Under the pieces are notes generated by a model that saw nothing but the letters and a program-made list of their open reading frames with translations, searched no databases and was not told where the DNA came from. This document shows, piece after piece, positions 1 to 64,000 of a DNA stretch of 64,000 bases. The translations under genes and the position numbers were made by a program. The stretch covers positions 63,434 through 127,433 of the forward strand of contig JAZKIQ010000004.1 of NCBI GenBank assembly GCA_040384765.1, read 5' to 3'. The first letter of the stretch is position 1; each line of letters opens with the position of its first letter. This stretch comes from Patescibacteria group bacterium. GTDB lineage: Bacteria > Patescibacteriota > Minisyncoccia > Phycocordibacterales > JBBUBG01.

Positions 1-3000
1 GGTCTTAGACTGCTCCACTTCACGAGTGCGCTCGAGCACTTTTGCCTGAAGGTTTTTGTTGAGGTCGGAAAGGGTTACCGAAAGGCGGTCGAGCTCTTCT
101 TTTTGCTCCTCACCTTTGATGATGTTCCTGATGAAGAAGATGCCGACGGTGGTGAATGCGGTAAAAATAAGCGCTTTGCTGATAAAGCCAGAGGTCAGCT
201 CGCCATGGGCAAAAATATTCCCGAAAAGGAGAAATACGATAAAAAAGATCCCAAGCTCAGCGGTGATTACTTTTAGGGCGATCACCTCCTCTCGGGCGAT
301 AGCATAGGCACTCATGCCTAGCCAGCCGATCATTGCTATTGGGCCAAGCCAGTACGTATTGGTGTATCCAGCATAGGTATAAAAAAGACTGACCATCACC
401 GGAATTGTGCCGAGGAGAGCAGTCCAAAAGACGCCTTTCCTGCGCTCTGTCGGCCCAAGAATGGTTGCTTTGTCTAGGTGCTGGTGCATATAGGCAAAGC
501 CGATCGTAAGGAGGACGAGAAAATGTATTCGCGCAAGAAGACCAAACTCTCCGTAGGTCCAGTATCGATCAAGCACGTTTGGCCCCCCAAACCCTGCACC
601 CGCAATGATGAGGTTGCCCTGATAGTAGAGATATCCAAACCCAAGCTCGAGAAGTGCGATAAAGCTCGCTATTTTTGTGCGAGGGAGGGGCCGCTCTACC
701 GCAGCAAGGGCAAAGAAGAGGAACGCCACGGCCACGCCATTGCCTACAAAGCTCGCCGTTTTTGCCCAGAAAAGGAGTGAGGCGTCGGTGCTCGAAGCGT
801 ACAGAAAGCTTGTTGCGAGTGCCCAGGCCCCAGCCATGAATACCAAAAATGAGTACCGCATAGCACCTTCGCGGGTCGAGTGTCGATAGAGATAGAATGA
901 AAAGAAAAAGAGGGTGAGGGCTGTCGCGAGGTTTATGAGTGCGTAGCTGTTGAGGTTTGCCCAGAGAGAGGTCGTGATGAGGAATGCACCCATGCCGCTC
1001 ACAAAAATATTTACAAACAAGATCAGAATAAGCACTGCAGCAAGGAGAGTGGTGACAATGAAGCGCACGGAAAGGAACTGGTAGCGCTTGATTGCATAGG
1101 AGTTAAAGCCGATCCATCCCAAAATCGCGGTGGGCGCAAACCAGTAGAGAGAGGTGTTGCCGCCGTGCTCGATTAAGGGATAGATAATCACGAGCCCGGG
1201 TAGTGCCCCTAGGAGCGACCCCCACAGAATAAATAAGCGAGCTTTCTTATTTTCACCAACAAGATATCCCAGTTTTTTCCATAGGAGGTATGCTGCAGCC
1301 ACAAAAAAACCGATGAAATGTATCTCTTCAAAAAGCCGAAGTGGGCCGTATGTCCAGGTGCGGTCGAGAACTCCTGCGCTCCCTAGGTGCGCAGATGCTA
1401 CGAGAAGGTCAGTGCCGATGAATAGATAGCCAACAATGAGCTCAAGAAAGAGGAGAGCGAGTGCTACTTTTCGCGGCATCCGGTTTCCCTCGGGGATAGA
1501 GAAGGTGTAGGCAAAAAAGGCGAGTGCAATACCACTGCCTATAAAATGGTTGAGCCGAATGATGAGGGTGAGAAAAGCATCGGTCCCGGCAGCGTAGTAG
1601 AGCCCGATACCAAATGCCCAGAGGCCCGCAACCCATACGATGCGAGCGTAGGCCCGAGAGACCGATGCTTTGCTTCCGAGGTAGATGAGTGTTCCGAAGA
1701 TCGCGAATATAAGAGCGGTTGTCCAGTTGAGCATCGTATAGCCAGTGACAGGACCAAAAAGTGAAGAGAGATCTTCTTTGGCGAATGAGCCGAGGGTGTC
1801 GCCGATGCCAAACGGAAGGAATATGTTCACAAACAGGACAATCACCATCAAGAGAAGCGCAAGCTCTGCAGCAATAAGCTTGAGGTTGAGTGCTTTGTAT
1901 TTGACGATAACGTAGGAGGTCAGGAGCACCCATGAAAGTGCAAACAGAGGCCCGAGCCAGCTAAATCTGAACAGACCAAAGAGGGGGAGTACCACCGCTA
2001 CCGTTACTCCGATGAGTGAGCCGAGGAGCGTTGCGGCAAAGATGATGAAAAGCTGGTGGCGAGTGGCGGGGTCCGCGAGGCTTCGAAACTTTTTCCAAAG
2101 CAGGGTAAGGCCTCCAATAAAAAACGGCGCGAAGTTGAGGTGAAACAAAAATCCAAGCGGGCCAAACTGCCAGCCGTTTTCAACGGTGTTACCGAGGACA
2201 ATAAAAGTGTCGCGGATTATGAGCGGGGTAAAGAGATAGAGAGGTAGAAGGATCGCTTCGAGGGACACGAGAAGGGGGAACACCCAGCGCTTCGGCTTCT
2301 CTTCGCTCGGGTAGAGCATCGCAAAGTACAGAAAGATGGTCCCCACAGCGCCGCCGACGTAATGGTTGAAACGGTTGAGAAAAAGGAGAATATCATGGTC
2401 GATAAGCATGTAGTAGAGCCCCATGCCAAACCCCCAGAGTGCAAGCATTGTCGCGAGGAGGGCGTAGGCTCTATTCGATGAGCGGCGAGAGCCGGTGGCA
2501 AGCACGATTGCAAAACTCGCGAAAAGGATGCCTGCGAGCCAGTTCACCATGCTTTCAATGCCGGGCGTGACAATGCTTGCGCGAAAGTGGGCTATAGAGG
2601 CGCCTATTCCCTCGATTGTTGGGAGACCGAGGGTTACATCACCAAGAAACGAGCCGGAGATACCTGATCCCGAAAACAGGATATTGAGGAAAAGGATCAC
2701 GATCATTGCAAACACGGCTATTTCAGCAACGACGTGTCGCACGTCGAGCGCCCGATACCGCACGATCGTGTAGTAGGTGAGTGCTACCCAGACAAGTGCC
2801 GAAAATGGGGCGTAGCGTGCAAAATGGAAATAGCCAAAAGCTGGCAGTACCATCGCAATGACTATGGCGAGGAGGGCGCCCCATACGATAGCCCAGAGCA
2901 GTACGCGAAGTACACTCTTTGTCTCAGGGGAGCTTGCGGTGCGATATTTTTTCCAGAGCAGATAGATGCCTGCTGCAAAGGGGATAAGAAAATGCGCATA

Positions 3001-3450
3001 AAAGAGCGCTCCGAGCGACCCCAAGTGCCAGCCGTACTGGAGACGGTCGACGCTTACGATAAAGAGGTCGTGGATAATCGTGTTTGTACCGAGGTAGAGA
3101 TACGCAAGCACGACCTCGGCGCCCATGAGCCAGTACAGCTGTTTTCGGGGAGGAGCTACCTCTTCGGGGAACAGCACGCCAAAATAGTAAAAGAGGGGAC
3201 CTACTGAGGCCGCAGCAAAATGGTTGAGCCTGTTAAAAAAAAGAAGGAGCTCTCCCGTGTCTCCGACAAATGCGCTGCTCGTGGCTATCCAGTAGAAGGT
3301 GCCTTGAGAAAGTGACCAGAGAGAGCAGGTGAATGCGAGGATCGAGTAAGCGCGGGTGGAAGGCTTTTTTGATCCGACATGGAGGAGCACCGCGAACAGT
3401 CCAAAAATAAGAGCAGAGAACCAGCTTATGGCCGATGTCGCATTGAGCAC
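1..3450 (-). CDS. Giant polytopic membrane protein (partial, >1150 aa; start GTG 3450 or ATG 3492, 3' end runs off window at position 1). Four tandem ~200-aa 7-TM sensor-like modules followed by a coiled-coil linker; possible sensor kinase or cyclase input domain
   Basis: Own minus-strand translation: one frame is open across all 3450 nt. It is absent from the ORF track because no stop codon lies in the window. Motifs LLWKK(Y/F)R, FxNR(L/F)NHF and Y(Y/W)..GP recur every ~200 aa. The C-terminal part reads ...GEEQKEELDRLSVTLSDLNKNLQAKVLERTREVEQSK. Confidence 0.7.
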   Translation of the reverse strand, partial: MLNATSAISWFSALIFGLFAVLLHVGSKKPSTRAYSILAFTCSLWSLSQGTFYWIATSSAFVGDTGELLLFFNRLNHFAAASVGPLFYYFGVLFPEEVAPPRKQLYWLMGAEVVLAYLYLGTNTIIHDLFIVSVDRLQYGWHLGSLGALFYAHFLIPFAAGIYLLWKKYRTASSPETKSVLRVLLWAIVWGALLAIVIAMVLPAFGYFHFARYAPFSALVWVALTYYTIVRYRALDVRHVVAEIAVFAMIVILFLNILFSGSGISGSFLGDVTLGLPTIEGIGASIAHFRASIVTPGIESMVNWLAGILFASFAIVLATGSRRSSNRAYALLATMLALWGFGMGLYYMLIDHDILLFLNRFNHYVGGAVGTIFLYFAMLYPSEEKPKRWVFPLLVSLEAILLPLYLFTPLIIRDTFIVLGNTVENGWQFGPLGFLFHLNFAPFFIGGLTLLWKKFRSLADPATRHQLFIIFAATLLGSLIGVTVAVVLPLFGLFRFSWLGPLFALSWVLLTSYVIVKYKALNLKLIAAELALLLMVIVLFVNIFLPFGIGDTLGSFAKEDLSSLFGPVTGYTMLNWTTALIFAIFGTLIYLGSKASVSRAYARIVWVAGLWAFGIGLYYAAGTDAFLTLIIRLNHFIGSGIALAFFAYTFSIPEGNRMPRKVALALLFLELIVGYLFIGTDLLVASAHLGSAGVLDRTWTYGPLRLFEEIHFIGFFVAAAYLLWKKLGYLVGENKKARLFILWGSLLGALPGLVIIYPLIEHGGNTSLYWFAPTAILGWIGFNSYAIKRYQFLSVRFIVTTLLAAVLILILFVNIFVSGMGAFLITTSLWANLNSYALINLATALTLFFFSFYLYRHSTREGAMRYSFLVFMAGAWALATSFLYASSTDASLLFWAKTASFVGNGVAVAFLFFALAAVERPLPRTKIASFIALLELGFGYLYYQGNLIIAGAGFGGPNVLDRYWTYGEFGLLARIHFLVLLTIGFAYMHQHLDKATILGPTERRKGVFWTALLGTIPVMVSLFYTYAGYTNTYWLGPIAMIGWLGMSAYAIAREEVIALKVITAELGIFFIVFLLFGNIFAHGELTSGFISKALIFTAFTTVGIFFIRNIIKGEEQKEELDRLSVTLSDLNKNLQAKVLERTREVEQSKT

Positions 3451-3478
3451 AGTGGCTTTATTATAGCGTGAAAGTGAA

Positions 3479-3520
3479 AAGAGAATCCCCATTATTCTTG
3501 CGAATAATGGGGATTCTCTT
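3479..3520 (-). terminator. Rho-independent terminator downstream of the HU gene; abuts the start of the giant membrane-protein gene
   Basis: Perfect hairpin agagaatccccattattc-ttgc-gaataatggggattctct; U-rich on the minus-strand side. Confidence 0.6.
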
Positions 3521-3541
3521 GTAGTGGTGAAAACGAAACTG

Positions 3542-3820
3542 CTAGGACATCTTTACTGCATCCTTGAGCGCTTTTGCTGCACGAAACTTCGGTGCTTTCA
3601 TCGAAGGCACCTGCACGGTCTCGCCGGTGCGTGGATTGCGCGCCGTGCGAGCTGCTCGGGTCTTTACCGAGAAGATACCAAGACCTGCTATCGAAACCTC
3701 ATCTCCTTTCTTGAGGCCATCTACGATAGCCCAGAGCATCGTGTCTACTGCCTCTTCAGCGGCAACTTTTGTCCCGCCAATCTTCGAGTGAACCGCATCG
3801 ATAATATTTTGCTTGTTCAT
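3542..3820 (-). CDS. hup: Nucleoid-associated DNA-binding protein HU
   Basis: 92-aa ORF MNKQNIIDAV...GLGIFSVKTRAARTARNPRTGETVQVPS, the typical HU/IHF fold signature. Confidence 0.9.
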   Translation of the reverse strand: MNKQNIIDAVHSKIGGTKVAAEEAVDTMLWAIVDGLKKGDEVSIAGLGIFSVKTRAARTARNPRTGETVQVPSMKAPKFRAAKALKDAVKMS

Positions 3821-3875
3821 ATGGTTGTTTGCCTCCTTGCATAGCGAGGAGGTTATTACGACCTTTAGCTAGGTA

Positions 3876-4053
3876 GTGTTCGCAATCTCGCGTCCTGTCA
3901 AAACGCCGGAGTTCCGAGCGAAAAACGAGATGGAGTTCGAGCCGTATAGTATACGGCTCGGGCGAAGCGCAGTTTTGCAGCCGGAACTCCGGCGTTTTGG
4001 CGGACGAGCGATACTTTCAGCCCATCCCTTCGCGGCGAGATTGTGAACACTGC
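3876..4053. other. Nested perfect inverted repeats (candidate structured RNA or element scar)
   Basis: Outer 18-bp arms 3876-3893/4036-4053 (one G-U). Inner 18-bp arms caaaacgccggagttccg 3899-3916 and cggaactccggcgttttg 3981-3998. Internal hairpin gagccgtatagtatacggctc. Confidence 0.35.
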
Positions 4054-4218
4054 CAAGGCTAGTATACCGCAGCCCAAAATCAAGGGCAATCGAGAAATGG
4101 CTTAGTGAAGCCATGCAACTCGGGTAAGAGTTCAGAGTTTAGAGATCAGAGATTAGTCACTCAACAATGGCGAGCAAGAGTTTTGCTGACTGAGCTCTGA
4201 ACTCTGTAAACTGAACTC

Positions 4219-5748
4219 CTATCTTGCGTACTCAATCGTTCGATTCTCTCGGACGACGATCACTTTGATCTCTCCTGGGTACTTGAGCTCTTGCTCGATG
4301 CGCACTGCTATCTCGCGAGCCATCTTTTTTGCTTCGATATCCGAAACGTCCAAAGGGTTTACAAAGACGCGAACTTCACGCCCTGCTTGGATGGCGTAGC
4401 TGCGCTCCACTCCTTTAAATGAGGTTGCAATTGCTTCGAGGTCATGGAGGCGTTTGAGGTAGTTTTCTACCGAGTCGCGTCGTGCGCCTGGGCGCCCACC
4501 AGAGATCGCATCCGCGGTCTGCACGATAACAGACTCGATCGTCTCGTACGGATACTCTTCATGGTGCGACTGCATTGCTGAAATGATTCGCGGATCTGCG
4601 CCAAACTTCTGGAGAATACGTCGGCCAATGTCGACGTGGGTGCCCGCCACCTCATGATCTACTGCTTTTCCGATGTCGTGCACCAGTGCTCCTGCTCGGG
4701 CGACGGCGACGTCGGCTCCAAGCTCCTCGGCGAGCATCCCTGCGATGTGAGCCATCTCTGTCGAGTGCTGGAGGACATTTTGTCCGTAGCTCGTACGGAA
4801 ATGGAGGCGGCCTAGGATCGAGATAATGCGTGGGTCGAGGTTGAACACCCCTGTTTCATAGGCGGCTCGTTCACCCTCCTCTTTGATGATCTTGTTGATC
4901 TCATTTTTGGCGTGCTCTACAGCCTCCTCAATCTTTGCAGGCTGAATGCGCCCATCGTGGATCAGGTTTTCAAGGGCTACTTTTGCGATATGGCGGCGTA
5001 CCGGGTCGAATGCGGAGATGATGATAACGCCCGGGGTGTCGTCGATTACGAGCTCTACTCCTGCCGCGCGCTCAAAAGCCCGAATGTTACGACCCTCCTT
5101 GCCGATAATTTTCCCTTTTACCTCGTCACCGGGGAGGGCGACCGAGGTTGTCATCGCCTCGCCAGCTGTAGACTGAGCAAGTCGCTGGATCGATGTCGAG
5201 AGAATATCCTTTGCCTTTCGGTCGAGGCGCTCCACGCCGTCACGCTCGAGTTTTTGCATCCGAACGGTGAGATCTTCCGCATGGATTCGCTCCATGTTCG
5301 AAAAAAGCTCATCGCGAGCCTCTTTTTCTGAAAGCTTTGCTGTTTTCTCAAGGAGAGCCTGGCGCTCGGTCTCGAGCGTTTTTGCTTTTTCCTTGAGCTC
5401 TTTTATCTCAGCAATCTTTCCTTTTAGGCTTTCTACCTCGCGGTCGATATCACTTTGGCGACGGTCAAGGTTCTCATCTTTTCGGAGCAGCCGGTCCTCA
5501 AGCTTTTTCATCTTCTCGCTTTCAGACCGGAGATCTTCCTCGGTTCGCGCTACGCGATCCGCAGCCTTTCGCTCCGCATCTTCGGTGATTCGTGCAGCTT
5601 CTGTTTTTGCATCAAGAAGCATCTGCTTTACCGAGAGCTCGATCGACCCTTTTTGACCAAGGGAGATGAGCCAGCGGAGAAAGTAGCCGATGCATACTCC
5701 TAAGAGGCCGACAGAACCGGCCACAAGGAGCACTGTTTTAGTAAGCAT
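4219..5748 (-). CDS. rny: Ribonuclease Y (N-terminal TM, coiled coil, KH and HD domains)
   Basis: 509 aa: ...GKIIGKEGRNIRAFERAAGVELVIDDTPGVIIIS (KH) ... HSTEMAHIAGMLAEELGADVAVARAGALVHDIGK (HD). Confidence 0.93.
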   Translation of the reverse strand: MLTKTVLLVAGSVGLLGVCIGYFLRWLISLGQKGSIELSVKQMLLDAKTEAARITEDAERKAADRVARTEEDLRSESEKMKKLEDRLLRKDENLDRRQSDIDREVESLKGKIAEIKELKEKAKTLETERQALLEKTAKLSEKEARDELFSNMERIHAEDLTVRMQKLERDGVERLDRKAKDILSTSIQRLAQSTAGEAMTTSVALPGDEVKGKIIGKEGRNIRAFERAAGVELVIDDTPGVIIISAFDPVRRHIAKVALENLIHDGRIQPAKIEEAVEHAKNEINKIIKEEGERAAYETGVFNLDPRIISILGRLHFRTSYGQNVLQHSTEMAHIAGMLAEELGADVAVARAGALVHDIGKAVDHEVAGTHVDIGRRILQKFGADPRIISAMQSHHEEYPYETIESVIVQTADAISGGRPGARRDSVENYLKRLHDLEAIATSFKGVERSYAIQAGREVRVFVNPLDVSDIEAKKMAREIAVRIEQELKYPGEIKVIVVRENRTIEYAR

Positions 5749-6197
5749 TCGTCTGGTCTTAAAGGAGCTTTTCTTAAAAAGAATCGCGTCGCGAGCCTCT
5801 TAGAATTCGAAGCGAGAACCAAAAAATGTGAGGAGTTGTATGAATATACTACTCGGAGCATTTTGTAGGTTCGCAGCCGGATTCTAAGGGGCGCAGTAGC
5901 GATAGGCGACGCGTCAGCAGTATGCTTTCTTCGCCGATATTTTTAAGAAGAGCTCTTGGACAGTCTGAGTCCTGCGCGCGGCAGTGCGATATACGCACGT
6001 TCCAGCTGGAAAGGGGGGAAAATCAAGAGAGAAAGGGGAAAGGCGATCCGTTCAATCGTGGTGGAAAAGACGCTCGGGATGTACAGACTGTCCATGTTAT
6101 TAATGGGAATACGGCTACAAAATACCATTCTTCAACAATTCTGTCGAGGATACTCAAAATAGATTGAAGTTGAGCCATTTTAGAGCTATTTCTTAAC

Positions 6198-6226
6198 TTG
6201 ACTTTTAGATAAAAAACTGTTATAAT
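6198..6226 (+). promoter_or_regulatory. Consensus sigma70 promoter TTGACT-17-TATAAT
   Basis: ttgact(6198-6203), 17-nt spacer, tataat(6221-6226); followed by SD aaggaaggtg and ATG at 6282. Confidence 0.7.
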
Positions 6227-6281
6227 ATAAGAGATCCGACGCCGTTCAGTGTGAACACTGTCGGGAAAAGGAAGGTGTGTT

Positions 6282-6860
6282 ATGGAAACTAACACGGAGC
6301 TTTCGCTCGATGTTGGCCAAGCAAATGAGCTCAAGCTCGCGTTCCGCCGAACTGGCTGGACGAATGCAGAGATCAAGATGCTGTGTGAGGGGAGCAAGCT
6401 TCGCAAAGTGCTTCTCACGCTCCGCGGCTGGGCAGAAATCAGCGTGCCGAAAGTGGATCTTTCCGCCAGCCCGTCGCTCTACAGCTCGCTTGCGGTTGTG
6501 CAGGAGCATGAGGTTGGGCCCCAGCACTGGGAATGGGATCCGGGTAACACCGAGCTGTATGTCCACCAGTACCAGAGGAAAGGGTGGGCCCTCAACACGG
6601 TTGAGCTTCGAAAGGAGCTCGCAGGCCGGAAGACGCTCAACGCGTGCCTCATCGACTTCCTCCTCGCGCATCCGCACCTGATTCCTCCTGAGTGGGAATC
6701 GTGGCATGTGCTCTTCTTGGGGACGACCTATCGCGACGTGATGTTCGATGTGTCGCGAATCAGGTATCTCTACCGGAAGGGTACAGACTGGAAAGGTGGG
6801 GACGTTAAGGTGGGTGATCATCTGAACGATAGGTACCGCGCGCTCCTGGTTAGGGAGTAG
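6282..6860 (+). CDS. Hypothetical protein (192 aa), single-gene unit with its own consensus promoter, strong SD and terminator
   Basis: METNTELSLDVGQANELKL...; no recognisable domain. An antisense 265-aa ORF overlaps it but is Arg-rich junk. Confidence 0.6.
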   Translation: METNTELSLDVGQANELKLAFRRTGWTNAEIKMLCEGSKLRKVLLTLRGWAEISVPKVDLSASPSLYSSLAVVQEHEVGPQHWEWDPGNTELYVHQYQRKGWALNTVELRKELAGRKTLNACLIDFLLAHPHLIPPEWESWHVLFLGTTYRDVMFDVSRIRYLYRKGTDWKGGDVKVGDHLNDRYRALLVRE

Positions 6861-6875
6861 CCGTCGGTAGACTGT

Positions 6876-6920
6876 TCTTGCCCCGTTCTTTCGCTTAGGC
6901 GAAACGAGCGGGGCTTTTTT
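6876..6920 (+). terminator. Rho-independent terminator
   Basis: gccccgttctttcgcttaggcgaaacgagcggggc followed by ttttttg. Confidence 0.7.
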
Positions 6921-6969
6921 GTATAAAGCTTGGCTCGAAGGTATTTCTTTTGAAAAAGCTTGCGCAGTC

Positions 6970-6997
6970 GCCCGCAGCAGGGTGCGGGCCTTTTGTG
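6970..6997 (+). terminator. Second plus-strand terminator-like hairpin
   Basis: gcccgcagcagggtgcgggcc followed by ttttgtg. Confidence 0.45.
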
Positions 6998-7043
6998 AGA
7001 GTTGCTCAGCAGAGCAAAGGCCCGATCGGGCGACGAGCGGCAA

Positions 7044-7064
7044 GACAAAAGCCCCGCTGGGGGC
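7044..7064 (-). terminator. Terminator downstream of clpP
   Basis: Minus strand reads gcccccagcggggc followed by ttttgtctt. Confidence 0.6.
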
Positions 7065-7102
7065 ATTTAGTCTGGTTTTGCAAAAGAAGTACCGAGGGCC
7101 TT

Positions 7103-7702
7103 CTATTTCTTCGCCTCCGCTTTCGGCTTCAAGATCTCATCCACAATGCCGTATTTCTTGGCCTCATCTGCGCCCATGAAAAAGTCGCGATCGGTATCTT
7201 TTTCAAGTACAGAGAGAGCCTTGCCGGTATGTTTTGCGAGAATAGCGTTCAACTGAGCCTTGAGCTTGAGGATCTGGCGAGCAGTGATCTCGATATCCGA
7301 TGCCTGGCCTTCAGCGCCACCAAGCGGCTGGTGGATCATCACTTCCGAGTTGGGGAGGACGAAGCGCTTGCCCTTTTCGCCCGCGGCAAGAAGGATCGAT
7401 GCCATAGAGGCTGCAATACCCACGCAGATTGTCGATACTTTTGGCTTGATATGCTGCATTGTGTCGTAGATCGCAAGACCTGCGTACACAGAGCCACCCC
7501 CTGAGTTGATATAGAGGGAGATATCTTTGTTAGAGTCTTTCGATTCAAGATACAGAAACTGAGCGATGATCGTGTTGGCGACATTTTCATCGATCGGCCC
7601 TGCGAGCATGATGATGCGCTCTTCGAGGAGGCGAGAGTAGATGTCGTATGCGCGCTCGCCAAACTGCGACTTCTCGATGACGGTGGGGATTAAGATTGAC
7701 AT
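7103..7702 (-). CDS. clpP: ATP-dependent Clp protease proteolytic subunit
   Basis: [39 protein letters not shown]...; canonical ClpP. Confidence 0.96.
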
Positions 7703-7801
7703 GGAAGAAATGACTTAATGACTAATGACGAATGACCAATGAATGCGGGTGTCCGATTTTCTAGACATTAGACATTAGGCATTAGTCATTTGCAAATTGA
7801 T
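7703..7801 (-). promoter_or_regulatory. Palindromic array of heptad direct repeats (4x GTCATTn facing 4x nAATGAC) in the tig-clpP intergenic region, touching the clpP start codon
   Basis: Coding strand: ATGACTAATGCCTAATGTCTAATGTCTA...cATTGGTCATTCGTCATTAGTCATTAAGTCATTTcttccATG. Confidence 0.5.
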
Positions 7802-8797
7802 TTACTTCTGCGACTCAAGAAACTGCAACACCTTCTCATTCAAAAGCATCCCTTCTACATAGAGCTGCGCGCGCTCCGGATCAGCACCCTGGTACTGTGC
7901 CATCACTTCAGCGGTCTCCTTTTCTACCTCCTCAGGAGATGCCTCAAGCTTCTCCTTTTTCCCGATCTGTTTGAGGATTAGCTCAAAGCGTACACGCTTT
8001 TCTGCTGCCTCGCGCATCTCTCGGCGGATATCCTCCTCGGTTTTTCCTGTGGACTCTACATATCCTGGAAAGGTGCCTCCTGCACGCACGATGTCTGCTT
8101 TCATCTGGCTTACCATGCGCTCGAGCTCGGTATCTACGAGTATTGCGGGAAGCTCTGAGGTGCTCTTCTCAAGAATCCCTTCGAGGATTGCCGTGCGCTT
8201 CTTGTCGCGGAGCTTGATCTCTTTCTCAAGACTAATGTTTTTTCCAATCTTTTCTTTAAAATCAGCCACACTTTCAAACTTGCCGAGCGTTTTTACAAAT
8301 TCGTCGGTAAGCTCGGGGGCGGCTTCACCCTCTTTGGTTCGCAGCTTCTTTATCTCTGCAACTACATCCTCGACCTCTTTCTCGGAGGCGAGGGCAGTCT
8401 CGGTGTTCGCTGCAAGGCTCTCTTTGGCGATCTTTTTGTAGTCGGGGAGTACCACCTCGGGCATGACGGCTGTCTTGATGGTAAAGAGAACAGGCGCTCC
8501 CTTTTCGAGCTTTGTTATCGATATTTCAGGCCGGCCGAGTGCCTCGATCCCATGCTCTTCGATAATCTCCGGGTACGCCCGCTCGAGGGCTCGGTGAGCC
8601 ATCTCCTCGAGAAGAGCCCCCTCACCAAATTTTTGAATAAGTACTTTCTCGGGGGCCTCGCCTGGGCGGAATCCATCGATATGTATAGATGCTGCAATGT
8701 GGCGTACTGCCTTTCCGCGCTGTTTTTCAAAAAGCTCGGGGGCGATTTCGCCGGCGATAGTGACTGTTGAGTTCTCTCCTTTAGTGAGCGTGGTCAT
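7802..8797 (-). CDS. tig: Trigger factor (short form, 331 aa; start at second Met MTTLTKGE)
   Basis: Ribosome-binding N-domain GFRPGEAPEKVL and C-terminal chaperone arm. The track's upstream ATG lies inside a TATAAT box (8826..8821). Confidence 0.85.
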   Translation of the reverse strand: MTTLTKGENSTVTIAGEIAPELFEKQRGKAVRHIAASIHIDGFRPGEAPEKVLIQKFGEGALLEEMAHRALERAYPEIIEEHGIEALGRPEISITKLEKGAPVLFTIKTAVMPEVVLPDYKKIAKESLAANTETALASEKEVEDVVAEIKKLRTKEGEAAPELTDEFVKTLGKFESVADFKEKIGKNISLEKEIKLRDKKRTAILEGILEKSTSELPAILVDTELERMVSQMKADIVRAGGTFPGYVESTGKTEEDIRREMREAAEKRVRFELILKQIGKKEKLEASPEEVEKETAEVMAQYQGADPERAQLYVEGMLLNEKVLQFLESQK

Positions 8798-8880
8798 GAT
8801 AAAAAAATATAAGAGTCTCCAATTATACAACTAAAAAGGCCTCTTGAAAAGCCCTGCACACTTTTTCTCTAGACCGGCGA

Positions 8881-9144
8881 CTAGTTCTTCGTACTGCTTG
8901 CTGTCTCTTCGAGCGCGTTTAGCTTGGCCTCAATATCAGACAGATCGAGCTCTCCGTAGTCGCTTTTGAGGGTTCCTACATCATCTGTGCCTGTGGCATG
9001 AGGGCGGTCGCTCTCGGCTGAGATAAGAGGGGACGCCGCTTCGCGCTTTTTGATGCTTGCATACGCACCGATTCCAAGGAGCACAATAAGTGCTCCAACG
9101 AGGAAAAGCGGTCGAGATTGAATGAACGATGAGCGAGGACGCAT
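8881..9144 (-). CDS. Small membrane-anchored hypothetical protein (87 aa)
   Basis: N-terminal TM RPLFLVGALIVLLGIGAYA, acidic tail. Confidence 0.45.
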   Translation of the reverse strand: MRPRSSFIQSRPLFLVGALIVLLGIGAYASIKKREAASPLISAESDRPHATGTDDVGTLKSDYGELDLSDIEAKLNALEETASSTKN

Positions 9145-9156
9145 GCTGCGATGCGA

Positions 9157-9699
9157 TTAGCGGCTCTCTTCGGAAGAGGTGTTGGGGTTCCTTTCGAGAT
9201 CGGCTGCCAGCTCAAGTGCGTCGATGGTTGCGCCGATCTTTTTATGAGTGAGAAGTACTGCATCCTGAGCATCTTTGATCGAGAGGCGAGCTTCTGTGAG
9301 CGCTTCTTTGAGGTTTCCAAAACCAAGCACTTCAGTGACATTCTCTTCGATGCTCTCAATTGCTGTTTTTGCACCTTCGAGTGCAGCCTTTGCTTCGATG
9401 AGTGACTGCTTTGCGTCCTCAACATTGCGGCGCTCCTCTTCAAATTTGCGTACGCGAGAATCGATGCGAACAAGAAGGTCCTCCTGCTTCTGGGATAGTA
9501 CCGAAAGGCGATCTGCGGCTTCTCGGGCATACTGGACTGTTTTTTCTTTTTGAAACTCCGAAAGCCTGCTCTTTTGGAGCACTTTTGGGGTTGTAGATGT
9601 AGCTTTCTCTACTGGCGTGTGTACTGCGTAGACTGCTCCGCTTGGGACCGCCGAGAGGAGAGAGAGAAGGGCGGCTGCGGCAAAAAACGTTGATTTCAT
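9157..9699 (-). CDS. Secreted coiled-coil hypothetical protein (180 aa)
   Basis: Signal peptide MKSTFFAAAALLSLLSAVPSGAVYA, then a heptad-rich sequence. Confidence 0.55.
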   Translation of the reverse strand: MKSTFFAAAALLSLLSAVPSGAVYAVHTPVEKATSTTPKVLQKSRLSEFQKEKTVQYAREAADRLSVLSQKQEDLLVRIDSRVRKFEEERRNVEDAKQSLIEAKAALEGAKTAIESIEENVTEVLGFGNLKEALTEARLSIKDAQDAVLLTHKKIGATIDALELAADLERNPNTSSEESR

Positions 9700-9738
9700 G
9701 GGGTAACGAGGGTGCTGCCCTCGAGGTAGATAATACCC

Positions 9739-10956
9739 TTAGGATGCTGCTTCGTCAATTGAAGCGGTGCCCTCTTCGGGGATTTCTTTTTCGGGGGTAG
9801 CTTCAGGTTTTGGTGCGGCGGTTGAGCGGATGTCGATCTTCCAGCCAGTGAGGCGGGCGGCAAGGCGCACGTTCTGGCCACCTTTGCCGATGGCGAGAGA
9901 AAACTGGTCCTCATCTACGAATACGGTTGCCTCTTTCGACTCGGATCGGAGCTCTATGCGGCTGATCTTGGCAGGGGAAAGGGCTGAGGAGATATACTCG
10001 TCGGCTTTGAGAGAGAATTCGATCACATCGATCTTCTCGCCTCCAAGCTCGCTGATCACCGTCGACACGCGTACGCCGCGCTGACCTACGCATGAGCCGA
10101 CAGGGTCGATGTTGGGGTCTTTAGAAGCGACAGCGATCTTGGTGCGGCTGCCTGGCTCGCGAGCAATGCTCTCGATCGTGACCGTACCCTCTGCAATCTC
10201 GGGTGTCTCTACTTCAAAAAGCTTTGCGACAAACTGGGGATGGGAGCGTGACATGCGCACGTTTACGCCGCGAGGAGTGTCCTCAACCGAGAAGAGGTAT
10301 GCTCGAATGCGCTCGCCTTGGCCGAAATGCTCGCCAGGGATCTGCTCTTCGCGAGGAAGAATACCGGTCGTGCGTCCGAGGTCCACAAAAAGAGTCCCGC
10401 GCTCGACGCGTTGTACCTTTCCTGAAACGATCTCTCCCTGGCGCTTGCCGTACTCACCGATCACGGCGCCTCGCTCTGCTTCGCGGATGCGCTGAATGAT
10501 CACCTGTTTTGCGGTCTGAGCTGCAATGCGACCAAAGTCATCCTTCACCTCAAGCGGGAAGATGAGCTCGTCGCCAACCTTTGCACCTTTGCGAATCTTT
10601 TGAGCGTCCGCGAGCATGATGTGGTGCTCTTCATTGAAATATACCTTCTCTGGCACGAGCGATGCTGCGCCTTCAACATGATCCGCTGCGGCAGCTGGCG
10701 CATCATCTCCTTCGGCGCCCTCCTCGAGTGGGTCTTTGAGCATTGACTCGTCGACGACGATCTTTACCTGGTCAAACTCAACTGTGCCGATGTTGGCATC
10801 GAGCTTTGCACGGATGATCTGGCCTTTCTTGCCGTAGTCTTTTTTGTAGGCAGTAGCAAGAGCCATCTCGACGGCTTCGAGAACTTTTTCTTTTGGAATA
10901 CCGCGCTCCTCTTCGAGCTGAGCGAGAGCGGAATGCATTGTTTTGAGGTCGAACAT
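9739..10956 (-). CDS. nusA: Transcription termination/antitermination factor NusA
   Basis: 405 aa with S1 and KH domains (GSRTKIAVASKDPNIDPVGSCVGQRGVRV...). Confidence 0.94.
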   Translation of the reverse strand: MFDLKTMHSALAQLEEERGIPKEKVLEAVEMALATAYKKDYGKKGQIIRAKLDANIGTVEFDQVKIVVDESMLKDPLEEGAEGDDAPAAAADHVEGAASLVPEKVYFNEEHHIMLADAQKIRKGAKVGDELIFPLEVKDDFGRIAAQTAKQVIIQRIREAERGAVIGEYGKRQGEIVSGKVQRVERGTLFVDLGRTTGILPREEQIPGEHFGQGERIRAYLFSVEDTPRGVNVRMSRSHPQFVAKLFEVETPEIAEGTVTIESIAREPGSRTKIAVASKDPNIDPVGSCVGQRGVRVSTVISELGGEKIDVIEFSLKADEYISSALSPAKISRIELRSESKEATVFVDEDQFSLAIGKGGQNVRLAARLTGWKIDIRSTAAPKPEATPEKEIPEEGTASIDEAAS

Positions 10957-11015
10957 GTTAGATAGGGATTAGTACAGAAGGGACAAGGGACCAGGTGGTC
11001 CAATACCTCTTCTTA

Positions 11016-11050
11016 AAAAAAGAAAGTCCTGGCTTGCGCCGGACGTCCTT
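11016..11050 (-). terminator. Terminator downstream of the secreted low-complexity protein gene
   Basis: Minus strand reads aaaaaggacgtccggcgcaagccaggacttt-ctttttttaag. Confidence 0.6.
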
Positions 11051-11068
11051 TTTGGATAATAGCATCAC

Positions 11069-12064
11069 TTAGTACCCCCAGTCAAATGAGTCCCAGTCGG
11101 AGCTGACGTACTCGCTTCCGTACGAAGGAGGGAGGTTCCAGCTGTCGTCCGAGGACCAGATATCCCCAGAAATGAGGCTTCCCGTGAGGGGAAGATCGTT
11201 TGCGGAGTTTGAGTACAGGTAGTCGTAGCGGGCAGAGGAGATTGCGTTGAGTGTTTCTGGGTAGTACCCGTGGTCGTTGTCTGACATGTAGCCAAAGATA
11301 TCTTCATCATCAGAGAAGAGGGTGCTTGGCGTGCTCGCTGGTACGTAGCCACTCGAGTATGAAGTAGGGGAAGCGGAGTAAAACGGAGTCGAGGCATCAT
11401 ACGTGCGACCGTAGTTTTCGAGCTCTGCTACATAGCCTGAAGTAAGCGGTGCGCCTGGGTAGTACTCGCGTGCCGGGGCAAGGCGTGATGGCGAGATATA
11501 TGAAGAGCCGTTTACACAGTAGCCACAGCTGTTGCCAAGGTTGCCGAGCGATACGGAAGCGCTCCAGACTGTTGGGTATGGGCCCGAAAGGGGAACGATA
11601 TAGTAGTCAGGGGTGTAGGTGTTGTAGGAGGTAAAGCCAGAGCGCGTCGCAAAGGCAGACTGATTGTATGAGGGTGCGCCAAAAAGAGATGCCGACCCTG
11701 GTGCAGGAGGCGGATTTGAGCCAGGTGCTGGTGGCGGGTTTGATCCTGGTGCGAATGAAGCAATAGGAAGGATGTTTGCCGTCCGGGGGAGAGGCGCCAC
11801 TACGTTTGTATTTATATGTGTAGTACCACCACCAATAAAGGCTGGTCCGTTATTAATAGGAGCAATGGGTACTGGTGTAGCCACGGGAGCGGCAGCAAAA
11901 GGGAGCGGCTTTGTGGCAAGCGCGGTGGTGTTTGTAGACGATGGGTAGTAGGGGTTGCCGGTATAAAAGGCGGCATCGGTGACTACCTGGGCATGAGCAA
12001 AGACAGGGGAGGCAAGAAGTGCACCCCCGACAACCGCTTTTGCAATATATTTGGTGAGTTCCAT
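11069..12064 (-). CDS. Secreted low-complexity P/S/Y/G-rich protein with tandem PGSNPPPA repeats
   Basis: Signal peptide MELTKYIAKAVVGGALLASPVFAHAQ; repeat PGSNPPPAPGSNPPPAPGS. Confidence 0.6.
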   Translation of the reverse strand: MELTKYIAKAVVGGALLASPVFAHAQVVTDAAFYTGNPYYPSSTNTTALATKPLPFAAAPVATPVPIAPINNGPAFIGGGTTHINTNVVAPLPRTANILPIASFAPGSNPPPAPGSNPPPAPGSASLFGAPSYNQSAFATRSGFTSYNTYTPDYYIVPLSGPYPTVWSASVSLGNLGNSCGYCVNGSSYISPSRLAPAREYYPGAPLTSGYVAELENYGRTYDASTPFYSASPTSYSSGYVPASTPSTLFSDDEDIFGYMSDNDHGYYPETLNAISSARYDYLYSNSANDLPLTGSLISGDIWSSDDSWNLPPSYGSEYVSSDWDSFDWGY

Positions 12065-12095
12065 GGCTTTAAATATGGCTTTTTCTGTAGGGTTA

Positions 12096-12123
12096 ATTAT
12101 ACACTAAAATAGGAAAAAGTCAA
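12096..12123 (-). promoter_or_regulatory. Consensus sigma70 promoter (TTGACT-16-TATAAT on minus strand) for the gene ending at 12064
   Basis: rc reads ttgactttttcctattttagtgtataat; the -35 box overlaps the left arm of a family-1 repeat. Confidence 0.65.
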
Positions 12124-12238
12124 GCCTCTTCTGGATGTGTCTTTTTGGAACACGGATATTTTTCTGGTGAAAAATTCCTCGAGCTCGCTTCGGCCAAGCT
12201 CGCTAGTTTCCAAAAAGACACATCCAGAAGAGGTCTTG
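12121..12238. repeat. Family-1 element copy 1: conserved ~75-nt core clamped by a locus-specific 17-21 bp inverted repeat
   Basis: Core TTTTTGGAACACGGATATTTTTCTGGTGAAAAATTCCTCGAGCTCGCTTCGGCCAAGCTCGCTAGTTTCCAAAAA. Arms cctcttctggatgtgtc / gacacatccagaagagg. Confidence 0.8.
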
Positions 12239-12311
12239 AGAAGGGGAGGCGGACACTCATGTGGATAAGCACACACGAAGTGAAGAGATGGTGCTGTATG
12301 ATAAAGGCATT

Positions 12312-13415
12312 ATGAGACAATCGCACACTCGTCAGTTTGTTCTTGCTGTTCTGCTTGCTGCGGTTGCGTTCTTTTTGCTCGCGCGGGGGGAGAGCCCTGC
12401 TTCAGATTCAAATATAGGTATCGTGCCCGAGATCGGGGTGCGGCTTGTGCATGCTGGCCCCGACCTTACCGGTGCGCTTTCTGGTGCTGCCTGGTCGAGC
12501 ACTATCGGCTGGGTAAGCTTCAACAGTGCCAACTCGTGGACGGGAAGTAGTGTGCCATACGTTGTGCGCTCCGATGCCGATGGGTACCTCTCGGGGCATG
12601 CGTGGAATCCAAATATTGGCTGGCTCTCATTCAACCGCGCAGATACAGGTACTCCTCCGCAGGCGGATATCAGTACGGGAGGGGTGGGTGCGATTGCACG
12701 GCTTTCAGGCAACAGACTCATAGGGTGGGCTCGCTTTCTTTCTGCGTGCACCAAAAATGCGCAAGGGAGGTGCACGGGGACAAACCCCGAAGCAGGTGGC
12801 TGGGATGGCTGGGTCTCACTGAGCGATTTTAGCGGCGCTGCAAGCTATGGCGTTGGCTTCGACGGCACGATTCTCGGTGGTGGTGCCTATGCCACAAGCG
12901 TTGCTTGGGGGAGTACCAACGTTGGCTGGCTCTCATTTAGCAAGGCTGCCGTTGGCTACGATGCTGTGAGCTTGGTGCCTGCAAACCAGGCTCCGCCCGA
13001 GGGCCTCGCGGCTCCAACAGGTCTCGTGCTTGCACCACCACGCCTCTCATTTCTCACCGATCGCCCGGAGACGAGCACCTTCGGTACACTCCACGTAGAT
13101 ATGAATCCACCGGTAACGATGACCCTTTCATATGGCGGTGTGCAGGCTCCTGCTGGGGTGACAGTGACTCAGACGATTACGCCGATCTTTAGCCAAAACC
13201 CCGTTACTGCATCCTCCAACGTCCGCATACGCTTCCGGGTGTGTGCCGCACTTCCGGCAGGGTGCAATGCAGCGAAAGGCCATGCCCTTCCCAAGAGTGG
13301 GCAGTATCTCGTGACGATCAATGGCACCTATAATGATGGTACCGGCCCTGTGACAGTACCATTTGTGGTGCCGGTCCAGGTGAATTCGCTCGTGAACAAG
13401 GTGAAAGAAAAATAG
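12312..13415 (+). CDS. Membrane-anchored surface protein with repeated IGW(V/L)SF motifs (likely start at Met18 of the track ORF)
   Basis: MRQSHTRQFVLAVLLAAVAFFLLA (TM); repeats IGWVSFNSANSW, IGWLSFNRADTG, GWVSLSDF, VGWLSFSKAAVG. Confidence 0.6.
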   Translation: MRQSHTRQFVLAVLLAAVAFFLLARGESPASDSNIGIVPEIGVRLVHAGPDLTGALSGAAWSSTIGWVSFNSANSWTGSSVPYVVRSDADGYLSGHAWNPNIGWLSFNRADTGTPPQADISTGGVGAIARLSGNRLIGWARFLSACTKNAQGRCTGTNPEAGGWDGWVSLSDFSGAASYGVGFDGTILGGGAYATSVAWGSTNVGWLSFSKAAVGYDAVSLVPANQAPPEGLAAPTGLVLAPPRLSFLTDRPETSTFGTLHVDMNPPVTMTLSYGGVQAPAGVTVTQTITPIFSQNPVTASSNVRIRFRVCAALPAGCNAAKGHALPKSGQYLVTINGTYNDGTGPVTVPFVVPVQVNSLVNKVKEK

Positions 13416-13502
13416 GGAAGGGTACCCTGGCGCTTGCCTTGTACTTATCAACACCATCCCCGAAGCATGTCGCGTATACTAAACACACAGTAACTTTCCA
13501 TT

Positions 13503-14612
13503 ATGAATATCAGTCAAGAATCACAAGGAGTATCTCTCGGAGCAAAGCTGCTCGGTGTGCTGATGGTGCTCGTTGTCGGTTTTGGTATCGCGCGCGCCGA
13601 CTGGACAGCACCTGGCTCGACTCCACCGGGATGCACCGCTGGCACGGGGCCATGTGAGGCACCGATCAACGTAAGTAGTACCAACCAAACAAAAAGTGGC
13701 GGCCTTACGGTGAACGGAAATTTCATTCCACCGCGCCTTGCGACAGCCTCTCTCCCGACGTGCAATACTGCAAACAGGGGCTCAACTGTTTTTGATACGA
13801 CGGCAGGTAAGCTGAAAAATTGTGACGGTACTGTGTGGAAAGTGCTTGCCTCAGACGACCAGATTATCCCTCCCGTCCCATTTCCTTCTGGTGCAGTTAT
13901 GTCGTTTGATATAGCAAATACGGGATCACCGAATGATTGCCCTGCGGGTTGGACGGAGTTTACTGCCGCTGAAGGCCGATCTGTGGTGGGGCTTCAGTAC
14001 GCTGGAACGCTCCGTGGTACAGCAGGCACACCTCTGACAGATAGACAGGATAGACCTACTGGCTCGCATACCCACTACCAAGCTGTTCAGGATCACCCTA
14101 TTTATGGGTATGGGCATACGCATCCTGTTGCTGCAAGCTTTAGCGGTAGCGGTACCGGTAGCACTGAATTGCCTAGACATCGGCATTGGCTGGGTACTAA
14201 TCAATACGGTGGTGACGTCGGCGCCACAAGCCAATTTCATTTTGGAGGGAATGCTAATCAGCAGGGGTATACCTATGTAGGGTTCCAGGGGAGCGGTACG
14301 AATCTCGCCCCCTGGAGCGGCTACCAGGTTGGGTACGAGGGTGGCGTCAACGATTACTACTACGGCCAAAACCCATACGTAACCATAACGGTACCGATAT
14401 CAGGTTCAGTCTCGGGAACCGCAAGTAAAGCGCATGAAAATATTCAGGTGTACAATCCTATCCAGGGTGGCTGGACCTATACATACGATGGTGCTCAGTA
14501 CGCCCATCTCTACGAAGGGGGTTACGACACCAATGCTCCTACTCAGGCGGGTGCAAATATTGCGGGTACGAATGCTCCCTACATCCAGTTGTTGATGTGT
14601 AAAAAGAGTTAA
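13503..14612 (+). CDS. Membrane-anchored G/Y-rich surface protein, possible adhesin
   Basis: N-terminal TM LLGVLMVLVVGFGIA; CPAGWTEF and NCDGTVWKVL motifs reminiscent of tail-collar/adhesin folds (weak). Confidence 0.5.
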   Translation: MNISQESQGVSLGAKLLGVLMVLVVGFGIARADWTAPGSTPPGCTAGTGPCEAPINVSSTNQTKSGGLTVNGNFIPPRLATASLPTCNTANRGSTVFDTTAGKLKNCDGTVWKVLASDDQIIPPVPFPSGAVMSFDIANTGSPNDCPAGWTEFTAAEGRSVVGLQYAGTLRGTAGTPLTDRQDRPTGSHTHYQAVQDHPIYGYGHTHPVAASFSGSGTGSTELPRHRHWLGTNQYGGDVGATSQFHFGGNANQQGYTYVGFQGSGTNLAPWSGYQVGYEGGVNDYYYGQNPYVTITVPISGSVSGTASKAHENIQVYNPIQGGWTYTYDGAQYAHLYEGGYDTNAPTQAGANIAGTNAPYIQLLMCKKS

Positions 14613-14628
14613 TTATCTTCTTAAGTCT

Positions 14629-15096
14629 ATGCCTGAAAACGAAAAGTATCCTATCAGCGTCCTCCTTGCTGCTGTCTGCTTGCTTCTGCTTGGCTACCAG
14701 AATGTACAGCTTGCCTCGATCAGGAGTCTGCTTTCCCCGGGAGGTGCAGTTTCGTCTGAAATAAATCCACCCATACTGGACCCTTTGGATGTTTCTAAGC
14801 AAGCAAAAGCAGGCACTCCTCTTCTTGGCACCGTGGTGTCAATTAAGGGTGACGAGATCGTGGCTACTGCTCAGTATCAGCAAAATGGTGAAAGTAAAAC
14901 GAAGAAGGTGACACTTGTTCTTTCTTCGGATAGTGTGCTTGGACCGGGAGGTAGAAGCGCGCTCAAGGCTGGCGCTACTTTTTCAGCTCTTACCAAAGAG
15001 TCGGTTCTCGAGTCGGACCGCCTTACTGTTATCGGGCTGGGAATCATCCCTCCTTCGCCGCTTCCACCCCCACTTCCGCCTGAAATTGCTCAATAG
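14629..15096 (+). CDS. Small membrane-anchored hypothetical protein with Pro-rich C-terminus
   Basis: TM ISVLLAAVCLLLLGY; tail PPSPLPPPLPPE. Confidence 0.45.
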   Translation: MPENEKYPISVLLAAVCLLLLGYQNVQLASIRSLLSPGGAVSSEINPPILDPLDVSKQAKAGTPLLGTVVSIKGDEIVATAQYQQNGESKTKKVTLVLSSDSVLGPGGRSALKAGATFSALTKESVLESDRLTVIGLGIIPPSPLPPPLPPEIAQ

Positions 15097-15108
15097 ATTT
15101 TAATCCCC

Positions 15109-15138
15109 AAGGCGCCGCGCAAGCGGCGCCTTTTTTGT
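15109..15138 (+). terminator. Rho-independent terminator
   Basis: aaggcgccgcgcaagcggcgcc followed by ttttttg. Confidence 0.7.
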
Positions 15139-15154
15139 TTGCTACAATAGGAGT

Positions 15155-16915
15155 GTGCAGATTGATCCTCTTAAATTTAAGGAGTTTGTTATTGACTCGG
15201 GGCTTATCTCCCGCGCGGATGTTGAAGCGGCGGAGGTGCTTTCCAAAAAAGAGCGCACAGGTCTTGGCGACCAGCTCGTGCTTTCTGGAAAGATCTCTGA
15301 GGCTGATGTGCGCCGCATGGAGGCGTACCTCCTCGGGATACCGTTTGTTGAGCTCAAAGATCAGAAGATCGATTTTGAAGTGCTCTCGCTCATCCCTGAG
15401 CCCATTGCGCGCAAGCACAACGTCGTGGCATTTCGCCGCACGCCAAAATCGGTAGAGGTGGCGATGCTCGACCCGCAGGACCTCGAGTCGATCGACTTTA
15501 TCAAAAAGAAGCTCTCGCTTCGCATTGAGCCGCGCCTGACCGATCGCGACTCGATCAAGAGTGCGTTGCTTTCATATCAGAAGAGTCTCAAGGCAGAGTT
15601 TGGTGACCTGATTCAAAAAGAGTCGAGTGGCATAAAGAGTGTCGCGGAAGGGGATGATGTGGTGGTGGAGGAGAAAGATCTCGAAGCGCTTGCCAAGGAT
15701 GTGCCGGTCGTGCGCATTGTGGACACGCTCATCAACCACGCCATTTTGCAGCGCGCCTCGGATATTCATATAGAGCCTGGGCAAAATGAGCTCGTGATAC
15801 GCTACCGCATCGACGGCATCCTTCACGATGCGATGGTGCTTCCGAAAAATACCTCGTCTGGCATCGTGGCGCGCATCAAGGTGCTCTCGAACCTTCGCCT
15901 CGACGAGAAGCGCTTGCCGCAAGATGGTCGATTTCGGGTAGAGGAGGGCGGCGATGTGCCGGCGCGCGTGTCGTTTCGTGTTTCAACGTTGCCTACTTTC
16001 TACGGCGAAAAGGTGGTGCTGCGTCTCCTCCGAGAAAATGCAAAAGGGTTCTCTCTCGAAGTGCTCGGCTTCCATGGCGAGTCGCTTGAAAAGATTCATG
16101 AGGCGTCTCATGCCACGACCGGCATCATGCTCACCACCGGCCCTACCGGCTCGGGAAAATCGACAACCCTCTACACGCTGCTCGATCTTTTGAATACGCC
16201 GGATGTAAATATCTCGACCGTGGAGGACCCTATTGAGTATCAGATGCCGCGGGTAAACCAGACACAGGTAAAGCCGGAGATTGGCCTCACTTTTGCAAAT
16301 GGTCTCCGTGCACTGCTTCGCCAAGACCCGAACATTATTATGGTGGGGGAGATCCGCGATGGGGAGACGGCGGCGCTTGCCGTGAACGCTGCCCTTACGG
16401 GGCACCTCGTGCTTTCGACGCTTCACACAAACTCTGCTGCAGGTGCGATCCCACGCTTGATCGAGATGGGCTCAGAGCCTTTTCTTATCGTATCTACGGT
16501 AAACCTGATCATTGCTCAGCGCCTTGTTCGTCGCCTTGGCCCGGGTGCAAAGAAAGCACTTCTCACTAAAACTGAGCTCGAAAATCTGGCGCGCCACGCA
16601 GACCTCGACCGTGTATTGAAAGCACTTCATGCTGAAAAGAAGGTGCGAGCTGATGACACCTGGAGCACGATTCCGTTTTGGAAGCCGGAGCCTTCGACAG
16701 ATGCACCGGACGGCTATCTCGGCCGACTGACGATTGGTGAGGTGTTCAAGATGTCCTCTGCAATCAAAGAGCTCATCATGAAGTCTGGCACGGCCGATAC
16801 TATCCACGAGCAGGCCCGCAAAGAGGGGATGCTTACTATGTTTGAGGATGGGGTGTTCCAGGCAGCCTCGGGTGTCACCTCGCTCGAAGAGGTGTTTAGA
16901 GTTGTGGGGGAATAA
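15155..16915 (+). CDS. pilB: Type IV pilus assembly ATPase PilB (GspE family)
   Basis: Walker A LTTGPTGSGKSTTLYT; Asp box; His box VLSTLHTNSAAGAIPRL; 586 aa. Confidence 0.93.
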   Translation: MQIDPLKFKEFVIDSGLISRADVEAAEVLSKKERTGLGDQLVLSGKISEADVRRMEAYLLGIPFVELKDQKIDFEVLSLIPEPIARKHNVVAFRRTPKSVEVAMLDPQDLESIDFIKKKLSLRIEPRLTDRDSIKSALLSYQKSLKAEFGDLIQKESSGIKSVAEGDDVVVEEKDLEALAKDVPVVRIVDTLINHAILQRASDIHIEPGQNELVIRYRIDGILHDAMVLPKNTSSGIVARIKVLSNLRLDEKRLPQDGRFRVEEGGDVPARVSFRVSTLPTFYGEKVVLRLLRENAKGFSLEVLGFHGESLEKIHEASHATTGIMLTTGPTGSGKSTTLYTLLDLLNTPDVNISTVEDPIEYQMPRVNQTQVKPEIGLTFANGLRALLRQDPNIIMVGEIRDGETAALAVNAALTGHLVLSTLHTNSAAGAIPRLIEMGSEPFLIVSTVNLIIAQRLVRRLGPGAKKALLTKTELENLARHADLDRVLKALHAEKKVRADDTWSTIPFWKPEPSTDAPDGYLGRLTIGEVFKMSSAIKELIMKSGTADTIHEQARKEGMLTMFEDGVFQAASGVTSLEEVFRVVGE

Positions 16916-17009
16916 CTGTTCATGAAGCATAAAACATGAATCACGAATCATTCTTCAAAAAATCCCCTCAGCATGTTCGGCATGTTTTATGTTTTATGTT
17001 TCATGTTCT
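16916..17009 (+). promoter_or_regulatory. AT-rich palindromic array of CATGTT/AACATG hexamer repeats between pilB and pilC, ending at the pilC ATG
   Basis: ttcatgaagcataaaacatgaatcacgaatcattc ... catgttcggcatgttttatgttttatgtttcatgttctATG. Confidence 0.45.
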
Positions 17010-18227
17010 ATGAAGTTCTCGTACACTGCCAAAACAAAAGCCGGAGATACCATAACCGGCATTGAAGAGGCTGCCGACAAGTTTGACCTTGCCAGGCGGC
17101 TTCGAACGGTGGGGTCTCTCGTTGTGCGGGCCGAGGAGGCAAAGGGAAATAAAGGAGTTTCACTTTCGCTCTCGTTCGGTACGCTTTTTAAGCGTGTGAA
17201 GCTCGAGGAGAAGATTTTTTTCACCACCAACCTCTCAGCCATGCTCTCTGCGGGCCTTTCGCTTGCGCGCGCTCTTGATGTGCTTACCCGGCAGACAAAA
17301 AACCCGGTGCTGCTTGCGGTCATCGAGGCTACTGCCCACGATATCGACAAGGGATCAAGTCTTTCGGAAGCGCTTGGTCGCCACCCAGAGGTGTTTCCAG
17401 AAGTGTTCACTGCCATGGTGGCGGCAGGAGAGGGCTCGGGAAAACTGCCCGACTCTCTGCGGCTGATCGGCGAGCAGCTTTCAAAGACGTACGCCCTTCG
17501 CAAAAAAATCCGCGGTGCGCTTATCTATCCGGCGATTATCGTGACCGCGATGGTCCTCGTGGGTATCCTGATGCTCACCTTTATCGTCCCAACTCTCTCT
17601 GCCACGTTTGAGGAGCTCCATATTACGCTGCCGCTCTCTACTCGCCTCATTATCGGACTTTCGCATTTTGTGGAGCGAAACGGCATATATCTTTTGCTTG
17701 CTCTTCCTTTCATCGGATACGCTTTTCTCAGAATGAGCCGAAGCGAGAAGGGAAAGCGATCGGTAGATACGTTTCTGATCCATGCACCACTCGTCTCGCC
17801 GATTGTGCGCAATATGAACGCTGCCATGACCAGCCGGACACTCTCCTCGCTTGTTTCGTCTGGTGTGGAGATCGTGCAGGCGCTCGACATTACGAAAAAA
17901 GTAATTCAAAACTCGTACTATCGAGCCGTGCTTACGAACGCCCAGAAGTCGGTCGAAAAAGGTGGCACGCTCGCCTCGGCGTTTCTCGCCGAGGCGAAGC
18001 TGTACCCAACACTGCTCGGCGAGATGATCGATGTAGGGGAGGAGACCGGAGCACTTTCAGATATGCTTTTGCGCGTGGCGGTGTTTTATGAAGGAGAGGT
18101 GGATACAGTGACCAAGGATCTTTCTACGGTGATCGAGCCTATATTGATGGTGTTTGTTGGTGCCGCAGTGCTCTTTTTTGCGATCTCGATGATTCAGCCT
18201 ATTTACAACATTAGCGCCGGCATATAG
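17010..18227 (+). CDS. pilC: Type IV pilus inner-membrane platform protein PilC (GspF family); start at MKFSYTAK
   Basis: Two GspF repeats and three TM segments. The track ORF begins 21 nt upstream, inside the repeat array. Confidence 0.9.
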   Translation: MKFSYTAKTKAGDTITGIEEAADKFDLARRLRTVGSLVVRAEEAKGNKGVSLSLSFGTLFKRVKLEEKIFFTTNLSAMLSAGLSLARALDVLTRQTKNPVLLAVIEATAHDIDKGSSLSEALGRHPEVFPEVFTAMVAAGEGSGKLPDSLRLIGEQLSKTYALRKKIRGALIYPAIIVTAMVLVGILMLTFIVPTLSATFEELHITLPLSTRLIIGLSHFVERNGIYLLLALPFIGYAFLRMSRSEKGKRSVDTFLIHAPLVSPIVRNMNAAMTSRTLSSLVSSGVEIVQALDITKKVIQNSYYRAVLTNAQKSVEKGGTLASAFLAEAKLYPTLLGEMIDVGEETGALSDMLLRVAVFYEGEVDTVTKDLSTVIEPILMVFVGAAVLFFAISMIQPIYNISAGI

Positions 18228-18230
18228 AGC

Positions 18231-18707
18231 ATGTCTAAAACCTCCAGCTTTTTCAAAAGAGGGTTCACCGCCGTTGAAATTTTGGTTGTTGTGGCAGTTC
18301 TCGGCATCATCGCGGCTATCGTGATCACCCCTTTTGGGGGCTACCGTGCAAATACGCTCCTTGATAGCACGGCATCTCAAGCCCTTGCGCTTCTCTCTGC
18401 TGCGCGCACTCGCACACTCGCTTCTCGTGGTGGCATGCGCCACGGCGTACATCTTGAGGCAGGAGCGCTCATCCTTTTTGCAGGCGATACATACCAGGCT
18501 GGTGCCGCCACAAACGAGCCGTACACCCTTGATGACGCCGTAGAGGTGGCTTCGATCACGCTTTCGGGAGGGGGGAGCGACATCCTGTTTGAGCGCCTTA
18601 CGGGGAAAACATCCAAAAGCGGTAGTTTTGTAGTTCGTCTAAAATCTGATACGACCCGCTTGCGCACCATCTCCGTAACAGCGACCGGTCTTGCCAGTGT
18701 TCAATAA
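18231..18707 (+). CDS. Prepilin-type (class III signal) pilin or pseudopilin
   Basis: N-terminus KRGFTAVEILVVVAVLGIIAAIV (GFTxxE cleavage motif). Confidence 0.8.
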   Translation: MSKTSSFFKRGFTAVEILVVVAVLGIIAAIVITPFGGYRANTLLDSTASQALALLSAARTRTLASRGGMRHGVHLEAGALILFAGDTYQAGAATNEPYTLDDAVEVASITLSGGGSDILFERLTGKTSKSGSFVVRLKSDTTRLRTISVTATGLASVQ

Positions 18708-18711
18708 TTCG

Positions 18712-19206
18712 ATGAAAAGAAACGCTCTCAAAGCAGGGTTTGGAATCGTTGAGGTGGTTGTCGGTTCTGCAGTCATCGCTGTGGTTGTGTTTGGATTTAC
18801 CTCGCTCTCCGCCCAGCTTTTGCGCACATCGTATGCAAACTCTGATCGCGTAAAGGCGGTACACCTTTCCGAGGAGGGGATCGAGGCGATACGTTTTATC
18901 CGAGATAGCGACTGGAACACCTTTTCAGCACTCACCAATGGGGCTTCGTACGATGTCGTGCTTTCGGGTGGTGTTTGGCAGGCGTCGGCTTCGCGGAGCA
19001 TGATCGACGGGCGCTTCCTTCGCACGGTCATGCTCTCGTCGGTATATCGCGACACCGCAGGTGCAGTTGTGGCAAGCGGCGGCACGCTCGATGCCGACTC
19101 TCGCAAAGTTGTGGTGTCGATCGAGTGGAAGAACCATGCCAGCACCACTCCTGCGGCTGCTTCGACGACAGAGACGATCAGTACCTATCTCAACAGGATC
19201 TTCTAA
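18712..19206 (+). CDS. Prepilin-type minor pilin
   Basis: MKRNALKAGFGIVEVVVGSAVIAVVV. Confidence 0.75.
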   Translation: MKRNALKAGFGIVEVVVGSAVIAVVVFGFTSLSAQLLRTSYANSDRVKAVHLSEEGIEAIRFIRDSDWNTFSALTNGASYDVVLSGGVWQASASRSMIDGRFLRTVMLSSVYRDTAGAVVASGGTLDADSRKVVVSIEWKNHASTTPAAASTTETISTYLNRIF

Positions 19207-19207
19207 T

Positions 19208-19717
19208 ATGCATCGATTTTTAAACACAAAAGGGGTGCGCGGCTACACGACTATGGAGCTTGTGGTGTACCTTGCGCTCTTTATAGTGCTCTCGCTCTTT
19301 CTTACGCAGGCCCTCTCTACGATGGCGCGCTCATTTCTCGCGCTTCGCCTCAACCAGTCAGTGACCGCGAGCGCCTCTGATATCCTTGAGAGGATGGTGC
19401 GCGATATGCGCCTCGCCAGCAGTATCGATACTGCCCAAACTATCTTTGATGCCTCTCCGGGCAAGCTTGTGCTCCAAGCAGGTGCCACTACTACCGAGTA
19501 TGCCCTTCTCGACGGCGCCATCACGCTTAGGGAAAATGGCATTTCGACCGGGCAGATTTCCAACCCAGGGGTGGTGGTGAGCTCGCTCGTTTTTCGAAAG
19601 GCGAGCAGTACGAGTGCTCTTTCGGTGCGAGCGGAGTTTTCGCTCTATGACAAACGTGCGGCTAGCACCACGAAGCGGACGTTTTATGGCACAGCACTTC
19701 TGCGTGGAGGATATTGA
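19208..19717 (+). CDS. Prepilin-type minor pilin (start MHRFLNTKGVRGYTTMELV, internal to the track ORF)
   Basis: RGYTTMELVVYLALFIVLSLFL; the track ORF's N-terminal 49 aa overlap the previous gene in another frame. Confidence 0.7.
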   Translation: MHRFLNTKGVRGYTTMELVVYLALFIVLSLFLTQALSTMARSFLALRLNQSVTASASDILERMVRDMRLASSIDTAQTIFDASPGKLVLQAGATTTEYALLDGAITLRENGISTGQISNPGVVVSSLVFRKASSTSALSVRAEFSLYDKRAASTTKRTFYGTALLRGGY

Positions 19718-19720
19718 TCT

Positions 19721-20878
19721 ATGCCTAAAGCCTTGAACCTAAAACCTAAAACTTATCGTGAAGGGCAAATAGTCCTCCTTTCCGTTTTCTTCATGGTGCT
19801 CATGTCGCTCGGGCTTCTTCTCGGGGGTACGGTCCCGCTCGTGCGAGAAACCCAAACGGTGAGAGATATCTCGCACTCTCGCGACGCATACTACTGGGCA
19901 GAAGGTGCTGTGGAGGACGTGGTGTATCGGATAAAAAAAGGGTACTCAGTGGGGAGTAGCGTCTCTGTGCCTATCGATGGGTCGAATGTGGTGGTGACGG
20001 TGACAGATGTTCCTGGCTCACGCATCGTGAGCGCTCTCGGAGACAAAAATAGCGATCGCAGGCGCGTGCAGGCGACGGTGGTGGCGGGTACTGGTATTTC
20101 GTTTAGCTACGGCATTCAGGTGGGTTCTCAGGGTATTTTCCTTGATAGCAATGCGGTCGTGAATGGGAGTATTTATACAAACGGAAGTGCAGAGGGAGAG
20201 AACGGATCAGCCGTGACGGGCTCGCTCTTTGCTGTGGGGAGCATCAGCTCACCCGACCCAGAGGTCACTGGCCAGGTGCAATCGGGAGCCGAGCCTCTCG
20301 CGCTTCCGGAAGTAGATATTGACTCGTGGAAGAGTGCCGCCAATGTGAACAACAACCCTATCGTGGGAGATGTTACCTATTCGGGTGCTGGCAACAGTCT
20401 CGGACCGCGCAAGGTGGTGGGAAATATGACCCTCAGTAATGGCGCCACCCTTACCGTTACAGGGCCACTTCATATTACGGGCAATCTTATCCTCGATAAC
20501 AACTCTACGCTCAAGCTCGACTCTTCTTTTGGCTCTGCGGGTACTGCGATCATTGTCGACGGAGAGGTCACGCTGTATAACAATGCGCTCGTGCTCGGTA
20601 CGGGCGCTACGCCAAAAGGGTATCTCCTTATCCTCTCGACCTCTTCGTCAGCAAACGCGATAAAAATCGACAACAATGGAAACGCGCAGGCCTATTTTTA
20701 TGCCTACAACGGCACGATCGTACTCGATAACAATGCGGGTGCCATGGCCATCGTGGGGCAGCGTGTCGTTCTTAATAATGGTGCGGAGGTGAATTATGAA
20801 ATCGGCCTGGCACACCCTCAGTTTTCAAGCGGGCCAGGTGGCACCTTTGAGGTGAAAGGTTGGAAGGAGACCGAATAA
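19721..20878 (+). CDS. PilX-like pilus-associated protein with predicted beta-helix (N/G/T-rich repeats)
   Basis: N-terminal hydrophobic IVLLSVFFMVLMSLGLLL; repetitive xNGxxL(T/V)V segments. Confidence 0.55.
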   Translation: MPKALNLKPKTYREGQIVLLSVFFMVLMSLGLLLGGTVPLVRETQTVRDISHSRDAYYWAEGAVEDVVYRIKKGYSVGSSVSVPIDGSNVVVTVTDVPGSRIVSALGDKNSDRRRVQATVVAGTGISFSYGIQVGSQGIFLDSNAVVNGSIYTNGSAEGENGSAVTGSLFAVGSISSPDPEVTGQVQSGAEPLALPEVDIDSWKSAANVNNNPIVGDVTYSGAGNSLGPRKVVGNMTLSNGATLTVTGPLHITGNLILDNNSTLKLDSSFGSAGTAIIVDGEVTLYNNALVLGTGATPKGYLLILSTSSSANAIKIDNNGNAQAYFYAYNGTIVLDNNAGAMAIVGQRVVLNNGAEVNYEIGLAHPQFSSGPGGTFEVKGWKETE

Positions 20879-20887
20879 GGTAGGCTC

Positions 20888-20981
20888 AAACCTGCAAAAG
20901 CTATTTGCCGTCGCTGTCTGGCGCTGCTGCGCCAGCGCTGACTCTCGCGCCGTCGCGCTGCTAGACACGGCAAATAGCTTT
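20888..20981. repeat. 24-bp perfect inverted repeat enclosing a 46-nt GC-rich loop (large terminator-like hairpin after the pilus cluster)
   Basis: aaacctgcaaaagctatttgccgt ... acggcaaatagcttttgcaggttt followed by ttcgc. Confidence 0.6.
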
Positions 20982-21060
20982 TGCAGGTTTTCGCTGGGGC
21001 GGCAGAGAATACGCACCCTTGATTCTCTCGGCGGGCTTACGCAACCTGTGATAAAGTGGA

Positions 21061-21819
21061 TTGATGAAACGGAAACTCATTGTCGCTAACTGGAAGATGA
21101 ATCCCGATACGTCACTCGAAGCCCTCCATCTCTGGGAGGAGATCGGGAAGGCCTCTTCGGCGCTTAAAAAAACCTCGGTCGTAGTCTGCCCTCCAGCGAT
21201 CTATGTAGGGCTCGTGGCAGGGCAGGGGGGGCAGGCTCTCCTTGGAGCTCAAAACTGTTCCGCATCTTCTGAGGGAGCGCGTACGGGGGAAGTGTCAGCT
21301 TCAATGCTTGCCAACGCTGGCGTGGCGTATGTGATTGTGGGACATTCGGAGCGCCGCGCGATGGGGGAGACCAACAACGACGTTTCTGAAAAAGTGGCTG
21401 CAGTGCTTCGTGCAGATATGGTGCCTCTCGTGTGCGTGGGGGAGCGCGTGCGCGACCCGGACGGCTTCTACCTTAAGGAGACGACAACGCAGCTTGAAGA
21501 GGGGCTTGCAAAGGTGTCTAAGAAAAATCTTTCAAAAATAGTGATCGCCTATGAGCCGGTCTGGGCGATTGGCAAAAACGGGGCTGGCCCCGCTTCGGTA
21601 ACCGACGTGCTTGAGATGGTGCTCTATATCCGGCGTGCGCTTATACGGATCTTTGGCAAGGAGGCGGCCAAAGTGCCGGTGCTCTATGGGGGGTCGGTAG
21701 AGGTAAAAAACGCGGCGGAGTTTATGGAGCACGCAGGTATCGACGGGCTCCTTGTTGGGCGTGAAAGCCTAAACACAAAGGCCTTCCCCGAGCTGCTTCG
21801 TATTGTTGATCACCTGTAG
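21061..21819 (+). CDS. tpiA: Triosephosphate isomerase
   Basis: IVANWKMNP...VIVGHSERR...AYEPVWAIGKNG. Confidence 0.94.
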   Translation: MMKRKLIVANWKMNPDTSLEALHLWEEIGKASSALKKTSVVVCPPAIYVGLVAGQGGQALLGAQNCSASSEGARTGEVSASMLANAGVAYVIVGHSERRAMGETNNDVSEKVAAVLRADMVPLVCVGERVRDPDGFYLKETTTQLEEGLAKVSKKNLSKIVIAYEPVWAIGKNGAGPASVTDVLEMVLYIRRALIRIFGKEAAKVPVLYGGSVEVKNAAEFMEHAGIDGLLVGRESLNTKAFPELLRIVDHL

Positions 21820-21820
21820 C

Positions 21821-22891
21821 ATGTCTCTTCCTTCACTTCGCAAGCTCGAAGGCGGTGCGCTCCATGGTAAGCGCGTTTTTGCGCGTGTCGACTGGAATGA
21901 GCCGGTGGCGGAGGGTGTAGTCAAAGATGATTTTCGGATACAAAAAACCCTTAGCTCGCTGCGGTTTATCCTTGCGCACGCAGAGCATCTCACTATCGCC
22001 ACCCATCTTGAGGAGGATGACGGGGATGTCACACCGCTCTTTGAGAAGTTTCTTTCGTTCCCCGGCATCAGAGAGCATCAGTCGAAGATTTCGATGCTCG
22101 AAAACCTTCGAAAAGATCCCCGAGAGAAGGCGAACGATCCCGCGTTTGCAGCAGAGCTCGCTCGGATGGCAGATATATATGTGAACGAAGCGTTCGCGGT
22201 GTCGCATCGGGAGCATGCGTCTATTGTGGGTATTCCAAAGCTGCTTCCACCCTATGCTGGGTACACACTCGAAGATGAGGTGCGGGAGCTTGGGCGGGTG
22301 TTTACCCCAGAGCACCCGTTTGTTGCCGTACTCGGTGGCGCAAAGTTTGAAACGAAGATTGCACTCACGAAGCGCTTCTCGGAGCTCTCTGACACTATTT
22401 TCATCTCGGGAGCTCTCTGTATCGAATTTTTTAGATCAAAGGGGTACGAGATGGGCTGCTCGATCGAAACACCGGTACTGCATGAGGTGGCAGAGTTTTT
22501 GCACAATGCAAAGATACAGCTTCCCAAAGATATAATTACTGAAAAAGGAGAGGTGAAGCGGCCAGATCAGGTGGGAAAAGATGATGCAGTGCGCGATATC
22601 GGACCCGCGACAGTGCGCGAGATGACTGATGCGATCGCCAAGGCGAAGCTCGTGGTGTGGAACGGCCCGCTCGGGAAATATGAGGATGGGTTTACAAAAG
22701 CAACCGACGATCTTGCAGAGGCGATCGCAAAGTCAGGCGCCTACTCTATTGTGGGCGGGGGAGATACGCTTACCTCGATCAAGAAGCTCGACCTTTTGTC
22801 GAAGTTTGATTTTGTATCGACGGGCGGAGGCGCGATGCTCGACTTTATTGCTGAAGGTACACTTCCTGGAATCGAAGCTCTTAAAAACTAA
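21821..22891 (+). CDS. pgk: Phosphoglycerate kinase (start MSLPSLRKL)
   Basis: RVDWNEP...; C-terminus GGGDTLTSI...STGGGAMLDF. Confidence 0.92.
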   Translation: MSLPSLRKLEGGALHGKRVFARVDWNEPVAEGVVKDDFRIQKTLSSLRFILAHAEHLTIATHLEEDDGDVTPLFEKFLSFPGIREHQSKISMLENLRKDPREKANDPAFAAELARMADIYVNEAFAVSHREHASIVGIPKLLPPYAGYTLEDEVRELGRVFTPEHPFVAVLGGAKFETKIALTKRFSELSDTIFISGALCIEFFRSKGYEMGCSIETPVLHEVAEFLHNAKIQLPKDIITEKGEVKRPDQVGKDDAVRDIGPATVREMTDAIAKAKLVVWNGPLGKYEDGFTKATDDLAEAIAKSGAYSIVGGGDTLTSIKKLDLLSKFDFVSTGGGAMLDFIAEGTLPGIEALKN

Positions 22892-23241
22892 AGAGCTGCT
22901 CGAATTTTCTCTACGTTGTCTTTAAGGTCGGCCATATTCTTTTCGGTATTTGGCCACACCCACACATGGGCGTGTGCTACATCTTCGCCAAACACCTGGC
23001 TTCGGATGAGTTCTGCGCCGAAGGCCTCTTTTTGGGCTAGCGCGATCTTCCTCACGACTTCAAAATAGGGGCCGATCTCAGGCACATCCCACACCCATCG
23101 GTAATGCTGTTTGGGGATTATCTGGGTGTGCCCCGTACCGCGCGGATGAATATCAAGAAAGGCGAGGAAAAGGTTGTCCTCGTACACCACCAGAGCAGGG
23201 ATCTCTTTTCGTACAATTTTGCAAAAAATGCAGTCAGTCAT
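22888..23241 (-). CDS. HIT-family (histidine triad) hydrolase
   Basis: CIFCKI...HAHVWVWP triad; 117 aa. Confidence 0.88.
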   Translation of the reverse strand: MTDCIFCKIVRKEIPALVVYEDNLFLAFLDIHPRGTGHTQIIPKQHYRWVWDVPEIGPYFEVVRKIALAQKEAFGAELIRSQVFGEDVAHAHVWVWPNTEKNMADLKDNVEKIRAAL

Positions 23242-23271
23242 AGGTGGAGTATAGCGTGATACAATCCGGCG

Positions 23272-24906
23272 ATGGAAGAGTATCCCGAGCTGTTGCGCAC
23301 CCTGCTTCTCAATCGTGGTATTACCACGAAAGACGAGGCAGAGCGATTTTTATACCCAGACTATGAGCGCGATCTGCACGATCCATTTCTGATTCTTCAT
23401 ATGGAGCGTGCGGTAGAGCGTATTTTGAAGGCAGTTGCTGATCAAGAAAAGATTGTTATTTGGGGCGACTACGATTGCGACGGTATTCCAGGCTCTGTGG
23501 TACTACACGACTTCTTTCAGAAGATTGGCTATGCCCATTTTTCAAACTATATTCCTCATCGCTACCTCGAAGGATATGGCCTCAATATTCCCGGTATCGA
23601 AAAACTCGCGGCAGAGGGAGCGAAGCTGATTGTCACGGTTGATTCGGGTATTACTGATGTCGAGCAGGTGGCGCGTGCAAACGAGCTTGGTGTCGATGTT
23701 ATCGTTACTGACCATCATCTGCCGCAGGAGGTGCTTCCGAATGCGTATGCTGTCCTCAATTCGAAGCAGGCAGAGGATACCTATCCATTTCCGTTTCTGT
23801 CGGGAGCAGGCGTTGCTTTTAAGCTGGTCCAAGCCCTTCTTTTGCGAGGAGGCTTCGATGTAAAAACGGGATGGGAGAAATGGCTCCTCGATGTTGCTGG
23901 CCTTTCGACCATTGCTGACATGGTGCCGCTTGTGGGAGAGAACCGTGCGCTTGCGCACTTTGGACTTCGAGTCTTGCGTCGTACTCCGCGTCTGGGCCTG
24001 CAGGCTCTCTATCGAAACGCTCGACTTAACCCAGATCATCTCACCGAAGATGATGTTGGCTTTACCATCGGTCCTCGCATCAATGCCGCCTCTCGCATGG
24101 GGGAGCCTATTCGAGCGTTTGAGATGCTCTCTACGCGTGATCCACTGGCTGCTGGAATGATGGCTGCGTATCTCGAGGAGAAAAATGATGAGCGGAAGTA
24201 TGTGGTCTCAGAGATGATCGCAGAAGTTGATGCGCTCGTCGCGGCTCGCAGTACCGAGCCGGTTCTTGTTGTGGGGTCACCAAGCTGGAGACCTGGAGTT
24301 GTGGGGCTTGCTGCATCAAGAATTGTAGAGCGATACGGACGCACGGCCTTTGTGTGGGGTGGTGAGGGATGCTCTGACCTCAAAGGTTCATGTCGTTCTG
24401 ATGGGACAGTCAATATCGTAGAGCTGATGAGAAATGCAGAGGCCGAGACGTTTCTTGGATTTGGAGGTCATGAGCAGGCCGGTGGCTTCTCAGTGCATCG
24501 AGATCGTATCGGAGCCCTCGAAGAGCGGCTGATGGTCGCGCACAGGGCAACGGCGCCACTCTCCAAGGGAAAGAGTGAGCGTCTTGTCGACGCAGCTCTT
24601 TCGCTTGATGCAGTCACCTGGGATACCTATCGGCTTATCGAGCAGCTTGCTCCGTATGGAGAAGGGAATCCGAAGCCGATCTTTTCATTTGAGGTCAGGC
24701 CAACTGCTTCGCGTCGTTTTGGCAAGAAAAAAGAGCATCTCGAGGTGACTTTTAAAAAAGAGTCAGGGGAGCCGGTAAACGCCATCCAGTTTTTTTCGAG
24801 CAATGAGCTTCCTCGACCGGGAGAGAAGATGTCGATGCTTGCTCATATCGAAAAGAACACGTTTAAGCGCACTCCGGAGCTACGATTGCGCATCGTTGAA
24901 GCGTAG
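23272..24906 (+). CDS. recJ: RecJ-like DHH/DHHA1 single-strand-DNA exonuclease
   Basis: DYDCDGI, VTDHH, GGHEQAGG motifs. Confidence 0.85.
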   Translation: MEEYPELLRTLLLNRGITTKDEAERFLYPDYERDLHDPFLILHMERAVERILKAVADQEKIVIWGDYDCDGIPGSVVLHDFFQKIGYAHFSNYIPHRYLEGYGLNIPGIEKLAAEGAKLIVTVDSGITDVEQVARANELGVDVIVTDHHLPQEVLPNAYAVLNSKQAEDTYPFPFLSGAGVAFKLVQALLLRGGFDVKTGWEKWLLDVAGLSTIADMVPLVGENRALAHFGLRVLRRTPRLGLQALYRNARLNPDHLTEDDVGFTIGPRINAASRMGEPIRAFEMLSTRDPLAAGMMAAYLEEKNDERKYVVSEMIAEVDALVAARSTEPVLVVGSPSWRPGVVGLAASRIVERYGRTAFVWGGEGCSDLKGSCRSDGTVNIVELMRNAEAETFLGFGGHEQAGGFSVHRDRIGALEERLMVAHRATAPLSKGKSERLVDAALSLDAVTWDTYRLIEQLAPYGEGNPKPIFSFEVRPTASRRFGKKKEHLEVTFKKESGEPVNAIQFFSSNELPRPGEKMSMLAHIEKNTFKRTPELRLRIVEA

Positions 24907-24973
24907 TGGGTCCTTGATAGTAGTATGCTTTGTAGTATCTTGTAGCGAGACCGCCGGGTAGCCGGCAGGAGGT

Positions 24974-25426
24974 GTGTCTCTGGAGAAGTGCCTCTTTACA
25001 CCAAAAGAGGTGGGGGAAGTTGTCGGCGTTTCATATCGCCAGATCCGGTACTGGGGAAAAACCGGTTTCATCAAGCCGACAGCGATGAGAAATGGAAAGC
25101 ATCGGCTTTTCACAAAGAAGGATGTCTGTCTCTTTGCCGCGGCGAAGCATTTCCGCGAGCATTACAGCATCCCGAAACTACGGGGGTTTATGCAAGATAT
25201 CGCGCAAGGGTTGCGCGATTGCTACCTCCCGCTTCCCGGCCTTGTGATCTTGATACAGGGGGGAAGGGCGTTTGTGATCTCGGGACAGGTCGTTGGATCG
25301 TTTCCAGGCACGCACGTCTTTAGTCTCGCGCCCGTGTGCGAGACAATAAAGCAGATGTACCCTGATACGGAGGATGGGCTCAGATTGAGCAAATCGCTCC
25401 GTATTGTGGGGCCAATGGCGGCCTAG
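24974..25426 (+). CDS. MerR-family HTH transcriptional regulator (GTG start)
   Basis: FTPKEVGEVVGVSYRQIRYWGKTGFIKP HTH. Confidence 0.75.
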   Translation: MSLEKCLFTPKEVGEVVGVSYRQIRYWGKTGFIKPTAMRNGKHRLFTKKDVCLFAAAKHFREHYSIPKLRGFMQDIAQGLRDCYLPLPGLVILIQGGRAFVISGQVVGSFPGTHVFSLAPVCETIKQMYPDTEDGLRLSKSLRIVGPMAA

Positions 25427-25454
25427 GTCAGTACCTGTTTTGTATAGGACTTGT

Positions 25455-25485
25455 TGCGCGGGCACCCTTTCTTTGGGTGCCCGTT
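25455..25485 (+). terminator. Terminator-like hairpin
   Basis: gcgggcaccctttctttgggtgcccgt followed by ttcatttg. Confidence 0.5.
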
Positions 25486-25516
25486 TCATTTGCATCTGTT
25501 ACTATCTTTTGTATCT

Positions 25517-25978
25517 ATGACCCCAAAAATAATCGCGTATACCGACGGGGGCTCGAGAAATAACCCGGGCGCGGCAGGGTCTGGGGCCTATATTATCGAT
25601 GCGGAAGGGAACGTCCTCAAAAAGGCGTGGAGGGCGCTTGGTGTCGCGACCAACAATGTTGCGGAGTATACGGCAGTGATCCTTGCTCTCGAAGAGATAA
25701 AAAAGTTGGTGCCGGAAGCGGCGCGAAAAGATGCGGAGATCGAGATCCGGATGGATTCAGAGCTTGTATGTAGACAGATGATGGGGAGATACAAAATAAA
25801 AGCACCAGGATTGAAGCCGCTGTATGCAGATGTGCGAAATCTGATTATCGACTTTCCAAAAACGAAATTTGTTCATGTGCGGCGCGAGCTAAACAAAGAT
25901 GCGGATGCTCTTTCGAATGTGGCGATGGATGAAAGTGAGAAGATGCTAGCGAGCGCGAAAGAAGGGTTGTTCAAATAA
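25517..25978 (+). CDS. rnhA: Ribonuclease HI (start MTPKIIAYTDGG)
   Basis: YTDGGSRNNPG...EYTAVILALE...HVRRELNKDADALSN. Confidence 0.88.
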   Translation: MTPKIIAYTDGGSRNNPGAAGSGAYIIDAEGNVLKKAWRALGVATNNVAEYTAVILALEEIKKLVPEAARKDAEIEIRMDSELVCRQMMGRYKIKAPGLKPLYADVRNLIIDFPKTKFVHVRRELNKDADALSNVAMDESEKMLASAKEGLFK

Positions 25979-26088
25979 ATAAAACAGTATCTTTTTTGGA
26001 ACACGGATATTTTTCTGGTGAAAAATTCCTCGAGCTCGCTTCGATCAAGCTCGCTAGTTTCCAAAAAAGATACTGTTTTATTTATTTG
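25972..26088. repeat. Family-1 element copy 2; the left arm contains the rnhA stop codon
   Basis: 20-bp perfect arms caaataaataaaacagtatc / gatactgttttatttatttg around the conserved core (nearly identical to copy 1). Confidence 0.8.
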
Positions 26089-26097
26089 GTGCGCTCA

Positions 26098-26601
26098 CTA
26101 GCGAGAGAGGAGGAGGATTGAGAATGCAAATACGAGTGCTTGTGATCCGAGGCCAACTAGGTCCCATTTGAGGCGGGTCTTCGCATGCCACACATCGTGA
26201 AACTCTTTGAGCTCTTTCACGGGTGTTTTGCGCCAGAACCAGTAGACGGACTGCAGTGCGTCGGGAAGAATAGCTCCGATGGCGACGGCAGCGTAGGGGA
26301 GAAGGCCGGAAAAGGAGAGCTCGGGGCGTACTACCAAGATTCCAGCTGCTGTGCCAACGGCCACATCAAACGTAATCTTTAAGAGATCTTTTGCAATATT
26401 GCGAGAAGTGGGGTGGAGCTCGATATGGAGAACCTCTGCGCGCTCCTGTTTTGCCGTGCCTAAGTGGTAGTCGTAGTGGGGGATCGCGTCAGCGAGGTAG
26501 TGCGTAAACATGCCAAAAAGAAACCCGAGGCCTGGGTTTGCTATGCCGATCATTGGCTTTGCTAGGGCTTCTGCTATTACAATATGAGTTGCCAGGGTCA
26601 T
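26098..26601 (-). CDS. Membrane-bound hydrolase-like protein (DUF457/YdjM-like, tentative; start MTLATH)
   Basis: Polytopic; HYLADAIPHYDYHLG motif. The track ORF is extended through a palindrome. Confidence 0.45.
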   Translation of the reverse strand: MTLATHIVIAEALAKPMIGIANPGLGFLFGMFTHYLADAIPHYDYHLGTAKQERAEVLHIELHPTSRNIAKDLLKITFDVAVGTAAGILVVRPELSFSGLLPYAAVAIGAILPDALQSVYWFWRKTPVKELKEFHDVWHAKTRLKWDLVGLGSQALVFAFSILLLSR

Positions 26602-26603
26602 GG

Positions 26604-26642
26604 AGTATGTTTTAAAAGCATCCGCTGCTTTTAAAACATACT
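26604..26642. promoter_or_regulatory. 17-bp perfect palindrome (5-nt spacer) in the divergent region between the hydrolase-like gene and comEC; candidate operator
   Basis: agtatgttttaaaagca-tccgc-tgcttttaaaacatact. Confidence 0.5.
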
Positions 26643-26653
26643 TTAGCATAGGT

Positions 26654-28120
26654 ATGTACGACAACTACGCTGTCCCATTTTTTGTCGGATTTTTGGTTGC
26701 GCTTACTGCCGCCTCCTTTTTGACGATTCCTCTCTCTGCCGTACTGTTTTCTTGCGTTGTTGCTCTCGCTTTTCTTTTGCTTTCCCGACAGTACCGTTTT
26801 ACTCCAGCCGCTTTTTTCTGCGTGGGTGTCGCATTTGGACTGACGAGATTTCTTGGTTCGGATGTTCCGAGAGACCTGCCCAAAGAGGTGCTTGGCGTCG
26901 AACATTCATATGAGGGAGTAGTTGTAGAGGAGCCTGTCGTTTCGGATCAGAATGCAAAGCTTCTCGTGCATCTTTCCGATCCCGAGCTTTCTGTCCTTGT
27001 AACGACAAACCGATATCCGGTCTATGAATATGGCGATGATATCGAACTCGTAGGGAAGCTAAAGAAGCCTGAAAACTTTTCCGATTTTGACTGGGTGGGG
27101 TATCTCGATATGCGCGGGGTTTCGTATGTGATGAGTTATCCGAATACCACCCTCATCTCTCGCGCTAGTGGATCGGCACTGCTCACGACCCTTCTTCGCT
27201 TCAAGCACTGGTCGATCGAAAAGATCGCGGAGGTGCTGCCCGAGCCAGCTGCTTCTTTTGCGGCCGGGATTGCATTTGGGGGAAAGGGAGGCCTCCCGAA
27301 AGATCTCACGGAGTCATTTAGAAAAACGGGCACTTCACATATTGTTGCAGTGTCAGGCTACAACCTTACTTTCGTTGCCGATCGCATCGATCTCCTTTTG
27401 AGAGGTGCGCCACTGTTCCTTGCTCGATTTGGGGGAGTGCTCGGGATCATTCTGTTTACTCTTATGACTGGTGCACAGGGAGCAACTGTGCGCGCTGCCA
27501 TCATGGCGCTCGCGCTTATTGCAGCCCGTCATCTGGGCAGGCCAGCGAGTCAGTTTCGACTCCTTATGATCGCGGTGTTTTTTATGGCGCTCCAAAATCC
27601 ACGGATTCTTTTCTTCGATCTCTCTTTCGAGCTTAGTTTTCTCGCAACAGTGGGGCTCATTTTTCTGTCACCTCTCTTTGAGAATCTCATTGAACGCTTC
27701 GTTTCGTCCGACGCGCTTCGGACTCTTATTTCAGGCACCCTTGGCGCACAGACGGCCGTGCTTCCTCTTATTTTGTATAAAACAGGGATTCTTTCCCTTG
27801 TCGCGCTTCCCGTAAATCTGGTCGTCTTGCCCTTGGTGCCTTTTGCGATGATCCTTGTTTTGGTGACAGCTCTCTTTGGGGCCTTCTCACACCTTCTTTC
27901 GTTCGCCATCGGTGCAGTTGCTTATGGAGTCCTCTCGGCAATCCTTTTTATTATCGAACAGTCTGCTGCGCTTCCTCTTGCTTTCGTTGAGGTTGGTTTT
28001 CCTTTTTCTCTCATGTGCTTTAGCTATGCGTTCCTCGTAGCTTGGATCTTCTTTGCTTATGAGCTTTCGAAAGCCCCGGCAGTGCTCGTCGACGGAGTCC
28101 GCATCGAACTCGTCGACTAA
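26654..28120 (+). CDS. comEC: ComEC/Rec2 competence channel (DUF4131 plus Competence domain), start at MYDNYAVPFF
   Basis: Polytopic; GTSHIVAVSGYNLTFV, LGAQTAVLPL motifs. Confidence 0.8.
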   Translation: MYDNYAVPFFVGFLVALTAASFLTIPLSAVLFSCVVALAFLLLSRQYRFTPAAFFCVGVAFGLTRFLGSDVPRDLPKEVLGVEHSYEGVVVEEPVVSDQNAKLLVHLSDPELSVLVTTNRYPVYEYGDDIELVGKLKKPENFSDFDWVGYLDMRGVSYVMSYPNTTLISRASGSALLTTLLRFKHWSIEKIAEVLPEPAASFAAGIAFGGKGGLPKDLTESFRKTGTSHIVAVSGYNLTFVADRIDLLLRGAPLFLARFGGVLGIILFTLMTGAQGATVRAAIMALALIAARHLGRPASQFRLLMIAVFFMALQNPRILFFDLSFELSFLATVGLIFLSPLFENLIERFVSSDALRTLISGTLGAQTAVLPLILYKTGILSLVALPVNLVVLPLVPFAMILVLVTALFGAFSHLLSFAIGAVAYGVLSAILFIIEQSAALPLAFVEVGFPFSLMCFSYAFLVAWIFFAYELSKAPAVLVDGVRIELVD

Positions 28121-28156
28121 GAATCGCGCTGTTCCTCGATCTGCTACACTTTTCCT

Positions 28157-29008
28157 GTGCCGTTTTCGTATAATAAATGGTTGCTAGTGGCTCTTCTTCT
28201 CGCTGGGAATATCGGCGTTTGGAATGCAGTTGCGGCAGAAGCCGCGCACCCTTTGCGCATATATGTGCTCGATGTGGGCCAAGGGGATGCGATATATGTA
28301 GAAGCTCCAAACGGAAACAGTCTTCTCTTGGACGGTGGGCCTGACCGTTCGGTACTCCGAAGGCTTGGTGAAATTATGCCCTGGTATCGGAGGTCGATCG
28401 ACCTCATCGCTCTTTCTCACCCGCACAAAGATCATTTTGAAGGTCTTATTGACGTTGTCTCTCGGTATAAGGTTGGCGGACTGGTTGGCTCGGGTACACA
28501 AACGGATGACCCGTACTACCGGTCTTGGCGCGAGGCTCTGATTCAGGAAAAAGTATCTGAGGTGATTCTCGGCAAGGGCGCAGTGATCGACCTCGGCGGT
28601 GGTGTTCTCTTGACCACGCTTCTTCCGAGAGAGGATGCGACACACTCAACACCGCATGATGGAATGCTCGTTATGCGTCTTGACTACGGTGAGAGCTCTA
28701 TTCTTTTCACGGGCGATATGGAGGAAAATCTGGAGTCAGGACTCGCGATTTTCGAAAGGGAAGAGATACGGTCAGATGTTCTCAAGGTTGGTCATCATGG
28801 CTCGCGTACTTCGAGCTCCGAGCAGTTTCTCGATGCGGTAGGGCCCGCGATTGCGGTGATCTCTTTGGGAAAAGGGAATAGCTACGGTCATCCGCACAGT
28901 GAAGTAGTGGAGAGGTTGCTCTCGCGCAAGATCGAGATTTTTCGTACTGATAGTGAAGGGACAGTACTACTTGAAAGTGAGGGAGAACGCTTTGTTATTC
29001 AAAAATAG
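28157..29008 (+). CDS. ComEC C-terminal metallo-beta-lactamase domain encoded as a separate ORF
   Basis: YVLDVGQGDAIYV...LSHPHKDHFEGL...KVGHHGSRTSSS. Confidence 0.85.
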   Translation: MPFSYNKWLLVALLLAGNIGVWNAVAAEAAHPLRIYVLDVGQGDAIYVEAPNGNSLLLDGGPDRSVLRRLGEIMPWYRRSIDLIALSHPHKDHFEGLIDVVSRYKVGGLVGSGTQTDDPYYRSWREALIQEKVSEVILGKGAVIDLGGGVLLTTLLPREDATHSTPHDGMLVMRLDYGESSILFTGDMEENLESGLAIFEREEIRSDVLKVGHHGSRTSSSEQFLDAVGPAIAVISLGKGNSYGHPHSEVVERLLSRKIEIFRTDSEGTVLLESEGERFVIQK

Positions 29009-29015
29009 CCCCCAC

Positions 29016-29813
29016 CTAATGAGCATGAGTGCCAGCCTCTGTTTCTGGTGGGAGTACGTATGGTGCGACTACGGGAGATGGAGTAGGAGAAAATGGGCGG
29101 ATGCTCGCGAGAAGAGTTTTCCCTTCTTCTCTGTAGTTTTGAGTAAGGAGATCTTTTTGTTCTGCGACATAGTACCAGGTACGGATAACTATGCCGTTTA
29201 TGACTTCGCGTTTTTGGAGCGCGTAGATAGAAAGTGGGCCGAGGTTTGCGGGATCTTGGCAGTTTAGCGCGCGTGTTTCGATGAGGCGCGCCCGGAGAGA
29301 GGTGGGAAGCTCTGTGGGTATCGTATAGAGGCAGCGGTCAAAAAAGCTTTGCTGGTAGAGATTGGGGCGAGTTGGGATATCGCTTGTGCGAACACCTGTG
29401 GGGAAAATCTCTACGATAATCGTTTTTGTGACGCTACCGATTGTTGCGTAGACTGACTCTTTTTTTACAAAAATCGCTTGCACTACGTGGCCCGGCTTGT
29501 CGGCAAAGGTGAGCTTGCGTTCTCCTGCGTATGCCCAGCTGAGGTCGGGGAGTGGCATCGCTGTCCTGGTGCCGTTTGCTTCTATCAAGTAGGTGTTCGA
29601 AGCCCCGCCATTTCCGTTTGCGAGAACTGCTACATGGCCCGTACCCGGAGTGTTGATCGCTTTTGAGAAAGGGTCGACCAGCCCGTACATAAGTGTGTAT
29701 ACGACAAAAGCGGCAAACCAGAGGCCAAGGAAGAGGACGAGGAGTCTGAATATAAGAAACCCCTCAATCCACTTGAACGACTTTGAGATTGCGTCTGAGA
29801 TCAAGGTAAACAT
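29016..29813 (-). CDS. Membrane-anchored hypothetical protein (265 aa)
   Basis: TM FLIFRLLVLFLGLWFAAFVVYTLMYG. Confidence 0.5.
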   Translation of the reverse strand: MFTLISDAISKSFKWIEGFLIFRLLVLFLGLWFAAFVVYTLMYGLVDPFSKAINTPGTGHVAVLANGNGGASNTYLIEANGTRTAMPLPDLSWAYAGERKLTFADKPGHVVQAIFVKKESVYATIGSVTKTIIVEIFPTGVRTSDIPTRPNLYQQSFFDRCLYTIPTELPTSLRARLIETRALNCQDPANLGPLSIYALQKREVINGIVIRTWYYVAEQKDLLTQNYREEGKTLLASIRPFSPTPSPVVAPYVLPPETEAGTHAH

Positions 29814-29865
29814 CTCTTTTAGTATCCCATAGAAAGCGGAAAGTTTTTAGGAGAACAGGGTAGAG

Positions 29866-29900
29866 AAAAAGAAACACCGCCACTTTGTGGCGGTGTTTCT
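29866..29900. terminator. Bidirectional terminator hairpin
   Basis: aaagaaacaccgccac-tttg-tggcggtgtttcttt. Confidence 0.7.
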
Positions 29901-29912
29901 TTAGATTTTCTT

Positions 29913-30010
29913 ATTGCCTAGTGAAGTGAGAGTCGCGAAAGTGTACTCACTTTCATGACCGAACGAATGACGGCAAAAAAGTGAGCACACTTTATGCTGC
30001 GACTGGCTCT
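29913..30010 (+). repeat. Family-2 element copy A (5' module); its 3' part encodes the last codons and stop of rpmB on the opposite strand
   Basis: ATTGCCTAGTGAAGTGAGAGTCGCGAAAGTGTACTCACTTTCATGACCGAACGAATGACGGCAAAAAAGTGAG. Confidence 0.75.
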
Positions 30011-30240
30011 GCTTTAGGTGTTATCGTTTTTCGCTTGCGTGCAGTTGAAGGTCCGAGGTGGAGCGATGCTTTCAAGCAGTGTGTACAGATTTTGATACGT
30101 GAACCGTCTGCGAGGCGTGCCCACTGCAGGTTTGGCTGCCGACGGCGAGTGCCTGTCGGGTTGAATTTTGTAGCACGAACACGGTTGGAGTAGCCTCCTC
30201 CGTTGTGCGTACCTTTGCTGCAAATAGGGCACATCTTCAT
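29992..30240 (-). CDS. rpmB: Ribosomal protein L28 with a C-terminal extension
   Basis: MKMCPICSKGTHNGGGYSNRVRATKFNPTGTRRRQPNLQW...CTHCLKA. Confidence 0.8.
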   Translation of the reverse strand: MKMCPICSKGTHNGGGYSNRVRATKFNPTGTRRRQPNLQWARLADGSRIKICTHCLKASLHLGPSTARKRKTITPKAEPVAA

Positions 30241-30245
30241 GGTTT

Positions 30246-30875
30246 TTGTATGCTACTATACCTCTACTCTCCATGCAAGGATTTTCACTCATTTTTGACC
30301 TCCTGATCGTCCTCGTTTCCGTCATTGTGCACGAAGTTTCGCACGGGTATATGGCGGCGTATCTCGGCGACCCTACAGCGAAGCTTTCGGGTCGCCTGAC
30401 CCTCAATCCGCTTTCGCACCTTGATCCGTTTGGCTCGATTTTGTTGCCAGGGATGCTCTATTTTATAGGTGCACCGATGATCGGATATGCAAAGCCGGTA
30501 CCGTACAATCCATATAACCTTCGCGGTGGGAAATGGGGACCTGCGCTTGTTGCAATGGCGGGACCCGGGACCAATTTTCTTATCGCTCTTATTTTTGGTC
30601 TTTTGCTCAGGTTTGCTCCGGTTGATCTGGCAACTGTCTCGGTGCTTTCGTCGATCGTACTTATCAATATTGTACTTGGTGTTTTCAACTCGATACCTGT
30701 GGCTCCGCTTGATGGATCGAAGGTGCTTTTTGCCCTTCTTCCATATCGCTACTATTGGGTAGAGGAGTGGGCCGAGCGATACAGTCTTGTGCTCGTGCTA
30801 CTTTTTATCATTCTTGGTTGGCCGCTCGTGGAGTGGATTGTGCCGCTTGTCTTCCGGTTGATTGTCGGTGTTTGA
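30246..30875 (+). CDS. Membrane zinc metalloprotease (site-2 protease/M50-like)
   Basis: HEVSHGY (HExxH) in a TM segment; LDGS motif. Confidence 0.8.
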   Translation: MYATIPLLSMQGFSLIFDLLIVLVSVIVHEVSHGYMAAYLGDPTAKLSGRLTLNPLSHLDPFGSILLPGMLYFIGAPMIGYAKPVPYNPYNLRGGKWGPALVAMAGPGTNFLIALIFGLLLRFAPVDLATVSVLSSIVLINIVLGVFNSIPVAPLDGSKVLFALLPYRYYWVEEWAERYSLVLVLLFIILGWPLVEWIVPLVFRLIVGV

Positions 30876-31001
30876 AGCACGTTTTAAAACCGCAGATTCG
30901 CGAAGCCGAGGGAGAAAAATGCGAGGTGTACACAAGGTACAGTGAGTGTTTTTCGACCGATGGCGACAAAGAAGGTGGGGTTTTAAAACGTGCTTCAGGA
31001 G
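30874..31001. repeat. 18-bp perfect inverted repeat enclosing a 92-nt loop, overlapping the protease stop codon
   Basis: gaagcacgttttaaaacc ... ggttttaaaacgtgcttc. Confidence 0.6.
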
Positions 31002-31137
31002 GTATACTATCCTCGGCTTGTAAAAACAGGGGGAAGAAAGGGGTGATCTCAGGTGCCTTTTTCAAAAAGGGGAGCGGCTGGAAAGAAGCTATTCGGACTT
31101 TCCACGGCAGATACAGAACAGAGTACTGAAAAAAAGG

Positions 31138-31814
31138 AGGTGATCGTACGTGCGCTCGTGCCTCTTGTGGAGGGTGCGCGGTCGCTCCTGCATATCGGGG
31201 CAGGGGACGGCGCTCTTGCCATCCCTCTTTCTCGAGTGGTGACTCGGTATGTAGCCCTCGATCGTAGGCCGACACATCTCAGGGCTCTCAAGGCAGCAGG
31301 CCTGGAGGTGATTGAGGGTACGTTTCCGTGCCCTGTCCGGACGAGTCGGGCGCTTGGGGTGAGAACCGAAGGGTTTGCTCGCGTGGTGGCATGCGAGATA
31401 GTGCCATCTCGGCAGGACCAGCTCGAGGCGTTCATTACGAGTGCTTGGTCGTCCGTAGAGAGTCAGGGCGCGCTTATCCTCGTGGTTCTTGATGACGAGG
31501 ATTCGGAGTGGCGGCTGCTTCTCGAAAAGCTTGGGCTCTTCGAGGATTCGGGTATCGTTCCGGGAAGAATCGACACAATCGCTTCAATGCTCGTGGGGAA
31601 GGGTAGCCTCGACATGATTGCTCTCGGGTCGGTCCTTGTTTCGGACGGATATGCGGATTTCATCGCAGAGCTTGCCCGTATCTATCTACGGGGCGACGCT
31701 GGCCACGACCGGTGCTTTCGAGCGACTGAAGCCCTGCTCAAGGCCCGATACTGGAACGGGACCTCCTTTTTATTCCCGCTTACGCACCTTATCTATAGGT
31801 GCATTCGCTTCTAG
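31138..31814 (+). CDS. Putative SAM-dependent methyltransferase-like protein (start uncertain)
   Basis: LLHIGAGDGALAIPL glycine-rich loop; SD aaggaggtga upstream. Confidence 0.5.
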
Positions 31815-31833
31815 CCTCGGGTTCACGATGGCG

Positions 31834-31868
31834 CTGCGCACGGCTTCCGTGCGCAGTTCTCTTTTTCT
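31834..31868 (+). terminator. Rho-independent terminator
   Basis: ctgcgcacgg-cttc-cgtgcgcag followed by ttctctttttc. Confidence 0.65.
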
Positions 31869-31869
31869 G

Positions 31870-31898
31870 TTGACAACCACCCTCCCTTTGCTTACTAT
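31870..31898 (+). promoter_or_regulatory. Consensus sigma70 promoter TTGACA-17-TACTAT for rpsL-rpsG-fusA
   Basis: ttgaca(31870-31875), spacer, tactat(31893-31898). Confidence 0.65.
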
Positions 31899-31913
31899 GT
31901 ACCTCTACATATC

Positions 31914-32333
31914 ATGTCGACCATCAATCAGCTCATACGCAAGCCCCGCAAGCCTTCTCGCCGGCTCTCGCGCACCGTTGCGCTCGCGCGCGGCTTTAAC
32001 ACGCTTAAGAACCGCCCGGTGTTTTATCCAGCGCCTTTTAAGCGAGGTGTATGCACAAAGGTATCGACTACAACTCCGAAAAAGCCTAACTCAGCTCTCC
32101 GAAAGATCGCCCGCGTTCGCCTTACGAACGGCATGGAGGTTACCGCATATATTCCTGGTATTGGCCACAATCTTCAGGAGCACTCAGTGGTGATCATCCG
32201 CGGCGGCAAGGTAAAGGACCTTCCTGGTGTTCGATATCATATCGTTCGCGGTATGCTCGATGCATCTGGCGTAGACAAGCGTAATCAGTCGCGCTCGAAG
32301 TATGGTGCAAAGCGACCAAAGGCTAAGAAGTAA
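31914..32333 (+). CDS. rpsL: Ribosomal protein S12
   Basis: [31 protein letters not shown]... Confidence 0.96.
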
Positions 32334-32347
32334 TTTTGTAATATCTC

Positions 32348-32818
32348 ATGCGACGCAAAGTAAAAGGACGAAATATAGTAAAACCGGATTTCAAATACAA
32401 TTCGGTGAAGATTGCTCAGTTCATCAACTACACCATGGAGGATGGCAAGAAGGAGGTTGCCCGAAAGGTGGTGTACGGTATGCTCGAGGATCTGAAAAGG
32501 GATATGAAGGTTGAGAACCCGGTAGAGCTTTTTGAGATTGCGATCAAGAACGTGGCGCCTTCAACCGAGGTGCGCAGCCGCCGCATTGGTGGTGCTACAT
32601 ACCAGGTACCTCGCGAGGTTCGTCCGGAGCGTCGACAGGCACTTGCGTATCGCTGGATTCTTGATGCAGCACGCAGCAAGAAAGGTTCGCCAATCCAGAA
32701 GCGTCTTGCGGATGAGATTATCGCTGCATCAAAGAACGAAGGGGAAGCGGTGCGCAAGAGAGAGAACACTCAGAAGATGGCTGACGCGAACCGGGCATTT
32801 GCACATTTTGCTTGGTAA
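32348..32818 (+). CDS. rpsG: Ribosomal protein S7
   Basis: Canonical S7 sequence. Confidence 0.96.
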   Translation: MRRKVKGRNIVKPDFKYNSVKIAQFINYTMEDGKKEVARKVVYGMLEDLKRDMKVENPVELFEIAIKNVAPSTEVRSRRIGGATYQVPREVRPERRQALAYRWILDAARSKKGSPIQKRLADEIIAASKNEGEAVRKRENTQKMADANRAFAHFAW

Positions 32819-32820
32819 GT

Positions 32821-32931
32821 GGCGCTCGCCACAGTTCCTTTTTGGAACACGGATAATTTTTTGCTAAAAATTTCCTCGAGCTCGCGCCGGTCGCGCTCCC
32901 TAGTTTCCAAAAAGGAACTGTGGCGAGCGCC
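32821..32931. repeat. Family-1 element copy 3, inside the str operon between rpsG and fusA
   Basis: 18-bp perfect arms ggcgctcgccacagttcc / ggaactgtggcgagcgcc; core variant ...GGATAATTTTTTGCTAAAAATTTCC... Confidence 0.8.
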
Positions 32932-32989
32932 CTCGCTTGTTTCGAGTGCGCGATTGCCGGATTTTAAATAAAAATAAATTACACAAGGA

Positions 32990-35125
32990 ATGGAACGTGA
33001 CTATCCTCTAGAGAAAGTACGCAACTTCGGTATCATCGCTCATATCGACGCGGGAAAGACGACAACGTCCGAGCGTATTTTGTACTACACCGGAGAGACT
33101 CATAAGATCGGTGAGGTGCATGAAGGAGAGACAGTTACGGACTGGATGGAGCAGGAGCGCGAGCGTGGTATCACTATTACTGCCGCCGCTATCACCTGTT
33201 TTTGGAACCCGACCTACGTGGCAAAAGGGGATGTTTCAAAGAAACATCGTTTCAATATTATCGACACTCCGGGGCATATCGACTTTACCGTAGAGGTAAA
33301 GCGATCGCTCCGCGTGCTCGACGGTGCTGTCGTGGTATTTGACGGAGTAGCCGGTGTAGAGCCTCAGTCAGAGACCAACTGGCGCTATGCCGACGATGCT
33401 ATGACCCCTCGCATCTGTTTCATCAACAAGCTCGACCGTATGGGTGCCTCATTTGAGCGCTCGTTCGCTTCGATCCTCGATCGTCTCAACAAAAACGCTG
33501 TTCGCGTGCAGATCCCTATGGGTCTCGAAGAGCATTTTGGCGGCGTGATCGACCTTCTCAAAATGAAGGCATATTACTTCGAAGGGGAGATGGGCAACAC
33601 GATTCGTGAGGAAGAGGTGCCAGCAGAATATATGGAGGAGGCAAAGAAGTATCGTGCAGAGCTCGTCGAAAAAATCGCCGCAGAAGATGATGCCCTTATG
33701 GCTAAGTTCCTCGATGGCGCAGAGCTCTCTCTCCCAGAGCTCAAGGCGGGTCTTCGCAAGGCAACGCTTGCGGTGAAGCTTATCCCTGTTTTTACCGGCT
33801 CCGCGCTCAAGAACAAGGGTGTACAGCTCGTACTCGATGGCGTGGTGGACTACCTTCCTTCGCCTGTAGATATGCCGCCAGTACACGGTATTGATCCAGC
33901 AACGGGTGCAGATATTGCCCGAAGCGCTTCTGATACAGAGCCATTTTCTGCTCTCGCTTTCAAGCTTCAGGTGGACCCCTTTGTGGGACAGCTCACGTTC
34001 TTCCGTGTCTACTCAGGTACGCTCGAAGCAGGAAGCTATATTTACAACGCAACAACAGGTGAAAAGGAGCGCCTTGGCCGCATCGTGCGCCTTCAGGCAG
34101 ATAAGCGGGAAGAGGTAAAGAAAGTGTTCGCGGGAGAGATCGCCGCCGCGGTAGGCCTCAAGAGCGCGCGCACTTCGCACACTTTTTGTGACGAATCGAA
34201 ACCGATCATCCTTGATCCGATCAAGTTCGTTGATCCCGTAGTATCGCTCAGGATCGAGCCAAAGACGAAGGCTGACCAGGAGAAGATGGGTATGGCGCTC
34301 AAGAAGCTTGCTGATGAAGATCCTACCTTCCAGATCACCTCAAACGCGGAAACCGCTGAGACGCTTGTTTCAGGCATGGGAGAGCTTCATCTTGAGATCA
34401 TGATCGATCGCATGAAGCGCGAGTTTGGCGTGGAGGCAACAGTGGGCAAGCCACAGGTGGCATATCGTGAGACTATTCTCGGTACCGCTGAAGCAGAGTG
34501 CAAATATGTAAAGCAGTCTGGTGGAAAAGGTCAGTATGCTCATGTGAAGATCCGCGTAAAGCCACTCGACCTTTCCGAAGAGCCTTCAAAGCAGACGAAG
34601 CGTCGAGATCATTTCGAATTTACAAACTCAATCAAAGGTGGACTCATTCCGCAGGAGTTTATCCCAGCAGTGGAGAAGGGTCTTATCGAAGGCCTTTCGC
34701 GTGGTGTTGTTGCAGGATTTGCGCTCGTGGACGTGTCGGTGGAGCTTTTCCATGGTTCGTACCACGATGTAGACTCTTCTGAAATCGCCTTCAAGATCGC
34801 AGGATCGATGGCCGTGCAAGATGCGGTAAAGCAGGCTCGTCCGGTGATCCTTGAGCCGATCATGCGCGTAGAGGTGGTGATGCCAGAACGATTTATGGGT
34901 GATGTTACCGGCTCGCTCAACTCAAAGCGTGGTCAGATCGAAGCGATGGAAGACCGTGGTCTCAACAAGGTGATCCGCGCCAAGGTGCCTCTTTCAGAGA
35001 TGTTTGGGTACGTAACGAACCTTCGCTCTATGACCGAAGGCCGCGGCAGCTCCTCGATGGAGTTCGCAGAGTATGCAGTGGTACCGCCAAACGTAGCCGC
35101 AACGATTGCCGCAAAGGTAAAGTAA
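32990..35125 (+). CDS. fusA: Elongation factor G
   Basis: [12 protein letters not shown]...; 711 aa. Confidence 0.97.
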
Positions 35126-35142
35126 ACAGAATTTTAATCAGA

Positions 35143-35170
35143 AAAGCCCCGGCAGATGCCGGGGCTTTTC
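35143..35170 (+). terminator. Rho-independent terminator after fusA
   Basis: aaaagccccggcagatgccggggcttttc. Confidence 0.7.
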
Positions 35171-35251
35171 TGATGTGGACACTGAAGGCCTATTCTAAAA
35201 GAAAATCCGCGGCGGCCCGAAGGGTCGCCGCGGATTGCGTGGAGAAGTCGA

Positions 35252-35695
35252 TCACCGCTTTCGTCCCTTTCGGAAATAGATGGGAAGGGGAGAGATGATC
35301 TGGAGGAGTTGTCCTTTTTGGTGAGAGTTCCACCACTTAGCCACCCGCGCATGCACCGCGCGGTACTGGGCAAGCTCACGTCGGGTGATCGCTTCCGTTT
35401 TGAACTTCTGCCGATCGCGGAGAGATTCTTCTCGGGCAACCCCCATCATCTGCTCGAAATCGCCCGACCTCGGGTCGACGGTTTCGCGCATGATGTTCGT
35501 GCGAAGGTCGCCGATTATTTCGGTAATGTAGTCTCGATCTTGCTGCTCTTCGATGTCAGGAAAGTCTCTAAGCGGTCGACCTTCCTCGTCGTGAGACGCT
35601 ATGGTGACATCGTACTCGGGCCGATTGTGCGTCGGTGCACTGAGGAGCAGTGTGGGCAGTACACACAGGGCGAATGACATGAACAGAAACTTCAT
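35252..35695 (-). CDS. Secreted hypothetical protein (start MKFLFMSF; SD aaaggaga)
   Basis: Signal peptide MKFLFMSFALCVLPTLLLSA. Confidence 0.55.
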   Translation of the reverse strand: MKFLFMSFALCVLPTLLLSAPTHNRPEYDVTIASHDEEGRPLRDFPDIEEQQDRDYITEIIGDLRTNIMRETVDPRSGDFEQMMGVAREESLRDRQKFKTEAITRRELAQYRAVHARVAKWWNSHQKGQLLQIISPLPIYFRKGRKR

Positions 35696-35808
35696 GGGCG
35701 CATCTCCTTTGATGGGTCGCTCTACGTCTGCTGTAGATATACCACGGGAGTGTCGCCTATAAAAACACAAAAAACGTCCAAGGCGACTTTTGTGATACAT
35801 TTAGACTC

Positions 35809-36495
35809 ATGAATAGAAATACTCTTGGGGTGCTTTCGATTGTGCTCCTCGCAATAGTAGCGTTTGTGTCGTATCAGCCGCCTACGCCAGTGACGATCGA
35901 GGAGGTCGCTAAAGAACAGCCTGCTACCACAACCGCAAAAACCGTCACAGCAACGGCCGTCTCCGAGGTAAAGACAGATCCCTACGAGGGGTGGAACACC
36001 TACAAAAACGATACGTACGGTTTTTCGCTTCGGTATCCTGCTGATTGGGTAGTCGAGGCTATCGATGGTTCATATGCTCCACCACCATCTCCTACGTTCC
36101 AAGTGATCAGTATTTTCCCGCGCAAATATCGTGGCAGCGCGCATCCCGAGCAGGCGATCATCATAAGCCCTGATATTCAAAGCCCTGTTATTGATAGCGC
36201 TCGAGGTGGTGTTGATTCACTTCAGTACCGCTTTTCAATCAATGACCAAGAGCTTTTTCAGGAGTTTCGAACTGAGTTTGGGCCAGAGGGATACCAGCTT
36301 TCAACAGATGTGACGAAAGTGAACGGTCTGCCAGTTCTGATGGTGTATTCAACTCGGTTTCAGGTCCCAGCAGGACTGTTCTTTGCGCTGGAAGAAGCTC
36401 AGTTTGTAAAAGTAGAAAATGTGCTGCCAAGGGCGCCTGAAACGCATGTACAGAAGCTAAACGAAAAGATTCTTCTTTCTCTGAAAACGTTCTAG
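35809..36495 (+). CDS. Membrane-anchored hypothetical protein (228 aa)
   Basis: TM LGVLSIVLLAIVAFV. Confidence 0.5.
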   Translation: MNRNTLGVLSIVLLAIVAFVSYQPPTPVTIEEVAKEQPATTTAKTVTATAVSEVKTDPYEGWNTYKNDTYGFSLRYPADWVVEAIDGSYAPPPSPTFQVISIFPRKYRGSAHPEQAIIISPDIQSPVIDSARGGVDSLQYRFSINDQELFQEFRTEFGPEGYQLSTDVTKVNGLPVLMVYSTRFQVPAGLFFALEEAQFVKVENVLPRAPETHVQKLNEKILLSLKTF

Positions 36496-36518
36496 GTAGT
36501 TGTGCTACTGTTAGTTGT

Positions 36519-36947
36519 ATGCGACGCCTCAACCCGCTTTGGGCAGTGCTTATTATGTTCGCCTCTGCGATGGTGCCTATCGCGCTTTCGTTTGCGGCAG
36601 GGAGCTGGTGTTTTAAGAATGCAACTGACGCGAGTGGGTGCGATGCCTTCGCTTTTATTGCAATTCCGTTTATCGTACTGGGACTCTTTGGAGGACTGCT
36701 CCTTTTTTACCTCACCTTTTTCCTTCGCGTAATCTATCGCAAGCAAAGGGTGCTGGGCCTCTCGACGAGAGCCTATGCGCTCGTCGTGCTGGCGCGTTTT
36801 TGTGCGGTAGCTATTCCCGCCGTAGTACTGCTCGAGCAGTACTCACCAGGAGCGCTTTTTGGAGAAACACTTCTCTCGTATCTGCCAGGACTTTTTATCT
36901 TCTGGTTTGGTTCACTTTTGTACTTAAACAAGAAGAAGGCACTCTAG
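36519..36947 (+). CDS. Polytopic membrane hypothetical protein (142 aa)
   Basis: Four hydrophobic segments. Confidence 0.5.
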   Translation: MRRLNPLWAVLIMFASAMVPIALSFAAGSWCFKNATDASGCDAFAFIAIPFIVLGLFGGLLLFYLTFFLRVIYRKQRVLGLSTRAYALVVLARFCAVAIPAVVLLEQYSPGALFGETLLSYLPGLFIFWFGSLLYLNKKKAL

Positions 36948-37001
36948 AGATATTCCGCTCTTTTTGTGATACCCTCGAGCGAGAAGGGGGTGAGGAGAGA
37001 G

Positions 37002-37214
37002 ATGACTGAGCGAGCTGATGCTACTGATCAGTGTCATGTCACTTCGTGCGAGAATCGCGTGCCTGAGAACGATGCCGCGTTCTATTGCGACACGTGCCAG
37101 GAGGCGGTATGCAAGGAGCATGTTCGCCCTGCACCGACCGCGAAAGGCGACAGGCCTCGCAACAGGTGCACCCAGTGTCAGAAGGCAGGTATCCAGGTTA
37201 TGCGTGTCGCGTAG
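37002..37214 (+). CDS. Small Cys-rich zinc-ribbon-like protein (70 aa)
   Basis: CHVTSC...CDTC...CKEH...CTQC; SD ggtgaggagag. Confidence 0.45.
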   Translation: MTERADATDQCHVTSCENRVPENDAAFYCDTCQEAVCKEHVRPAPTAKGDRPRNRCTQCQKAGIQVMRVA

Positions 37215-37416
37215 CTTTGAGCCTGCGATCCATGACTCCGCGCGCCTACCCGGTGCGCGGTTCTCTTTTGTATAAGTGGCATAATCCACTTTTTGCCGTC
37301 ACTCGTTCGGGTATGAAAAGTGCTCTTTTCATGCCTCTCACTTCGCTAGGCAATAAAAAATGAAAGCCGTCATCTCCATCTTGCAAGGCAAGGGGAGCAT
37401 GACGGCTTCGAAGGTC

Positions 37417-37737
37417 TCAGGCGGCGCTACTGTTCCAGTAGCGGTCCGTCCGAGGGGGAAGGTACTTGAGGTAGACGAGGAGCCTGATGCGGGCATCTTC
37501 ACCAGCGGCTTCGCCAAGTTCTTCGGCGAAAGCGTACACGAGCCGGCGCTGTTCAGCGCGGCCGAGCGGCGCCCTGCTCCGGTGTCGCTCACTTTCCCGA
37601 TTCACTTTTTGAGTCGGGAATGCTGGGCGAAGAACACGACGGGGATCGGCGAGTCCCTCTGCGCCGCAGTTTGCACACCGGTCACTTATCATGCCGGTAG
37701 AGCATGAGCCGCACTCTTGGCATACGGGTTTTGCCAT
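37417..37737 (-). CDS. Small zinc-ribbon protein (106 aa; start MAKPVCQECGSC)
   Basis: CQECGSC...CANCG; SD gaaggaggtg; consensus promoter upstream. Confidence 0.5.
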   Translation of the reverse strand: MAKPVCQECGSCSTGMISDRCANCGAEGLADPRRVLRPAFPTQKVNRESERHRSRAPLGRAEQRRLVYAFAEELGEAAGEDARIRLLVYLKYLPPRTDRYWNSSAA

Positions 37738-37764
37738 GACGCACACCTCCTTCAGGAGAAGATT

Positions 37765-37793
37765 ATAGCACTTTTGGAGCAAAAGTCAATCTG
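37765..37793 (-). promoter_or_regulatory. Consensus sigma70 promoter TTGACT-16-TATAAT (minus strand)
   Basis: rc reads ttgacttttgctccaaaagtgctataat. Confidence 0.65.
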
Positions 37794-37828
37794 TTCTGTA
37801 CTCACTTTTTTGTGACCTTTGGGTGGGG

Positions 37829-37857
37829 TTGACTCGAGGGTACTCTTTCTGTAGTAT
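37829..37857 (+). promoter_or_regulatory. Sigma70 promoter TTGACT-17-TAGTAT for tuf
   Basis: ttgactcgagggtactctttctgtagtat. Confidence 0.6.
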
Positions 37858-37955
37858 TGTCCTACGCACGTTTCAAGGCGTTTTTTTGTTTGAATTAACA
37901 CTAACTGCTTCCTCCTGGCACGCTCGATGCGGTCAGTGAAGCTCATACCCAACAT

Positions 37956-39149
37956 ATGGCAGGAACATTTGATCGCTCCAAGCCACACGTCAACGTGGGC
38001 ACCATCGGCCACGTAGACCACGGCAAGACTTCGCTCACGGCTGCAATTCTTCACGTCCTCAACCTTGCAGGAAAGGATGTAAAGCTCCGCGGCATTGGCG
38101 AAATTGACAACGCTCCAGAAGAGCGCGCTCGTGGCATCACGATTGCCCTTTCTCACAACGAGTACTCGACAGACAAGCGTCACTACGCTCATATCGACGC
38201 TCCAGGTCACGCCGACTATATCAAGAACATGATCACCGGTGCCGCCCAGATGGACGGTGCGATCCTTGTGGTTGCCGCAACTGACGGTGTTATGCCTCAG
38301 ACTCGCGAGCATATTCTTCTTGCACACCAGATCGGTGTACCGAAGATCATTATCTTCCTCAACAAGATCGACCTCGTAGATGACAAGGAGATCATCGACC
38401 TCGTAGAGCAGGAGGTTCGTGAGCTTCTCACCAAGAACCACTACGATGGTGACAACGCTCCGGTTATTCGTGGTTCAGCAGTAAAAGCCCTTGAAACAAA
38501 AGCTTCTACCGAGGAGTGGGCAAAACCAATCTTGGATCTTGCTGACGCCCTCGACAACTATATTCCTCAGCCAGTCCGCGAGCTCGACAAGCCATTTCTT
38601 ATGCCAGTTGAAGACGTATTCTCGATCGAAGGTCGCGGTACGGTAGTTACCGGCCGCATCGAGCGCGGTGTCATCAAGGTAGGCGACAACATCGAAATTG
38701 TTGGTCTTAAGGATACCCAGAAGACGACCGTTACTGGTATTGAAATGTTCAACAAGTCTCTCGATGAGGGACAGGCTGGCGACAACGCAGGTATTCTTCT
38801 TCGCGGTCTCAAGAAGGAGGATATCGAGCGTGGCCAGGTGCTTTGCAAGGCAGCTTCAGTAACTCCACACACTGAGTTCACCGCAGAGGTGTACATCTTG
38901 AAGAAGGAGGAGGGTGGCCGTCACACGCCGTTCTTCACTGGCTACAAGCCTCAGTTCTATGTTCGCACAACGGACGTAACAGGTGAGGTAACCCTTCCTG
39001 AGGATGTAAAGATGGTTATGCCAGGCGATACCGTAAAGTTTGTGGTAAAGCTTGTAGCGCCGGTCGCTCTTGAGGAGCAGCAGCGCTTTGCTATCCGTGA
39101 AGGTGGCAAGACAGTAGGTGCAGGTGTCGTAACAAAGATCACGAAGTAA
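37956..39149 (+). CDS. tuf: Elongation factor Tu
   Basis: [14 protein letters not shown]...; 397 aa. Confidence 0.97.
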
Positions 39150-39204
39150 ATTCCGCAAAGTAAAGCGTACAAATAGTCCCTCGGGACCGCGTTACACAAC
39201 ACTC

Positions 39205-39561
39205 ATGGCAACGAAAGCTCCAAAAAAGACGACAAAGGTGAAAGAGGGAAGCGATCTCTCGAAGCTCCGCATTCGTATCAGTGCTTATGAAAATAAGGTG
39301 CTCGACGGATCGGTGCGACAGGTGATCGATACGGCGCTCCGCTATGGTGCGACTATCCAGGGTCCAACCCCGCTTCCGACCGAAATACGCAAGTACACCG
39401 TAAACCGCAGCTCCTTCGTGCACAAAAATGCGCGAGAGCAGTTTGAGATGCGCATCCACAAGCGCCTTGTCGATATTGTGAATCCGTCGCCAAAGATTGT
39501 TGAAGCGCTCACGAATCTCACCCTTCCGTCAGGTATCAATGTCGACGTGAAGATGATGTAG
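39205..39561 (+). CDS. rpsJ: Ribosomal protein S10 with N-terminal Lys-rich extension
   Basis: IRISAYENKVLDGSVRQVIDTALRYGATIQGPTPLPT. Confidence 0.93.
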   Translation: MATKAPKKTTKVKEGSDLSKLRIRISAYENKVLDGSVRQVIDTALRYGATIQGPTPLPTEIRKYTVNRSSFVHKNAREQFEMRIHKRLVDIVNPSPKIVEALTNLTLPSGINVDVKMM

Positions 39562-39575
39562 ATAGACATACTGAA

Positions 39576-40193
39576 ATGAAATTCATTCTGGGAACAAAAC
39601 AAGAGATGGTTCAGCTCTTCGATGAGAAGGGTAATGTCCACGCGGGCACTATCGTTTCTGCCGGGCCCGTTGTCGTGACCCAGGTGAAGACTGCGGAGAA
39701 AGATGGCTATGAAGCGCTACAGCTTGGCTATGGAGTGCAGAAGGAGTCTCGCCTCTCAAAAGCCGAGAAGGGTCATCTCAAAGATCTTCCCCTTTCTCGC
39801 GTGCTTCGCGAAACCCGCCTGGCTGCTCCGGCTGACGCCGCTCTCGCTCGCGGTACTTCGATCGACCTTTCAAGCTTTGCTGAGGGTGACCCAATCGAAG
39901 TGACGGGCATCTCAAAAGCAAAAGGGTTCCAGGGTACGGTGAAGCGCCATGGTTTCCATGGAGGCCCTCGCACGCACGGCCAGAAGCACTCTGAGCGTGA
40001 GCCAGGTTCTATTGGCGCCGGTGGATACCAGCGCGTATTTAAGGGCCGACGCATGTCTGGCCGCATGGGAGGGGATCAGGTGACCGTAAAGAACCTTCGC
40101 GTTTTGAAGGTTGACGCCGCTACAAATACGATGATTATCTCAGGTGCTGTCCCGGGCCGCCGAGGCACTCTTCTTGCGATCAAAGGTAAATAA
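39576..40193 (+). CDS. rplC: Ribosomal protein L3
   Basis: Canonical L3. Confidence 0.95.
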   Translation: MKFILGTKQEMVQLFDEKGNVHAGTIVSAGPVVVTQVKTAEKDGYEALQLGYGVQKESRLSKAEKGHLKDLPLSRVLRETRLAAPADAALARGTSIDLSSFAEGDPIEVTGISKAKGFQGTVKRHGFHGGPRTHGQKHSEREPGSIGAGGYQRVFKGRRMSGRMGGDQVTVKNLRVLKVDAATNTMIISGAVPGRRGTLLAIKGK

Positions 40194-40199
40194 ACCGAT

Positions 40200-40865
40200 A
40201 TGAAAGCAACGATCTATACACAAGAAGGGAAGGAAAACGGCTCAATCGAGCTTGCTGATTCGATGTTTGGTCTCGCGTGGAACGGCGACCTCGTAAAGCA
40301 GGTTGTTGACTCGATGCTCTCTTCTCGCCGCAAGCCAGTTGCTCATACGAAGGGTCGCGGAGAGGTGCGCGGAGGAGGCAAGAAGCCATGGAAGCAGAAG
40401 GGTACAGGCCGTGCACGTCATGGATCAATCCGCTCGCCAATCTGGCGAGGTGGAGGAGTCACCCACGGACCAACAAACGAGAAAATCTTCGAGCGCAAGA
40501 TCTCAAAGAAGATGAAGGCGAAGGCTCTGCTCACGATCCTCTCCCAGAAGCTCCGCGAAGGGGAGGTGCTCTTTGTGGATTCGCTCGTGCTTAGTGCTCC
40601 AAAGACAAAGGAGGCTACGAAGGTGCTCATGGCACTCTCAAAGGTGAAAGGCTTCGAGAAAATGTCGTACAAGAAAGGCTCACGTGCCCTTCTTGCGGTG
40701 CCTGCACATGATGCGAAGCTCGCTCGCTCATTCCGCAATATTGCTTCTGTCGGTATCGATGAGGCTCGCAATATGAATCCAGTCGATCTGCTTCGCTACA
40801 AATATTTGGTGATCGCTCGTCCAGAAGAGTCGCTCAAAACGGTAGAGGGGAGGCTCGTTAAGTAA
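40200..40865 (+). CDS. rplD: Ribosomal protein L4
   Basis: Canonical L4. Confidence 0.95.
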   Translation: MKATIYTQEGKENGSIELADSMFGLAWNGDLVKQVVDSMLSSRRKPVAHTKGRGEVRGGGKKPWKQKGTGRARHGSIRSPIWRGGGVTHGPTNEKIFERKISKKMKAKALLTILSQKLREGEVLFVDSLVLSAPKTKEATKVLMALSKVKGFEKMSYKKGSRALLAVPAHDAKLARSFRNIASVGIDEARNMNPVDLLRYKYLVIARPEESLKTVEGRLVK

Positions 40866-40879
40866 TCGACTGCACCACC

Positions 40880-41203
40880 ATGGCAACCAAAAAGAACAAA
40901 AACGAACTCCCCGAAGCGGCTCCGAAAAAAATCTCGGTGCTTATAAAGCCACGGGTGACTGAGAAGGCAGCCATGAGCGCATCGCGCGATCTTCCTGCGT
41001 ATGTGTTTGAGGTGCTTCCGGGGACCAACAAGAATGCGGTCGTCGCTGCTATTAAAGAGCAGTACAAAGTGAACCCAATCAAAGTTCGCATGACCTCTCT
41101 TCCCCGCAAACAGGTGTTTGTTCGCGGCAAGTGGGGGATGAAAAGCGGCATCAAGAAGGCCGTTGTATATCTTGCAAAAGGTGATAAGATCGATCTCGCC
41201 TAA
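40880..41203 (+). CDS. rplW: Ribosomal protein L23
   Basis: Canonical L23. Confidence 0.93.
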   Translation: MATKKNKNELPEAAPKKISVLIKPRVTEKAAMSASRDLPAYVFEVLPGTNKNAVVAAIKEQYKVNPIKVRMTSLPRKQVFVRGKWGMKSGIKKAVVYLAKGDKIDLA

Positions 41204-41208
41204 CTTCC

Positions 41209-42054
41209 ATGCTTAAGCACTACCGCCCTACATCAAAATCTCGCCGTCATATGTCCACGATCATGTATCGTGGAGTTATCACGACGAACGAACCGTACAA
41301 GCCGCTCACCTCTGGTGGTAAGCGCGACATGGGCCGCAACAATGCTGGCCGCATCTCGGTCCGCCACAAAGGAGGAGGTTCGAAGAAGCTCTATCGTCTC
41401 ATCGACTTTGTATACAATAAGCGCGATGTTCTCGCGACTATTGAGACCGTAGAGTACGATCCATACCGCTCGGGCTTTATCTCTCTTGTCGTGTATCGCG
41501 ACGGTGAGCGCCGCTACGTGCTTCTTCCAAAGTCGCTCGGCGTAGGAGACACCTTTGTGGTTTCGGAGAAGGCGGATATCAAGCCGGGCAACCGTTTGCC
41601 TCTTAAGAATATTCCTGTAGGTACGTTTGTATATAATATCGAATTTCACCCAGGTGGAGGTGGCAAGATCTCGCGATCTGCTGGCAACTATGCTGAGGTT
41701 CTTTCCAATGACGCTGGCTACACCAATGTGCGCATGCCGTCGGGCGAGGTGCGCAAGGTAAATGGTATGTGCTGGGCATCGGTGGGAGAAGTCTCAAACG
41801 GAGAACATAACCTCGTAAACTTCGGCAAGGCAGGACGCTCACGATGGAAGGGTATTCGCCCAACGGTTCGTGGTACTGCTATGAACCCGGTAGATCACCC
41901 ATACGGTGGTGGTGAAGGGCGCCAGGGTCGTGGTACTCGCCGAGCGAAGTCCCTCTGGGGCAAGCCAACAGGCGGGCACAAAACTCGTACTCCCAAGAAA
42001 TACTCAAATATTTTCCGAGTGTCGCGACGCCCTAAGAAGCTTCGCAAGAAGTAA
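41209..42054 (+). CDS. rplB: Ribosomal protein L2
   Basis: Canonical L2; 281 aa. Confidence 0.96.
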   Translation: MLKHYRPTSKSRRHMSTIMYRGVITTNEPYKPLTSGGKRDMGRNNAGRISVRHKGGGSKKLYRLIDFVYNKRDVLATIETVEYDPYRSGFISLVVYRDGERRYVLLPKSLGVGDTFVVSEKADIKPGNRLPLKNIPVGTFVYNIEFHPGGGGKISRSAGNYAEVLSNDAGYTNVRMPSGEVRKVNGMCWASVGEVSNGEHNLVNFGKAGRSRWKGIRPTVRGTAMNPVDHPYGGGEGRQGRGTRRAKSLWGKPTGGHKTRTPKKYSNIFRVSRRPKKLRKK

Positions 42055-42056
42055 TC

Positions 42057-42086
42057 AAAACGCCGCCCTTCGGGCGGCGTTTTTCG
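42057..42086 (+). terminator. Rho-independent terminator directly after rplB (interrupts the S10 operon)
   Basis: aaaacgccgcccttcgggcggcgtttttcg. Confidence 0.7.
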
Positions 42087-42125
42087 TTAGAGATTTTCTA
42101 AAAAGAAAAGTGGTACACTGGCTCT

Positions 42126-44147
42126 ATGAAAAAAAATGTAGCTAGGTTCTTTCTCTTCGTTTTGCTCATCATTACGTCTTTTGGTACTCCGTCCCGAGTA
42201 TCAGCTTTCACGGAGCTGGAAAGGGAAATACTTATCGCGAAGCTCCAGGCACAGATCACGGGGTTGCTTGCACAGCTCCAACAGCTCAAAGCTACTTCAA
42301 CGAGCACGAGCTTTTGCCACGATTTTAACCAAAATTTGGGCGTTTCTTCGTATGTGAATGATGTGGTTTTGCTCAAAGCGGCCCTGAACAAAGAGGGAAT
42401 TAGCATCGACTCCAAGCCACTGTTTGATGAAGATACGGCAACGGCAGTAATCGCGTTTCAGGCAAAGCATGGTATTCGTCAGACGGGATATGTGGGGCCT
42501 CTCACGCGTGGCAAGCTCAATCAGCTCTACCGTTGTGCAGTCGCAACACAGCAGTCTTCTTCGAAGCCGGCTCTTTCCACGTCGGCAACCCCTGTCATCT
42601 CCTACGTACAGGGGTCTTCGGGAGATCGAAATATCCTTCGCCTTGGTGAATCGGCAACGATCTTTGGGACCAATCTCCAGAACGCCGTGAATATACGTTT
42701 TTCTTCGAATGGATCGACGGTAGCCCTCATTCCCGTTACCAATACGAATTTCTCTATTCTTACTTTTACCGTTCCCTCATCACTACCCGGCGCAACGATA
42801 CTGACTGTCGAACTTCCTTCGAGTGCCGGTACGTGGACTGCCATCACGATCGCAAACAATAATCAAAATGTGCCAGCCATTACCTTCGTGGGTGGCAAGG
42901 ATCGTCTCGATGGTCACATGAGCATAGGATCAGTGACTCAAATAAACGGAAATTTCAACGGCACCATTACGTTAGGATATTTGCGAGGTGCAGCAGGTAC
43001 CGTAGACCAAACATATTTTTTTACGCCGCTCACTCGATGTGATGGTACAAATGGAATACATTGTTTGTCGCCCATCGTGCCCGCAAATGTTCCGGCGGGG
43101 CAGTACATGCTCTATCTCGCGAATGCACATGGTACAAGTGCAGGCTTTCCGGTGGTTGTGGATGCGGCTGGAACTTTGCTGTCCTCCAAGCCGGACATTT
43201 CAGTTTCCTCGGTTACTTTCTTTCCGGCCAGTCCAAAGGTGAACGATCTTGTTACGGTGTCGGTGACAGTTACGAATAACAGTTCGGTAGACATCACGAC
43301 CCCATTTTCGATCAACGTACAAGGGACAGCGAAGTCCGTCAGTTTTCTTCAGGCACACACCAGTCAGATAGTGACAGTTAACAACGCTTTTTCATTTGCG
43401 GATCCGGGGGTGAAGACGCTCAATTTTCCGGTGGATATTTCCAATTCGATAGATGAAAGTAATGAGAACAACAACGTGTACGTTGCGATTCTCTCTTTTG
43501 TCACGAATGCGCCTTCTGTTTCCATTACATCACCGCGCGAGAAAACGTACTGGAAAAAGAATACTCTTGCAACATGGACATGGAAAATAAGTGAATCTCA
43601 GATGCCGGTCGATATCTGGCTCATTCGTCCGAACGGTGCAGGAAATCTAGTATTTGCGAAGTCATATCCTAGTAATGATGGAGTCTTCTCGTGGAATGTA
43701 GGACTTACCCCATTCGAGTGGAATATGGCGGATAATATTCCCAACGGTGAATATCGTGTCGCTGTGTGTCCGGCGGGAGCGGCGATAGGGTCTACGTGTG
43801 GAATATTTAGTACGACTATCTATGGGTCTCAAGTAAAAGAGATAACGGTAACTTCGCCAGCGGCGGGAACCCAGCTTAGGCCTGGGGATACGGTGAGAGT
43901 TGTATTTGCGAGGCCTGTTGTAGGAGAAAAATATTCGGTTACCCTGTATGCAGGAGGTGTATATCCACTCGGTACGCTTATCGGTACGGATAGTTCCGAG
44001 CAGGCAGCTTTCTTTACTATCCCTTCAAATACGGGTCTGTCGGCCGGGCTTGCTGTTATCGAGGTGAGCCAGCTTACGAGTGATGGGGTTAATTGCGTCA
44101 ACTTTTGTACTCGTGCTGATTCTGGAAACCTGACAATTACCCGCTAG
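42126..44147 (+). CDS. Secreted cell-surface protein: signal peptide, coiled coil, peptidoglycan-binding domain, CARDB/Ig-like repeats
   Basis: PG_binding_1-like VVLLKAALNKEGISIDSKPLFDEDTATAVIAFQAKHGIRQTGYVGPLTRGKL; CARDB-like DLVTVSVTVTNNSSVDITTPFSINV...NENNNV. Confidence 0.75.
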   Translation: MKKNVARFFLFVLLIITSFGTPSRVSAFTELEREILIAKLQAQITGLLAQLQQLKATSTSTSFCHDFNQNLGVSSYVNDVVLLKAALNKEGISIDSKPLFDEDTATAVIAFQAKHGIRQTGYVGPLTRGKLNQLYRCAVATQQSSSKPALSTSATPVISYVQGSSGDRNILRLGESATIFGTNLQNAVNIRFSSNGSTVALIPVTNTNFSILTFTVPSSLPGATILTVELPSSAGTWTAITIANNNQNVPAITFVGGKDRLDGHMSIGSVTQINGNFNGTITLGYLRGAAGTVDQTYFFTPLTRCDGTNGIHCLSPIVPANVPAGQYMLYLANAHGTSAGFPVVVDAAGTLLSSKPDISVSSVTFFPASPKVNDLVTVSVTVTNNSSVDITTPFSINVQGTAKSVSFLQAHTSQIVTVNNAFSFADPGVKTLNFPVDISNSIDESNENNNVYVAILSFVTNAPSVSITSPREKTYWKKNTLATWTWKISESQMPVDIWLIRPNGAGNLVFAKSYPSNDGVFSWNVGLTPFEWNMADNIPNGEYRVAVCPAGAAIGSTCGIFSTTIYGSQVKEITVTSPAAGTQLRPGDTVRVVFARPVVGEKYSVTLYAGGVYPLGTLIGTDSSEQAAFFTIPSNTGLSAGLAVIEVSQLTSDGVNCVNFCTRADSGNLTITR

Positions 44148-44162
44148 CCGTTAGGTGAGAAA

Positions 44163-44195
44163 AACAAAAGCCGCCCCTAGGGGCGGCTTTTGTTT
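44163..44195. terminator. Bidirectional terminator
   Basis: aaaagccgcccctaggggcggcttttgtttt. Confidence 0.7.
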
Positions 44196-44199
44196 TGCA

Positions 44200-44356
44200 T
44201 TTAGCGATAAAGCTTCTCGAGCTTCGCACTATTTGCTTGTGCCGAACGGTGCGCTTTCTCGGAGTAGGAGGTCCTGACCGTAGCAAAGGCAAGTTTCCGA
44301 GAAGTGCCAAGGGCGAGGATAAGGATCGTTGCGATAACTGTAAGTGAAAGAATCAT
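44200..44356 (-). CDS. Possible small membrane protein (51 aa), below the ORF-track size cutoff
   Basis: MILSLTVIATILILALGTSRKLAFATV...; own translation. Confidence 0.25.
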
Positions 44357-44478
44357 TGATGATAGTTCTGCTGATTGAAGCAGGAATGTAGTGTATTCCT
44401 CTGGAAAATCAATGCAAGCACGACAGTATATGAAGAGAGCCGTTTCCCAAGGGAAACGGCTCGTCCGGGCTTGCGCTG

Positions 44479-44691
44479 CTACTGCGTGTGGCTTGGGGCG
44501 CCGGGCACCCCTCCGATACGCAGCATAATTTTTTGGGAGGCTGCCCTCCTGCTTGCGCGTGCCTCCTCGGCCAGTTTCTCCTCGAGGCGGCTCGGGCCGT
44601 GGAGTGCTGCGACTATAACCACAGCAATTAGTCCCAAGATTACGCCGTACTCGATGAGTCCCTGCTTCTCTTCGCTGTACTTTTGGAACAT
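44479..44691 (-). CDS. flp: Flp/Fap-family pilin (type IVb/Tad pilin)
   Basis: EKQGLIEYGVILGLIAVVIVAAL, the Flp motif; SD ggggtga. Confidence 0.7.
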   Translation of the reverse strand: MFQKYSEEKQGLIEYGVILGLIAVVIVAALHGPSRLEEKLAEEARASRRAASQKIMLRIGGVPGAPSHTQ

Positions 44692-44765
44692 TACATCACC
44701 CCTTTTAGGTGTTCCGTATCTTTATATAATACCTTATTTTTCCTGATCTGTCTAGATGGCGTCTA

Positions 44766-44930
44766 TTGCCTAGTGAAGTGAGCGTCGCGAAAATGTACTC
44801 ACTTTCATGACCGAACGAACGACGGCAAAAAAGGTGAGTACCCCGTCAGCTTTGCTGCGGACCCCAGTGTCAGTACTCTCACGCTGGGGTCCGAGGGCTT
44901 GCCCCGGGGTTAATACCCTTTATTTTTGCC
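44766..44930 (+). repeat. Family-2 element copy B (full length); its 3' module encodes the last ~14 codons and stop of the pterin dehydratase gene on the opposite strand
   Basis: 5' module ATTGCCTAGTGAAGTGAGCGTCGCGAAAATGTACTCACTTTCATGACCGAACGAACGACGGCAAAAAAGGTGAG; 3' module TACCCCG-hairpin-hairpin-GGGCTTGCCCCGGGGTTAATACCCTTTATT. Confidence 0.8.
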
Positions 44931-45238
44931 GCAAGAATGAAGTCGTTTTCAGAAAGACCACCAATTGCATGGGTCGAGAGCTCGAGTCGAACAATGTTGT
45001 ACGAGATCCAGATGTCAGGGTGGTGGCCTTCCTCTTCCGCAATTTTGGCAACAGCATTCACAAAATGCATTGATTGTTTAAAATCTTCGAATTTCCACTC
45101 CTTCATGAGCTTCTTTGCTCCATCGATTTTCCAGCTTGGGTCGCTGAGCTCGGAGAGAAGGGGAGCAATCTCGCTTTCCGTGAGTGGTGGCACGCCACCT
45201 TCGCACGGCACGCACTTTTTTTCGGCAAGCATGGTCAT
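44879..45238 (-). CDS. phhB: Pterin-4a-carbinolamine dehydratase (PCD/DCoH)
   Basis: FVNAVAKIAEEEGHHPDIWISYNIVRLELSTHAIGGLSENDFILAAKI. Confidence 0.8.
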   Translation of the reverse strand: MTMLAEKKCVPCEGGVPPLTESEIAPLLSELSDPSWKIDGAKKLMKEWKFEDFKQSMHFVNAVAKIAEEEGHHPDIWISYNIVRLELSTHAIGGLSENDFILAAKIKGINPGASPRTPA

Positions 45239-45291
45239 AACAAAATAGATGAAAAGTGTTAGTATCGCTAGTATATAACCTCATCATCGCT

Positions 45292-45855
45292 ATGGATATT
45301 TTCAAGAAAGGGTGGGTCTGGGTGATTGTCGCAGTTTTGGTGCTTGGTATCTGGGCTGTATCGTCCTACAACAGCTTCGTCTCGCTTTCCGAGGGCGCGG
45401 ATACGCAGTGGGCACAGGTGGAGAATCAGTTCCAGCGCCGTTTTGACCTCGTGCCAAACCTCGTAGCTTCCGTAAAGGGTTCGCTTGCTCAAGAGCAGAA
45501 AGTGTTTGGTGACATTGCCGATGCTCGTACTCGGTATGCTGGGGCAGCATCAGTTGACGATAAGGTGGCGGCTGCAAACCAGCTCGAAGGCTCACTCGCG
45601 CGGCTTCTTGTGATTGTTGAAAGCTATCCCCAGCTCGCTTCGCAGGCAAATGTGCGTGCACTCATGGATGAGCTCGCTGGTACCGAAAACCGTATTGCTG
45701 TGGAGCGCGGCCGTTTCAATGAAAAGGTGCAGGCGTACAATATCGCGGTAAAGCGCTTTCCGGGAGTGGTCACCGCATCACTTTTTGGATATAAGGAGCG
45801 AGCGCTGTTTAAGGCAAACGAAAATGCCGACACTGCTCCGGCGGTTTCTCTCTAG
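45292..45855 (+). CDS. lemA: LemA-family membrane protein (start MDIFKKGWVWV)
   Basis: TM plus LemA helical domain; classically paired with a TPM protein. Confidence 0.85.
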   Translation: MDIFKKGWVWVIVAVLVLGIWAVSSYNSFVSLSEGADTQWAQVENQFQRRFDLVPNLVASVKGSLAQEQKVFGDIADARTRYAGAASVDDKVAAANQLEGSLARLLVIVESYPQLASQANVRALMDELAGTENRIAVERGRFNEKVQAYNIAVKRFPGVVTASLFGYKERALFKANENADTAPAVSL

Positions 45856-46717
45856 ATCGGCTGCTCTTACACTCACGCTCCTTCTCGGGAGTGCGAGTGT
45901 GTATGCGGCAGTAGCTCTTCCTCCAGAGGGGTTTGTAAACGACCGTGCAAATCTTCTCTCGGAAGCCTATCGAGAGGCGCTTGAAACCGAGCTCAGAGAG
46001 TACGAGCAAATCTCAGGGAATGAGATCGCGCTTCTTGCCGTGCCCACTAGTCCCGAAGGCTCGATAGAGGAGTTCGCCGTGGAGGTGTTTGAAGAGTGGG
46101 GGATTGGAAAGAGCGACGCGGACAACGGGCTTTTGCTCGTGATTGCAAAGGAGGATCGAAAGATTCGAATAGAGGTAGGATACGGCCTCGAGTCGTATAT
46201 TACCGATGGCCGAGCGGGTAGAATTATTCGAGACGATATGGCGCCCCTCTTCAAGGAAGGAGAGTACGACGAAGGGGTGGCGGCGGCAATCTTGAGGATC
46301 AAAGAGCATCTCTCGGGTGCGCCTGCTGGAGCAGCTGAAGAGAGTTCAGGAGATGAGTACGCGCCGTTTATTGTTCTCGGGTTCTTCTTTGTGCAGTTCG
46401 TGTTTGGTGGATTGCTTCATGTGATGGCGAAGAGTAAAAGTGTTCTTCTTGGTGGAGGTTTGGGTATTGTCCTTGGTCTCGGGATAGGTTTTCTTGTAGG
46501 TCTTGGGTCGGTAGGGCTTATTTTCGCCCTCGCATTCTTTGGGGGCATCGGCACACTTTTTGACTGGCTTGTCTCGAACTATGCTTCAGAGCGCGTACGG
46601 AAGGGAGAATCGCCCTTTTGGGGTTATGGTGGTGGAGGAAGCAGCTCGGGAGATAGTGGATTTGGGGGCTTTGGAGGGGGTTTTTCGGGGGGAGGGGGAG
46701 CTTCAGGGGGCTGGTAA
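45824..46717 (+). CDS. TPM-domain (YgcG-like) protein with C-terminal TM and Gly-rich tail
   Basis: Signal peptide; [20 protein letters not shown]; tail [18 protein letters not shown]. Confidence 0.85.
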
Positions 46718-46728
46718 AAGCCCTTGGT

Positions 46729-46756
46729 TTGACAGTATCCATAGGTTTGCTAATAT
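46729..46756 (+). promoter_or_regulatory. Sigma70 promoter TTGACA-16-TAATAT re-initiating the rpsS...rplE operon
   Basis: ttgacagtatccataggtttgctaatat. Confidence 0.6.
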
Positions 46757-46793
46757 GCTTGTCACGCACTTTGCGGCTTTTTCTTTTGAAAAG

Positions 46794-47141
46794 ATGGCAC
46801 GATCCCTCAAAAAAGGACCATATCTAGACCCTCGCGTTCTCAAAAAGATCGCAGGCAAGAAACCCGAAAGCACACCTCTCATCAAGACGTGGTCTCGGGC
46901 ATGCCAAGTTTCTCCCGAGATGGTCGGGTTTCTCTTTGGTGTTCACAACGGCAAGATCTTTATCGAGGTGCGCTGCACCGAAGATATGGTAGGCCACCGC
47001 CTTGGAGAGTTTTCACCAACGCGCAAGTTTATCCGCCACGGTGGAAAGATGCAGAAGGAGCTTGAGCTGAAGAAGAAAGAGTCCGAGGTTGCAGCAGCAA
47101 AGGCCGCTAAAGAGGCGCCAGCTGCCGCACCGAAAAAATAG
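46794..47141 (+). CDS. rpsS: Ribosomal protein S19 with Lys/Ala-rich C-terminal tail (start MARSLKKGP)
   Basis: [18 protein letters not shown]...[13 protein letters not shown] plus [13 protein letters not shown] tail. Confidence 0.93.
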
Positions 47142-47153
47142 TTTTTATATCCC

Positions 47154-47498
47154 ATGGAAGTACGCGCATCACTCAACCGCTATCGCCAGTCTCCTCGCAA
47201 GGTCCGCCTTGTGGCTGCTGCTATTAACGGAAAGCGTGCTTCCGAGGCTCTCGTCTTTCTCGGCGTAACAGCGAAGCGTTCTGCTGGGCCAATCGCGAAG
47301 CTTGTATCGAGCGCCGTTGCAAACGCAAAGAACCGCCAGCTCGACATTGAGACACTCTATGTCAAAAGCGTTACGGTGAACGAGGGTCCAACTCTAAAGC
47401 GTTTTATGCCCCGCGCCTTCGGCGTTGCAAAGCGCATCAACAAGCGTACATCGCATGTTGAGATCGTACTTTCAGACGAAAAGAAGGCAAAGAAATAA
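47154..47498 (+). CDS. rplV: Ribosomal protein L22
   Basis: Canonical L22. Confidence 0.93.
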   Translation: MEVRASLNRYRQSPRKVRLVAAAINGKRASEALVFLGVTAKRSAGPIAKLVSSAVANAKNRQLDIETLYVKSVTVNEGPTLKRFMPRAFGVAKRINKRTSHVEIVLSDEKKAKK

Positions 47499-47502
47499 TT
47501 TT

Positions 47503-48162
47503 ATGTCGCATACAGTACATCCATACTCCCACCGCCTCGGCATTCTTCGTGACTGGAAGTCTCGCTGGTTTGGTGCGCGCGGCATGTATCAGAAATACCT
47601 CAAGCAGGATATTCTCCTTCGCGAGTTTCTCGAGCTCCGTCTTCGCGGCATGTATGTAAACTCTATCGAGATGGAGCGCGGCCAGAACACGCTTCGCGTT
47701 ATCTTGAAGACGTCTCGTCCGGGTATGATCATCGGCCGATCGGGGGAGGGCGCGCAGAAGCTCCGCAACGACATCATCAAGAAGCTCAGCCGCATCAAGG
47801 CTCCAATGCCAGGTGACGTTCGTATCGATATTGAAGAGGTTCGCGTACCGGAGGCTCACTCTGCGATTGTTTCTCAGATGATTGCTGAACAGCTTGAAAA
47901 GCGGTTGCCGTTTAAGCGCGTGATGAAGCAGACGATCGAGAAAGTGCTTGCAAATAAAGGGGTGGCAGGGGTGAAGATCACTCTGTCTGGCCGTCTCGGC
48001 GGTGCAGAGATGGGGCGTGTTGAAACGCTCAAAAAGGGCCGTCTTCCGCTCCAGACCCTTCGCGCTGATATCGACTTTGCTCGCGAGAAGGCCCATCTTT
48101 CATACGGAGATATCGGAATCAAGGTATGGATTTACAAAGGTGATGTATTTCCTACCAAATAA
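47503..48162 (+). CDS. rpsC: Ribosomal protein S3 (start MSHTVHPYSHRLGI)
   Basis: KH domain plus S3 C-terminal domain. Confidence 0.94.
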   Translation: MSHTVHPYSHRLGILRDWKSRWFGARGMYQKYLKQDILLREFLELRLRGMYVNSIEMERGQNTLRVILKTSRPGMIIGRSGEGAQKLRNDIIKKLSRIKAPMPGDVRIDIEEVRVPEAHSAIVSQMIAEQLEKRLPFKRVMKQTIEKVLANKGVAGVKITLSGRLGGAEMGRVETLKKGRLPLQTLRADIDFAREKAHLSYGDIGIKVWIYKGDVFPTK

Positions 48163-48168
48163 ACTGCC

Positions 48169-48588
48169 ATGCTTTTCCCTAAAAAAGTAAAACATCGCAA
48201 GTGGCACGTAATGCGATCAAATCCGAAGAAGAAGCGCGTAGAGACGCGTGGCACTACGGTTGCATTCGGTTCGTTTGGGCTGAAAGCGACGACACCCGCT
48301 CGTATCAAGTCGACGCAGATCGAAGCTGCCAGGAAGGCAATGCAGCGAAACCTCAAGAAAGCTGGCCGTATCTGGATTCGCATCTTCCCAGACATGCCAT
48401 ATGTAGGGCGTTCGGGAGAGGTGGGCATGGGTAAGGGAAAGGGTGATCCCCAGGGATATGTCTTTCAGGTATGGCCAGGACGCGTACTTTTTGAGATCGA
48501 CGGTGTTGATGATGCGCTTGCGCACGACACGCTGATGAAGGGGTCTGCAAAGCTCCCGTTAACTGCGCGCGTTGTTGCTCGAACATAA
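48169..48588 (+). CDS. rplP: Ribosomal protein L16
   Basis: Canonical L16. Confidence 0.95.
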   Translation: MLFPKKVKHRKWHVMRSNPKKKRVETRGTTVAFGSFGLKATTPARIKSTQIEAARKAMQRNLKKAGRIWIRIFPDMPYVGRSGEVGMGKGKGDPQGYVFQVWPGRVLFEIDGVDDALAHDTLMKGSAKLPLTARVVART

Positions 48589-48594
48589 ACTACT

Positions 48595-48852
48595 ATGACT
48601 GCTACCCCCACAAAACGAGAGGCAAGAACAATGAAAGGCGTCGTCGTGTCCGACAAGATGGACAAGACGGTGGTTGTCGTTGTTGAGCGATATGTTAAAC
48701 ACCCGAAGTACGGCAAATACCAGACGTTACGCAAGCGATTTAAGGCACATGACGAAGGAAATATGTACAAGACGGGAGACAAGGTAGTTATTGCCGAGTC
48801 AAAACCAATTTCAAAAGATAAGTCGTTTGTTGTTGTTTCGAAAGCAGCTTAA
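48595..48852 (+). CDS. rpsQ: Ribosomal protein S17
   Basis: KGVVVSDKMDKTVVVVVERYVKHPKYGK. Confidence 0.94.
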   Translation: MTATPTKREARTMKGVVVSDKMDKTVVVVVERYVKHPKYGKYQTLRKRFKAHDEGNMYKTGDKVVIAESKPISKDKSFVVVSKAA

Positions 48853-48857
48853 TTGCC

Positions 48858-49226
48858 ATGATACAGCCACGATCCATAGTAAAAATTGCAGACAACACGG
48901 GCGCCAAGATCGGCCGCATCTTCAAGGTGCTTGGTGGATCAAAGCGTCGCTACGCTCGCATTGGCGATGTCGTTGTTCTCTCCGTGCAGGTTGCCGAGCC
49001 TCGCAAGGCCACAAAAAAGAAGGATGTGGTAAAAGCAGTTGTTGTTCGCTCGCGCAATCCGTACCGTCGCGCAGACGGCTCGTATGTTCGCTTCGACGAA
49101 AACGCAGTCGTGATCATCGACGCAAAGAAGGAGCCGATTGGCGGACGTATCTTCGGTCCTATCCCACGCGAGATCGTGGAGGCAGGGTATCAGAAGATTG
49201 GCTCGCTCGCTCCTGAAGTCGTTTAA
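48858..49226 (+). CDS. rplN: Ribosomal protein L14
   Basis: MIQPRSIVKIADNTGAK. Confidence 0.96.
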   Translation: MIQPRSIVKIADNTGAKIGRIFKVLGGSKRRYARIGDVVVLSVQVAEPRKATKKKDVVKAVVVRSRNPYRRADGSYVRFDENAVVIIDAKKEPIGGRIFGPIPREIVEAGYQKIGSLAPEVV

Positions 49227-49235
49227 TGCACATAT

Positions 49236-49550
49236 ATGGCAGCTACACTTAAAAAATCAGATACGGTTATCGTGCTTTCAGGAAAGGATGCAGGAAAGAA
49301 GGGGAAGATCCTTCGTGTGTTTCCGAGCGATCACAAAATCTTGGTGGAGGGTGTCAACGAGCAGAAGCGCCACCAGCGCCCATCTAAGTCAAACCAGAAA
49401 GGCCAGATCGTCACAAAGCTTTCTCCGATTCATATCTCAAACGCGCTTTACTACTGCTCGAAGTGTGGCAAAGGTGTGCGAATGGGGGCAAAGATGATTG
49501 GAGATAAGAAGGTCCGCGCCTGCAAAGGCTGCGGCGTCGAGCTTGCGTAA
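49236..49550 (+). CDS. rplX: Ribosomal protein L24 with C-terminal C4 zinc-ribbon
   Basis: KOW VIVLSGKDAGKKGKI; tail CSKCGKGVRMGAKMIGDKKVRACKGCG. Confidence 0.9.
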   Translation: MAATLKKSDTVIVLSGKDAGKKGKILRVFPSDHKILVEGVNEQKRHQRPSKSNQKGQIVTKLSPIHISNALYYCSKCGKGVRMGAKMIGDKKVRACKGCGVELA

Positions 49551-49606
49551 TATACCGAATAATCATGGAACCGGGCCAAGAGCTCCTAGTACAGGATTGA
49601 AATACT

Positions 49607-50143
49607 ATGAAAAACGAACTGAAATCTCACTACATAAAAACGATCCCCGCCATCAAGGAGGAGCTTGGCATTAAGAATGTCATGGCCGTTCCAAAGATCA
49701 CCAAGGTGGTGGTATCAACGGGCACGGGCCGAAATCGTGATAAGAAGCGAGCAGCACTCATTGTTGACCGTCTTGCAAAGATTACTGGCCAAAAGCCGGC
49801 TTCGCGCGGTGCCAAGAAATCGATCGCAAGCTTCAAGCTTCGCGAGGGTGAAATCATTGGATACCAGATTACTCTTCGTGGTGCTCGCATGTGGAGCTTT
49901 CTCTCAAAGCTGATCAACGTGGCAATCCCACGTACCCGTGACTTCCGAGGTCTTGAGACAAAGGGAGTTGATGAGATGGGCAACTTCACGATGGGTGTAA
50001 AAGAGCATATTGTGTTCCCAGAGAGCGCCGACGAAGATATCAAGGATGTGTTCGGAATCGCTGTTACCGTAGTAACGACCGCAAAGGACAAGAAGTCTGC
50101 AGAATCGCTTCTCCGAGCCGTAGGGTTTCCGTTTAAGAAGTAA
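49607..50143 (+). CDS. rplE: Ribosomal protein L5
   Basis: Canonical L5. Confidence 0.95.
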   Translation: MKNELKSHYIKTIPAIKEELGIKNVMAVPKITKVVVSTGTGRNRDKKRAALIVDRLAKITGQKPASRGAKKSIASFKLREGEIIGYQITLRGARMWSFLSKLINVAIPRTRDFRGLETKGVDEMGNFTMGVKEHIVFPESADEDIKDVFGIAVTVVTTAKDKKSAESLLRAVGFPFKK

Positions 50144-50156
50144 ATTGTATTAAAGA

Positions 50157-50190
50157 TAAAAGGGCCCGGATCTCGTTCCGGGCCCTTTTG
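50157..50190. terminator. Terminator ending the r-protein operon after rplE
   Basis: aaaagggcccggatctcgttccgggcccttttg. Confidence 0.7.
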
Positions 50191-50589
50191 CTATTCGTAG
50201 CCTCCCACCAGTTCCCATGTCTGGTTTTCGGCGCATTTCGGAACCGTACACTCGAACAGTTCTACGCTGACATACCTGCTGCGCACGCCTTCTTGAGGCG
50301 AGAGAAGTTCGAGTGTCTTTTTGCATTTCATGGCACGCAAATGTACTCGGCAGGGCGGCTTGAAGAACTGTTCGTTTCTTTCGACTGTGCACTTCTTGCA
50401 GCCCTTGCGTAGACGCCACTGATGCAGAAAGTCGCTATCAGAACGCGATTCGATGGCGATGAAAAGACACTGCCATGCATGAGAACAGCTTGCTTGTAAT
50501 TGCGCCAACTCTTCCTCGGCAGATGAGATCTCGCGTTTGGCGGCTTCTATTCTTTGCTTCTGTTTTTGTACCAGGTCGAAAATGGCCAT
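50191..50589 (-). CDS. Coiled-coil plus Cys-rich hypothetical protein (132 aa from MAIFDLV; SD ggaggagaga)
   Basis: C-terminus SCSHAWQC...GCKKC...C...C, likely zinc-binding. Confidence 0.45.
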   Translation of the reverse strand: MAIFDLVQKQKQRIEAAKREISSAEEELAQLQASCSHAWQCLFIAIESRSDSDFLHQWRLRKGCKKCTVERNEQFFKPPCRVHLRAMKCKKTLELLSPQEGVRSRYVSVELFECTVPKCAENQTWELVGGYE

Positions 50590-50665
50590 TCTCTCCTCCA
50601 GGTTTGTCTTGTCGCTATAACTGCACAAGGTCAGGATAGGTTGTTTTTGTGTTACTATCGGGCGC

Positions 50666-51244
50666 ATGAACCTCGACTCGCTTCTTCGGTTTGTTGCGCT
50701 CACGCATGAATTTCAAAAAATAGAGCGCAAGCTGTATGTTGCCGGGCTGTCTCGCAAAGAGAATGATGTAGAGCACTCGTACCAACTGGCGCTCCTCGCG
50801 TGGTATGTAGTTTCAACGCAAAAGATTTCGCTTGATGTCGATAAGGTGATTCGGTATGCGATGGTGCATGACTTCGTCGAAGTGTTTGCCGGGGACACTT
50901 TTTTCTTTGGCGAGCGGAGTGGAAAAGAGGAACGCGAAAGGGAAGCGGCTTTGCGTTTACAGAAAGAGTATCCAGAATTTTCAGAGCTTCACGAGTGGAT
51001 CGCTGCATATGAATCAAAAGCCGACCCGGAAAGCCTGTTTGTGTACGCACTTGATAAGGTGGTACCGATTTTAAATATCTATCTTGATGGCGGGCGAACT
51101 TGGAAGGAGCATGGGATAACTTTCGAGCAGCTCTTTCTCAACAAACAAAAAGTGATTAACGAGCCTCGTGTACGAGTGCTTTTTGACGAACTTATGGCTC
51201 GCCTTCGTGACGAAGCCCCGAGTCTCTTTCCCGAGGATAGGTAA
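50666..51244 (+). CDS. HD-domain phosphohydrolase (YfbR-like 5'-nucleotidase family)
   Basis: H...HD motif: VEHSYQLALLAWY ... YAMVHDFVEVFAGD. Confidence 0.8.
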   Translation: MNLDSLLRFVALTHEFQKIERKLYVAGLSRKENDVEHSYQLALLAWYVVSTQKISLDVDKVIRYAMVHDFVEVFAGDTFFFGERSGKEEREREAALRLQKEYPEFSELHEWIAAYESKADPESLFVYALDKVVPILNIYLDGGRTWKEHGITFEQLFLNKQKVINEPRVRVLFDELMARLRDEAPSLFPEDR

Positions 51245-51508
51245 TACCTTGTTCATTTCATCTTTCTCCTCTATACTCATCCCGTGAGTGCAGCTCGAAA
51301 TAATTCTTATTACGAGCAACACCTTCATGAAGAATTGTGCACAAGGGTCCTTGGTTTACCTCGGACCTTTCGTGTTTACAGGCACTTCATGTATACTCTC
51401 TGGCGTGGGTCGTCTTTTGGCATAGGTCACGGCGACACTCACATTCACAATTTTTTATGGAGGCTTGTCCCGTGGCCTTTGCCGCGAGATGACCGACAGA
51501 AGAAAAAG

Positions 51509-51537
51509 AAAAAATCCGCGCAAGCGGATTTTTTCTT
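51509..51537. terminator. Bidirectional terminator
   Basis: aaaaaatccgcgcaagcggattttttc. Confidence 0.6.
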
Positions 51538-51799
51538 TTGTATTTCCGGTAAGAATGAGCATTAAAAAATTTCGAGCATCTGCAGTCAGTTTTTAAAAGA
51601 AAGGAGATATGATTTCCGAAAATAGTGGTCGCACTACACGAAGTGAGTGCGGGAACCGCTTTTATTTTCGAGAAATCAGAGCGACAATTCTTTTTTAAAT
51701 GACGAAGCCGCGAGAAATTTTTTAATGCGAATGAAGTTTATCCACACTTTTCTGTAAAAAAATATTGTATGCATCGTCATCATGGTCGATAATGAATGC

Positions 51800-51916
51800 A
51801 TGGAGGTGACAACTGGTCGACGTCACCGAATGCATAAACGAATGATACGAAACATGGCAAAGAAAAAGGCAATGAAGAAGAAGGCAGCAAAGAAGACAAC
51901 AAAGAAGCGCCAGTAA
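51800..51916 (+). CDS. Possible very basic 38-aa peptide (ribosomal-protein-like); low confidence
   Basis: MEVTTGRRHRMHKRMIRNMAKKKAMKKKAAKKTTKKRQ; no SD; followed by a terminator. Confidence 0.2.
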   Translation: MEVTTGRRHRMHKRMIRNMAKKKAMKKKAAKKTTKKRQ

Positions 51917-51930
51917 TTTGTTTTCTCTCA

Positions 51931-51963
51931 AAAAACTTTCCGGACATCCGGAAAGTTTTTTGT
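51931..51963 (+). terminator. Rho-independent terminator
   Basis: aaaaactttccggacatccggaaagttttttg. Confidence 0.65.
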
Positions 51964-52015
51964 TTTCACTGAAGTAAGTGGAGGTTTTTATAGAGACTGT
52001 CTTTCAAACAAAAAT

Positions 52016-54586
52016 GTGCTAAAATGCCTCTTTAAGAATATGTCTTTCCTTTCATCACTTTTTGGCACTTCTCCCGAGCGCGCTATGCGTCTCTATAGCC
52101 CGACCGTAGAGAAGATCAATTCATATGAGGCAGGTCTTAAAGATCTGCCCGACTCTGCTTTCCCGGAGAAGACTGCTGAGCTCCGATCGCGCCTCGCAGA
52201 TGGCGCTACCCTCGAAGATATCCTCCCTGAGGCGTTTGCTCTCGTGCGAGAGGCTGCGGTGCGCACGCTCGGACAGCGTCACTACGATGTGCAGCTGATC
52301 GGTGGCATCGTGCTCCATCAGGGCAAGATTGCTGAGATGCGCACGGGAGAGGGAAAGACTCTCGTTGCTACGCTTCCGGTATATCTCAACGCACTTACAA
52401 AAAAAGGAGTGCACGTGATCACCGTCAACGACTATCTCGCTCGTCGAGATGCCGTCTGGATGGGTCAGGTGTATGCATTCCTCGGTCTTTCGACATCGGT
52501 GCTCAATCATGAGTCATCGTTTCTGTACGACCCATCGCACAAAGAGCTCGATGAAAAACGCGACGAGACGGCATCGTTTAAGATTGTGTACGAATTCATG
52601 CGCCCCTGCACCCGTCGTGAAGCGTACCAGTCTGATATTACGTATGGTACAAACCACGAATACGGATTTGATTATTTGCGCGACAACCTAGCCTACGGAG
52701 AGTCGGGTCTCTCGCAAGTGTCTCCCAGTTCTACCGACGCGAGCGGCAATCATCACTTTGCTGTAGTCGATGAGATCGACTCTATCCTTATCGACGAGGC
52801 TCGCACGCCACTTATTATTTCTGCCCCCGTTGCTGAGAGTGAGTCGCTGTATAAGACATTTGCTGATATCGCCACCAAGCTTCTGCCAGAGAAGCATTAT
52901 GCGATCGACGAAAAGCTTCGTGCTATCACCCTTACCGAAGAGGGCATCGAGACAGCTGAGAAGATCCTGGGCGTAGATAACATCTATACCGACAAGGGGA
53001 TCAAGTACGTTCATCATCTCGAGACTGCCGTGCGTGCCCGGGCGCTCTTTCACCTTGATAAGGAGTATGTCGTAAAAGAGGGTGAGGTGGTCATTGTTGA
53101 CCAGTCGACAGGTCGCCTTCAGCCGGGGCGGCGCTGGAGCGAGGGGCTTCATCAGGCGATCGAAGCCAAGGAGGGGGTTTACGTCAAAGAAGAGTCGCGT
53201 ACCTACGCCTCGATCTCGTTTCAAAACTATTTTCGCCTCTACAAAAAGCTTGCTGGCATGACCGGTACGGCGCTTACCTCGGCAGAGGAGTTTACCAAAG
53301 TGTATCGCTTGGAGGTGGTGCCGGTGCCGACGCATCGTTCGGTTGCGCGAGATGACCTCGATGATTTTATTTTCCAAACTGAGATGGGAAAGTATTCTGC
53401 CATCGCAAAAAAGATCAAGGAGGTGAATCTTCTGGGTCAACCAGTCCTTGTGGGAACGATCTCGATTGAAAAGAACGAGCTTCTTTCGCAGTTTCTCTCC
53501 CGCGAAGGGGTGAAGCACGAAATTTTGAATGCAAAAAATCATGAACGTGAAGGTGAGATCATTGCAAACGCTGGACGAAAAGGGGCGGTGACCATTGCGA
53601 CCAACATGGCGGGTCGCGGTGTGGATATCAAGCTTGGCGGCGCTCTCGCAAAGGAAGATGCCTACAGCGAAGTTCGATCGCTGGGCGGCCTTTTCGTGCT
53701 TGGCACCGAGCGGCACGAAGCACGCCGTATCGATAACCAGCTTCGTGGGCGCTCTGGTCGCCAAGGCGATCCAGGAGCCACGCAGTTTTTCCTCTCGCTC
53801 GAAGATTCCCTCATGCGCGTGTTTGCGTCGGACACTGTGAAGAGCTTGATGGGGAAGCTAGGCATTCCAGAAGACGAGCCGATTCAGAATCGTCTTGTGT
53901 CGCGATCGATAGAGTCCGCGCAGGAAAAGATCGAAGGGTTTCATTTTGATGCACGAAAGCATCTTCTTGAATACGACGACGTAATGAACCATCAGCGCAA
54001 GATTATCTATGAGCGCCGCAGAAAGATTTTGCTTGGAACATACGACTATCTTGAGGAGTTTCTCACTTCGATCACTGATGAAAACGATACCGAGTTTCAG
54101 GCAATGCTTGGTGGCAAAAAGGATGCTATGGGACGCGAGAAGTTTTTGGATATGGTACGTAGCCTGACCCTGCAGTGTATCGACATGTACTGGGTAGAGC
54201 ATCTCGAGGCGATGGATCACCTCCAGCAGTCTGTACGGCTGCGTGCCTATGGCCAGCGTGATCCGCTGGTAGAGTACAAGCGTGAAGGTCTCGGGCTCTT
54301 TAAAAATCTTGAGTCGAGTATTTTTGCAGAAGTGGTGCGCCTGTTGCCGGGGCTTGGGGTTGAGCTTGCAAAGAGCGATGCCCAGACGCAAAAACTCGAA
54401 GAGGTGCATGCTCAAGCGGTGCTGATCGGCGGATCAAATACGGGAAATGTTGAGGACAAGGGGAGCGATGCGGAGCCCGGCCTCGGAAGGAATGACCTGT
54501 GTCCATGCGGCTCTGGCAAAAAATATAAGCATTGCGGGCTCAAGGAGACCGAAGAACACAAGCGACTGATTGAGGAGAAGGCGTAG
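52016..54586 (+). CDS. secA: Preprotein translocase ATPase SecA (true start may be Met9 at 52040)
   Basis: DEAD-like motor; C-terminal zinc finger CPCGSGKKYKHCG; extended -10 tgctaaaat upstream. Confidence 0.96.
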   Translation: MLKCLFKNMSFLSSLFGTSPERAMRLYSPTVEKINSYEAGLKDLPDSAFPEKTAELRSRLADGATLEDILPEAFALVREAAVRTLGQRHYDVQLIGGIVLHQGKIAEMRTGEGKTLVATLPVYLNALTKKGVHVITVNDYLARRDAVWMGQVYAFLGLSTSVLNHESSFLYDPSHKELDEKRDETASFKIVYEFMRPCTRREAYQSDITYGTNHEYGFDYLRDNLAYGESGLSQVSPSSTDASGNHHFAVVDEIDSILIDEARTPLIISAPVAESESLYKTFADIATKLLPEKHYAIDEKLRAITLTEEGIETAEKILGVDNIYTDKGIKYVHHLETAVRARALFHLDKEYVVKEGEVVIVDQSTGRLQPGRRWSEGLHQAIEAKEGVYVKEESRTYASISFQNYFRLYKKLAGMTGTALTSAEEFTKVYRLEVVPVPTHRSVARDDLDDFIFQTEMGKYSAIAKKIKEVNLLGQPVLVGTISIEKNELLSQFLSREGVKHEILNAKNHEREGEIIANAGRKGAVTIATNMAGRGVDIKLGGALAKEDAYSEVRSLGGLFVLGTERHEARRIDNQLRGRSGRQGDPGATQFFLSLEDSLMRVFASDTVKSLMGKLGIPEDEPIQNRLVSRSIESAQEKIEGFHFDARKHLLEYDDVMNHQRKIIYERRRKILLGTYDYLEEFLTSITDENDTEFQAMLGGKKDAMGREKFLDMVRSLTLQCIDMYWVEHLEAMDHLQQSVRLRAYGQRDPLVEYKREGLGLFKNLESSIFAEVVRLLPGLGVELAKSDAQTQKLEEVHAQAVLIGGSNTGNVEDKGSDAEPGLGRNDLCPCGSGKKYKHCGLKETEEHKRLIEEKA

Positions 54587-54616
54587 GACCAACCAGAGAT
54601 ATAATCACGTACCACC

Positions 54617-55330
54617 ATGGAACTCAACCGATATGCGACACAGGAGGAGACGCAAAAGGCTGCTACAGCAGCTCTAAACGAGCTACTTCGCACGCGGAGC
54701 GGTTTGCCGACCCTTTTTCTCGGAGTGGGGGGTTCGTCGCTCGCGCTACTCGACGGGGTTGACCTCGCTCTTGTTGGCCCGCATCTCATGTTTGGTCTTG
54801 CAGATGATCGTTTTAGCCCAGACCCGAAGGTGAACAACTTTTCGTCGGCAAAGGCTGGCGCGTGGTACCCGAAGTGGGTCGAAGCGGGTGTCGGTATAAT
54901 CGACTCCACGGTCTCAGGCGGCGAGAGCTTGCAGGCTTTTGCGACACGCATCGAGAGTGCGATTAAAAAGTGGCGGGAGGATCATCCCGATGGAATGATC
55001 ATTATGACCCAAGGCGTTGGCCCCGACGGCCATACACAAGGGATCATGCCGTTTCCTGAAAACCCTGCTCGCTTCAACGAACTCTTTCTGAACACCGAGC
55101 GATGGTATACCGATTATGATGCTACTGGCAAGAACCCGCATCCGCTGCGAGGTACCGTCACAGCCTCTTTTTTGCGCACGGAAGTAGCCGAGTCGATTGT
55201 ATATATGACAGGGGAGGCAAAGCGCGATGCTCTCGAGCGCATTCTTTCTTCCGAGGGAACTCTCGCGGAAACCCCCGCACGCATTATTCGTGAAATGCCT
55301 GCTGTCACGATCTATACCGATATTAGATGA
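54617..55330 (+). CDS. 6-phosphogluconolactonase / glucosamine-6-phosphate isomerase family protein
   Basis: TQGVGPDGHTQGIMPF motif. Confidence 0.7.
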   Translation: MELNRYATQEETQKAATAALNELLRTRSGLPTLFLGVGGSSLALLDGVDLALVGPHLMFGLADDRFSPDPKVNNFSSAKAGAWYPKWVEAGVGIIDSTVSGGESLQAFATRIESAIKKWREDHPDGMIIMTQGVGPDGHTQGIMPFPENPARFNELFLNTERWYTDYDATGKNPHPLRGTVTASFLRTEVAESIVYMTGEAKRDALERILSSEGTLAETPARIIREMPAVTIYTDIR

Positions 55331-56085
55331 TCGTAGAGTCAATAAAAACTCGGCTTTTGGTGCCGCCGAAAGATGACCTCTTGTCGGCGATTTTTGACTC
55401 GATCCCAGCTCTCCCTGAAAAATCAGTTCTTGCGGTCACCTCGAAGGTGGTAAGTATCTGGCAGGGGAGGTGCGTGTCCGCTTCCTCTGTTGTTGATAAG
55501 GATGAGTTGATCAAGAAAGAGGCGGATCGCTATCTGCCCCGAGGGTTTGCCTCGAACAGACTCGTGATGCATACGGAGAAGAACGGCTTCTTTATACCGA
55601 CTGCTGGCATCGATGAGAGCAATGCCGATGGCTACTACATATTGTGGCCCGAGCATCCAGGGCGCTTGGCAGAAGAGATTCGGGCGGCGTGCATGAAGCA
55701 CTATGGGGTATCGGCGCTCGGTGTGGTGGTTACCGACTCTCATTCGGTTCCACGGCGGCGCGGCACGGTGGGTGTGTCCCTTGGGCATGCTGGCTTTGCG
55801 CCGCTCCACGACTACCGCGAAACCCCCGACCTCTTTGGGCGTATCCTCAAAATAACGATGCTCAATGTGGCAGACTCTATCGCCTCTGCCGCTGTGCTTG
55901 CCATGGGTGAGGGTACCGAAAGGACCCCTCTCGCACTTCTCTCGGGAGTGCCCTTTGTCGATTTTGAGCACGGCGAATCAGATAAAAAGTACGGCTCGTT
56001 TGAAGTGCCGAAAGACGAGGATCTTTACGCTCCATTTTTTGAAAGTGCGCCTTGGGAGGAAGGTGAGGGTGGCTTGCGAATATAG
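55327..56085 (+). CDS. CofE-like protein (F420-0:gamma-glutamyl ligase family fold)
   Basis: LGHAGFAP...LNVADSIASAAVLAMGEGTERTPLAL. Confidence 0.65.
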   Translation: MIVESIKTRLLVPPKDDLLSAIFDSIPALPEKSVLAVTSKVVSIWQGRCVSASSVVDKDELIKKEADRYLPRGFASNRLVMHTEKNGFFIPTAGIDESNADGYYILWPEHPGRLAEEIRAACMKHYGVSALGVVVTDSHSVPRRRGTVGVSLGHAGFAPLHDYRETPDLFGRILKITMLNVADSIASAAVLAMGEGTERTPLALLSGVPFVDFEHGESDKKYGSFEVPKDEDLYAPFFESAPWEEGEGGLRI

Positions 56086-56103
56086 AAAGGGTATACTTAT
56101 ACC

Positions 56104-56793
56104 ATGAGCCACGTAGAGTCAGTACAGAAACTGTACGACGAGTGGGCCCCGCTTTATGACCTATCAACAAAGCGGAGTATTGCGTATCTCGTGGAAGATG
56201 GTATTTTCGCGGATGCCGTTGACCCCAAAAAGAGTGATCGGATTCTCGACCTAGGCAGCGGTACTGGCAGAACAGTCTCTCAGCTGCTTGGTTCTGGTGC
56301 GCATGTTGAGGGGATGGACCTTTCCCGAAAGATGCTCGAAATAGCGCGTGAGAAGTTTCCAGCCATTACGTTTCATGAAGGAAATATCGAAGAGGGTCTT
56401 CCGGGCGCGGAAGGCTTTTTTTCTAAAATAACGAGTTCGCTGACATTTCAGTTTGTGCAGTATGCGGAAAAGGTGTTTACCGAAGCGCATAGGGTGCTCA
56501 CTCCATCCGGCACCTTTTTCTTTACCGACTTTATTGCGGATGCTCCTCTCGAGTGGCCCTCAGTTGTGTACCGAGAGCCGAAGCTTTTTGCGGGTTCGAT
56601 CGGCTCAATCTCTCGCTTTCGACGCCTCGTAGAGTATCTGGAGATGATCGACCACTCTGGGTTTCGACTTGTCGAGCTTCGTCCGCTTCGCGTGGGTGAG
56701 GAGTGTCGCGAGGTGCTCACTCCCGACTCTTTTGAGAAAGTGGTGGACAAATGGGCGAGTCTCTTGTTTGTTCTCAAGAAAAAAGAACGGTAA
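56104..56793 (+). CDS. Class I SAM-dependent methyltransferase
   Basis: RILDLGSGTGR motif I. Confidence 0.85.
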   Translation: MSHVESVQKLYDEWAPLYDLSTKRSIAYLVEDGIFADAVDPKKSDRILDLGSGTGRTVSQLLGSGAHVEGMDLSRKMLEIAREKFPAITFHEGNIEEGLPGAEGFFSKITSSLTFQFVQYAEKVFTEAHRVLTPSGTFFFTDFIADAPLEWPSVVYREPKLFAGSIGSISRFRRLVEYLEMIDHSGFRLVELRPLRVGEECREVLTPDSFEKVVDKWASLLFVLKKKER

Positions 56794-56854
56794 GTTTTTT
56801 GCTGCGGAAAGATGTCCACGGCCTCGAAAGATAACTCATGATACGATAAAGGAG

Positions 56855-57769
56855 ATGCGCACCTCGTTTGTTTCGCAAATCATTATTGTATTTCTTGCAA
56901 ACCTCGGCCTTGCCTTGGTTATTCCGCCTGTCTCTATTCCGAACTTGGATTCGCTCCTCATGTCGTCCGCCTTTCTTTTCTCGGTTGTGTACGGCTTCGA
57001 GCTTTCTATGGTGCTTTCACACTTCTCCGAACTCAAGCGCCAGCTCGCCATCGAAAATGCCGGACTCCTCTCCGTGCACCATCTTTCGGGAATTGTAGGA
57101 GGGCCCGTAGGGAAAAAAGTACAAGCGGCTGTCGAGACCTATATCATGGCTGCTATCGACCAGCCTCTCTCGGCGCATCTGCGTGTTGATAAGGAGTTTT
57201 TTGCAATCTGGAAACCGCTCGAGGACCTGGTAGAGGTGAAAGGGCAGGAGAAGGGGAGAGCACTTCAGTATTTAAACGAAGCACTGTACTACATGCCTCA
57301 GGCTCGCTCGCGCATTGCCGCCGCCGCGCCGCGTTTTGTAGATGCTCCCGTGTGGGCGATGTTGGGCGCTCTCGGGATTGTGCTCGCGGGGCTTATTTTC
57401 ACAAGCCATGATGCCTCGCTCTTTTCGCTTGTCTCCGCTGCGCTTTTCGTCACGATCGTTTTTGGGGCACTGCTCCTTCTTGATGAGATCGACTCAAACC
57501 GCATCGAAGAAGCAAAGCTAGAGTACGAGCAGTTCAACGAGACGCTCGTCTCGCTTGGCTACCTGCGCTACTATCCTGAGTTTGCGCTTGCACAGGGGGT
57601 GGTTGTGCCATCTCGAGATGCACGCTATCGAATTGGGGTGTTTCCGCACTATCCGTCTCTGGTGGGCCGCACTATCCACAAGGAGGGAGAAGAAAAAAGG
57701 GTTCGGACGGTTCGCACGCGGGCGGTCTCGAAAAAGCCCCAAGCGCCAAAACGGATAAAGAAAGTGTAG
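56855..57769 (+). CDS. Polytopic membrane hypothetical protein (start MRTSFVSQ, internal to the track ORF)
   Basis: Multiple TM segments; basic C-terminal tail. Confidence 0.55.
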   Translation: MRTSFVSQIIIVFLANLGLALVIPPVSIPNLDSLLMSSAFLFSVVYGFELSMVLSHFSELKRQLAIENAGLLSVHHLSGIVGGPVGKKVQAAVETYIMAAIDQPLSAHLRVDKEFFAIWKPLEDLVEVKGQEKGRALQYLNEALYYMPQARSRIAAAAPRFVDAPVWAMLGALGIVLAGLIFTSHDASLFSLVSAALFVTIVFGALLLLDEIDSNRIEEAKLEYEQFNETLVSLGYLRYYPEFALAQGVVVPSRDARYRIGVFPHYPSLVGRTIHKEGEEKRVRTVRTRAVSKKPQAPKRIKKV

Positions 57770-57830
57770 TTTCAGCACGCGCTCTTCTTCGCTGTGAGCC
57801 ATCGCCACTCCTTCACAGGAGTGGCTTTTT

Positions 57831-58271
57831 GTGTTAAAAATAGTACCACTTCATATGGAGAATCTCTCTCGTCTATGGACCGATATTCTTGAATCACGCC
57901 TCGGCGCGCTCTTCTTTGGTGTACCCATGATGCGCAATTCGGCCTTGTACGCCCTTGTTTGGTCGGGGTATGTTCTGCTCGCGTCGATCGATTCGGCGTT
58001 TCGAGGGGAGCTCCCTCATGAGCTATGGCTTGCTACCGCAGGGCTTCCTCTTTTTATAGGCAACCTTCTTCCCTTTAAGAGCTTTGTAGCCGGGGCAGAT
58101 CCGGAGGATACGCTCATCTTGCTCTACACTCTTGTGCCACTCCTCCTGTGGGTCATCTCCTTTGGGATTATCCACGGACTTTTTTTCTTTTTTGCCGCCC
58201 TCAACTCGGAGGCAGAGCGCCGCGTCATTATCTTCGAAACAGCTCGAGAGGCAGTAGCAAGTCCTGTTTAG
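57831..58271 (+). CDS. Membrane hypothetical protein (146 aa)
   Basis: Four TM segments. Confidence 0.5.
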   Translation: MLKIVPLHMENLSRLWTDILESRLGALFFGVPMMRNSALYALVWSGYVLLASIDSAFRGELPHELWLATAGLPLFIGNLLPFKSFVAGADPEDTLILLYTLVPLLLWVISFGIIHGLFFFFAALNSEAERRVIIFETAREAVASPV

Positions 58272-58370
58272 GAGAGAGAAAAAAAGAGGGTTGACCCCGA
58301 TAGAAACCATCCCCGCATCTCGTCTTGCAGCAGGACGAAATGCGCCCGCAGCGGGCTGTTTCTAACGGGG

Positions 58371-58399
58371 TTGACTTTTACCTAAAAGGGGTGTATATT
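58371..58399 (+). promoter_or_regulatory. Sigma70 promoter TTGACT-17-TATATT for the RRM protein gene
   Basis: ttgacttttacctaaaaggggtgtatatt. Confidence 0.65.
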
Positions 58400-58487
58400 A
58401 GCTGCAATTGTAAGTTTTCTCGAGCGCGTCGCCGTAAGGAGAGATGAGCGAGAGGGTCGCCTTACAGTTTTAGTAGATAGTATCCAA

Positions 58488-58826
58488 ATGGCTACACGAT
58501 TGTACGTTGGCGGATTGCCGTACTCGACCACTGAAGACTCGCTTCGCGCAGCTTTTGCGCAGGCAGGCGCAGTGACGTCGGCAACCATCATCATGGACAA
58601 GATGACCGGCCGTTCCAAGGGTTTTGGTTTCGTCGAAATGGGATCTGATGCAGATTCCCAGAAGGCGATCGAAATGTGGAATGGTAAGGAATTCGAAGGC
58701 CGCCGCCTTACCGTGAACGAAGCTCGCCCAATGGAAGCTCGCCCTCCACGAACAGGTGGAAATGGTGGAGGCTATGGGGGAGGTTCTTCTTTCGGTGGAA
58801 ATGGTGGAGGTGGAAACCGCTGGTAA
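58488..58826 (+). CDS. RRM-type glycine-rich RNA-binding protein
   Basis: RNP2 LYVGGL and RNP1 KGFGFVEM; Gly-rich tail. Confidence 0.9.
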   Translation: MATRLYVGGLPYSTTEDSLRAAFAQAGAVTSATIIMDKMTGRSKGFGFVEMGSDADSQKAIEMWNGKEFEGRRLTVNEARPMEARPPRTGGNGGGYGGGSSFGGNGGGGNRW

Positions 58827-58837
58827 CCAGCAGCGAA

Positions 58838-58876
58838 ACTAAAACGGGCCGCTTGGTGCGGCCCGTTTTAGTTTCG
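58838..58876. terminator. Bidirectional terminator
   Basis: aaactaaaacgggccgcttggtgcggcccgttttagttt. Confidence 0.7.
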
Positions 58877-58942
58877 CATGGTGAGCTATCAGGAGACATT
58901 CGTCTCGACTCTCCTCGAACTCGAATTGAAATTTTCGCGAAT

Positions 58943-60748
58943 ATGAATATAAGAAACATTGCAATTATCGCCCACGTAGACCACGGCAAGACCACTCTTG
59001 TTGATGCTTTGCTGCGGCAGTCGAACACCAAGCTTGCGAAAGAGGTGGCTGACTCGACCTGCATCATGGACTCAAACGAGCTTGAGAAGGAGCGCGGCAT
59101 TACTATTTTTTCTAAAAATGCGAGCGTCTTCTGGAAGGATGTGAAGCTCAATATTATTGACACGCCAGGCCACGCCGACTTCGGTGGGGAGGTGGAGCGC
59201 GTACTTTCCATGACCGACGGTGCGCTTCTCTTGGTGGATGCAAAGGAGGGTCCTATGCCGCAGACTCGCTTCGTACTTAAAAAGGCGCTTGAGATGAAAC
59301 TCAAGATTATTGTGGTGATCAACAAGGTAGACAAGTCCGACGCGCGCCCTGCTGTGGTTGTAGAGAAAGTGCTGGAGCTGTTTCTTGAGCTTGGAGCCGG
59401 AGAGAGCGCTCTCGATGTGCCGTTTGTGTATGCGGTGGCCCGCGAAGGCAAAGCTGGCCTTACGCCCGACATTCCTTCCATGAATGGCATCGCTCCTATT
59501 TTTGATGCGATTCTTGAACATATTCCTGCGCCTACGGGAGATGCCTCAAAGCCTCTTCAGATGCTGGTCTCGTCGATTGTCGGCGACAACTTCAAAGGCC
59601 GCATTGCTATTGGCCGTATTTATAACGGTGTGATCCACGCTGCCGAGCAGGTGATGCATATTAACCGCAGTGGTGAGATGAAGCCATATCGCCTTACATC
59701 GCTCATGACCTTTTCGGGCCTTGATCGCTTGGAAGCAAAGGAGGCATCTGCGGGAGATATTGTTTCAATCGCTGGAATTCCTGATATTACGATTGGTGAG
59801 ACGATTGCCGATCTCGCTACGCCTGTCGCACTTCCTCTTCTTGATATCGAAGAGCCAACGGTGAAGATGACCTTCAAGATCAACGACTCTCCGTTTGCAG
59901 GGAAGGAGGGGACATACTCTACTTCACGCCAGATCCGCGCACGCCTTATGAAAGAGCTTGAGACCGATATGGCGCTTCGCGTGGAAGATGGTCCTGATAA
60001 CACATGGGTTGTAGCTGGCCGCGGAGAGCTTCACCTGGCTATTGTCATCGAGCGCCTGCGTCGCGATGGGTTTGAATTTGCCGTTTCTCGTCCGCAGGTG
60101 ATCGTGAAAGAGGTGAATGAGGTAAAGATGGTGCCGTACGAAAAAGCGTATATCGAAGTGCCAGATCAGTTTGCGGGCGCGGTGATCCAAAAGCTAGGCA
60201 GCCGCCAGGGAGAGATGGCCGAGATGCGCTCAGAAAACGGGATCACATTTCTTGAATTTATCATTCCGACACGTGGCCTCTTTGGCTACCGCAGTGATCT
60301 CCTTACCGACTCGAAAGGGCTCGGCATCATCAATACGTCATTTCTTGAGTACCGACCTGAGCGTGGCGGCTTCCCTGAGCGTGCTAATGGCTCGCTGGTG
60401 GCCTTTGAGACGGGTGAGACGCGCCTCTTTGGCCTTCTCGCTGTGCAAGACCGTGGCGTGCTCTTCATTGGGCCGGCAGTACAGGTGTACAAGGGGCAGG
60501 TGGTGGGTAAGAACTCTCGTGTGGAAGACCTGCCAGTAAACGTATGTAAAGAGAAGCAGCTTTCAAACATGCGCTCCAAAGGTGATGGTCCTGCAGAGAA
60601 CCATGTGCCTCCAAAAATTATGAATCTTGAAGAGGCGCTTGAATATATCGGAGACGACGAGCTTGTGGAGGTGACGCCAAAGAGCGTACGTATCCGCAAG
60701 ATGGTGCTCGATGAGAATGAGGCCCGAAGAAAAGCACGAGGAATGTAG
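58943..60748 (+). CDS. typA: Translational GTPase TypA/BipA (start MNIRNIAIIAHVDHGKTT)
   Basis: 601 aa; EF-G-like domains. Confidence 0.94.
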   Translation: MNIRNIAIIAHVDHGKTTLVDALLRQSNTKLAKEVADSTCIMDSNELEKERGITIFSKNASVFWKDVKLNIIDTPGHADFGGEVERVLSMTDGALLLVDAKEGPMPQTRFVLKKALEMKLKIIVVINKVDKSDARPAVVVEKVLELFLELGAGESALDVPFVYAVAREGKAGLTPDIPSMNGIAPIFDAILEHIPAPTGDASKPLQMLVSSIVGDNFKGRIAIGRIYNGVIHAAEQVMHINRSGEMKPYRLTSLMTFSGLDRLEAKEASAGDIVSIAGIPDITIGETIADLATPVALPLLDIEEPTVKMTFKINDSPFAGKEGTYSTSRQIRARLMKELETDMALRVEDGPDNTWVVAGRGELHLAIVIERLRRDGFEFAVSRPQVIVKEVNEVKMVPYEKAYIEVPDQFAGAVIQKLGSRQGEMAEMRSENGITFLEFIIPTRGLFGYRSDLLTDSKGLGIINTSFLEYRPERGGFPERANGSLVAFETGETRLFGLLAVQDRGVLFIGPAVQVYKGQVVGKNSRVEDLPVNVCKEKQLSNMRSKGDGPAENHVPPKIMNLEEALEYIGDDELVEVTPKSVRIRKMVLDENEARRKARGM

Positions 60749-60756
60749 AAATAAAA

Positions 60757-60784
60757 AAAGCGCCGTAAGGCGCTTTTTTATTTG
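60757..60784 (+). terminator. Rho-independent terminator
   Basis: aaaaagcgccgtaaggcgctttttt. Confidence 0.7.
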
Positions 60785-60831
60785 CTAGACTTCTTACCCT
60801 GGCTGGTATTAATATCTATACAAGTTTGATT

Positions 60832-61041
60832 CGGGACGTGGTGTAACGGTAACATTCACGAGATGGGGTCGAATCTTTTGTCGGGCTATAGTGTAACGGT
60901 AACATTCACGATTCGGGTTCGTGAGACTCTGGGTTCAAATCCCAGTAGCCCGACAAAAGATTTGACGGGAATGCCCCAAGCGCATTCCCCGGATTTTCAG
61001 CAGAAAATGTGAGACTCCGGGTTCAAATCCCGGCGTCCCGA
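60832..61041 (+). tRNA. Split or nested tRNA-Pro(UGG)-like gene: 5' half 60832-60868, 3' half 61007-61041, interrupted by 138 nt that contain the tRNA-Pro(CGG) gene
   Basis: Acceptor CGGGACG pairs perfectly with CGTCCCG; T arm CCGGG-TTCAAAT-CCCGG (compensatory relative to the inner tRNA); anticodon loop GATGGGG. Confidence 0.4.
60882..60953 (+). tRNA. tRNA-Pro (anticodon CGG)
   Basis: Hand-folded: acceptor CGGGCTA/TAGCCCG; D stem GTGT/ACAT; anticodon stem CACGA/TCGTG; loop TTCGGGT; T arm CTGGG-TTCAAAT-CCCAG. Confidence 0.8.
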
Positions 61042-61159
61042 CTGAGCAAGGCGAAGGAGCGGAGGAGAAAATGCCCTGCGGCATTTTTGTTCGGTATTTG
61101 AAGGACTTTTCAATGTCGAGCAATGCGAGACGTGAAAAGTACCCGCGACGGTAGTCGAA

Positions 61160-61186
61160 AATCCCGGCGTCCCGACATTTTGACGG
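61160..61186 (+). repeat. Third copy of a tRNA-Pro 3' end (aaatcccggcgtcccgac) plus duplicated downstream sequence attttgacgg
   Basis: Exact 18-nt match to 61025-61042; following attttgacgg matches 60959-60970 (after the inner tRNA). Confidence 0.6.
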
Positions 61187-61298
61187 TTTGTGATCTGCGT
61201 TCTACCATAGAGCTTTTATTTGACAGGTATAACGGTTGAGGTAGATAATATCTCCATTAATTAACAAGGTCGAACGAAGCAAGTAATCAGAGTAAGAT

Positions 61299-61970
61299 AT
61301 GACGAACTACAAGCGAGGATCAACAGCGGCGGTACTCGTATCAGCAGTCGTGGGTCTTTTGGTAGGATACGGAATCGCACGCGGTACGAATGGAAGCGCT
61401 GTGCCAGCAGGTGACATGGCGCCAACCTCTGTTTCGAAAGCAGCAGATCTCCGTGTTGTGCTCAATGCTATTGAGCGACAGCACGTAGACCTCGCTTCAA
61501 CAGCTGTGCGCAACGCCTTTGATGGCAGCGCAGACACAAACGCATCAGTGGATGCCCTATCGGCAAACACGAAGCGTCTTTCAGATGCAGTAGCAAGTGT
61601 ATACGGAGCAGAGGCTGGGAAGAAATTCTCGGACATCTGGTCGAGCCACATCGGCTTCTTCGTAGACTATACGCTCGCTGCAAAGGCTGGCGATAAAGCA
61701 AAGATGGACAAAGCAGTGCAGAACCTCGGTGGATACGCAGATGCGGTCTCCGATTTTCTCTCACAGGCTAACCCAAACTTGCCTCGCGAAGCAGTGCACG
61801 GTCTCGTAATGCAGCACATTGGCCACCTCAAGGGTGCAGTTGATGCATACGGCCGGAAAGATTATGCCGGATCGTACACCGCTCAGTCTGAGGCGTACGA
61901 GCAGATTGGCAAAATTGCAGATGCGATCGCGGAAGCTATCGTAAAGCAGAAGCCAGAAGCGTTCAACTAG
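61299..61970 (+). CDS. Membrane-anchored hypothetical protein (223 aa), Ala/Asp-rich helical
   Basis: TM AVLVSAVVGLLVGYGIA. Confidence 0.5.
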   Translation: MTNYKRGSTAAVLVSAVVGLLVGYGIARGTNGSAVPAGDMAPTSVSKAADLRVVLNAIERQHVDLASTAVRNAFDGSADTNASVDALSANTKRLSDAVASVYGAEAGKKFSDIWSSHIGFFVDYTLAAKAGDKAKMDKAVQNLGGYADAVSDFLSQANPNLPREAVHGLVMQHIGHLKGAVDAYGRKDYAGSYTAQSEAYEQIGKIADAIAEAIVKQKPEAFN

Positions 61971-62101
61971 AACGTCTTCTCTCACCGATCGACAGTTCGA
62001 AGAAACCCCGACGTGTCCTACGGGGTTTCTTTGCTAAAAGAGAGGTAAACCCTCTCTTTTAGCAAAGAAGTTATGCATAAAAACCGTTTGCAGATTACTT
62101 G

Positions 62102-62260
62102 ATTGCCTAGCGTAGTGAGAGAAATGAAAAGAGTACTTTTTATTTCCGAACGAGCGACGGCAAAAAAGGGCAGATACCCCGCCGCTTTGCGGCGCCCCGT
62201 ACAAACAGTACACTGGTTGTACGGGGCGGGGGCTTGTCCCGGGGTTAATACCCTTTATTC
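62102..62260 (+). repeat. Family-2 element copy C, immediately upstream of the cupredoxin gene
   Basis: GATTGCCTAGCGTAGTGAGAG...CGAACGAGCGACGGCAAAAAAGGGCAGATACCCCG-hairpins-GGGCTTGTCCCGGGGTTAATACCCTTTATT. Confidence 0.75.
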
Positions 62261-62277
62261 GTTCCCATACTATATTT

Positions 62278-62724
62278 ATGAACAACAAAGCACTTGGCAT
62301 TGGCGTAGTAGTCGTTATTATCATCGGTCTCTTCCTTCTCATGCCGAAGGGTACTGAGGCTCCTGCCGACAACAATGGCGCAGCGCCTGTATCGGGGGGC
62401 ACAGGATCTTCTGACACCACGACTGGTACCTCAGTAGATGTGTCCGCTACTGTATCTACAACCGTTGGAGCAGGACAGGTTGCCGCATCGATCAAAGGAT
62501 ATGCTTTCGCTCCCGGAGTTATCAAAGTAAAGAAGGGGACCACTGTCACCTGGACTAACATGGATTCAGTTGGCCACAGCGTCGTTGCAGATTCAGGAAA
62601 GTGGACGAGCGATCTTCTTGCAAAAGGCCAGACCTACTCGTACACCTTTGATGCAGTTGGAACGGTGGCATACCACTGCGGCCCACATCCATACATGAAG
62701 GGTACTGTTGAGGTTACTGAATAG
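62278..62724 (+). CDS. Membrane-anchored type-1 copper (cupredoxin) protein
   Basis: Ligand set H(GHS) ... YHCGPHPYM (Cys-His-Met). Confidence 0.85.
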   Translation: MNNKALGIGVVVVIIIGLFLLMPKGTEAPADNNGAAPVSGGTGSSDTTTGTSVDVSATVSTTVGAGQVAASIKGYAFAPGVIKVKKGTTVTWTNMDSVGHSVVADSGKWTSDLLAKGQTYSYTFDAVGTVAYHCGPHPYMKGTVEVTE

Positions 62725-62730
62725 CATTTC

Positions 62731-63159
62731 GTGACAGAGCTTTTTCGCCACATCTGGAAAAAGGTGCTCGTGGTGTTCGTTTTTGCGATTGCCGCTGGTT
62801 TTATTATTGCAAAAACAACGTCACCTGAAGCCCCTGTTGCTGGGAACGAGCTTGAAGAGGCGACGCCAGCGGTTGTTGTTCGTCTGCTTCCGCTTGGTCC
62901 GGACCCCAAAGAGGTCACGGTCGCCCGCGGATCTATAGTTGAGTTTGCGGCTCGTGATGGCAAACTCCACGATCTTCGCGAGGGGGAGCCCGATCTCCAT
63001 GAAGCGGCGCCCTCCAAAAAGGAAGGCTATCAGTCGGGAGTTTTTGCTCCAGACGAGGCCTACCGGGTGCGTTTTGACCGAGTCGGGGAGTTCGTCTTCC
63101 ACGACCACCTTAATCTTAAGACAGTGATATATATTCACGTCTATGAACCAACCTCTTGA
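62731..63159 (+). CDS. Membrane-anchored cupredoxin-like hypothetical protein
   Basis: TM VLVVFVFAIAAGFIIA; beta-rich; FVFHDH. Confidence 0.45.
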   Translation: MTELFRHIWKKVLVVFVFAIAAGFIIAKTTSPEAPVAGNELEEATPAVVVRLLPLGPDPKEVTVARGSIVEFAARDGKLHDLREGEPDLHEAAPSKKEGYQSGVFAPDEAYRVRFDRVGEFVFHDHLNLKTVIYIHVYEPTS

Positions 63160-63685
63160 TACAGCGCCGGTAGAATCGTTCTGGAACCCGATTCGTCGCA
63201 TGTTCGCCTTGTGGGTCGTTGTATTGCTCATTGGGTTCTACGGGACACAATACGGACAGGATAAAGGTCCTACTACGACGAACGTGATCTGGCTCGTGCT
63301 CGGTCTCCTTGGGGTCGGGTATATGAAAAAGGTGATGCCATTTTCTGATCCGGTCTACGGTCCTCCAAACAAGAAGATCTTCTGGGCGTGGTTTGCGATC
63401 GTTTTCGGCGGCATTGCGCTTACGCAGGCCTCTTTCTACTACCAGCCGCTCACTATGTTTGTGCCGTATCTTGGCGCACTCTGGCTCTTTCTCATGGCTC
63501 TTGGTCATGCGATTACCGGACTCGTCGACAAGAAGAGCCTTGCAAACGTGTACGCAGCAACGACAGTGCTCCAGGTTCTCGCAGGACTCTTTATTATCTT
63601 CGTACCAATGCTGATGGGTCCGCAGTTTCTCTTTGCTGGTGTGGTAAGTGCGCTCGCCATGGTTCTACTCATTGCATTCGCTTAG
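63143..63685 (+). CDS. Polytopic membrane hypothetical protein (180 aa)
   Basis: 5-6 TM segments. Confidence 0.5.
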   Translation: MNQPLDTAPVESFWNPIRRMFALWVVVLLIGFYGTQYGQDKGPTTTNVIWLVLGLLGVGYMKKVMPFSDPVYGPPNKKIFWAWFAIVFGGIALTQASFYYQPLTMFVPYLGALWLFLMALGHAITGLVDKKSLANVYAATTVLQVLAGLFIIFVPMLMGPQFLFAGVVSALAMVLLIAFA

Positions 63686-63686
63686 C

Positions 63687-64000
63687 ATGAACTCATCTAA
63701 AGAAATCGTATACGATTACGCTATTGTGGGCGGCGGCATAGCTGGCCTTTCGACTGCGTATCACCTCGTTCGCGACGGGCATAGTGTTGTTGTATTCGAC
63801 CGAGACAACTGTCTTTCAAACGCTAGCTTCAACTCTACGGCTATCACGTCCCACGACCCTGACTGCGACTGGGACAAGGTTATCGAAAAGTTTGGCATAG
63901 AGGGTGCTCGAGATATCTGGAAGCTCGGAGAGCATTCGATGAAGATGCTTGCTGAGTATGCGCACAAGGTGAACCCGCATTTTGTGGCAAAGCGCTTGCC
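63687..64000 (+). CDS. FAD-dependent oxidoreductase (DAO/glycine-oxidase-like), N-terminal part; runs off the window
   Basis: Own translation MNSSKEIVYDYAIVGGGIAGLSTAYHLVRDGHSVVVFDRDN (GxGxxG Rossmann). Absent from the ORF track because no stop lies in the window. Confidence 0.7.
   Translation, partial: MNSSKEIVYDYAIVGGGIAGLSTAYHLVRDGHSVVVFDRDNCLSNASFNSTAITSHDPDCDWDKVIEKFGIEGARDIWKLGEHSMKMLAEYAHKVNPHFVAKRL

Follow-up and report, generated by a model that had tools for sequence, protein, structure and literature searches.

Ribosomal genes rplB and rpsS of a Paceibacteria genome are separated by a 4.7-kb gene-bearing spacer in what is probably an old break of the S10 cluster shared across the clade

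Chromosomal horizontal gene transfer (HGT) in free-living bacteria is known to have 'hot spots' of gene turnover that lie between core genes of conserved order. The pair rplB and rpsS are operon members in more than 110 of 113 surveyed genomes (PMC2837039), and mRNA leaders and attenuators of ribosomal-protein (r-protein) genes, e.g. the E. coli S10 leader that responds to L4, have been reviewed as narrowly distributed (PMC3616713). We analysed a window of 64,000 nucleotides from a Patescibacteria (Paceibacteria) metagenome-assembled genome (MAG), in which 4.7 kb of non-ribosomal genes separates rplB from rpsS. The other junctions of the window's cluster are tight, as in canonical S10/spc operons of the E. 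coli and B. subtilis type; unlike these, the cluster is broken at rplB/rpsS by a predicted terminator, the 4.7 kb of cargo and a predicted internal promoter, does not have rpmC between rplP and rpsQ, and ends after rplE. The operon is physically and, to judge from sequence and conservation of the terminator, promoter and unit boundaries, very probably also transcriptionally interrupted at this point, and the intervening genes are additions relative to the universal gene order. A sequence-only reading had reported this interruption, which stands, and had explained it by an island-like gain, which holds only in part. As at HGT hot spots, the DNA enclosed by two conserved core genes varies in content among related genomes, with repeated gains and losses; unlike them, this spot is set within bacteria's most conserved gene cluster, is free of integrases, tRNA genes and prophage remnants, and holds mostly small envelope or housekeeping-type genes or, in many relatives, non-coding, hairpin-rich DNA.

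The gene rplB (L2; 41209–42054, plus strand; Pfam Ribosomal_L2_N and L2_C) is the predicted last gene of an upstream unit, tuf/rpsJ-rplC-rplD-rplW-rplB. It is followed at 42057–42083 by a predicted intrinsic-terminator hairpin, AAAACGCCGCCC-TTC-GGGCGGCGTTTT, with 12 pairs (8 GC), a T-run and symmetrical A/T flanks, confirming the gene end at 42054 and the terminator proposed earlier. Terminator hairpins also lie 3′ of rplB in five relatives whose L2 is 80–87% identical to that of the window (L081–L085), and those of L081, L082 and L083 are homologous to the window's. An automated scan, which gives a lower bound for the CPR loci, detected such a hairpin after rplB in at least 17 of 52 CPR loci and in none of the 27 non-CPR loci; in some small-gap genomes no terminator was detectable after rplB.

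On the other side of the gap, rpsS (S19; 46794–47141, plus strand; Pfam S19 at residues 3–82, ATG start at 46794) is the first gene of a predicted unit, rpsS-rplV-rpsC-rplP-rpsQ-rplN-rplX-rplE, that extends to 50143. The promoter predicted for it at 46729–46756 (plus strand) consists of TTGACA (46729–46734), 16 nt and TAATAT (46751–46756), the latter preceded by a TG in the form TG-C-TAATAT; gene start and boxes agree with the sequence-only reading. A motif match alone is weak evidence, because 15 kb contained nine promoter-like sites as compared with 10.9 expected from shuffles, and it is orthologous conservation that provides real evidence for this putative promoter. A strong match, defined by a regular expression, was present at the corresponding position in 34 of 50 Paceibacteria loci, and in an alignment of 26 sequences the columns T1, T2, G3, T18, T20, G21, T23, A24, A27 and T28 were invariant, giving a sigma-70-type clade form TTGACa/t, 16 nt, TG-n-TAnnAT. 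Downstream of it (46765–46787, plus strand), comparison across the clade predicts a hairpin in the 5′ leader, CGCA-CUU-UGCG, with a U-run after it; this is the diverged counterpart of an AAGCUC-loop-GAGCUU-UUUU leader that in most loci begins 6–9 nt past the −10 box. Outside rpsS leaders the motif is essentially absent; 21 plus-strand matches lay upstream of S19. Like r-protein leaders, it places a conserved hairpin and U-run between promoter and first r-protein gene; it differs from them in being a single 4–7-bp hairpin at the extreme 5′ end of the predicted transcript, and it matched no Rfam family. We regard it as a putative regulatory element. Since promoter and hairpin/U-tract leader are orthologous across the clade, the rpsS promoter is not new, contrary to the earlier proposal.

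To place the gap in a wider frame, we compared junctions across genomes, with relatives sampled by L2 similarity. In 46 Paceibacteria loci the distance between rplB and rpsS had a median of 443 bp, exceeded 300 bp in 26 and 1 kb in 13, and reached 6.2 kb, and nearly every locus had an open junction (60 bp to 6.2 kb); the 27 non-CPR loci had a median of 23 bp and a maximum of 159 bp. Between tuf and secY, most of the remaining junctions stayed within 300 bp in every locus. That length was exceeded at S10/L3 in 2 of 39 loci, at L24/L5 and L15/SecY in one locus each, and at L16/S17, which normally holds rpmC, in 7 of 43; one other junction was open, L5/S14 (rplE/rpsN), with more than 1 kb in 9 of 34 loci. 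Gap length varied even among near neighbours on a rough neighbour-joining tree of r-proteins (176 vs 1178, 131 vs 1054 and 149 vs 795 bp).

All the intervening genes and the repeat named earlier were found between rplB and rpsS. Next to the rplB terminator, a gene on the plus strand (42126–44147) encodes a secreted, wall-associated protein of 673 aa with an N-terminal signal peptide and Pfam PG_binding_1 and CARDB domains. It converges with a small ORF across a predicted bidirectional terminator (44160–44198), which in local alignment resembles the rplB terminator, with a GCCGCCC/GGGCGGC stem, and also the terminator between rplB and the small ORF of L082. This ORF (44201–44356, minus strand) encodes a 51-aa single-pass membrane protein with a KLAFA motif and has homologues in L082 and L083, both on the minus strand and immediate neighbours of rplB on its 3′ side (tblastn E 1e-5 and 2e-6; BLASTP E 7e-10). 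The ORF at 44479–44691 (minus strand), proposed to be a Flp-type pilin, is present and encodes a hydrophobic, Flp/Fap-like protein of 70 aa with a QG-LIEYG motif, but its Pfam Flp_Fap match (E 9.6e-5, 22.6 bits) falls under the gathering cut-off of 32.2; a homologue occupies the same gap in L084. A promoter-like TAGACA-17-TATTAT lies near it (44754–44726).

A dispersed structured repeat of about 150 nt ('family 2') follows at 44764–44924 (plus strand), with further copies at 29912–29981, 62099–62259 and, as the reverse complement, 37290–37318. It adopts a predicted two-domain fold (z −3.7 to −6.0) whose internal hairpins vary yet remain paired, and it matched no Rfam family. The repeat overlaps the gene for a pterin-4a-carbinolamine dehydratase (PCD/DCoH; 44879–45238, minus strand; Pfam Pterin_4a 1.9e-32; NCBIfam NF002017 score 85.5 vs a cut-off of 80), supplying its last ~10 codons and stop, and an orthologue of this gene, 62% identical, lies in the same gap of L081. 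On the plus strand, a LemA-family membrane protein (45292–45855; Pfam LemA 7e-51), whose ORF opens at GTG 45256 and whose likely start is ATG 45292 with a conserved MDIFKKGW, precedes a TPM-domain (YgcG-like) membrane protein (45824–46717; Pfam TPM_phosphatase 1.6e-40), which likely starts at 45824 and overlaps the end of LemA by 32 nt. As in other LemA-TPM pairs, LemA is followed by an overlapping TPM gene whose product has a TM segment and ends in a Gly-rich tail, whereas the placement between rplB and rpsS was found only in the window's sub-clade. At this junction LemA showed 67% identity to its counterpart in L082 and 69% (partial) to that in L084, and TPM lay immediately upstream of rpsS in L082 (51% identical) and L083 (33%).

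The closest relatives with cargo are independent assemblies: three span the gap and carry 1.8–3.0 kb of it, and two shorter contigs show non-ribosomal DNA after rplB. The gap holds an ADP-ribosylglycohydrolase (ADP_ribosyl_GH) and PCD in L081; the small TM protein, a 187-aa protein, LemA and TPM in L082; and the small TM protein, a 140-aa protein and TPM in L083, while in L084 rplB is followed by ADP_ribosyl_GH, the Flp-like protein and LemA before the contig ends. Positional counterparts of the small TM ORF, Flp-like, PCD, LemA and TPM genes are therefore spread among close relatives, and just two elements of the gap set the window's genome apart from the relatives examined: the repeat and, as the one protein gene that has no counterpart in them, PG-binding/CARDB. 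Synteny thus showed a shared break and mostly shared cargo, with exact gene content differing. Cargo identities of 33–69% were no higher than those of r-proteins that evolve faster than others in these genomes (L23 55–60%, L22 65–68%, L4 61–73%) and fit vertical descent. The next-closest LemA genes (50–62% identity), from 80 metagenomic loci, adjoined TPM in 61 loci and were never near L2 or S19, suggesting that the pair entered the junction once. More distant relatives had unrelated, diverse cargo: a MacAB/HlyD transporter (L005), an aminotransferase and a decarboxylase (L009, L025), a 1439-aa Big_7/PG_binding_1 protein (L021), a diacylglycerol kinase, DAGK (L022), and a HicA toxin with a putative HicB-like partner (L027).

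That one horizontally acquired block of about 4.7 kb recently entered an intact S10 operon, possibly mobilized by the repeat, is very unlikely, and for the block as a whole largely refuted, even though some features favour it: the genes that separate rplB from rpsS are non-ribosomal, the block contains a dispersed repeat as well as the PG-binding/CARDB gene, found in this genome only, and the two terminators flanking that gene resemble each other. Of the six protein genes, five have a homologue at the same position in relatives with L2 80–87% identical, and the break, with a promoter and leader common to dozens of Paceibacteria, appears much older than the cargo. The repeat proposed to have mediated the gain is internal to the gap, away from its borders, was not found in the relatives' gaps and brackets nothing. 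Composition was native overall: GC was 0.502 in the gap vs 0.520 in the window, tetranucleotide distance was ordinary (20 of 119 windows deviated more), GC and GC3 of the gap genes lay within 1.7 sd of the window genes, and composition was continuous over both borders. We found no integrase, transposase or tRNA gene in the gap, no phage, plasmid or defence-system similarity, and no direct repeat bracketing it. The PG-binding/CARDB gene is mildly atypical, with GC 0.483 (−1.7 sd) and GC3 0.479 against 0.525 and 0.555 for window genes, and a tetranucleotide distance (z about +2.7) exceeding that of 243 of 248 2-kb windows; apart from itself, 5.8 billion proteins included no homologue above 34% identity, and the gene is absent from L081–L085. 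Because this composition is somewhat atypical, a recent foreign origin of this gene alone is possible. An ancestral arrangement without compositional discontinuity was thus found for the break and most of the cargo, and not for the exact content. The misjoining of two pieces at the r-protein cluster, conceivable in a MAG contig, is extremely improbable: non-ribosomal genes follow rplB in four independent assemblies from other samples, three of which span the rplB-cargo-rpsS layout with homologous cargo, and the continuous borders coincide with a regular terminator and a conserved promoter.

The rplB 3′ end or its terminator might instead be an attachment or recombination site for site-specific or hairpin-targeting cassette insertion. 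In L027, a second copy of the rplB 3′ end, 130 bp long and 84% identical, lies behind the hicA insert, the window's lineage-specific gene is bracketed by the two similar terminators, and the spacers of several relatives are stacks of strong hairpins. However, the gaps examined and their surroundings contained no recombinase, just one of 46 loci showed a clear duplication scar, and terminator likeness can be convergent; we consider this account rather unlikely. Selected recruitment, in which the cargo and above all LemA-TPM would be co-expressed with growth-rate-controlled ribosomal genes, an adaptive arrangement and not a neutral filling, is a doubtful though possible alternative. TPM in the window is co-oriented with rpsS and ends 11 nt from its promoter, no terminator separates the same-strand LemA-TPM genes from rpsS in three genomes, TPM is likewise positioned in L082 and L083, with LemA preceding it in the window and L082, and large secreted wall-binding proteins lie 3′ of rplB on the same strand in three separate lineages (window, L021, L051). 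Against this, rpsS has retained its own conserved promoter, L081 does not have LemA-TPM, other Paceibacteria have unrelated cargo or a purely non-coding spacer, and a strong predicted terminator separates rplB from the PG-binding/CARDB gene.

Taken together, our results make it probable that the break in the S10 cluster is old and clade-wide, that the 4.7-kb stretch filling it is not a recent island, and that the spacer is a gene-turnover spot. To the observed anatomy, orthology, distribution and composition of the gap, this reading adds predicted transcription units, an order of events with the promoter first and the cargo later, and neutrality of the cargo. The Paceibacteria cluster would have been split into units, rpsJ-rplB ending at an intrinsic terminator and rpsS-rplE having its own promoter; some members of the clade may have a leaky or incomplete split, because 16 of 50 loci have no strong promoter match and some small-gap genomes no detectable terminator. 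Flanked by two terminators, the PG-binding/CARDB gene is predicted to form a plus-strand unit of its own; PCD, Flp-like and small TM ORFs would be transcribed from the minus strand in the direction of the bidirectional terminator, and LemA-TPM from the plus strand, possibly reading into rpsS, a placement that could reflect selected co-expression and not neutrality. Since the rplB and rpsS halves would be independent of read-through, DNA between terminator and promoter would have no polar effect on the ribosomal genes, and the spacer would therefore be permissive, with genes arriving, staying for some time and disappearing again. In the window's sub-clade it would have gained an envelope-related set (small TM, Flp-like, PCD and the LemA-TPM pair) that was then passed on vertically, with losses, and later lineage-specific additions would be the secreted PG-binding/CARDB protein and the dispersed repeat in the window, the ADP-ribosylglycohydrolase in L081 and L084, and the 187-aa protein in L082.

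We mapped the window from an ORF listing and Pfam scans. Downstream of tuf (37956-39149), the ribosomal-protein genes rpsJ (39205-39561), rplC (39576-40193), rplD (40200-40865), rplW (40880-41203) and rplB (41209-42054) are followed by a gap of 4739 bp, after which the series resumes with rpsS (46794-47141), rplV (47154-47498), rpsC (ending at 48162), rplP (48169-48588), rpsQ (48595-48852), rplN (48858-49226), rplX (49236-49550) and rplE (49607-50143). The gap contains a gene for a PG_binding_1 and CARDB protein with a signal peptide (42126-44147, plus strand), a bidirectional terminator (44160-44198), a 51-aa membrane ORF (small TM, 44201-44356, minus strand), a 70-aa Flp/Fap-like ORF (44479-44691, minus strand), a dispersed repeat of family 2 (44764-44924), PCD (44879-45238, minus strand), LemA (45292-45855, plus strand) and a TPM-domain gene overlapping LemA (45824-46717, plus strand). 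The gap, its flanking terminator and promoter, and these genes lie where the sequence-only reading had placed them. Ten of the eleven genes of the S10 operon (rpsJ to rpsQ) are retained in order, rpmC being the absentee. With rplB and rpsS lying 4739 bp apart, and a strong terminator, a conserved promoter and genes in both orientations between them, the cluster does not appear to form one contiguous transcription unit across this junction.

The family assignments of the gap genes (hereafter cargo) differed in strength. PCD matched PF01329 with 111.6 bits (cut-off 26) and NCBIfam NF002017 with 85.5 (cut-off 80), while LemA (PF04011, 172.3 bits) and TPM (PF04536, 138.4 bits), which adjoin with a 32-nt overlap, both exceeded the Pfam cut-offs. 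The Flp/Fap-like ORF scored 22.6 bits against PF04964 (E 9.6e-5), under the gathering cut-off of 32.2; its sequence QG-LIEYGVILGLIAVV has the Gly, the Glu-Tyr pair and the hydrophobic helix of a G/XXXXEY prepilin motif, but the pair stands at +3/+4 after the Gly rather than at +5/+6, a spacing identical in the homologue from a close relative (L084). Among 5.8 billion proteins, the best match of the PG-binding/CARDB protein other than itself shared 34% identity across 41% of its length. The first same-strand gene 3' of rplB encoded a large, secreted surface protein of Ig-like or wall-binding type in three separate lineages, namely the window (42126-44147, PG_binding_1 and CARDB) and two relatives' loci, L021 (5389-9708, Big_7 and PG_binding_1) and L051 (6311-7987, Big_7), which could reflect either coincidence or selection for position.

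The adjacency of rplB and rpsS is regarded as near invariant, and both are among the genes of the concatenated-marker phylogenies that place CPR bacteria. Among 185,579 species genomes, the best L2 matches of the window were all Patescibacteria/CPR of the Paceibacteria type, labelled Nomurabacteria, Taylorbacteria, Kaiserbacteria or Paceibacterota, with identities of at most 70%. We placed the ribosomal-protein genes by tblastn in 80 fetched loci and measured every junction. At L2|S19 (rplB|rpsS), the median distance was 443 bp in 46 Paceibacteria loci, exceeding 300 bp in 26 and 1 kb in 13, with a maximum of 6.2 kb, versus a median of 23 bp and a maximum of 159 bp in 27 non-CPR loci. L5|S14 (rplE|rpsN) had a median of 219 bp in 34 Paceibacteria loci (>300 bp in 14, >1 kb in 9), versus 41 bp, with a maximum of 177 bp, in 22 non-CPR loci. 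Most of the remaining tuf-secY junctions in Paceibacteria were always 300 bp or shorter; distances above 300 bp occurred at S10|L3 in 2 of 39 loci, at L24|L5 and L15|SecY in one locus each, and at L16|S17 (rplP|rpsQ), where rpmC normally sits, in 7 of 43. Since most other junctions surveyed were tight, as were those of non-CPR loci, the open break is specific to L2|S19 and to Paceibacteria. This differs from the canonical S10 operon, to which both rplB and rpsS belonged in more than 110 of 113 surveyed genomes (PMC2837039).

The absence of rpmC extended to the closest relatives: with seven L29 proteins from CPR as queries, tblastn gave no match in the 64-kb window or in the contigs L081, L082 and L083, even at E <10, and in these four the rplP|rpsQ gap (48588-48595 in the window) was 4-11 bp, versus about 240 bp in most relatives. 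Six other loci (L021, L022, L027, L032, L037 and L049) left no room for rpmC either. In the window and in L081-L083 the ribosomal-protein cluster ends after rplE (50143 in the window), the next genes being RNase III, HD_3, Pro_CA_2 and SecA, and none of S14, S8, L6, L18, S5, L15 or SecY was found in the DNA fetched for them.

In a rough neighbour-joining tree of eight ribosomal proteins, the three genomes with a tight junction (7-27 bp) formed a basal group, and all other genomes with a measured gap fell in one large clade with a junction open by at least 60 bp. Near neighbours in the tree differed in gap length (176 versus 1178 bp, 131 versus 1054 bp and 149 versus 795 bp), indicating an apparent history of repeated expansion and contraction of the spacer. 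The cargo elsewhere in the clade was diverse and had no relationship to that of the window: an HlyD/MacB ABC exporter with a 23S-IVS protein (L005), an aminotransferase with an Orn/DAP decarboxylase (L009 and L025), a 1439-aa Big_7/PG_binding_1 protein (L021), a Big_7 protein (L051), a diacylglycerol kinase (L022), and a HicA toxin with a putative HicB-like partner and a NusG-like protein (L027). Directly past the hicA-containing cassette, L027 carries a 130-bp copy of the rplB 3' end (11438-11583, 84% identical), a true insertion scar at the junction.

Many Nomurabacteria-like gaps consisted instead of 0.4-1.2 kb of ORF-poor DNA, 5-10 GC points above their own locus. Five such GC-richer, ORF-poor spacers (L014, L017, L019, L026 and L034) were stacks of strong, unrelated hairpins with folding z-scores of -4 to -10; the L017 spacer (10823-11200) holds at least seven hairpins, with an MFE of -164 kcal/mol and z = -9.8. 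In L010, L012, L018 and L036, z was about -1 to -2, and in L023 it was +0.6. A single common ncRNA was considered and rejected as a general account of these spacers, as no common sequence was found even among near neighbours and structure was strong in some of them only. No Rfam family matched the hairpin-rich spacers.

Five contigs from independent assemblies carried L2 proteins 80-87% identical to that of the window, and in all three that bridge the junction (L081-L083, which derive from groundwater and sediment) the gap was occupied. The 2.0-kb gap of L081 (L2 87%) holds an ADP-ribosylglycohydrolase gene, a 61-aa ORF and PCD on the minus strand; the 3.0-kb gap of L082 (82%) a minus-strand small TM ORF, a 187-aa protein of no assigned function, LemA and TPM; and the 1.8-kb gap of L083 (81%) a minus-strand small TM ORF, a 140-aa protein of no assigned function and TPM. 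Two contigs end before reaching rpsS, L084 (84%) after an ADP-ribosylglycohydrolase gene, a minus-strand Flp-like ORF and LemA, and L085 (81%) about 370 bp past rplB. Identities to the window were 62% for PCD (L081), 67% and, over a partial sequence, 69% for LemA (L082 and L084), 51% and 33% for TPM (L082 and L083), 36% and 41% for the small TM ORF (L082 and L083), and 41% over 27 aa (E 8e-7) for the Flp-like ORF (L084). Ribosomal proteins of the same genomes ranged from 55-60% (L23) up to 87-94% (S19); set against this range, the cargo looks vertically inherited, with losses. A metagenome scan with the LemA of the window returned no match above 62%; in the 80 next-closest loci (50-62% identity) TPM was adjacent in 61, and L2 or S19 was nearby in none. 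Because these outside LemA loci were never near L2 or S19, a single entry of the LemA-TPM pair into the gap is indicated, in the sub-clade's ancestor.

The sequence-only reading had taken the gap for an island-like gain inside the operon, perhaps mediated by repeats. In its favour, the PG-binding/CARDB gene is specific to the window, being the sole cargo gene with no counterpart in L081-L084, and it is mildly atypical in composition (GC 0.483; just 5 of 248 2-kb windows deviate more), which fits either a later arrival or a Ser/Thr/Asn-rich make-up. Against a recent gain, each of the other five cargo genes, of six in all, has a homologue at the same junction in L081-L084, and the gap as a whole is ordinary in composition: its GC is 0.502, compared with 0.520 in the window overall and with 0.527 and 0.511 in the ribosomal-protein blocks on either side, its tetranucleotide distance is surpassed by 20 of 119 equal-sized windows, and per-gene GC and GC3 lie within 1.7 sd of those of 70 window ORFs. 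The Pfam scan revealed no integrase or transposase domain in the gap, no tRNA lay near it, and there were no bracketing repeats of 25 nt or longer; searches for phage, plasmids and defence systems (PADLOC) gave no matches.

As for the repeat, family 2 is an element of about 150 nt with four copies in the 64 kb (44764-44924, 62099-62259, 29912-29981 and, as reverse complement, 37290-37318). The two long copies share a two-domain fold, of which the 29912 copy has the first domain, and the internal hairpins vary in sequence between copies with pairing preserved (z -3.3 to -6.0); no Rfam family matched, and the element may represent a MITE or a small RNA present in several copies. The copy in the gap lies between PCD and the Flp-like gene, PCD takes its final ~10 codons and its stop from this copy, and the repeat is specific to this genome, being missing from the relatives' gaps. 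Since it is internal and does not bracket the cargo, a role in insertion finds no support, and repeat-mediated gain was rejected. Taken together, our results indicate that the gap is a real, old feature, ordinary for its clade, and neither a recent island nor repeat-mediated.

Two further structures were observed elsewhere in the window. Repeat family D1 has a 75-nt core in three copies, 85-100% identical (12125-12233, 25972-26088 and 32821-32931), each exactly between perfect inverted repeats of 26-30 nt with copy-specific outer sequence, and looks like an element seated amid copy-specific palindromes or terminator hairpins. A tRNA-Pro(CGG) (60882-60954) is nested in an apparent second tRNA (60831-61042), whose 5' (60831-60871) and 3' (61009-61042) halves have complementary acceptor ends (TCGGGACG and CGTCCCGA) and a UGG-like anticodon loop; the 137-nt piece between the halves is flanked by a perfect 9-nt inverted repeat (AATCTTTTG and CAAAAGATT). 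ARAGORN and Rfam report the inner tRNA only; possible readings of the arrangement are a duplication scar and a tRNA that is nested or interrupted. An Rfam scan of the window, of ten loci from relatives and of three gap regions gave only tRNA-Pro and sub-threshold terminator-hairpin matches.

The ends of the gap were marked by transcription signals. Past rplB, the window has a 12-bp hairpin with 8 GC and symmetrical A/T flanks (42057-42083), and by eye strong A/T-flanked GC hairpins were found at the same place in L081, L082 and L083. A scripted search found them in at least 17 of 52 CPR loci versus 0 of 27 non-CPR loci, counts that are lower bounds because the script overlooks clear cases such as L081. 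In the window, two similar terminator hairpins enclose one gene only, that of the PG-binding/CARDB protein. Upstream of rpsS, TTGACA (46729-46734) and TAATAT (46751-46756) are separated by 16 nt, with a TG ahead of the -10 element, giving 10 of 12 matches to the sigma-70 hexamers. This promoter had been considered new; aligning the 160 nt upstream of rpsS from 50 Paceibacteria loci revealed a strong match to TTGACa/t-16-(TTTGC)TAnTAT in 34, including the window and L081-L083, and in 26 aligned sequences the hexamers were invariant or near-invariant and the TG invariant. In most loci a hairpin and U-run follow 6-9 nt past the -10 element (consensus AAGCUC-loop-GAGCUU-UUUU), where the transcript is predicted to begin. 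At this position the stem of the window, CGCA-CUU-UGCG, differs but is still complementary, and GCUUUUU follows it. The hairpin pattern occurred 21 times upstream of S19, and other occurrences were almost only reverse complements of these same hairpins. Since genomes with small gaps (~85-185 bp; L001, L004, L006, L008, L011 and L013) also carry the promoter, it probably preceded the gap expansions.

We propose that in an ancestral event rplB|rpsS turned into an operon boundary, with a terminator followed by a promoter and leader, and that, with the boundary in place, the spacer could take in DNA without polar effects, as cargo that may be selectively neutral. In the window, the PG-binding/CARDB gene would be transcribed alone on the plus strand; PCD, the Flp-like ORF and the small TM ORF would be transcribed on the minus strand toward the bidirectional terminator; and LemA-TPM would form a plus-strand unit that may read through into rpsS, the TPM stop being just 11 nt away from the -35 element. 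What we observed is the anatomy, orthology, distribution and composition of the locus; its transcription units, the order of events and the neutrality of the cargo are inferences. In its behaviour the locus resembles a hot spot of gene turnover flanked by core genes, but one that lacks mobility genes. More tentatively, and with considerable doubt on our part, Paceibacteria may have re-partitioned the near-universal S10-spc supercluster into rpsJ-rplB, rpsS-rplE and rpsN onward; the rpsS 5' hairpin and U-tract would then be an undescribed r-protein leader, which could act as an attenuator or stabiliser giving the middle unit its own feedback control, and both boundaries would be preferred turnover sites. 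As far as could be checked, the clade-level pattern, in which the cluster is re-partitioned, rpsS has a conserved promoter and leader and turnover occurs at two junctions, is undescribed; the literature searched contained no description of the rplB|rpsS split in CPR, which, its coverage being incomplete, is weak evidence.

In annotating and binning genomes of this clade, one should expect contigs to break off or diverge past rplB. A conserved candidate leader RNA emerges that is open to testing, and the locus offers a natural example of an internal promoter freeing an operon from the constraint of contiguity. That the cluster is open at this point across an entire CPR class, with a promoter at the break, and is broken a second time after rplE, suggests that even this cluster can be re-partitioned, and provides two defined loci of accessory-gene turnover in these reduced genomes.

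Follow-up and report, generated by a model that had tools for sequence, protein, structure and literature searches.

A lineage-restricted structured repeat in a Patescibacteria genome, probably mobile as a folded single strand, that has replaced the end of a pterin dehydratase gene

What is the short repeat that lies across the end of the pterin-4a-carbinolamine dehydratase gene in this Patescibacteria genome, and has it handed codons of its own to the genes that it touches? A preliminary description of the locus saw here a structured repeat with compensatory stem changes (family 2), resembling a mobile or palindromic element with perhaps IS200/IS605-like ends rather than a riboswitch, and credited it with the C-terminal tails of both the dehydratase and rpmB. 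We address both parts of the question in the 64-kb stretch of DNA that was analysed (hereafter the window), whose gene content, including ribosomal operons, type IV pilus genes and LemA/TPM, is typical of Patescibacteria/Paceibacteria, and in the syntenic loci of four relatives retrieved by an EF-G search (L062, L063, L064 and L065, at 93%, 91%, 86% and 81% protein identity, respectively).

Copies, boundaries and distribution

Three copies had been described and all three lie where they were placed, but the window holds four. The 23-nt core of the 5′ module, CCGAACGANNGACGGCAAAAAAG, is matched four times with at most three mismatches where 0.01 matches are expected, and it was this core pattern search that picked up the additional copy, D, on the minus strand with two mismatches. 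A covariance model of the 5′ domain, searched with filters off, gives the four window copies 88-90 bits and the next best match less than 14 bits; a relaxed pattern for the rod domain reads GCCTAGNGNAGNGAG-N(24-36)-CCGAACGANNGACGG. The 3′ module, CCCGGGGTTAATACCCTTTATT, occurs twice in the window as against zero expected, and a profile search confines it to copies B and C. The element ends of all copies were set from empty sites and the common architecture, and the earlier bounds of A, B and C are redrawn as listed in Table 1. Together with a copy in L063, the elements fall into two size classes (81/81/82 nt and 157/155 nt) that share the same MFE architecture (5/5 copies).

Copy A, previously taken for a 5′ module only, is instead an entire short form with a terminal hairpin of its own, like copy D and the L063 copy, and the short copies are complete elements and not truncations. 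The stretch 29995-30010, formerly counted as copy A sequence, is rpmB coding sequence that is conserved in the L063 ortholog; the likeness between the A flank TGCTGCGAC and the B junction TGCTGCGGAC was for that reason rejected as element sequence, and the similarity to copy B is coincidental. Copies of the four-way junction of the long forms as a solo, independent element were found neither in the window nor in the relatives.

Table 1. Positions of the family 2 copies, their parts and the gene features that adjoin them
Feature	Coordinates	Strand	Description	Basis or remark
Copy A	29914-29994	+	short form, 81 nt	R1 covariance model, 90 bits
Copy A, rod domain	29914-29976			MFE fold
Copy A, terminal hairpin	29978-29993		AAAGTG-AGCA-CACTTT	MFE fold
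Copy A, terminal A	29994			MFE fold
Copy D	37353-37273	-	short form, 81 nt; terminal hairpin AAGTGG-ATTATG-CCACTT	R1, 88.1 bits
Copy B	44766-44922	+	long form, 157 nt	
Copy B, rod	44766-44828			
Copy B, terminal hairpin arms	44830-44834, 44917-44921			
Copy B, four-way junction insert	44840-44910			
Copy C	62103-62257	+	long form, 155 nt	
Copy C, rod	62103-62163			
Copy C, terminal hairpin arms	62165-62170, 62251-62256			
Copy C, four-way junction	62176-62245			
L063 copy	4269-4350 of L063		short form, 82 nt; terminal hairpin AAGGTTT-TAAT-AAACCTT	related metagenomic genome
Element bounds			starts TTGCCTAG.., ends ..YTTA	
rpmB stop codon	29992-29994	-	TAA, complement of the element's terminal TTA	same junction in L063
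Pterin-4a-carbinolamine dehydratase gene	44879-45238	-		
Element-derived C-terminal codons	44879-44920	-	KGINPGASPRTPA and TGA stop	copy B, reverse complement reading
Relic of the original dehydratase ending	44752-44764	-	..A GAC GCC ATC TAG, (I)DAI and stop	aligns with L063 coding end AACGCCATTCAAAGATAG
Predicted empty-site junction at the dehydratase gene			GGCGTCTA joined to TTTTTGCC	

The repeat is lineage-restricted, with a patchy and narrow distribution: four copies lie in the 64 kb of the window and one in 19.5 kb of L063, and there is none in the available sequence of L062 (22 kb), L064 (15.7 kb) and L065 (22 kb), ~60 kb in total. At four-fold degenerate sites the window is 47-49% identical to L062 or L063, and thus neutral sequence between these genomes is essentially randomised. 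Matches to a 21-nt core, CCGAACGANNGACGGCAAAAA, in a genome and metagenome scan were rejected, being single, without the 5′ motif and scoring 17-19 bits against 86-90 for real copies; that pattern is too strict and would miss the L063 copy, which reads GACGGTAGAAA. Viral contigs and phage genomes yielded nothing real, and a six-frame pseudo-protein query for ORFs across the other copies returned no score, in a search where a short exact match cannot reach significance. Rfam 15 holds no match at the gathering threshold (best permissive matches 12-17 bits, E >0.2). The earlier view of a structured, mobile-like repeat and not a riboswitch is supported. ARAGORN and the Rfam tRNA model likewise make no tRNA call on the repeat, finding only the tRNA-Pro at 60882-60954, and the four-way junction is not tRNA-like, with its 13-bp arm and without a T-loop sequence.

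Other features of the window were recorded in passing. At 60832-61042 one tRNA gene is apparently nested in another, and only the tRNA-Pro(CGG) at 60882-60954 is called there: a tRNA-Pro(UGG) is split between 60832-60871 and 61010-61042 and is called by ARAGORN once the ~138 nt in between (60872-61009) are removed. This insert interrupts the anticodon stem on its 3′ strand and not at the usual intron position; within it the inverted repeat AATCTTTTG/CAAAAGATT flanks the entire tRNA-Pro(CGG), and there is one more hairpin. A separate 75-nt repeat, family 1, occupies 12142-12216, 25993-26067 and 32839-32913 (partial match at 45615-45642), is closed by TTTTTGGAAC...GTTTCCAAAAA and has internal hairpins that differ between copies and stay paired; all of its copies are intergenic, and a short-word BLAST found none in relatives L062-L065. 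At the window start, 1-3552 of the minus strand form one open frame of >1184 codons that runs off the edge, which is why the first 4 kb seem to lack called ORFs.

A common two-domain fold

Each of the five copies, in its own MFE fold, adopts the same two-domain architecture, in which domain 1 is a rod and domain 2 a terminal hairpin, the structured strand being the + strand in A, B and C. The rod is closed by a helix, P1 (TTGCC/GGCAA), that reads CTGCC/GGTAG in L063, with both sides changed and a G-U pair, and the 2-bp helix that follows P1 also covaries, with T-A in three copies (A, B, L063) and C-G in the other two (C, D). Further along the rod, two internal loops have invariant bases, 5′-GA-3′ opposite 5′-GA-3′, which makes them candidates for tandem sheared G-A pairs. 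The rod hairpin of 10-12 bp ends in an (A/U)GTAC tip, and its arms differ between types while their pairing is kept. One linker base separates the rod from the terminal hairpin and the last paired base lies 1 nt from the element's 3′ end; the predicted fold sets the two element ends side by side.

In copies B and C a stem AAAGG(G)/CCCTTT, homologous to the terminal stem of the short forms, encloses the 3′ module, within which ACCCCG/CGGGGT closes three hairpins into a four-way junction, the tip of the longest hairpin again being CAGTAC. In C this common junction is itself the MFE topology, and in B it lies 0.4 kcal/mol above the MFE; the folding z-scores of the predicted folds are -4.7 and -6.5. 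The hairpins that had been quoted as differing in sequence and retaining their pairing (cagctttgctg versus gccgctttgcggc, and accccag..ctggggt versus ccccgtacaa..ttgtacgggg) are present and paired in these folds, and the conserved CAGTAC loop and the ACCCCG/CGGGGT pairing are found there as well.

Pair counts and shuffles on the five sequences agree with the claim of compensatory stem changes. In the 5′ domain 94% of cells are paired, versus 39-47% in slid registers; both sides are changed in 6 of 20 pairs, and the observed covariation score is reached by none of 500 shuffles. The covariation is real and, resting as it does on five sequences, two of them nearly identical, and on about two hairpin types, is supportive rather than decisive. 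To call it RNA-like was, however, to over-read it, since compensatory changes are also usual in the hairpins of mobile single-stranded DNA, for example in REPINs (PMC3116915). As to the strand, alignment A4 holds six G-T wobble cells versus three C-A cells, and the GA/AG loops can be read on the + strand only; the wobble excess and the GA loops together point to the strand that is + in A, B and C as the structured one.

Two remodelled gene ends

For the dehydratase, the proposal that copy B supplies the C-terminal codons stands, with the last 13 codons and the stop derived from the element. Homologs of the protein are mostly 107-112 aa long and end in ..SENDFILAAKI(D/N)xx(x). The L063 ortholog, which has no element, ends in AAKINAIQR and a stop, and what follows it is the homolog of the left flank of copy B. 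When the window flanks of copy B are joined they read GCG GCA AAA ATA GAC GCC ATC TAG, that is AAKIDAI and a stop, the family-consensus ending, and the relic of this ending, GACGCCATCTAG, is still intact just past the element. From the L063 empty site and the displaced relic it follows that copy B replaced the C-terminus of the dehydratase with its own peptide and stop, its insertion point lying four codons (the stop and three sense codons) short of the gene end. Between the new stop and the next gene, copy B is the sole structure. A 2.3-kb Logan contig is identical to 44460-46720. The 'GINPAS' tail of homolog P0005 was considered as element-like and rejected, its DNA being unrelated.

For rpmB the same claim went too far. 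Only the stop codon lies inside copy A, the preceding ..VAA codons being common to the L063 ortholog, and even without an element the left-flank TTA would provide an identical stop. Copy A adjoins the rpmB stop on one side and the rpmB terminator hairpin (29868-29902) on the other, and the L063 copy occupies the same place between stop and terminator hairpin; neither L062 nor L064 has an element here, and their rpmB stop runs straight into the terminator T-run. The L063 hairpin at this site resembles that of window copy C, at another locus (89% identity), more than that of window copy A (46%). Given this C-like hairpin at rpmB and four-fold sites close to saturation (47%), the copies are not simply vertical orthologs.

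The two remaining window copies lie outside coding sequence, D right after the terminator (37238-37260) that follows a small zinc-ribbon ORF on the + strand, and C in an intergenic region, 20 nt ahead of an ATG (62278). Orientation with respect to the neighbouring genes is mixed, A, B and D being antisense and C sense. Upstream of the left junction there is an AGAT, at a distance of 7-8 nt in A (29903-29906), B (44754-44757) and C (62093-62096) and of 17-20 nt in D and L063. In B it belongs to the pre-insertion sequence; if not due to chance, it is a target preference and not part of the element. An upstream TAGAT was rejected as a -10 box, being part of the displaced dehydratase stop region in B, and the promoter scan finds nothing consistent. 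In the fusA-tuf interval (35200-37900) the window carries lineage-specific ORFs, among them a PsbP-like protein, a membrane protein and small zinc-ribbon ORFs, that have no homolog in the syntenic loci of the four relatives, where the interval is different or only ~560 nt long; in L062 (13688-15037) and L065 (12285-16740) it contains large ORFs (449, 382 and 1042 aa) with no Pfam match on record.

Mobility and its alternatives

We propose that family 2 is probably a lineage-restricted, non-autonomous mobile DNA repeat that has no terminal inverted repeats (TIR) and acts as a folded single strand, in the manner of PATE or REPIN elements. The earlier impression of a mobile or palindromic element is borne out by clean empty sites, by insertion into a coding sequence and by the rods of A and B, whose 95% identity amid unrelated flanks implies recent copying. 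Counting against mobility, the conservation of invariant loops despite saturated synonymous sites would also fit a structured RNA under host selection.

The junctions speak to the type of mobility. The left flanks are CTTA, TCTA, TTGA, TTTA and TTTA and the right ends TTTA (three copies) and CTTA (two), which amounts to only five junction pairs. The two junctions of a copy share just 1-4 identical bases, centred on TA, and the L063 empty site leaves a boundary ambiguity of 1-4 nt; copy C, with TTGA on the left, breaks the TA rule. A fixed target duplication is not found, as TA fails in C (GA versus TA) and AT fails in L063, and there are no terminal inverted repeats, the 5′ end TTGCCTAGTG not being complementary to ..CACTTTA or ..ACCCTTTA. 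A classical MITE was rejected on these two grounds, inverted termini and fixed-length target duplication both being absent. Neither the 64-kb window nor the precomputed Pfam annotation of the relatives' loci shows a transposase or recombinase gene, and reading of the sequences revealed no IS608-style guide/target complementarity beside the hairpin foot. GC skew is positive across the window, which makes the + strand the lagging-strand template, and the structured strand lies on that template in three of the four copies. The absence of TIR, the short junction match and the T-rich target fit a single-strand 'peel and paste' process better than they fit classical MITEs.

In such a process a trans-acting enzyme encoded elsewhere would recognise the folded single strand and would cut and join at a short, T-rich left-hand site, ..T(T/C/G)(T/G)A, with the element ending in YTTA, much as in the peel and paste of IS200/IS605 ends or of RAYT/REPIN elements. 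Insertions fall in T-tracts beside terminators and stop codons, T-rich targets accounting for the proximity to terminator T-runs and TAA stops. Single-strand recognition, the class of the enzyme and current activity of the element are here inferred.

Elements of this PATE- or REPIN-like kind are well known in bacteria, and the suggested kinship with IS200/IS605 ends offers the best available analogy. Like palindrome-associated transposable elements (PATEs), the ends-only IS200/IS605 derivatives moved by the Y1 HUH transposase TnpA, family 2 would be non-autonomous; it lacks TIR and a clear target duplication, appears to place its hairpins close to the two ends of one active strand, carries similar short A/T-rich tetranucleotides at the left flank and right end, and has its structured strand on the lagging-strand template in three of four copies. 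One motif recurs in the loops of both end hairpins, a pattern also reported in IS605 ends (PMC7290912), and the long forms B and C have two long hairpins with AGTAC tips. The short forms, however, have one long hairpin and one of 6-7 bp, without a second long one, and further differences set family 2 apart from PATEs. No tnpA, tnpB or parental IS is seen in the window or the relatives' loci; the right cleavage point would lie at the hairpin foot and not ~10 nt beyond; the target is degenerate (TTTA, CTTA, TCTA, TTGA); and the closing helix of the left domain, the GA/AG loops and the optional four-way junction have not been described for IS200/IS605 ends.

With REP/REPIN elements (RAYT, TnpA-REP) the repeat shares its nature as a short, extragenic, structured sequence near gene 3′ ends and terminators and its hairpins with frequent compensatory changes, compensated hairpins being common in REPINs, for which recognition of a single-strand 'clover' has been proposed (PMC3116915). 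It differs in being built from two unlike domains and not as a symmetric doublet of inverted REP units, and in showing no GTAG-type REP head, no RAYT gene in the window and a copy density that is low so far. Rickettsia palindromic elements (RPEs) are likewise structured repeats, of ~100-150 bp and from a reduced genome, that can enter coding sequence and add peptide (PMC10969869), but they are mostly in-frame and internal and affect many genes, whereas here one of five copies has replaced a C-terminus and brought its own stop. BOX, SPRITE and ERIC elements, modular repeats of pneumococci and enterobacteria, resemble family 2 in their modularity with optional modules, stable folds, terminator-like features and intergenic clustering (PMC10969869) and are unrelated to it in sequence; the inverted-repeat ends and target duplications of ERIC and of classical MITEs (PMC10969869) are both absent.

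The conserved loops might instead be those of a small structured RNA family encoded in multiple copies and transcribed in the + orientation; we regard this as unlikely. In such an RNA the GA rod would be a protein-binding or tertiary-contact module, the self-complementary GUAC tips would form kissing loops, and the junction would be an optional accessory domain. Helices that vary with compensation around invariant internal loops, G-U pairs and GA/AG loops that favour one strand, strongly negative folding z-scores and conserved blocks kept between genomes with saturated synonymous sites are all to be expected of it, and B and C end in a weak hairpin and T-run, which the terminator scan flags as a 5-bp GGGGT-TAAT-ACCCT. 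That scan leaves the short forms unflagged, however, and these have no U-tract after their terminal hairpin; the promoter scan found no conserved or consistent promoter in the copies; and at rpmB a bidirectional terminator ends only 10-11 nt before the start of A and of the L063 copy on the structured strand, leaving no transcript entry and no room for a promoter. The absence from ~60 kb of close relatives and the lack of an Rfam match also weigh against an RNA family, and the empty sites, the coding-sequence insertion and the A/B identity point to transposition.

Read on the bottom strand, the element might serve as a host 3′-end module, its UAA stop, terminal hairpin and U run (CACUUUUUUGCC) acting as a terminator or 3′-UTR stabiliser for converging genes, comparable to proposals made for REP and SPRITE elements. 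We consider this improbable. It is true that in A, B, D and L063 the gene upstream (rpmB, the dehydratase, the zinc-ribbon ORF and rpmB, respectively) has the bottom strand as its sense strand and that the element there follows or overlaps the stop of that gene. After the reverse-complemented terminal hairpin comes TTTTTTGCC (A, B and C) or TTTTTGCC (D), and the terminator scan flags the minus strand of C; the lack of any other structure behind the dehydratase stop would also suit such a role. Yet rpmB and the zinc-ribbon ORF retain their own strong terminators beside the element, the short-form hairpin is weak (6 bp, 2 G-C pairs), no gene converges on copy C, the U-run of L063 is interrupted, and both the wobble/mismatch asymmetry and the GA loops speak for the opposite strand. 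Moreover, a 3′-end role accounts for retention of the element and not for its origin or spread.

About as doubtful is a bolder reading, in which the GA-rich rod, with or without the four-way junction, would be the functional nucleic-acid machine of an undescribed class of TIR-less Patescibacteria mobile elements, a mobile structured RNA or single-stranded DNA that joins in its own excision and integration or recruits a host enzyme without a dedicated transposase. Integron-like or other site-specific recombination sites, attC-like and placed at gene 3′ ends, are very improbable, for although the elements lie at or over stop codons, conserve structure while the central sequence varies and fold strand-specifically, this context largely refutes them: the flanking genes are syntenic housekeeping genes and not cassettes, direct reading finds no RYYYAAC/GTTRRRY core pair, the window has no integrase, and copy B interrupts a coding sequence.

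We found no description in the literature of mobile repeats in Patescibacteria (CPR bacteria) with their small genomes. If family 2 proves to be only a low-copy PATE-like element, the finding would be useful and not surprising; its architecture, its host phylum and the clean replacement of a C-terminus make it worth recording all the same. Its unusual build, without inverted termini, with ends drawn together by the fold, invariant GA/AG loops and an optional junction, offers a tractable case for an enzyme that would act on a folded single strand. Most directly, family 2 is a concrete, bounded example, with clean empty sites, of how gene ends are remodelled in Patescibacteria: the dehydratase has received a new C-terminus and stop and rpmB has had its stop regenerated by the element, and odd C-terminal extensions annotated in Patescibacteria genomes can accordingly be repeat-derived.

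Follow-up and report, generated by a model that had tools for sequence, protein, structure and literature searches.

A tRNA-Pro gene nested between the halves of another tRNA-Pro gene in Patescibacteria: probable disruption by a tRNA-carrying cassette

The 64,000-nt stretch of Patescibacteria DNA analysed here (the 'window') contains a complete tRNA-Pro(CGG) gene placed between two halves of a second tRNA-Pro gene; a further copy of the 3′ end of the split gene follows a short distance downstream. How did one tRNA gene come to lie inside another, and does the split gene still yield a tRNA? We consider it probable (with a probability of about 0.6) that the locus is a 'Russian-doll' tRNA gene: a promoter-less cassette carrying a tRNA would have disrupted a resident tRNA-Pro gene and taken over its function, and what remains of that gene, the outer halves, would be relics. 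The elements of the locus are, in order:

58943–60748, + strand: typA/bipA, the upstream context gene (translation 100% identical to P0001, 'translational GTPase TypA, Patescibacteria group bacterium')
60749–60783, no strand assigned: bidirectional terminator hairpin 3′ of typA (inverted repeat I3/I1; placed on the minus strand by the terminator scan)
60782–60813, + strand: putative promoter-like region, TTGCTAGACTTC ... TATTAAT, aligning with the region 5′ of tRNA-Pro in L054
60832–60871, + strand: 5′ half of the outer tRNA-Pro (direct repeat D1, sequence, in silico join)
60868–60881, + strand: leader strand (L) of the clamp helix (inverted repeat I2, MFE and centroid folds, covariation table)
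60882–60953, + strand: complete inner tRNA-Pro(CGG), CCA not encoded (ARAGORN; Rfam tRNA, 63.4 bits, E = 2e-11)
60953–60966, + strand: trailer strand (T) of the clamp (inverted repeat I2, fold, covariation table)
60967–60989, + strand: hairpin 1, GGGAATGC / GCATTCCC (fold)
60993–61008, + strand: hairpin 2, ATTTTC / GAAAAT, abutting the outer 3′ half (fold)
61009–61041, + strand: 3′ half of the outer tRNA-Pro (direct repeat D3, in silico join)
61043–61158, + strand: small module between the 18-nt repeats (inverted repeat I4, fold, homologous modules in L067, L065 and L078)
61159–61176, + strand: exact third copy of the 3′ end, outer tRNA nt 57–73 plus one base (direct repeat D2)
61177–61186, + strand: flank ATTTTGACGG, resembling ATTTGACGG (60960–60968) in the trailer of the inner tRNA (sequence)

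A preliminary description of this DNA had placed a complete tRNA-Pro(CGG) at 60882–60953 between two halves of another tRNA-Pro; the complete gene is confirmed by both ARAGORN and Rfam. The inner gene is the sole tRNA detected by ARAGORN in the 64 kb and the only one to reach the Rfam tRNA threshold; among the known RNA families of Rfam, none besides tRNA was found in the window and four analogous loci (L059, L062, L064 and L065). By the wobble rules, an anticodon with C34 reads CCG only. Other tRNA-Pro genes must exist, because all four proline codons are in use.

The locus is identical, base for base, in an independent Logan contig (L001, SRR26324625); together with the occurrence of the same architecture in many unrelated assemblies, this identity rules out an assembly artefact. 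The promoter-like region was not called by a sigma-70 consensus scan. Its motif GCTAGACT is also found 5′ of the tRNA genes in L096 and L087, and the case for promoter orthology with L054 is weakened by the fact that this motif is common to tRNA promoters of distant CPR lineages.

The outer 5′ half, described earlier as 60832–60868 with a UGG anticodon and A33 (the end moves to 60871 if T39, C40 and G41 are counted), is made up of the acceptor strand CGGGACG, a D arm, the anticodon stem strand CACGA, the loop GAUGGGG (UGG anticodon with G32 and A33) and TCG (nt 39–41). The outer 3′ half comprises nt 41/42–43, a variable loop, the T arm CCGGG/CCCGG, the acceptor strand CGTCCCG and A73. Outer and inner 5′ halves are 80% identical over 41 nt, 21 consecutive identical nt included, and the outer 3′ half (61009–61042) is 85% identical to the inner one. 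As first noticed, the outer acceptor strands CGGGACG/CGTCCCG pair at 7/7 positions, and the outer T stem differs from the inner one (CTGGG/CCCAG) by one compensatory pair. Deletion of 138 nt (60872–61009) in silico, i.e. joining of 60832–60871 to 61010–61042, produces a 73-nt cloverleaf which ARAGORN calls tRNA-Pro(UGG), with G32 and A33. The full cloverleaf restored by this removal and the 7/7 acceptor pairing are points against the view of the halves as relics.

The inner tRNA is enclosed by a long helix. The inverted repeat 60868–60888/60946–60966 (21 nt, 95% complementary) adds 14 bp of leader/trailer pairing to the inner acceptor stem; stacked on each other, the two helices form 21 base pairs in a row, with no interruption at the A73/T-1 pair. 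Both the MFE and the centroid folds of 60825–61185 contain this helix and the two hairpins that follow it (z = −6.2). Among five type-A units, 69 of 70 cells over clamp positions 1–14 are paired, with two to four different pair types at each of positions 4–12; the clamp sequences vary among loci yet remain complementary. Judged from these alignments, the clamp is a real structure held by compensatory change. Counts of G·U versus A·C mismatches, which would bear on RNA- versus DNA-level constraint, had few non-Watson–Crick positions to draw on. Where the scan was in register, nested inner tRNAs were flanked by clamps of 10–17 bp; in ∼35 other CPR tRNAs examined, leader/trailer pairing was mostly 8 bp or fewer. 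Both hairpins keep their positions in L060, L062 and L067, hairpin 1 with a different sequence and hairpin 2 with compensatory changes. In L067, the leader/trailer pairs L1/T1 and L2/T2 differ at most positions, while the adjacent hairpin is identical.

At least 10 other loci of Patescibacteria show the nested architecture. Metagenomes scanned for a pair of tRNA-Pro D arms 20–50 nt apart yielded nine loci, seven of them with this layout; yraN synteny led to further nested loci (L078, L087/L088 and L096–L100), and nested tRNA-Arg and tRNA-Gln genes were found as well. In type-B loci the flanking motifs GCCC ... GGGTGAAGGT are the same around different inner tRNAs (Pro-CGG, Pro-GGG and Arg-CCG). 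Nesting is absent from the nearest relatives of the window: L054 (TypA 90%) has a lone tRNA-Pro(CGG), and L055 and L056 have no tRNA-Pro. In distant relatives (TypA synteny, 52 genome loci) no tRNA-Pro was found downstream of typA. Searches of viral contigs gave no match to the two-D-arm signature, and the matches to the GGGTGAAGGT motif were chance matches to ordinary phage tRNAs only.

What became of the outer halves elsewhere bears directly on their status. In L078 the 5′ half is decayed but kept, and the trailer, both hairpins and the 3′ half are lost. The outermost 5′ half of L064 has an internal deletion of ∼29 nt. L065 has one outer gene without a 3′ half and a second with G8 and a D loop containing a 20-nt palindrome. 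The outer gene of L060 combines A8 with three mismatches in the acceptor stem and an insert of 27 nt in the T loop; its clamp is nonetheless perfect. In L096 the outer and inner 5′ halves are identical, and an outer 3′ half is missing. All type-A loci other than the window lack nt 39–40 of the outer gene. Small palindromes are present elsewhere within the outer halves of L087, L065 and L060. The outer halves are most likely relics of a disrupted tRNA gene.

Analogous loci, though not the window locus, show presence/absence polymorphism at a single site. The tRNA-Pro(GGG) that is intact in L089 is split by a cassette in L087/L088, with loss of resident nt 38–39; the three contigs share one YraN protein, and L087/L088 agree with L089 at 127 of the first 128 aligned positions, a stretch that includes the first 18 nt of the tRNA. 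The filled allele has extra palindromes, and its downstream flank is diverged; the difference between L087 and L089 may reflect whole-allele exchange instead of a fresh insertion. A second such pair is formed by L059 and L064: the inner tRNA of the former has the same sequence as the split outer halves of the latter. As to the initial suggestion that the outer halves make up one functional tRNA, the rebuilt cloverleaf and the intact 'before' state in L089 (versus L087) bear out a single, formerly intact gene; its present function is opposed by G32/A33 and by the decay seen elsewhere.

These observations can be accommodated as follows. The resident (outer) tRNA-Pro, with its own promoter, would have been interrupted in the 3′ strand of the anticodon stem by a promoter-less cassette of 138 nt, consisting of a leader, a complete tRNA-Pro(CGG), a complementary trailer and two hairpins. 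The promoter of the outer gene would now drive transcription of the whole nested unit, and the helix with the two hairpins would let the inner tRNA fold separately from outer halves that are nearly identical to it. A normal tRNA-Pro(CGG) could then be freed by RNase P and RNase Z, perhaps once RNase III has cut the long stem. The outer halves would stay unjoined; gene conversion would hold their interior close to that of the inner gene, and the rest would be free to decay. Candidate insertion routes are a trans-acting nuclease or recombinase, homologous whole-allele exchange, or template switching during replication, with the leader made as a copy of the trailer.

A Pfam scan of ten ORFs in 52–64 kb of the window identified no integrase or transposase; the preliminary description had likewise reported no integrase in the window. 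Products of these ORFs include SecA, members of the glucosamine-6-phosphate isomerase/6-phosphogluconolactonase and F420-0:gamma-glutamyl ligase families, a methyltransferase, a bestrophin-like protein, an RRM protein and unknowns. Across the other nested loci, no enzyme or mobility gene turns up consistently: small GIY-YIG ORFs are near two loci only, and yraN (UPF0102), located upstream of several loci, belongs to a conserved synteny seen at non-nested loci too. Clamp sequences differ between copies, unlike the terminal repeats bound by transposases, which is a point against the cassette view.

The third copy of the outer 3′ end calls for a separate explanation. The sequence AAATCCCGGCGTCCCGAC at 61159–61176 is identical to 61025–61042 at 18 of 18 positions (the repeat noticed earlier lies one base to the left of its first placement), and the similarity of what follows it, ATTTTGACGG, to ATTTGACGG after the inner tRNA is likewise borne out. 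With up to three mismatches allowed, AAATCCCGGCGTCCCGAC has two matches in the window versus 0.08 expected, which rules out chance origin. The 116 bp between the repeats contain a hairpin at 61068–61087 (loop CTGC), an 11-nt antisense copy of the T-loop/T-stem (CGGTATTTGAA, 61092–61102), a hairpin at 61105–61140 and the motif TAGTCGA (61152–61158). Homologues of this module adjoin tRNA-Pro and tRNA-Arg in other genomes (L067 and L065; tRNA-Arg in L078), and within this one module family the antisense T-arm segment follows the host tRNA, matching tRNA-Pro in the window and L067 and tRNA-Arg in L078. Next to tRNA-Pro and tRNA-Gly there is a related module of different build, its antisense segment likewise matched to the neighbouring tRNA. 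BLAST of 60955–61200 against phage and plasmid records gave no match. A scan of viral contigs with the 18-mer gave two unrelated matches, and one viral contig carries the 18-mer as an isolated tRNA 3′ fragment. We suggest that the 18-nt repeat belongs to another insertion, distinct from that of the cassette and located in the T loop of the outer gene, which brought in a small module made of a replacement tRNA 3′ end, a hairpin, the antisense T-arm segment and a short structured body; this insertion would have displaced the original 3′ end 134 nt downstream. Both module types recur in Patescibacteria; they would land in tRNA loops together with a copy of the part that they disrupt.

Three other explanations have to be weighed against the cassette reading. 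Could the outer gene be a functional interrupted or split tRNA-Pro(UGG)? The inner tRNA would be excised by RNase P/RNase Z, and the outer pieces, held by the leader/trailer 'zip code' and the acceptor stem, would be trimmed and ligated by a bacterial pathway, as in the split tRNAs of Nanoarchaeum. Such a product is suggested by the cloverleaf tRNA-Pro(UGG) obtained on precise removal of 60872–61009, by the perfect pairing of the outer acceptor and T stems, by a matched leader/trailer pair for each nesting level (L1/T1 versus L2/T2 in L067), by the canonical UUUGGGG outer loops of L060, L062 and L067, and by the use of CCA, CCU and CCC codons, unreadable by tRNA-Pro(CGG) alone. Against it stand G32 and A33 in the outer loop of the window, the lack of a bulge-helix-bulge, and the two hairpins located between the trailer and the 3′ exon. 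Furthermore, nt 39–40 are missing in other type-A loci and nt 38–39 in L087; the outer halves are decayed or lost in L078, L064, L065, L060 and L096; and the outer gene is redundant in units where outer and inner anticodons are alike (UGG/UGG in L062, Arg CCG/CCG in L061, GGG/GGG in L087). ARAGORN in intron mode does 'find' outer genes, but it forces inconsistent identities on them (Phe, Cys and Leu) and borrows hairpin loops as anticodon loops, and its calls are uninformative. We regard a functional outer gene as very improbable. The chance is slighter still that tRNA-Pro(UGG) continues to be made by trimming and ligating the 'zip code'-paired halves, which would amount to protein-dependent splicing or trans-joining in Bacteria, with one tRNA serving as another's intron. 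A 138-nt intervening sequence had been proposed as an alternative at the outset; the gene is indeed interrupted, with a whole tRNA inside, and signs of a spliced intron are lacking (no group I core, no bulge-helix-bulge, G32/A33, decay of outer halves, base loss in L087).

The two remaining explanations concern the origin of the structure. The preliminary description called the direct-repeat mosaic typical of integrase attL/attR scars. In this view, tyrosine-integrase elements would have entered the 3′ end of tRNA-Pro and later been almost wholly deleted, the nesting being a by-product of several events. The tRNA 3′ end from T loop to discriminator is a sublocation used by many tRNA-targeting integrases, and the exact 18-nt direct repeat covers just this part. 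In L067 the tRNA-proximal copy has a foreign acceptor strand (CGCCCCGA) and the distal copy (CATCCCGA) fits the resident 5′ half, as expected for a replacement end borne by attP; the isolated 3′ fragment on the viral contig points the same way. Still, att scars fit the 18-nt repeat only, and poorly: the repeats are only 116 bp apart, the ten ORFs scanned in 52–64 kb include no integrase, phage and plasmid records contain nothing similar to the interval, and the latter is a conserved small module whose antisense T-arm segment is re-matched to the host tRNA (to our knowledge, integrase att sites are not known to do so). The upstream 5′ half, the complete internal tRNA and the leader/trailer clamp are all left unexplained, and we consider att scars improbable. 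An origin with no mobile element, from local replication errors (microhomology-mediated template switching or fold-back synthesis), is also unlikely, if less remote. Here the polymerase would have reverse-copied the 3′ flank of the tRNA into the leader, re-entered via the self-complementary acceptor stem and partly duplicated the tRNA halves. Consistent with such copying, leader and trailer are reverse complements, and in each of the five type-A units the helix passes N-1/N73 without a break and continues as the acceptor stem; the outermost pairs join G37 and G38 of the outer loop to CC after the trailer, a possible microhomology; trailers resemble ordinary A-rich tRNA 3′ flanks (CAAAA...); the outer 5′ half of L096 is identical to the inner one, with the outer 3′ half absent; and the cassette-adjacent 3′ half fits the inner acceptor in L060 and L067. 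What speaks against it are the outer acceptor strands, which pair mutually and are several compensatory pairs away from the inner ones (window, L062, L061, L059, L064, L065 and L087); therefore, the outer halves derive from a different, once-intact gene. The type-B flanking motifs, constant around different inner tRNAs, and the conservation of the two hairpins and of their compensatory changes across distant loci also speak against it.

Several known systems share features with the nested loci. Archaeal disrupted tRNA genes include bulge-helix-bulge introns at canonical and non-canonical positions and the split and tri-split tRNAs of Nanoarchaeum and Caldivirga (PMC4033280, PMC4090602). There, too, halves are set apart by intervening sequence with matched complementary sequences beside them, and the analogous loci described here have insertions in D, anticodon, variable and T loops. 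The differences are the bacterial host, the full tRNA inside, the decay of the outer gene, the junction bases lost in some loci and the absence of a bulge-helix-bulge: no 3-4-3 motif was seen by folding (60825–61185) or inspection, and two hairpins part the trailer from the 3′ half. Group I introns reside in anticodon loops of bacterial tRNAs, including tRNA-Asn and tRNA-Asp of Patescibacteria at position 35/36 (PMC13011429). The phylum, the general site in or near the anticodon loop and the hiding of tRNA genes from standard annotation are the same; in contrast, the insert here has 138 nt, 72 of which are tRNA, and no Rfam group I match. A group I intron was rejected, with no core in Rfam gathering and E-value scans and too short a sequence. 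The base preceding the insert is G60871, not U, and the last insert base is G61009.

Islands and prophages of tRNA-targeting tyrosine integrases resemble the present loci in inserting within a tRNA gene with a copy of the displaced part, so that tRNA function survives, and in having a 3′-end direct repeat from T loop to discriminator. The inserts described here, however, are non-coding, of 116–190 nt and with no integrase found; one type has a whole tRNA as cargo, with a 5′ half remaining upstream, and the other carries an antisense T-arm segment. With the RNase III processing stalks of rRNA operons the clamp shares a long helix formed from stable-RNA flanks and fast compensatory evolution, but it flanks a single tRNA nested in a tRNA gene, and cleavage by RNase III is putative. 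REP/MITE-like palindromic insertions are likewise short, non-coding, palindromic and polymorphic between strains. Unlike them, the nested cassettes have stem sequences that vary between copies, a functional tRNA as cargo and no target-site duplications. Their terminal inverted repeats are not conserved in sequence: leader and trailer differ by locus, with only TGT...ACA and GGTT...AACC kept. No target-site duplication was found at the junctions; L087 instead lacks two resident bases.

Our literature search turned up no account of one bacterial tRNA gene nested in another, and the layout is apparently so far undescribed in Patescibacteria (CPR). It has consequences for annotation: standard tRNA finders report only the inner gene, and intron mode invents Phe, Cys and Leu for the outer one. 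Mis-annotation of this kind distorts tRNA-based completeness estimates and anticodon inventories of CPR genomes. The clamp, with its compensatory changes, is a testable case of how one tRNA embedded in a near-identical one is folded and processed. Should the outer tRNAs be rejoined, which is unlikely, tRNA splicing of the archaeal kind would exist in Bacteria. For evolution, the loci keep dated fossils of replaced tRNA genes and strain-level filled and empty alleles (L087 versus L089), which together make tRNA gene turnover and gene conversion measurable. If our reading is right, some Patescibacteria have small non-coding insertions in tRNA loops that neutralize their own damage by bringing a replacement: one type would supply a complete tRNA with a processing stem of its own, the other a new 3′ end.

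The locus is flanked by typA (58943-60748) on one side and by a gene for 223 aa of unknown function (61299-61970) on the other. The host is a member of the Patescibacteria (CPR). Its TypA has 100% identity to an NCBI protein recorded for a 'Patescibacteria group bacterium', and the species-level genomes that match it best belong to CPR lineages (≤72% identity). ARAGORN and Rfam detected one tRNA gene in the whole 64 kb, the inner tRNA-Pro(CGG) (63.4 bits). The preliminary description had placed tRNA-Pro fragments around this complete gene; repeat analysis bore this out and located three fragments. The locus is base-for-base the same in an independent Logan assembly, and a chance-expectation count ruled out a chance origin of the 18-nt repeat.

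Features of the locus in the window
60832-60871: 5' half of an outer tRNA-Pro, 80% identical to the inner 5' half, including 21 consecutive identical bases
60868-60888 and 60946-60966: arms of a 21-nt inverted repeat around the inner tRNA
60882-60953: inner tRNA-Pro(CGG), complete
60967-60989 and 60993-61008: two hairpins after the trailer, the second abutting the outer 3' half
61009-61042: 3' half of the outer tRNA-Pro, 85% identical to the inner 3' half
61092-61102: 11-nt antisense copy of the T loop and T stem, preceded by one hairpin and followed by a second, all between the 18-nt repeats
61159-61176: exact 18-nt copy of the outer 3' end (repeat analysis)

Joining 60832-60871 to 61010-61042 in silico gave a canonical cloverleaf, called by ARAGORN as tRNA-Pro(UGG); both outer pieces thus come from a single gene, halved by a 138-nt interruption. 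The rebuilt anticodon loop reads GAUGGGG, i.e. with G32 and A33; U33 is almost universal in tRNA anticodon loops. The inverted repeat, overlooked in the preliminary description, adds 14 pairs to the 7-bp acceptor stem of the inner tRNA. The resulting clamp, in which the leader before the inner tRNA pairs with the trailer after it, continues unbroken across the pair of discriminator A73 with the base preceding the tRNA. Predicted folding of the 361-nt region was far better than that of shuffled controls (z = -6.2), and both MFE and centroid predicted structures put the inner cloverleaf on a long stalk.

The motif (T)TGCTAGACT(TC), found ~40-50 nt upstream of tRNA genes, is common to distant CPR lineages and may be a lineage-typical tRNA promoter element. 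It occurs at 60784-60793 in the window and in three of the Patescibacteria loci (L numbers) compared with it: L054 (reverse strand, near 12010-12040), L096 (near 2668-2680) and L087 (near 1712-1722).

Nesting is absent from the closest TypA relatives of the window: in L054 (TypA 90%) the tRNA-Pro(CGG) stands alone and on the opposite strand, and no tRNA was found at the corresponding position in L055 (87%) or L056 (83%). We searched public metagenome contigs for pairs of tRNA-Pro D arms spaced 20-50 nt, a distance impossible for normal tandem tRNA genes. The scan, whose tRNA-Pro D-arm pattern biases the sample of analogous loci, yielded nine loci, seven of them with window-like architecture. 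In the common order, an outer 5' half that stops at or within the anticodon loop comes first, followed by a leader, a complete tRNA, a trailer that is the complement of this leader, further hairpins or conserved motifs and the outer 3' half. Further nested cases were reached through yraN (UPF0102), the gene upstream of several loci: L078, L087/L088 and L096-L100, the last group including a published Zambryskibacteria genome.

Types of nested unit
Type A (window, L060, L062/L084, L067, L096): outer loop (U)UUGGGG; two hairpins after the trailer
Type B (L059, L061, L064, L065): conserved junction motifs GCCC...GGGTGAAGGT

Nesting reaches two or three levels in L067 and L064 and was also seen for tRNA-Arg(CCG) and tRNA-Gln(UUG). 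In L067 (1720-2060) a tRNA-Gln(UUG) with a 12-bp leader/trailer clamp sits in another tRNA-Gln, whose D arm and anticodon arm it separates (~position 26); after it the trailer is repeated once more together with an anticodon-arm fragment. In L061 (oriented 14460-14660, minus strand; inner tRNA at original coordinates 246-318) a tRNA-Arg(CCG), clamped over 12 bp, lies inside a second tRNA-Arg(CCG), and its junction motifs, GCCC...GGGTGAAG, are shared with the proline units of that cluster. Short ORFs for GIY-YIG nucleases (Pfam PF01541) adjoin tRNA genes in L059 (707-976, between the nested tRNA-Pro unit and tRNA-Pro(GGG)) and L060 (1379-1672); there is none in the window or in the other loci. 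In one Zambryskibacteria strain (L100, 1-1184) the stretch upstream of tRNA-Arg, tRNA-Gly, yraN and the nested tRNA-Pro holds a gene for an IS110-family transposase and a fragment of a resolvase; its sister strains have a CCA-adding enzyme gene in that place. Full-text literature searches turned up no account of bacterial tRNA genes nested in one another; closest was a paper on group I introns in the tRNA-Asn and tRNA-Asp of Patescibacteria (PMC13011429).

Across five type-A units, clamp positions 1-14 from the tRNA ends are paired in 69 of 70 cells (67 Watson-Crick, 2 G·U), with two to four different pair types at each of positions 4-12; sequence conservation is limited to the ends (TGT/ACA and GGTT/AACC). 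Both post-trailer hairpins are likewise kept with differing sequences. By this covariation the clamp is a real, maintained helix. Nested inner tRNAs that could be scored by a register-limited scan have clamps of 10-17 bp, versus mostly ≤8 bp of leader/trailer pairing for ~35 other tRNAs of CPR loci. The exceptions, clamped yet not ordinary nested type-A or type-B units, are the L067 tRNA-Gln, the L060 tRNA-Ala and the L084 tRNA-Leu (13 bp). The L060 clamp is perfect over 17 bp although the outer gene is badly damaged, which argues that selection acts on the clamp and not on the outer gene. The L084 gene (9598-9712), a tRNA-Leu(CAG) clamped by TGCCGCAACATAT / ATATGTTGCGGCA, corresponds in position to a tRNA-Leu(CAG) of the closely related L078 (1166-1250) that has no clamp and a different acceptor; the L084 gene may be a replacement without visible outer halves.

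Decay of the outer halves was seen in several loci. L078 is a close relative of L062/L084 (YraN 85% identical); its outer 5' half is at the same place but degraded (D arm GTATAACAGCTGATAT, loop TTTTTTTGGG), nothing is left of the trailer, the two hairpins or the outer 3' half, and the single tRNA directly adjoins the old downstream flank. The outermost 5' half of L064 has a ~29-nt internal deletion; in L065 one outer gene lacks its 3' half, and a second has G8 together with a D loop that contains a perfect palindrome of 20 nt. In the L060 outer gene position 8 is A, the acceptor has three mismatches and the T loop an insert of 27 nt; the outer gene of L096 is reduced to a 5' half. In several units outer and inner genes have the same anticodon, so that the outer one is redundant. 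On this comparison the outer halves behave as relics. The D arms and anticodon stems of outer and inner genes are near-identical in the window and L062, a likeness best explained by gene conversion between the direct repeats; L078 does not show it.

Small GC-rich palindromes, TCCGCCAGnnGGCGGA and CCTGCCTGCCGGCAGGCAGG, recur within outer halves (D loop, T loop, junctions), in T-loop modules and, elsewhere, as terminator-like hairpins. Sites are L087 3094-3112 and 3309-3326, L064 near 6268, L078 near 1063, L065 7530-7553 and L060 9065-9092.

The 18-nt repeat of the window is part of a second module that recurs. Its homologs come after tRNA-Pro halves (L067, L065) and tRNA-Arg(UCG) (L078), and in every one of them both the antisense segment and the distal sense copy agree with the local tRNA. 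The L078 module (990-1150; also in L079-L082) is homologous to window 61092-61158; its antisense CAGGATTCGAA and sense copy GAATCCTGCCGGGGGCA fit tRNA-Arg, not tRNA-Pro. In L084, related to L078, the module is reduced to a truncated start. In L067 the tRNA-adjoining copy has a foreign acceptor strand. The distal copy matches the local 5' half and precedes the trailer that pairs with the leader one level further out, which makes it the original 3' end and the arrangement a proper nesting.

A related, differently built module follows intact tRNA-Pro(UGG) (L064, L065) and tRNA-Gly(UCC) (L061), with an antisense segment of 17-21 nt and a conserved body of 100-170 nt.

Sites of the differently built module
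L064 6616-6866 and 6075-6253, minus strand (original coordinates)
L065 1271-1478, minus strand
L061 604-794, minus strand, and 3693-3924, plus strand

It is structured, also occurs downstream of outer tRNA-Pro halves and has no Rfam match. Its consensus is GAGGnGGGGTC[GGGAGG..CCTCCC]GTGAAGG..[AAACCGnGGGTTT]..AAAGCGCAG[hairpin]GAGCAGTGA; the antisense segment, a copy of the T arm and acceptor 3' strand of the local tRNA, always precedes it, and a sense copy of tRNA nt 60-73 follows. A 74-kb viral contig (L057, 5000-5040) holds a stand-alone tRNA 3' fragment, GGGTTCAAATCCCGGCGTCCCGACCA, unaccompanied by any 5' portion of a tRNA; it looks like an att site and appears otherwise unrelated to the window although the 18-mer is common to both.

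T-loop modules resemble integrase logic in that the element supplies a replacement end; unlike integrase elements they are tiny and contain an antisense piece, and no integrase was found. The window insert likewise compensates for the gene it breaks, as tRNA-targeting integrative elements do; a scan of ten ORFs in the 52-64 kb stretch turned up no integrase, and there is no element-sized insert. Classical integrase scars would account for the direct repeat but for nothing else, and we regard them as unlikely. With archaeal disrupted tRNA genes the locus shares halves, matched complementary flanks and multiple insertion positions; the bulge-helix-bulge motif is absent from the predicted fold. 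Nor did the window locus test as a group I intron. That the outer tRNA of the window functions after its halves are rejoined is conceivable, since precise excision would restore the cloverleaf and the CCA, CCU and CCC codons in use are unreadable by a CGG anticodon alone; A33 in its loop and the comparative decay of outer halves in other loci make this unlikely.

The reading we favor, with a probability of about 0.6, is that a cassette with a tRNA but no promoter of its own broke up a resident tRNA-Pro gene and took over the promoter of that gene. Clamp and hairpins would insulate the inner tRNA for processing by RNase P and RNase Z, the outer halves being left as relics; the steps from transcription to processing are inferred. 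The cassette could have arrived by insertion through a trans-acting enzyme, by whole-allele exchange through homologous recombination or by replication template switching, and each route agrees with some of the data. A neat explanation of why the leader reproduces the trailer exactly in reverse, through N73 and with GG/CC microhomology, would be template switching.

Filled and empty alleles could be compared directly. L087/L088 and L089 have the same YraN protein and match at 127 of the first 128 aligned positions, reaching into the first 18 nt of the tRNA. The tRNA-Pro(GGG) that is intact in L089 is split in L087/L088 after loop position 37 by ~190 nt holding a clamped, different tRNA-Pro(GGG). 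Resident positions 38-39 are absent there, and small palindromes lie in the outer D arm and T loop; as read from this allele, precise excision could not regenerate the original tRNA, at least in L087. In a second pair, the intact innermost tRNA of L059 is the split outer gene of L064, identical over all 65 retained bases. At the level of sequence comparison, these two pairs show gain or exchange of nesting within short spans of time.
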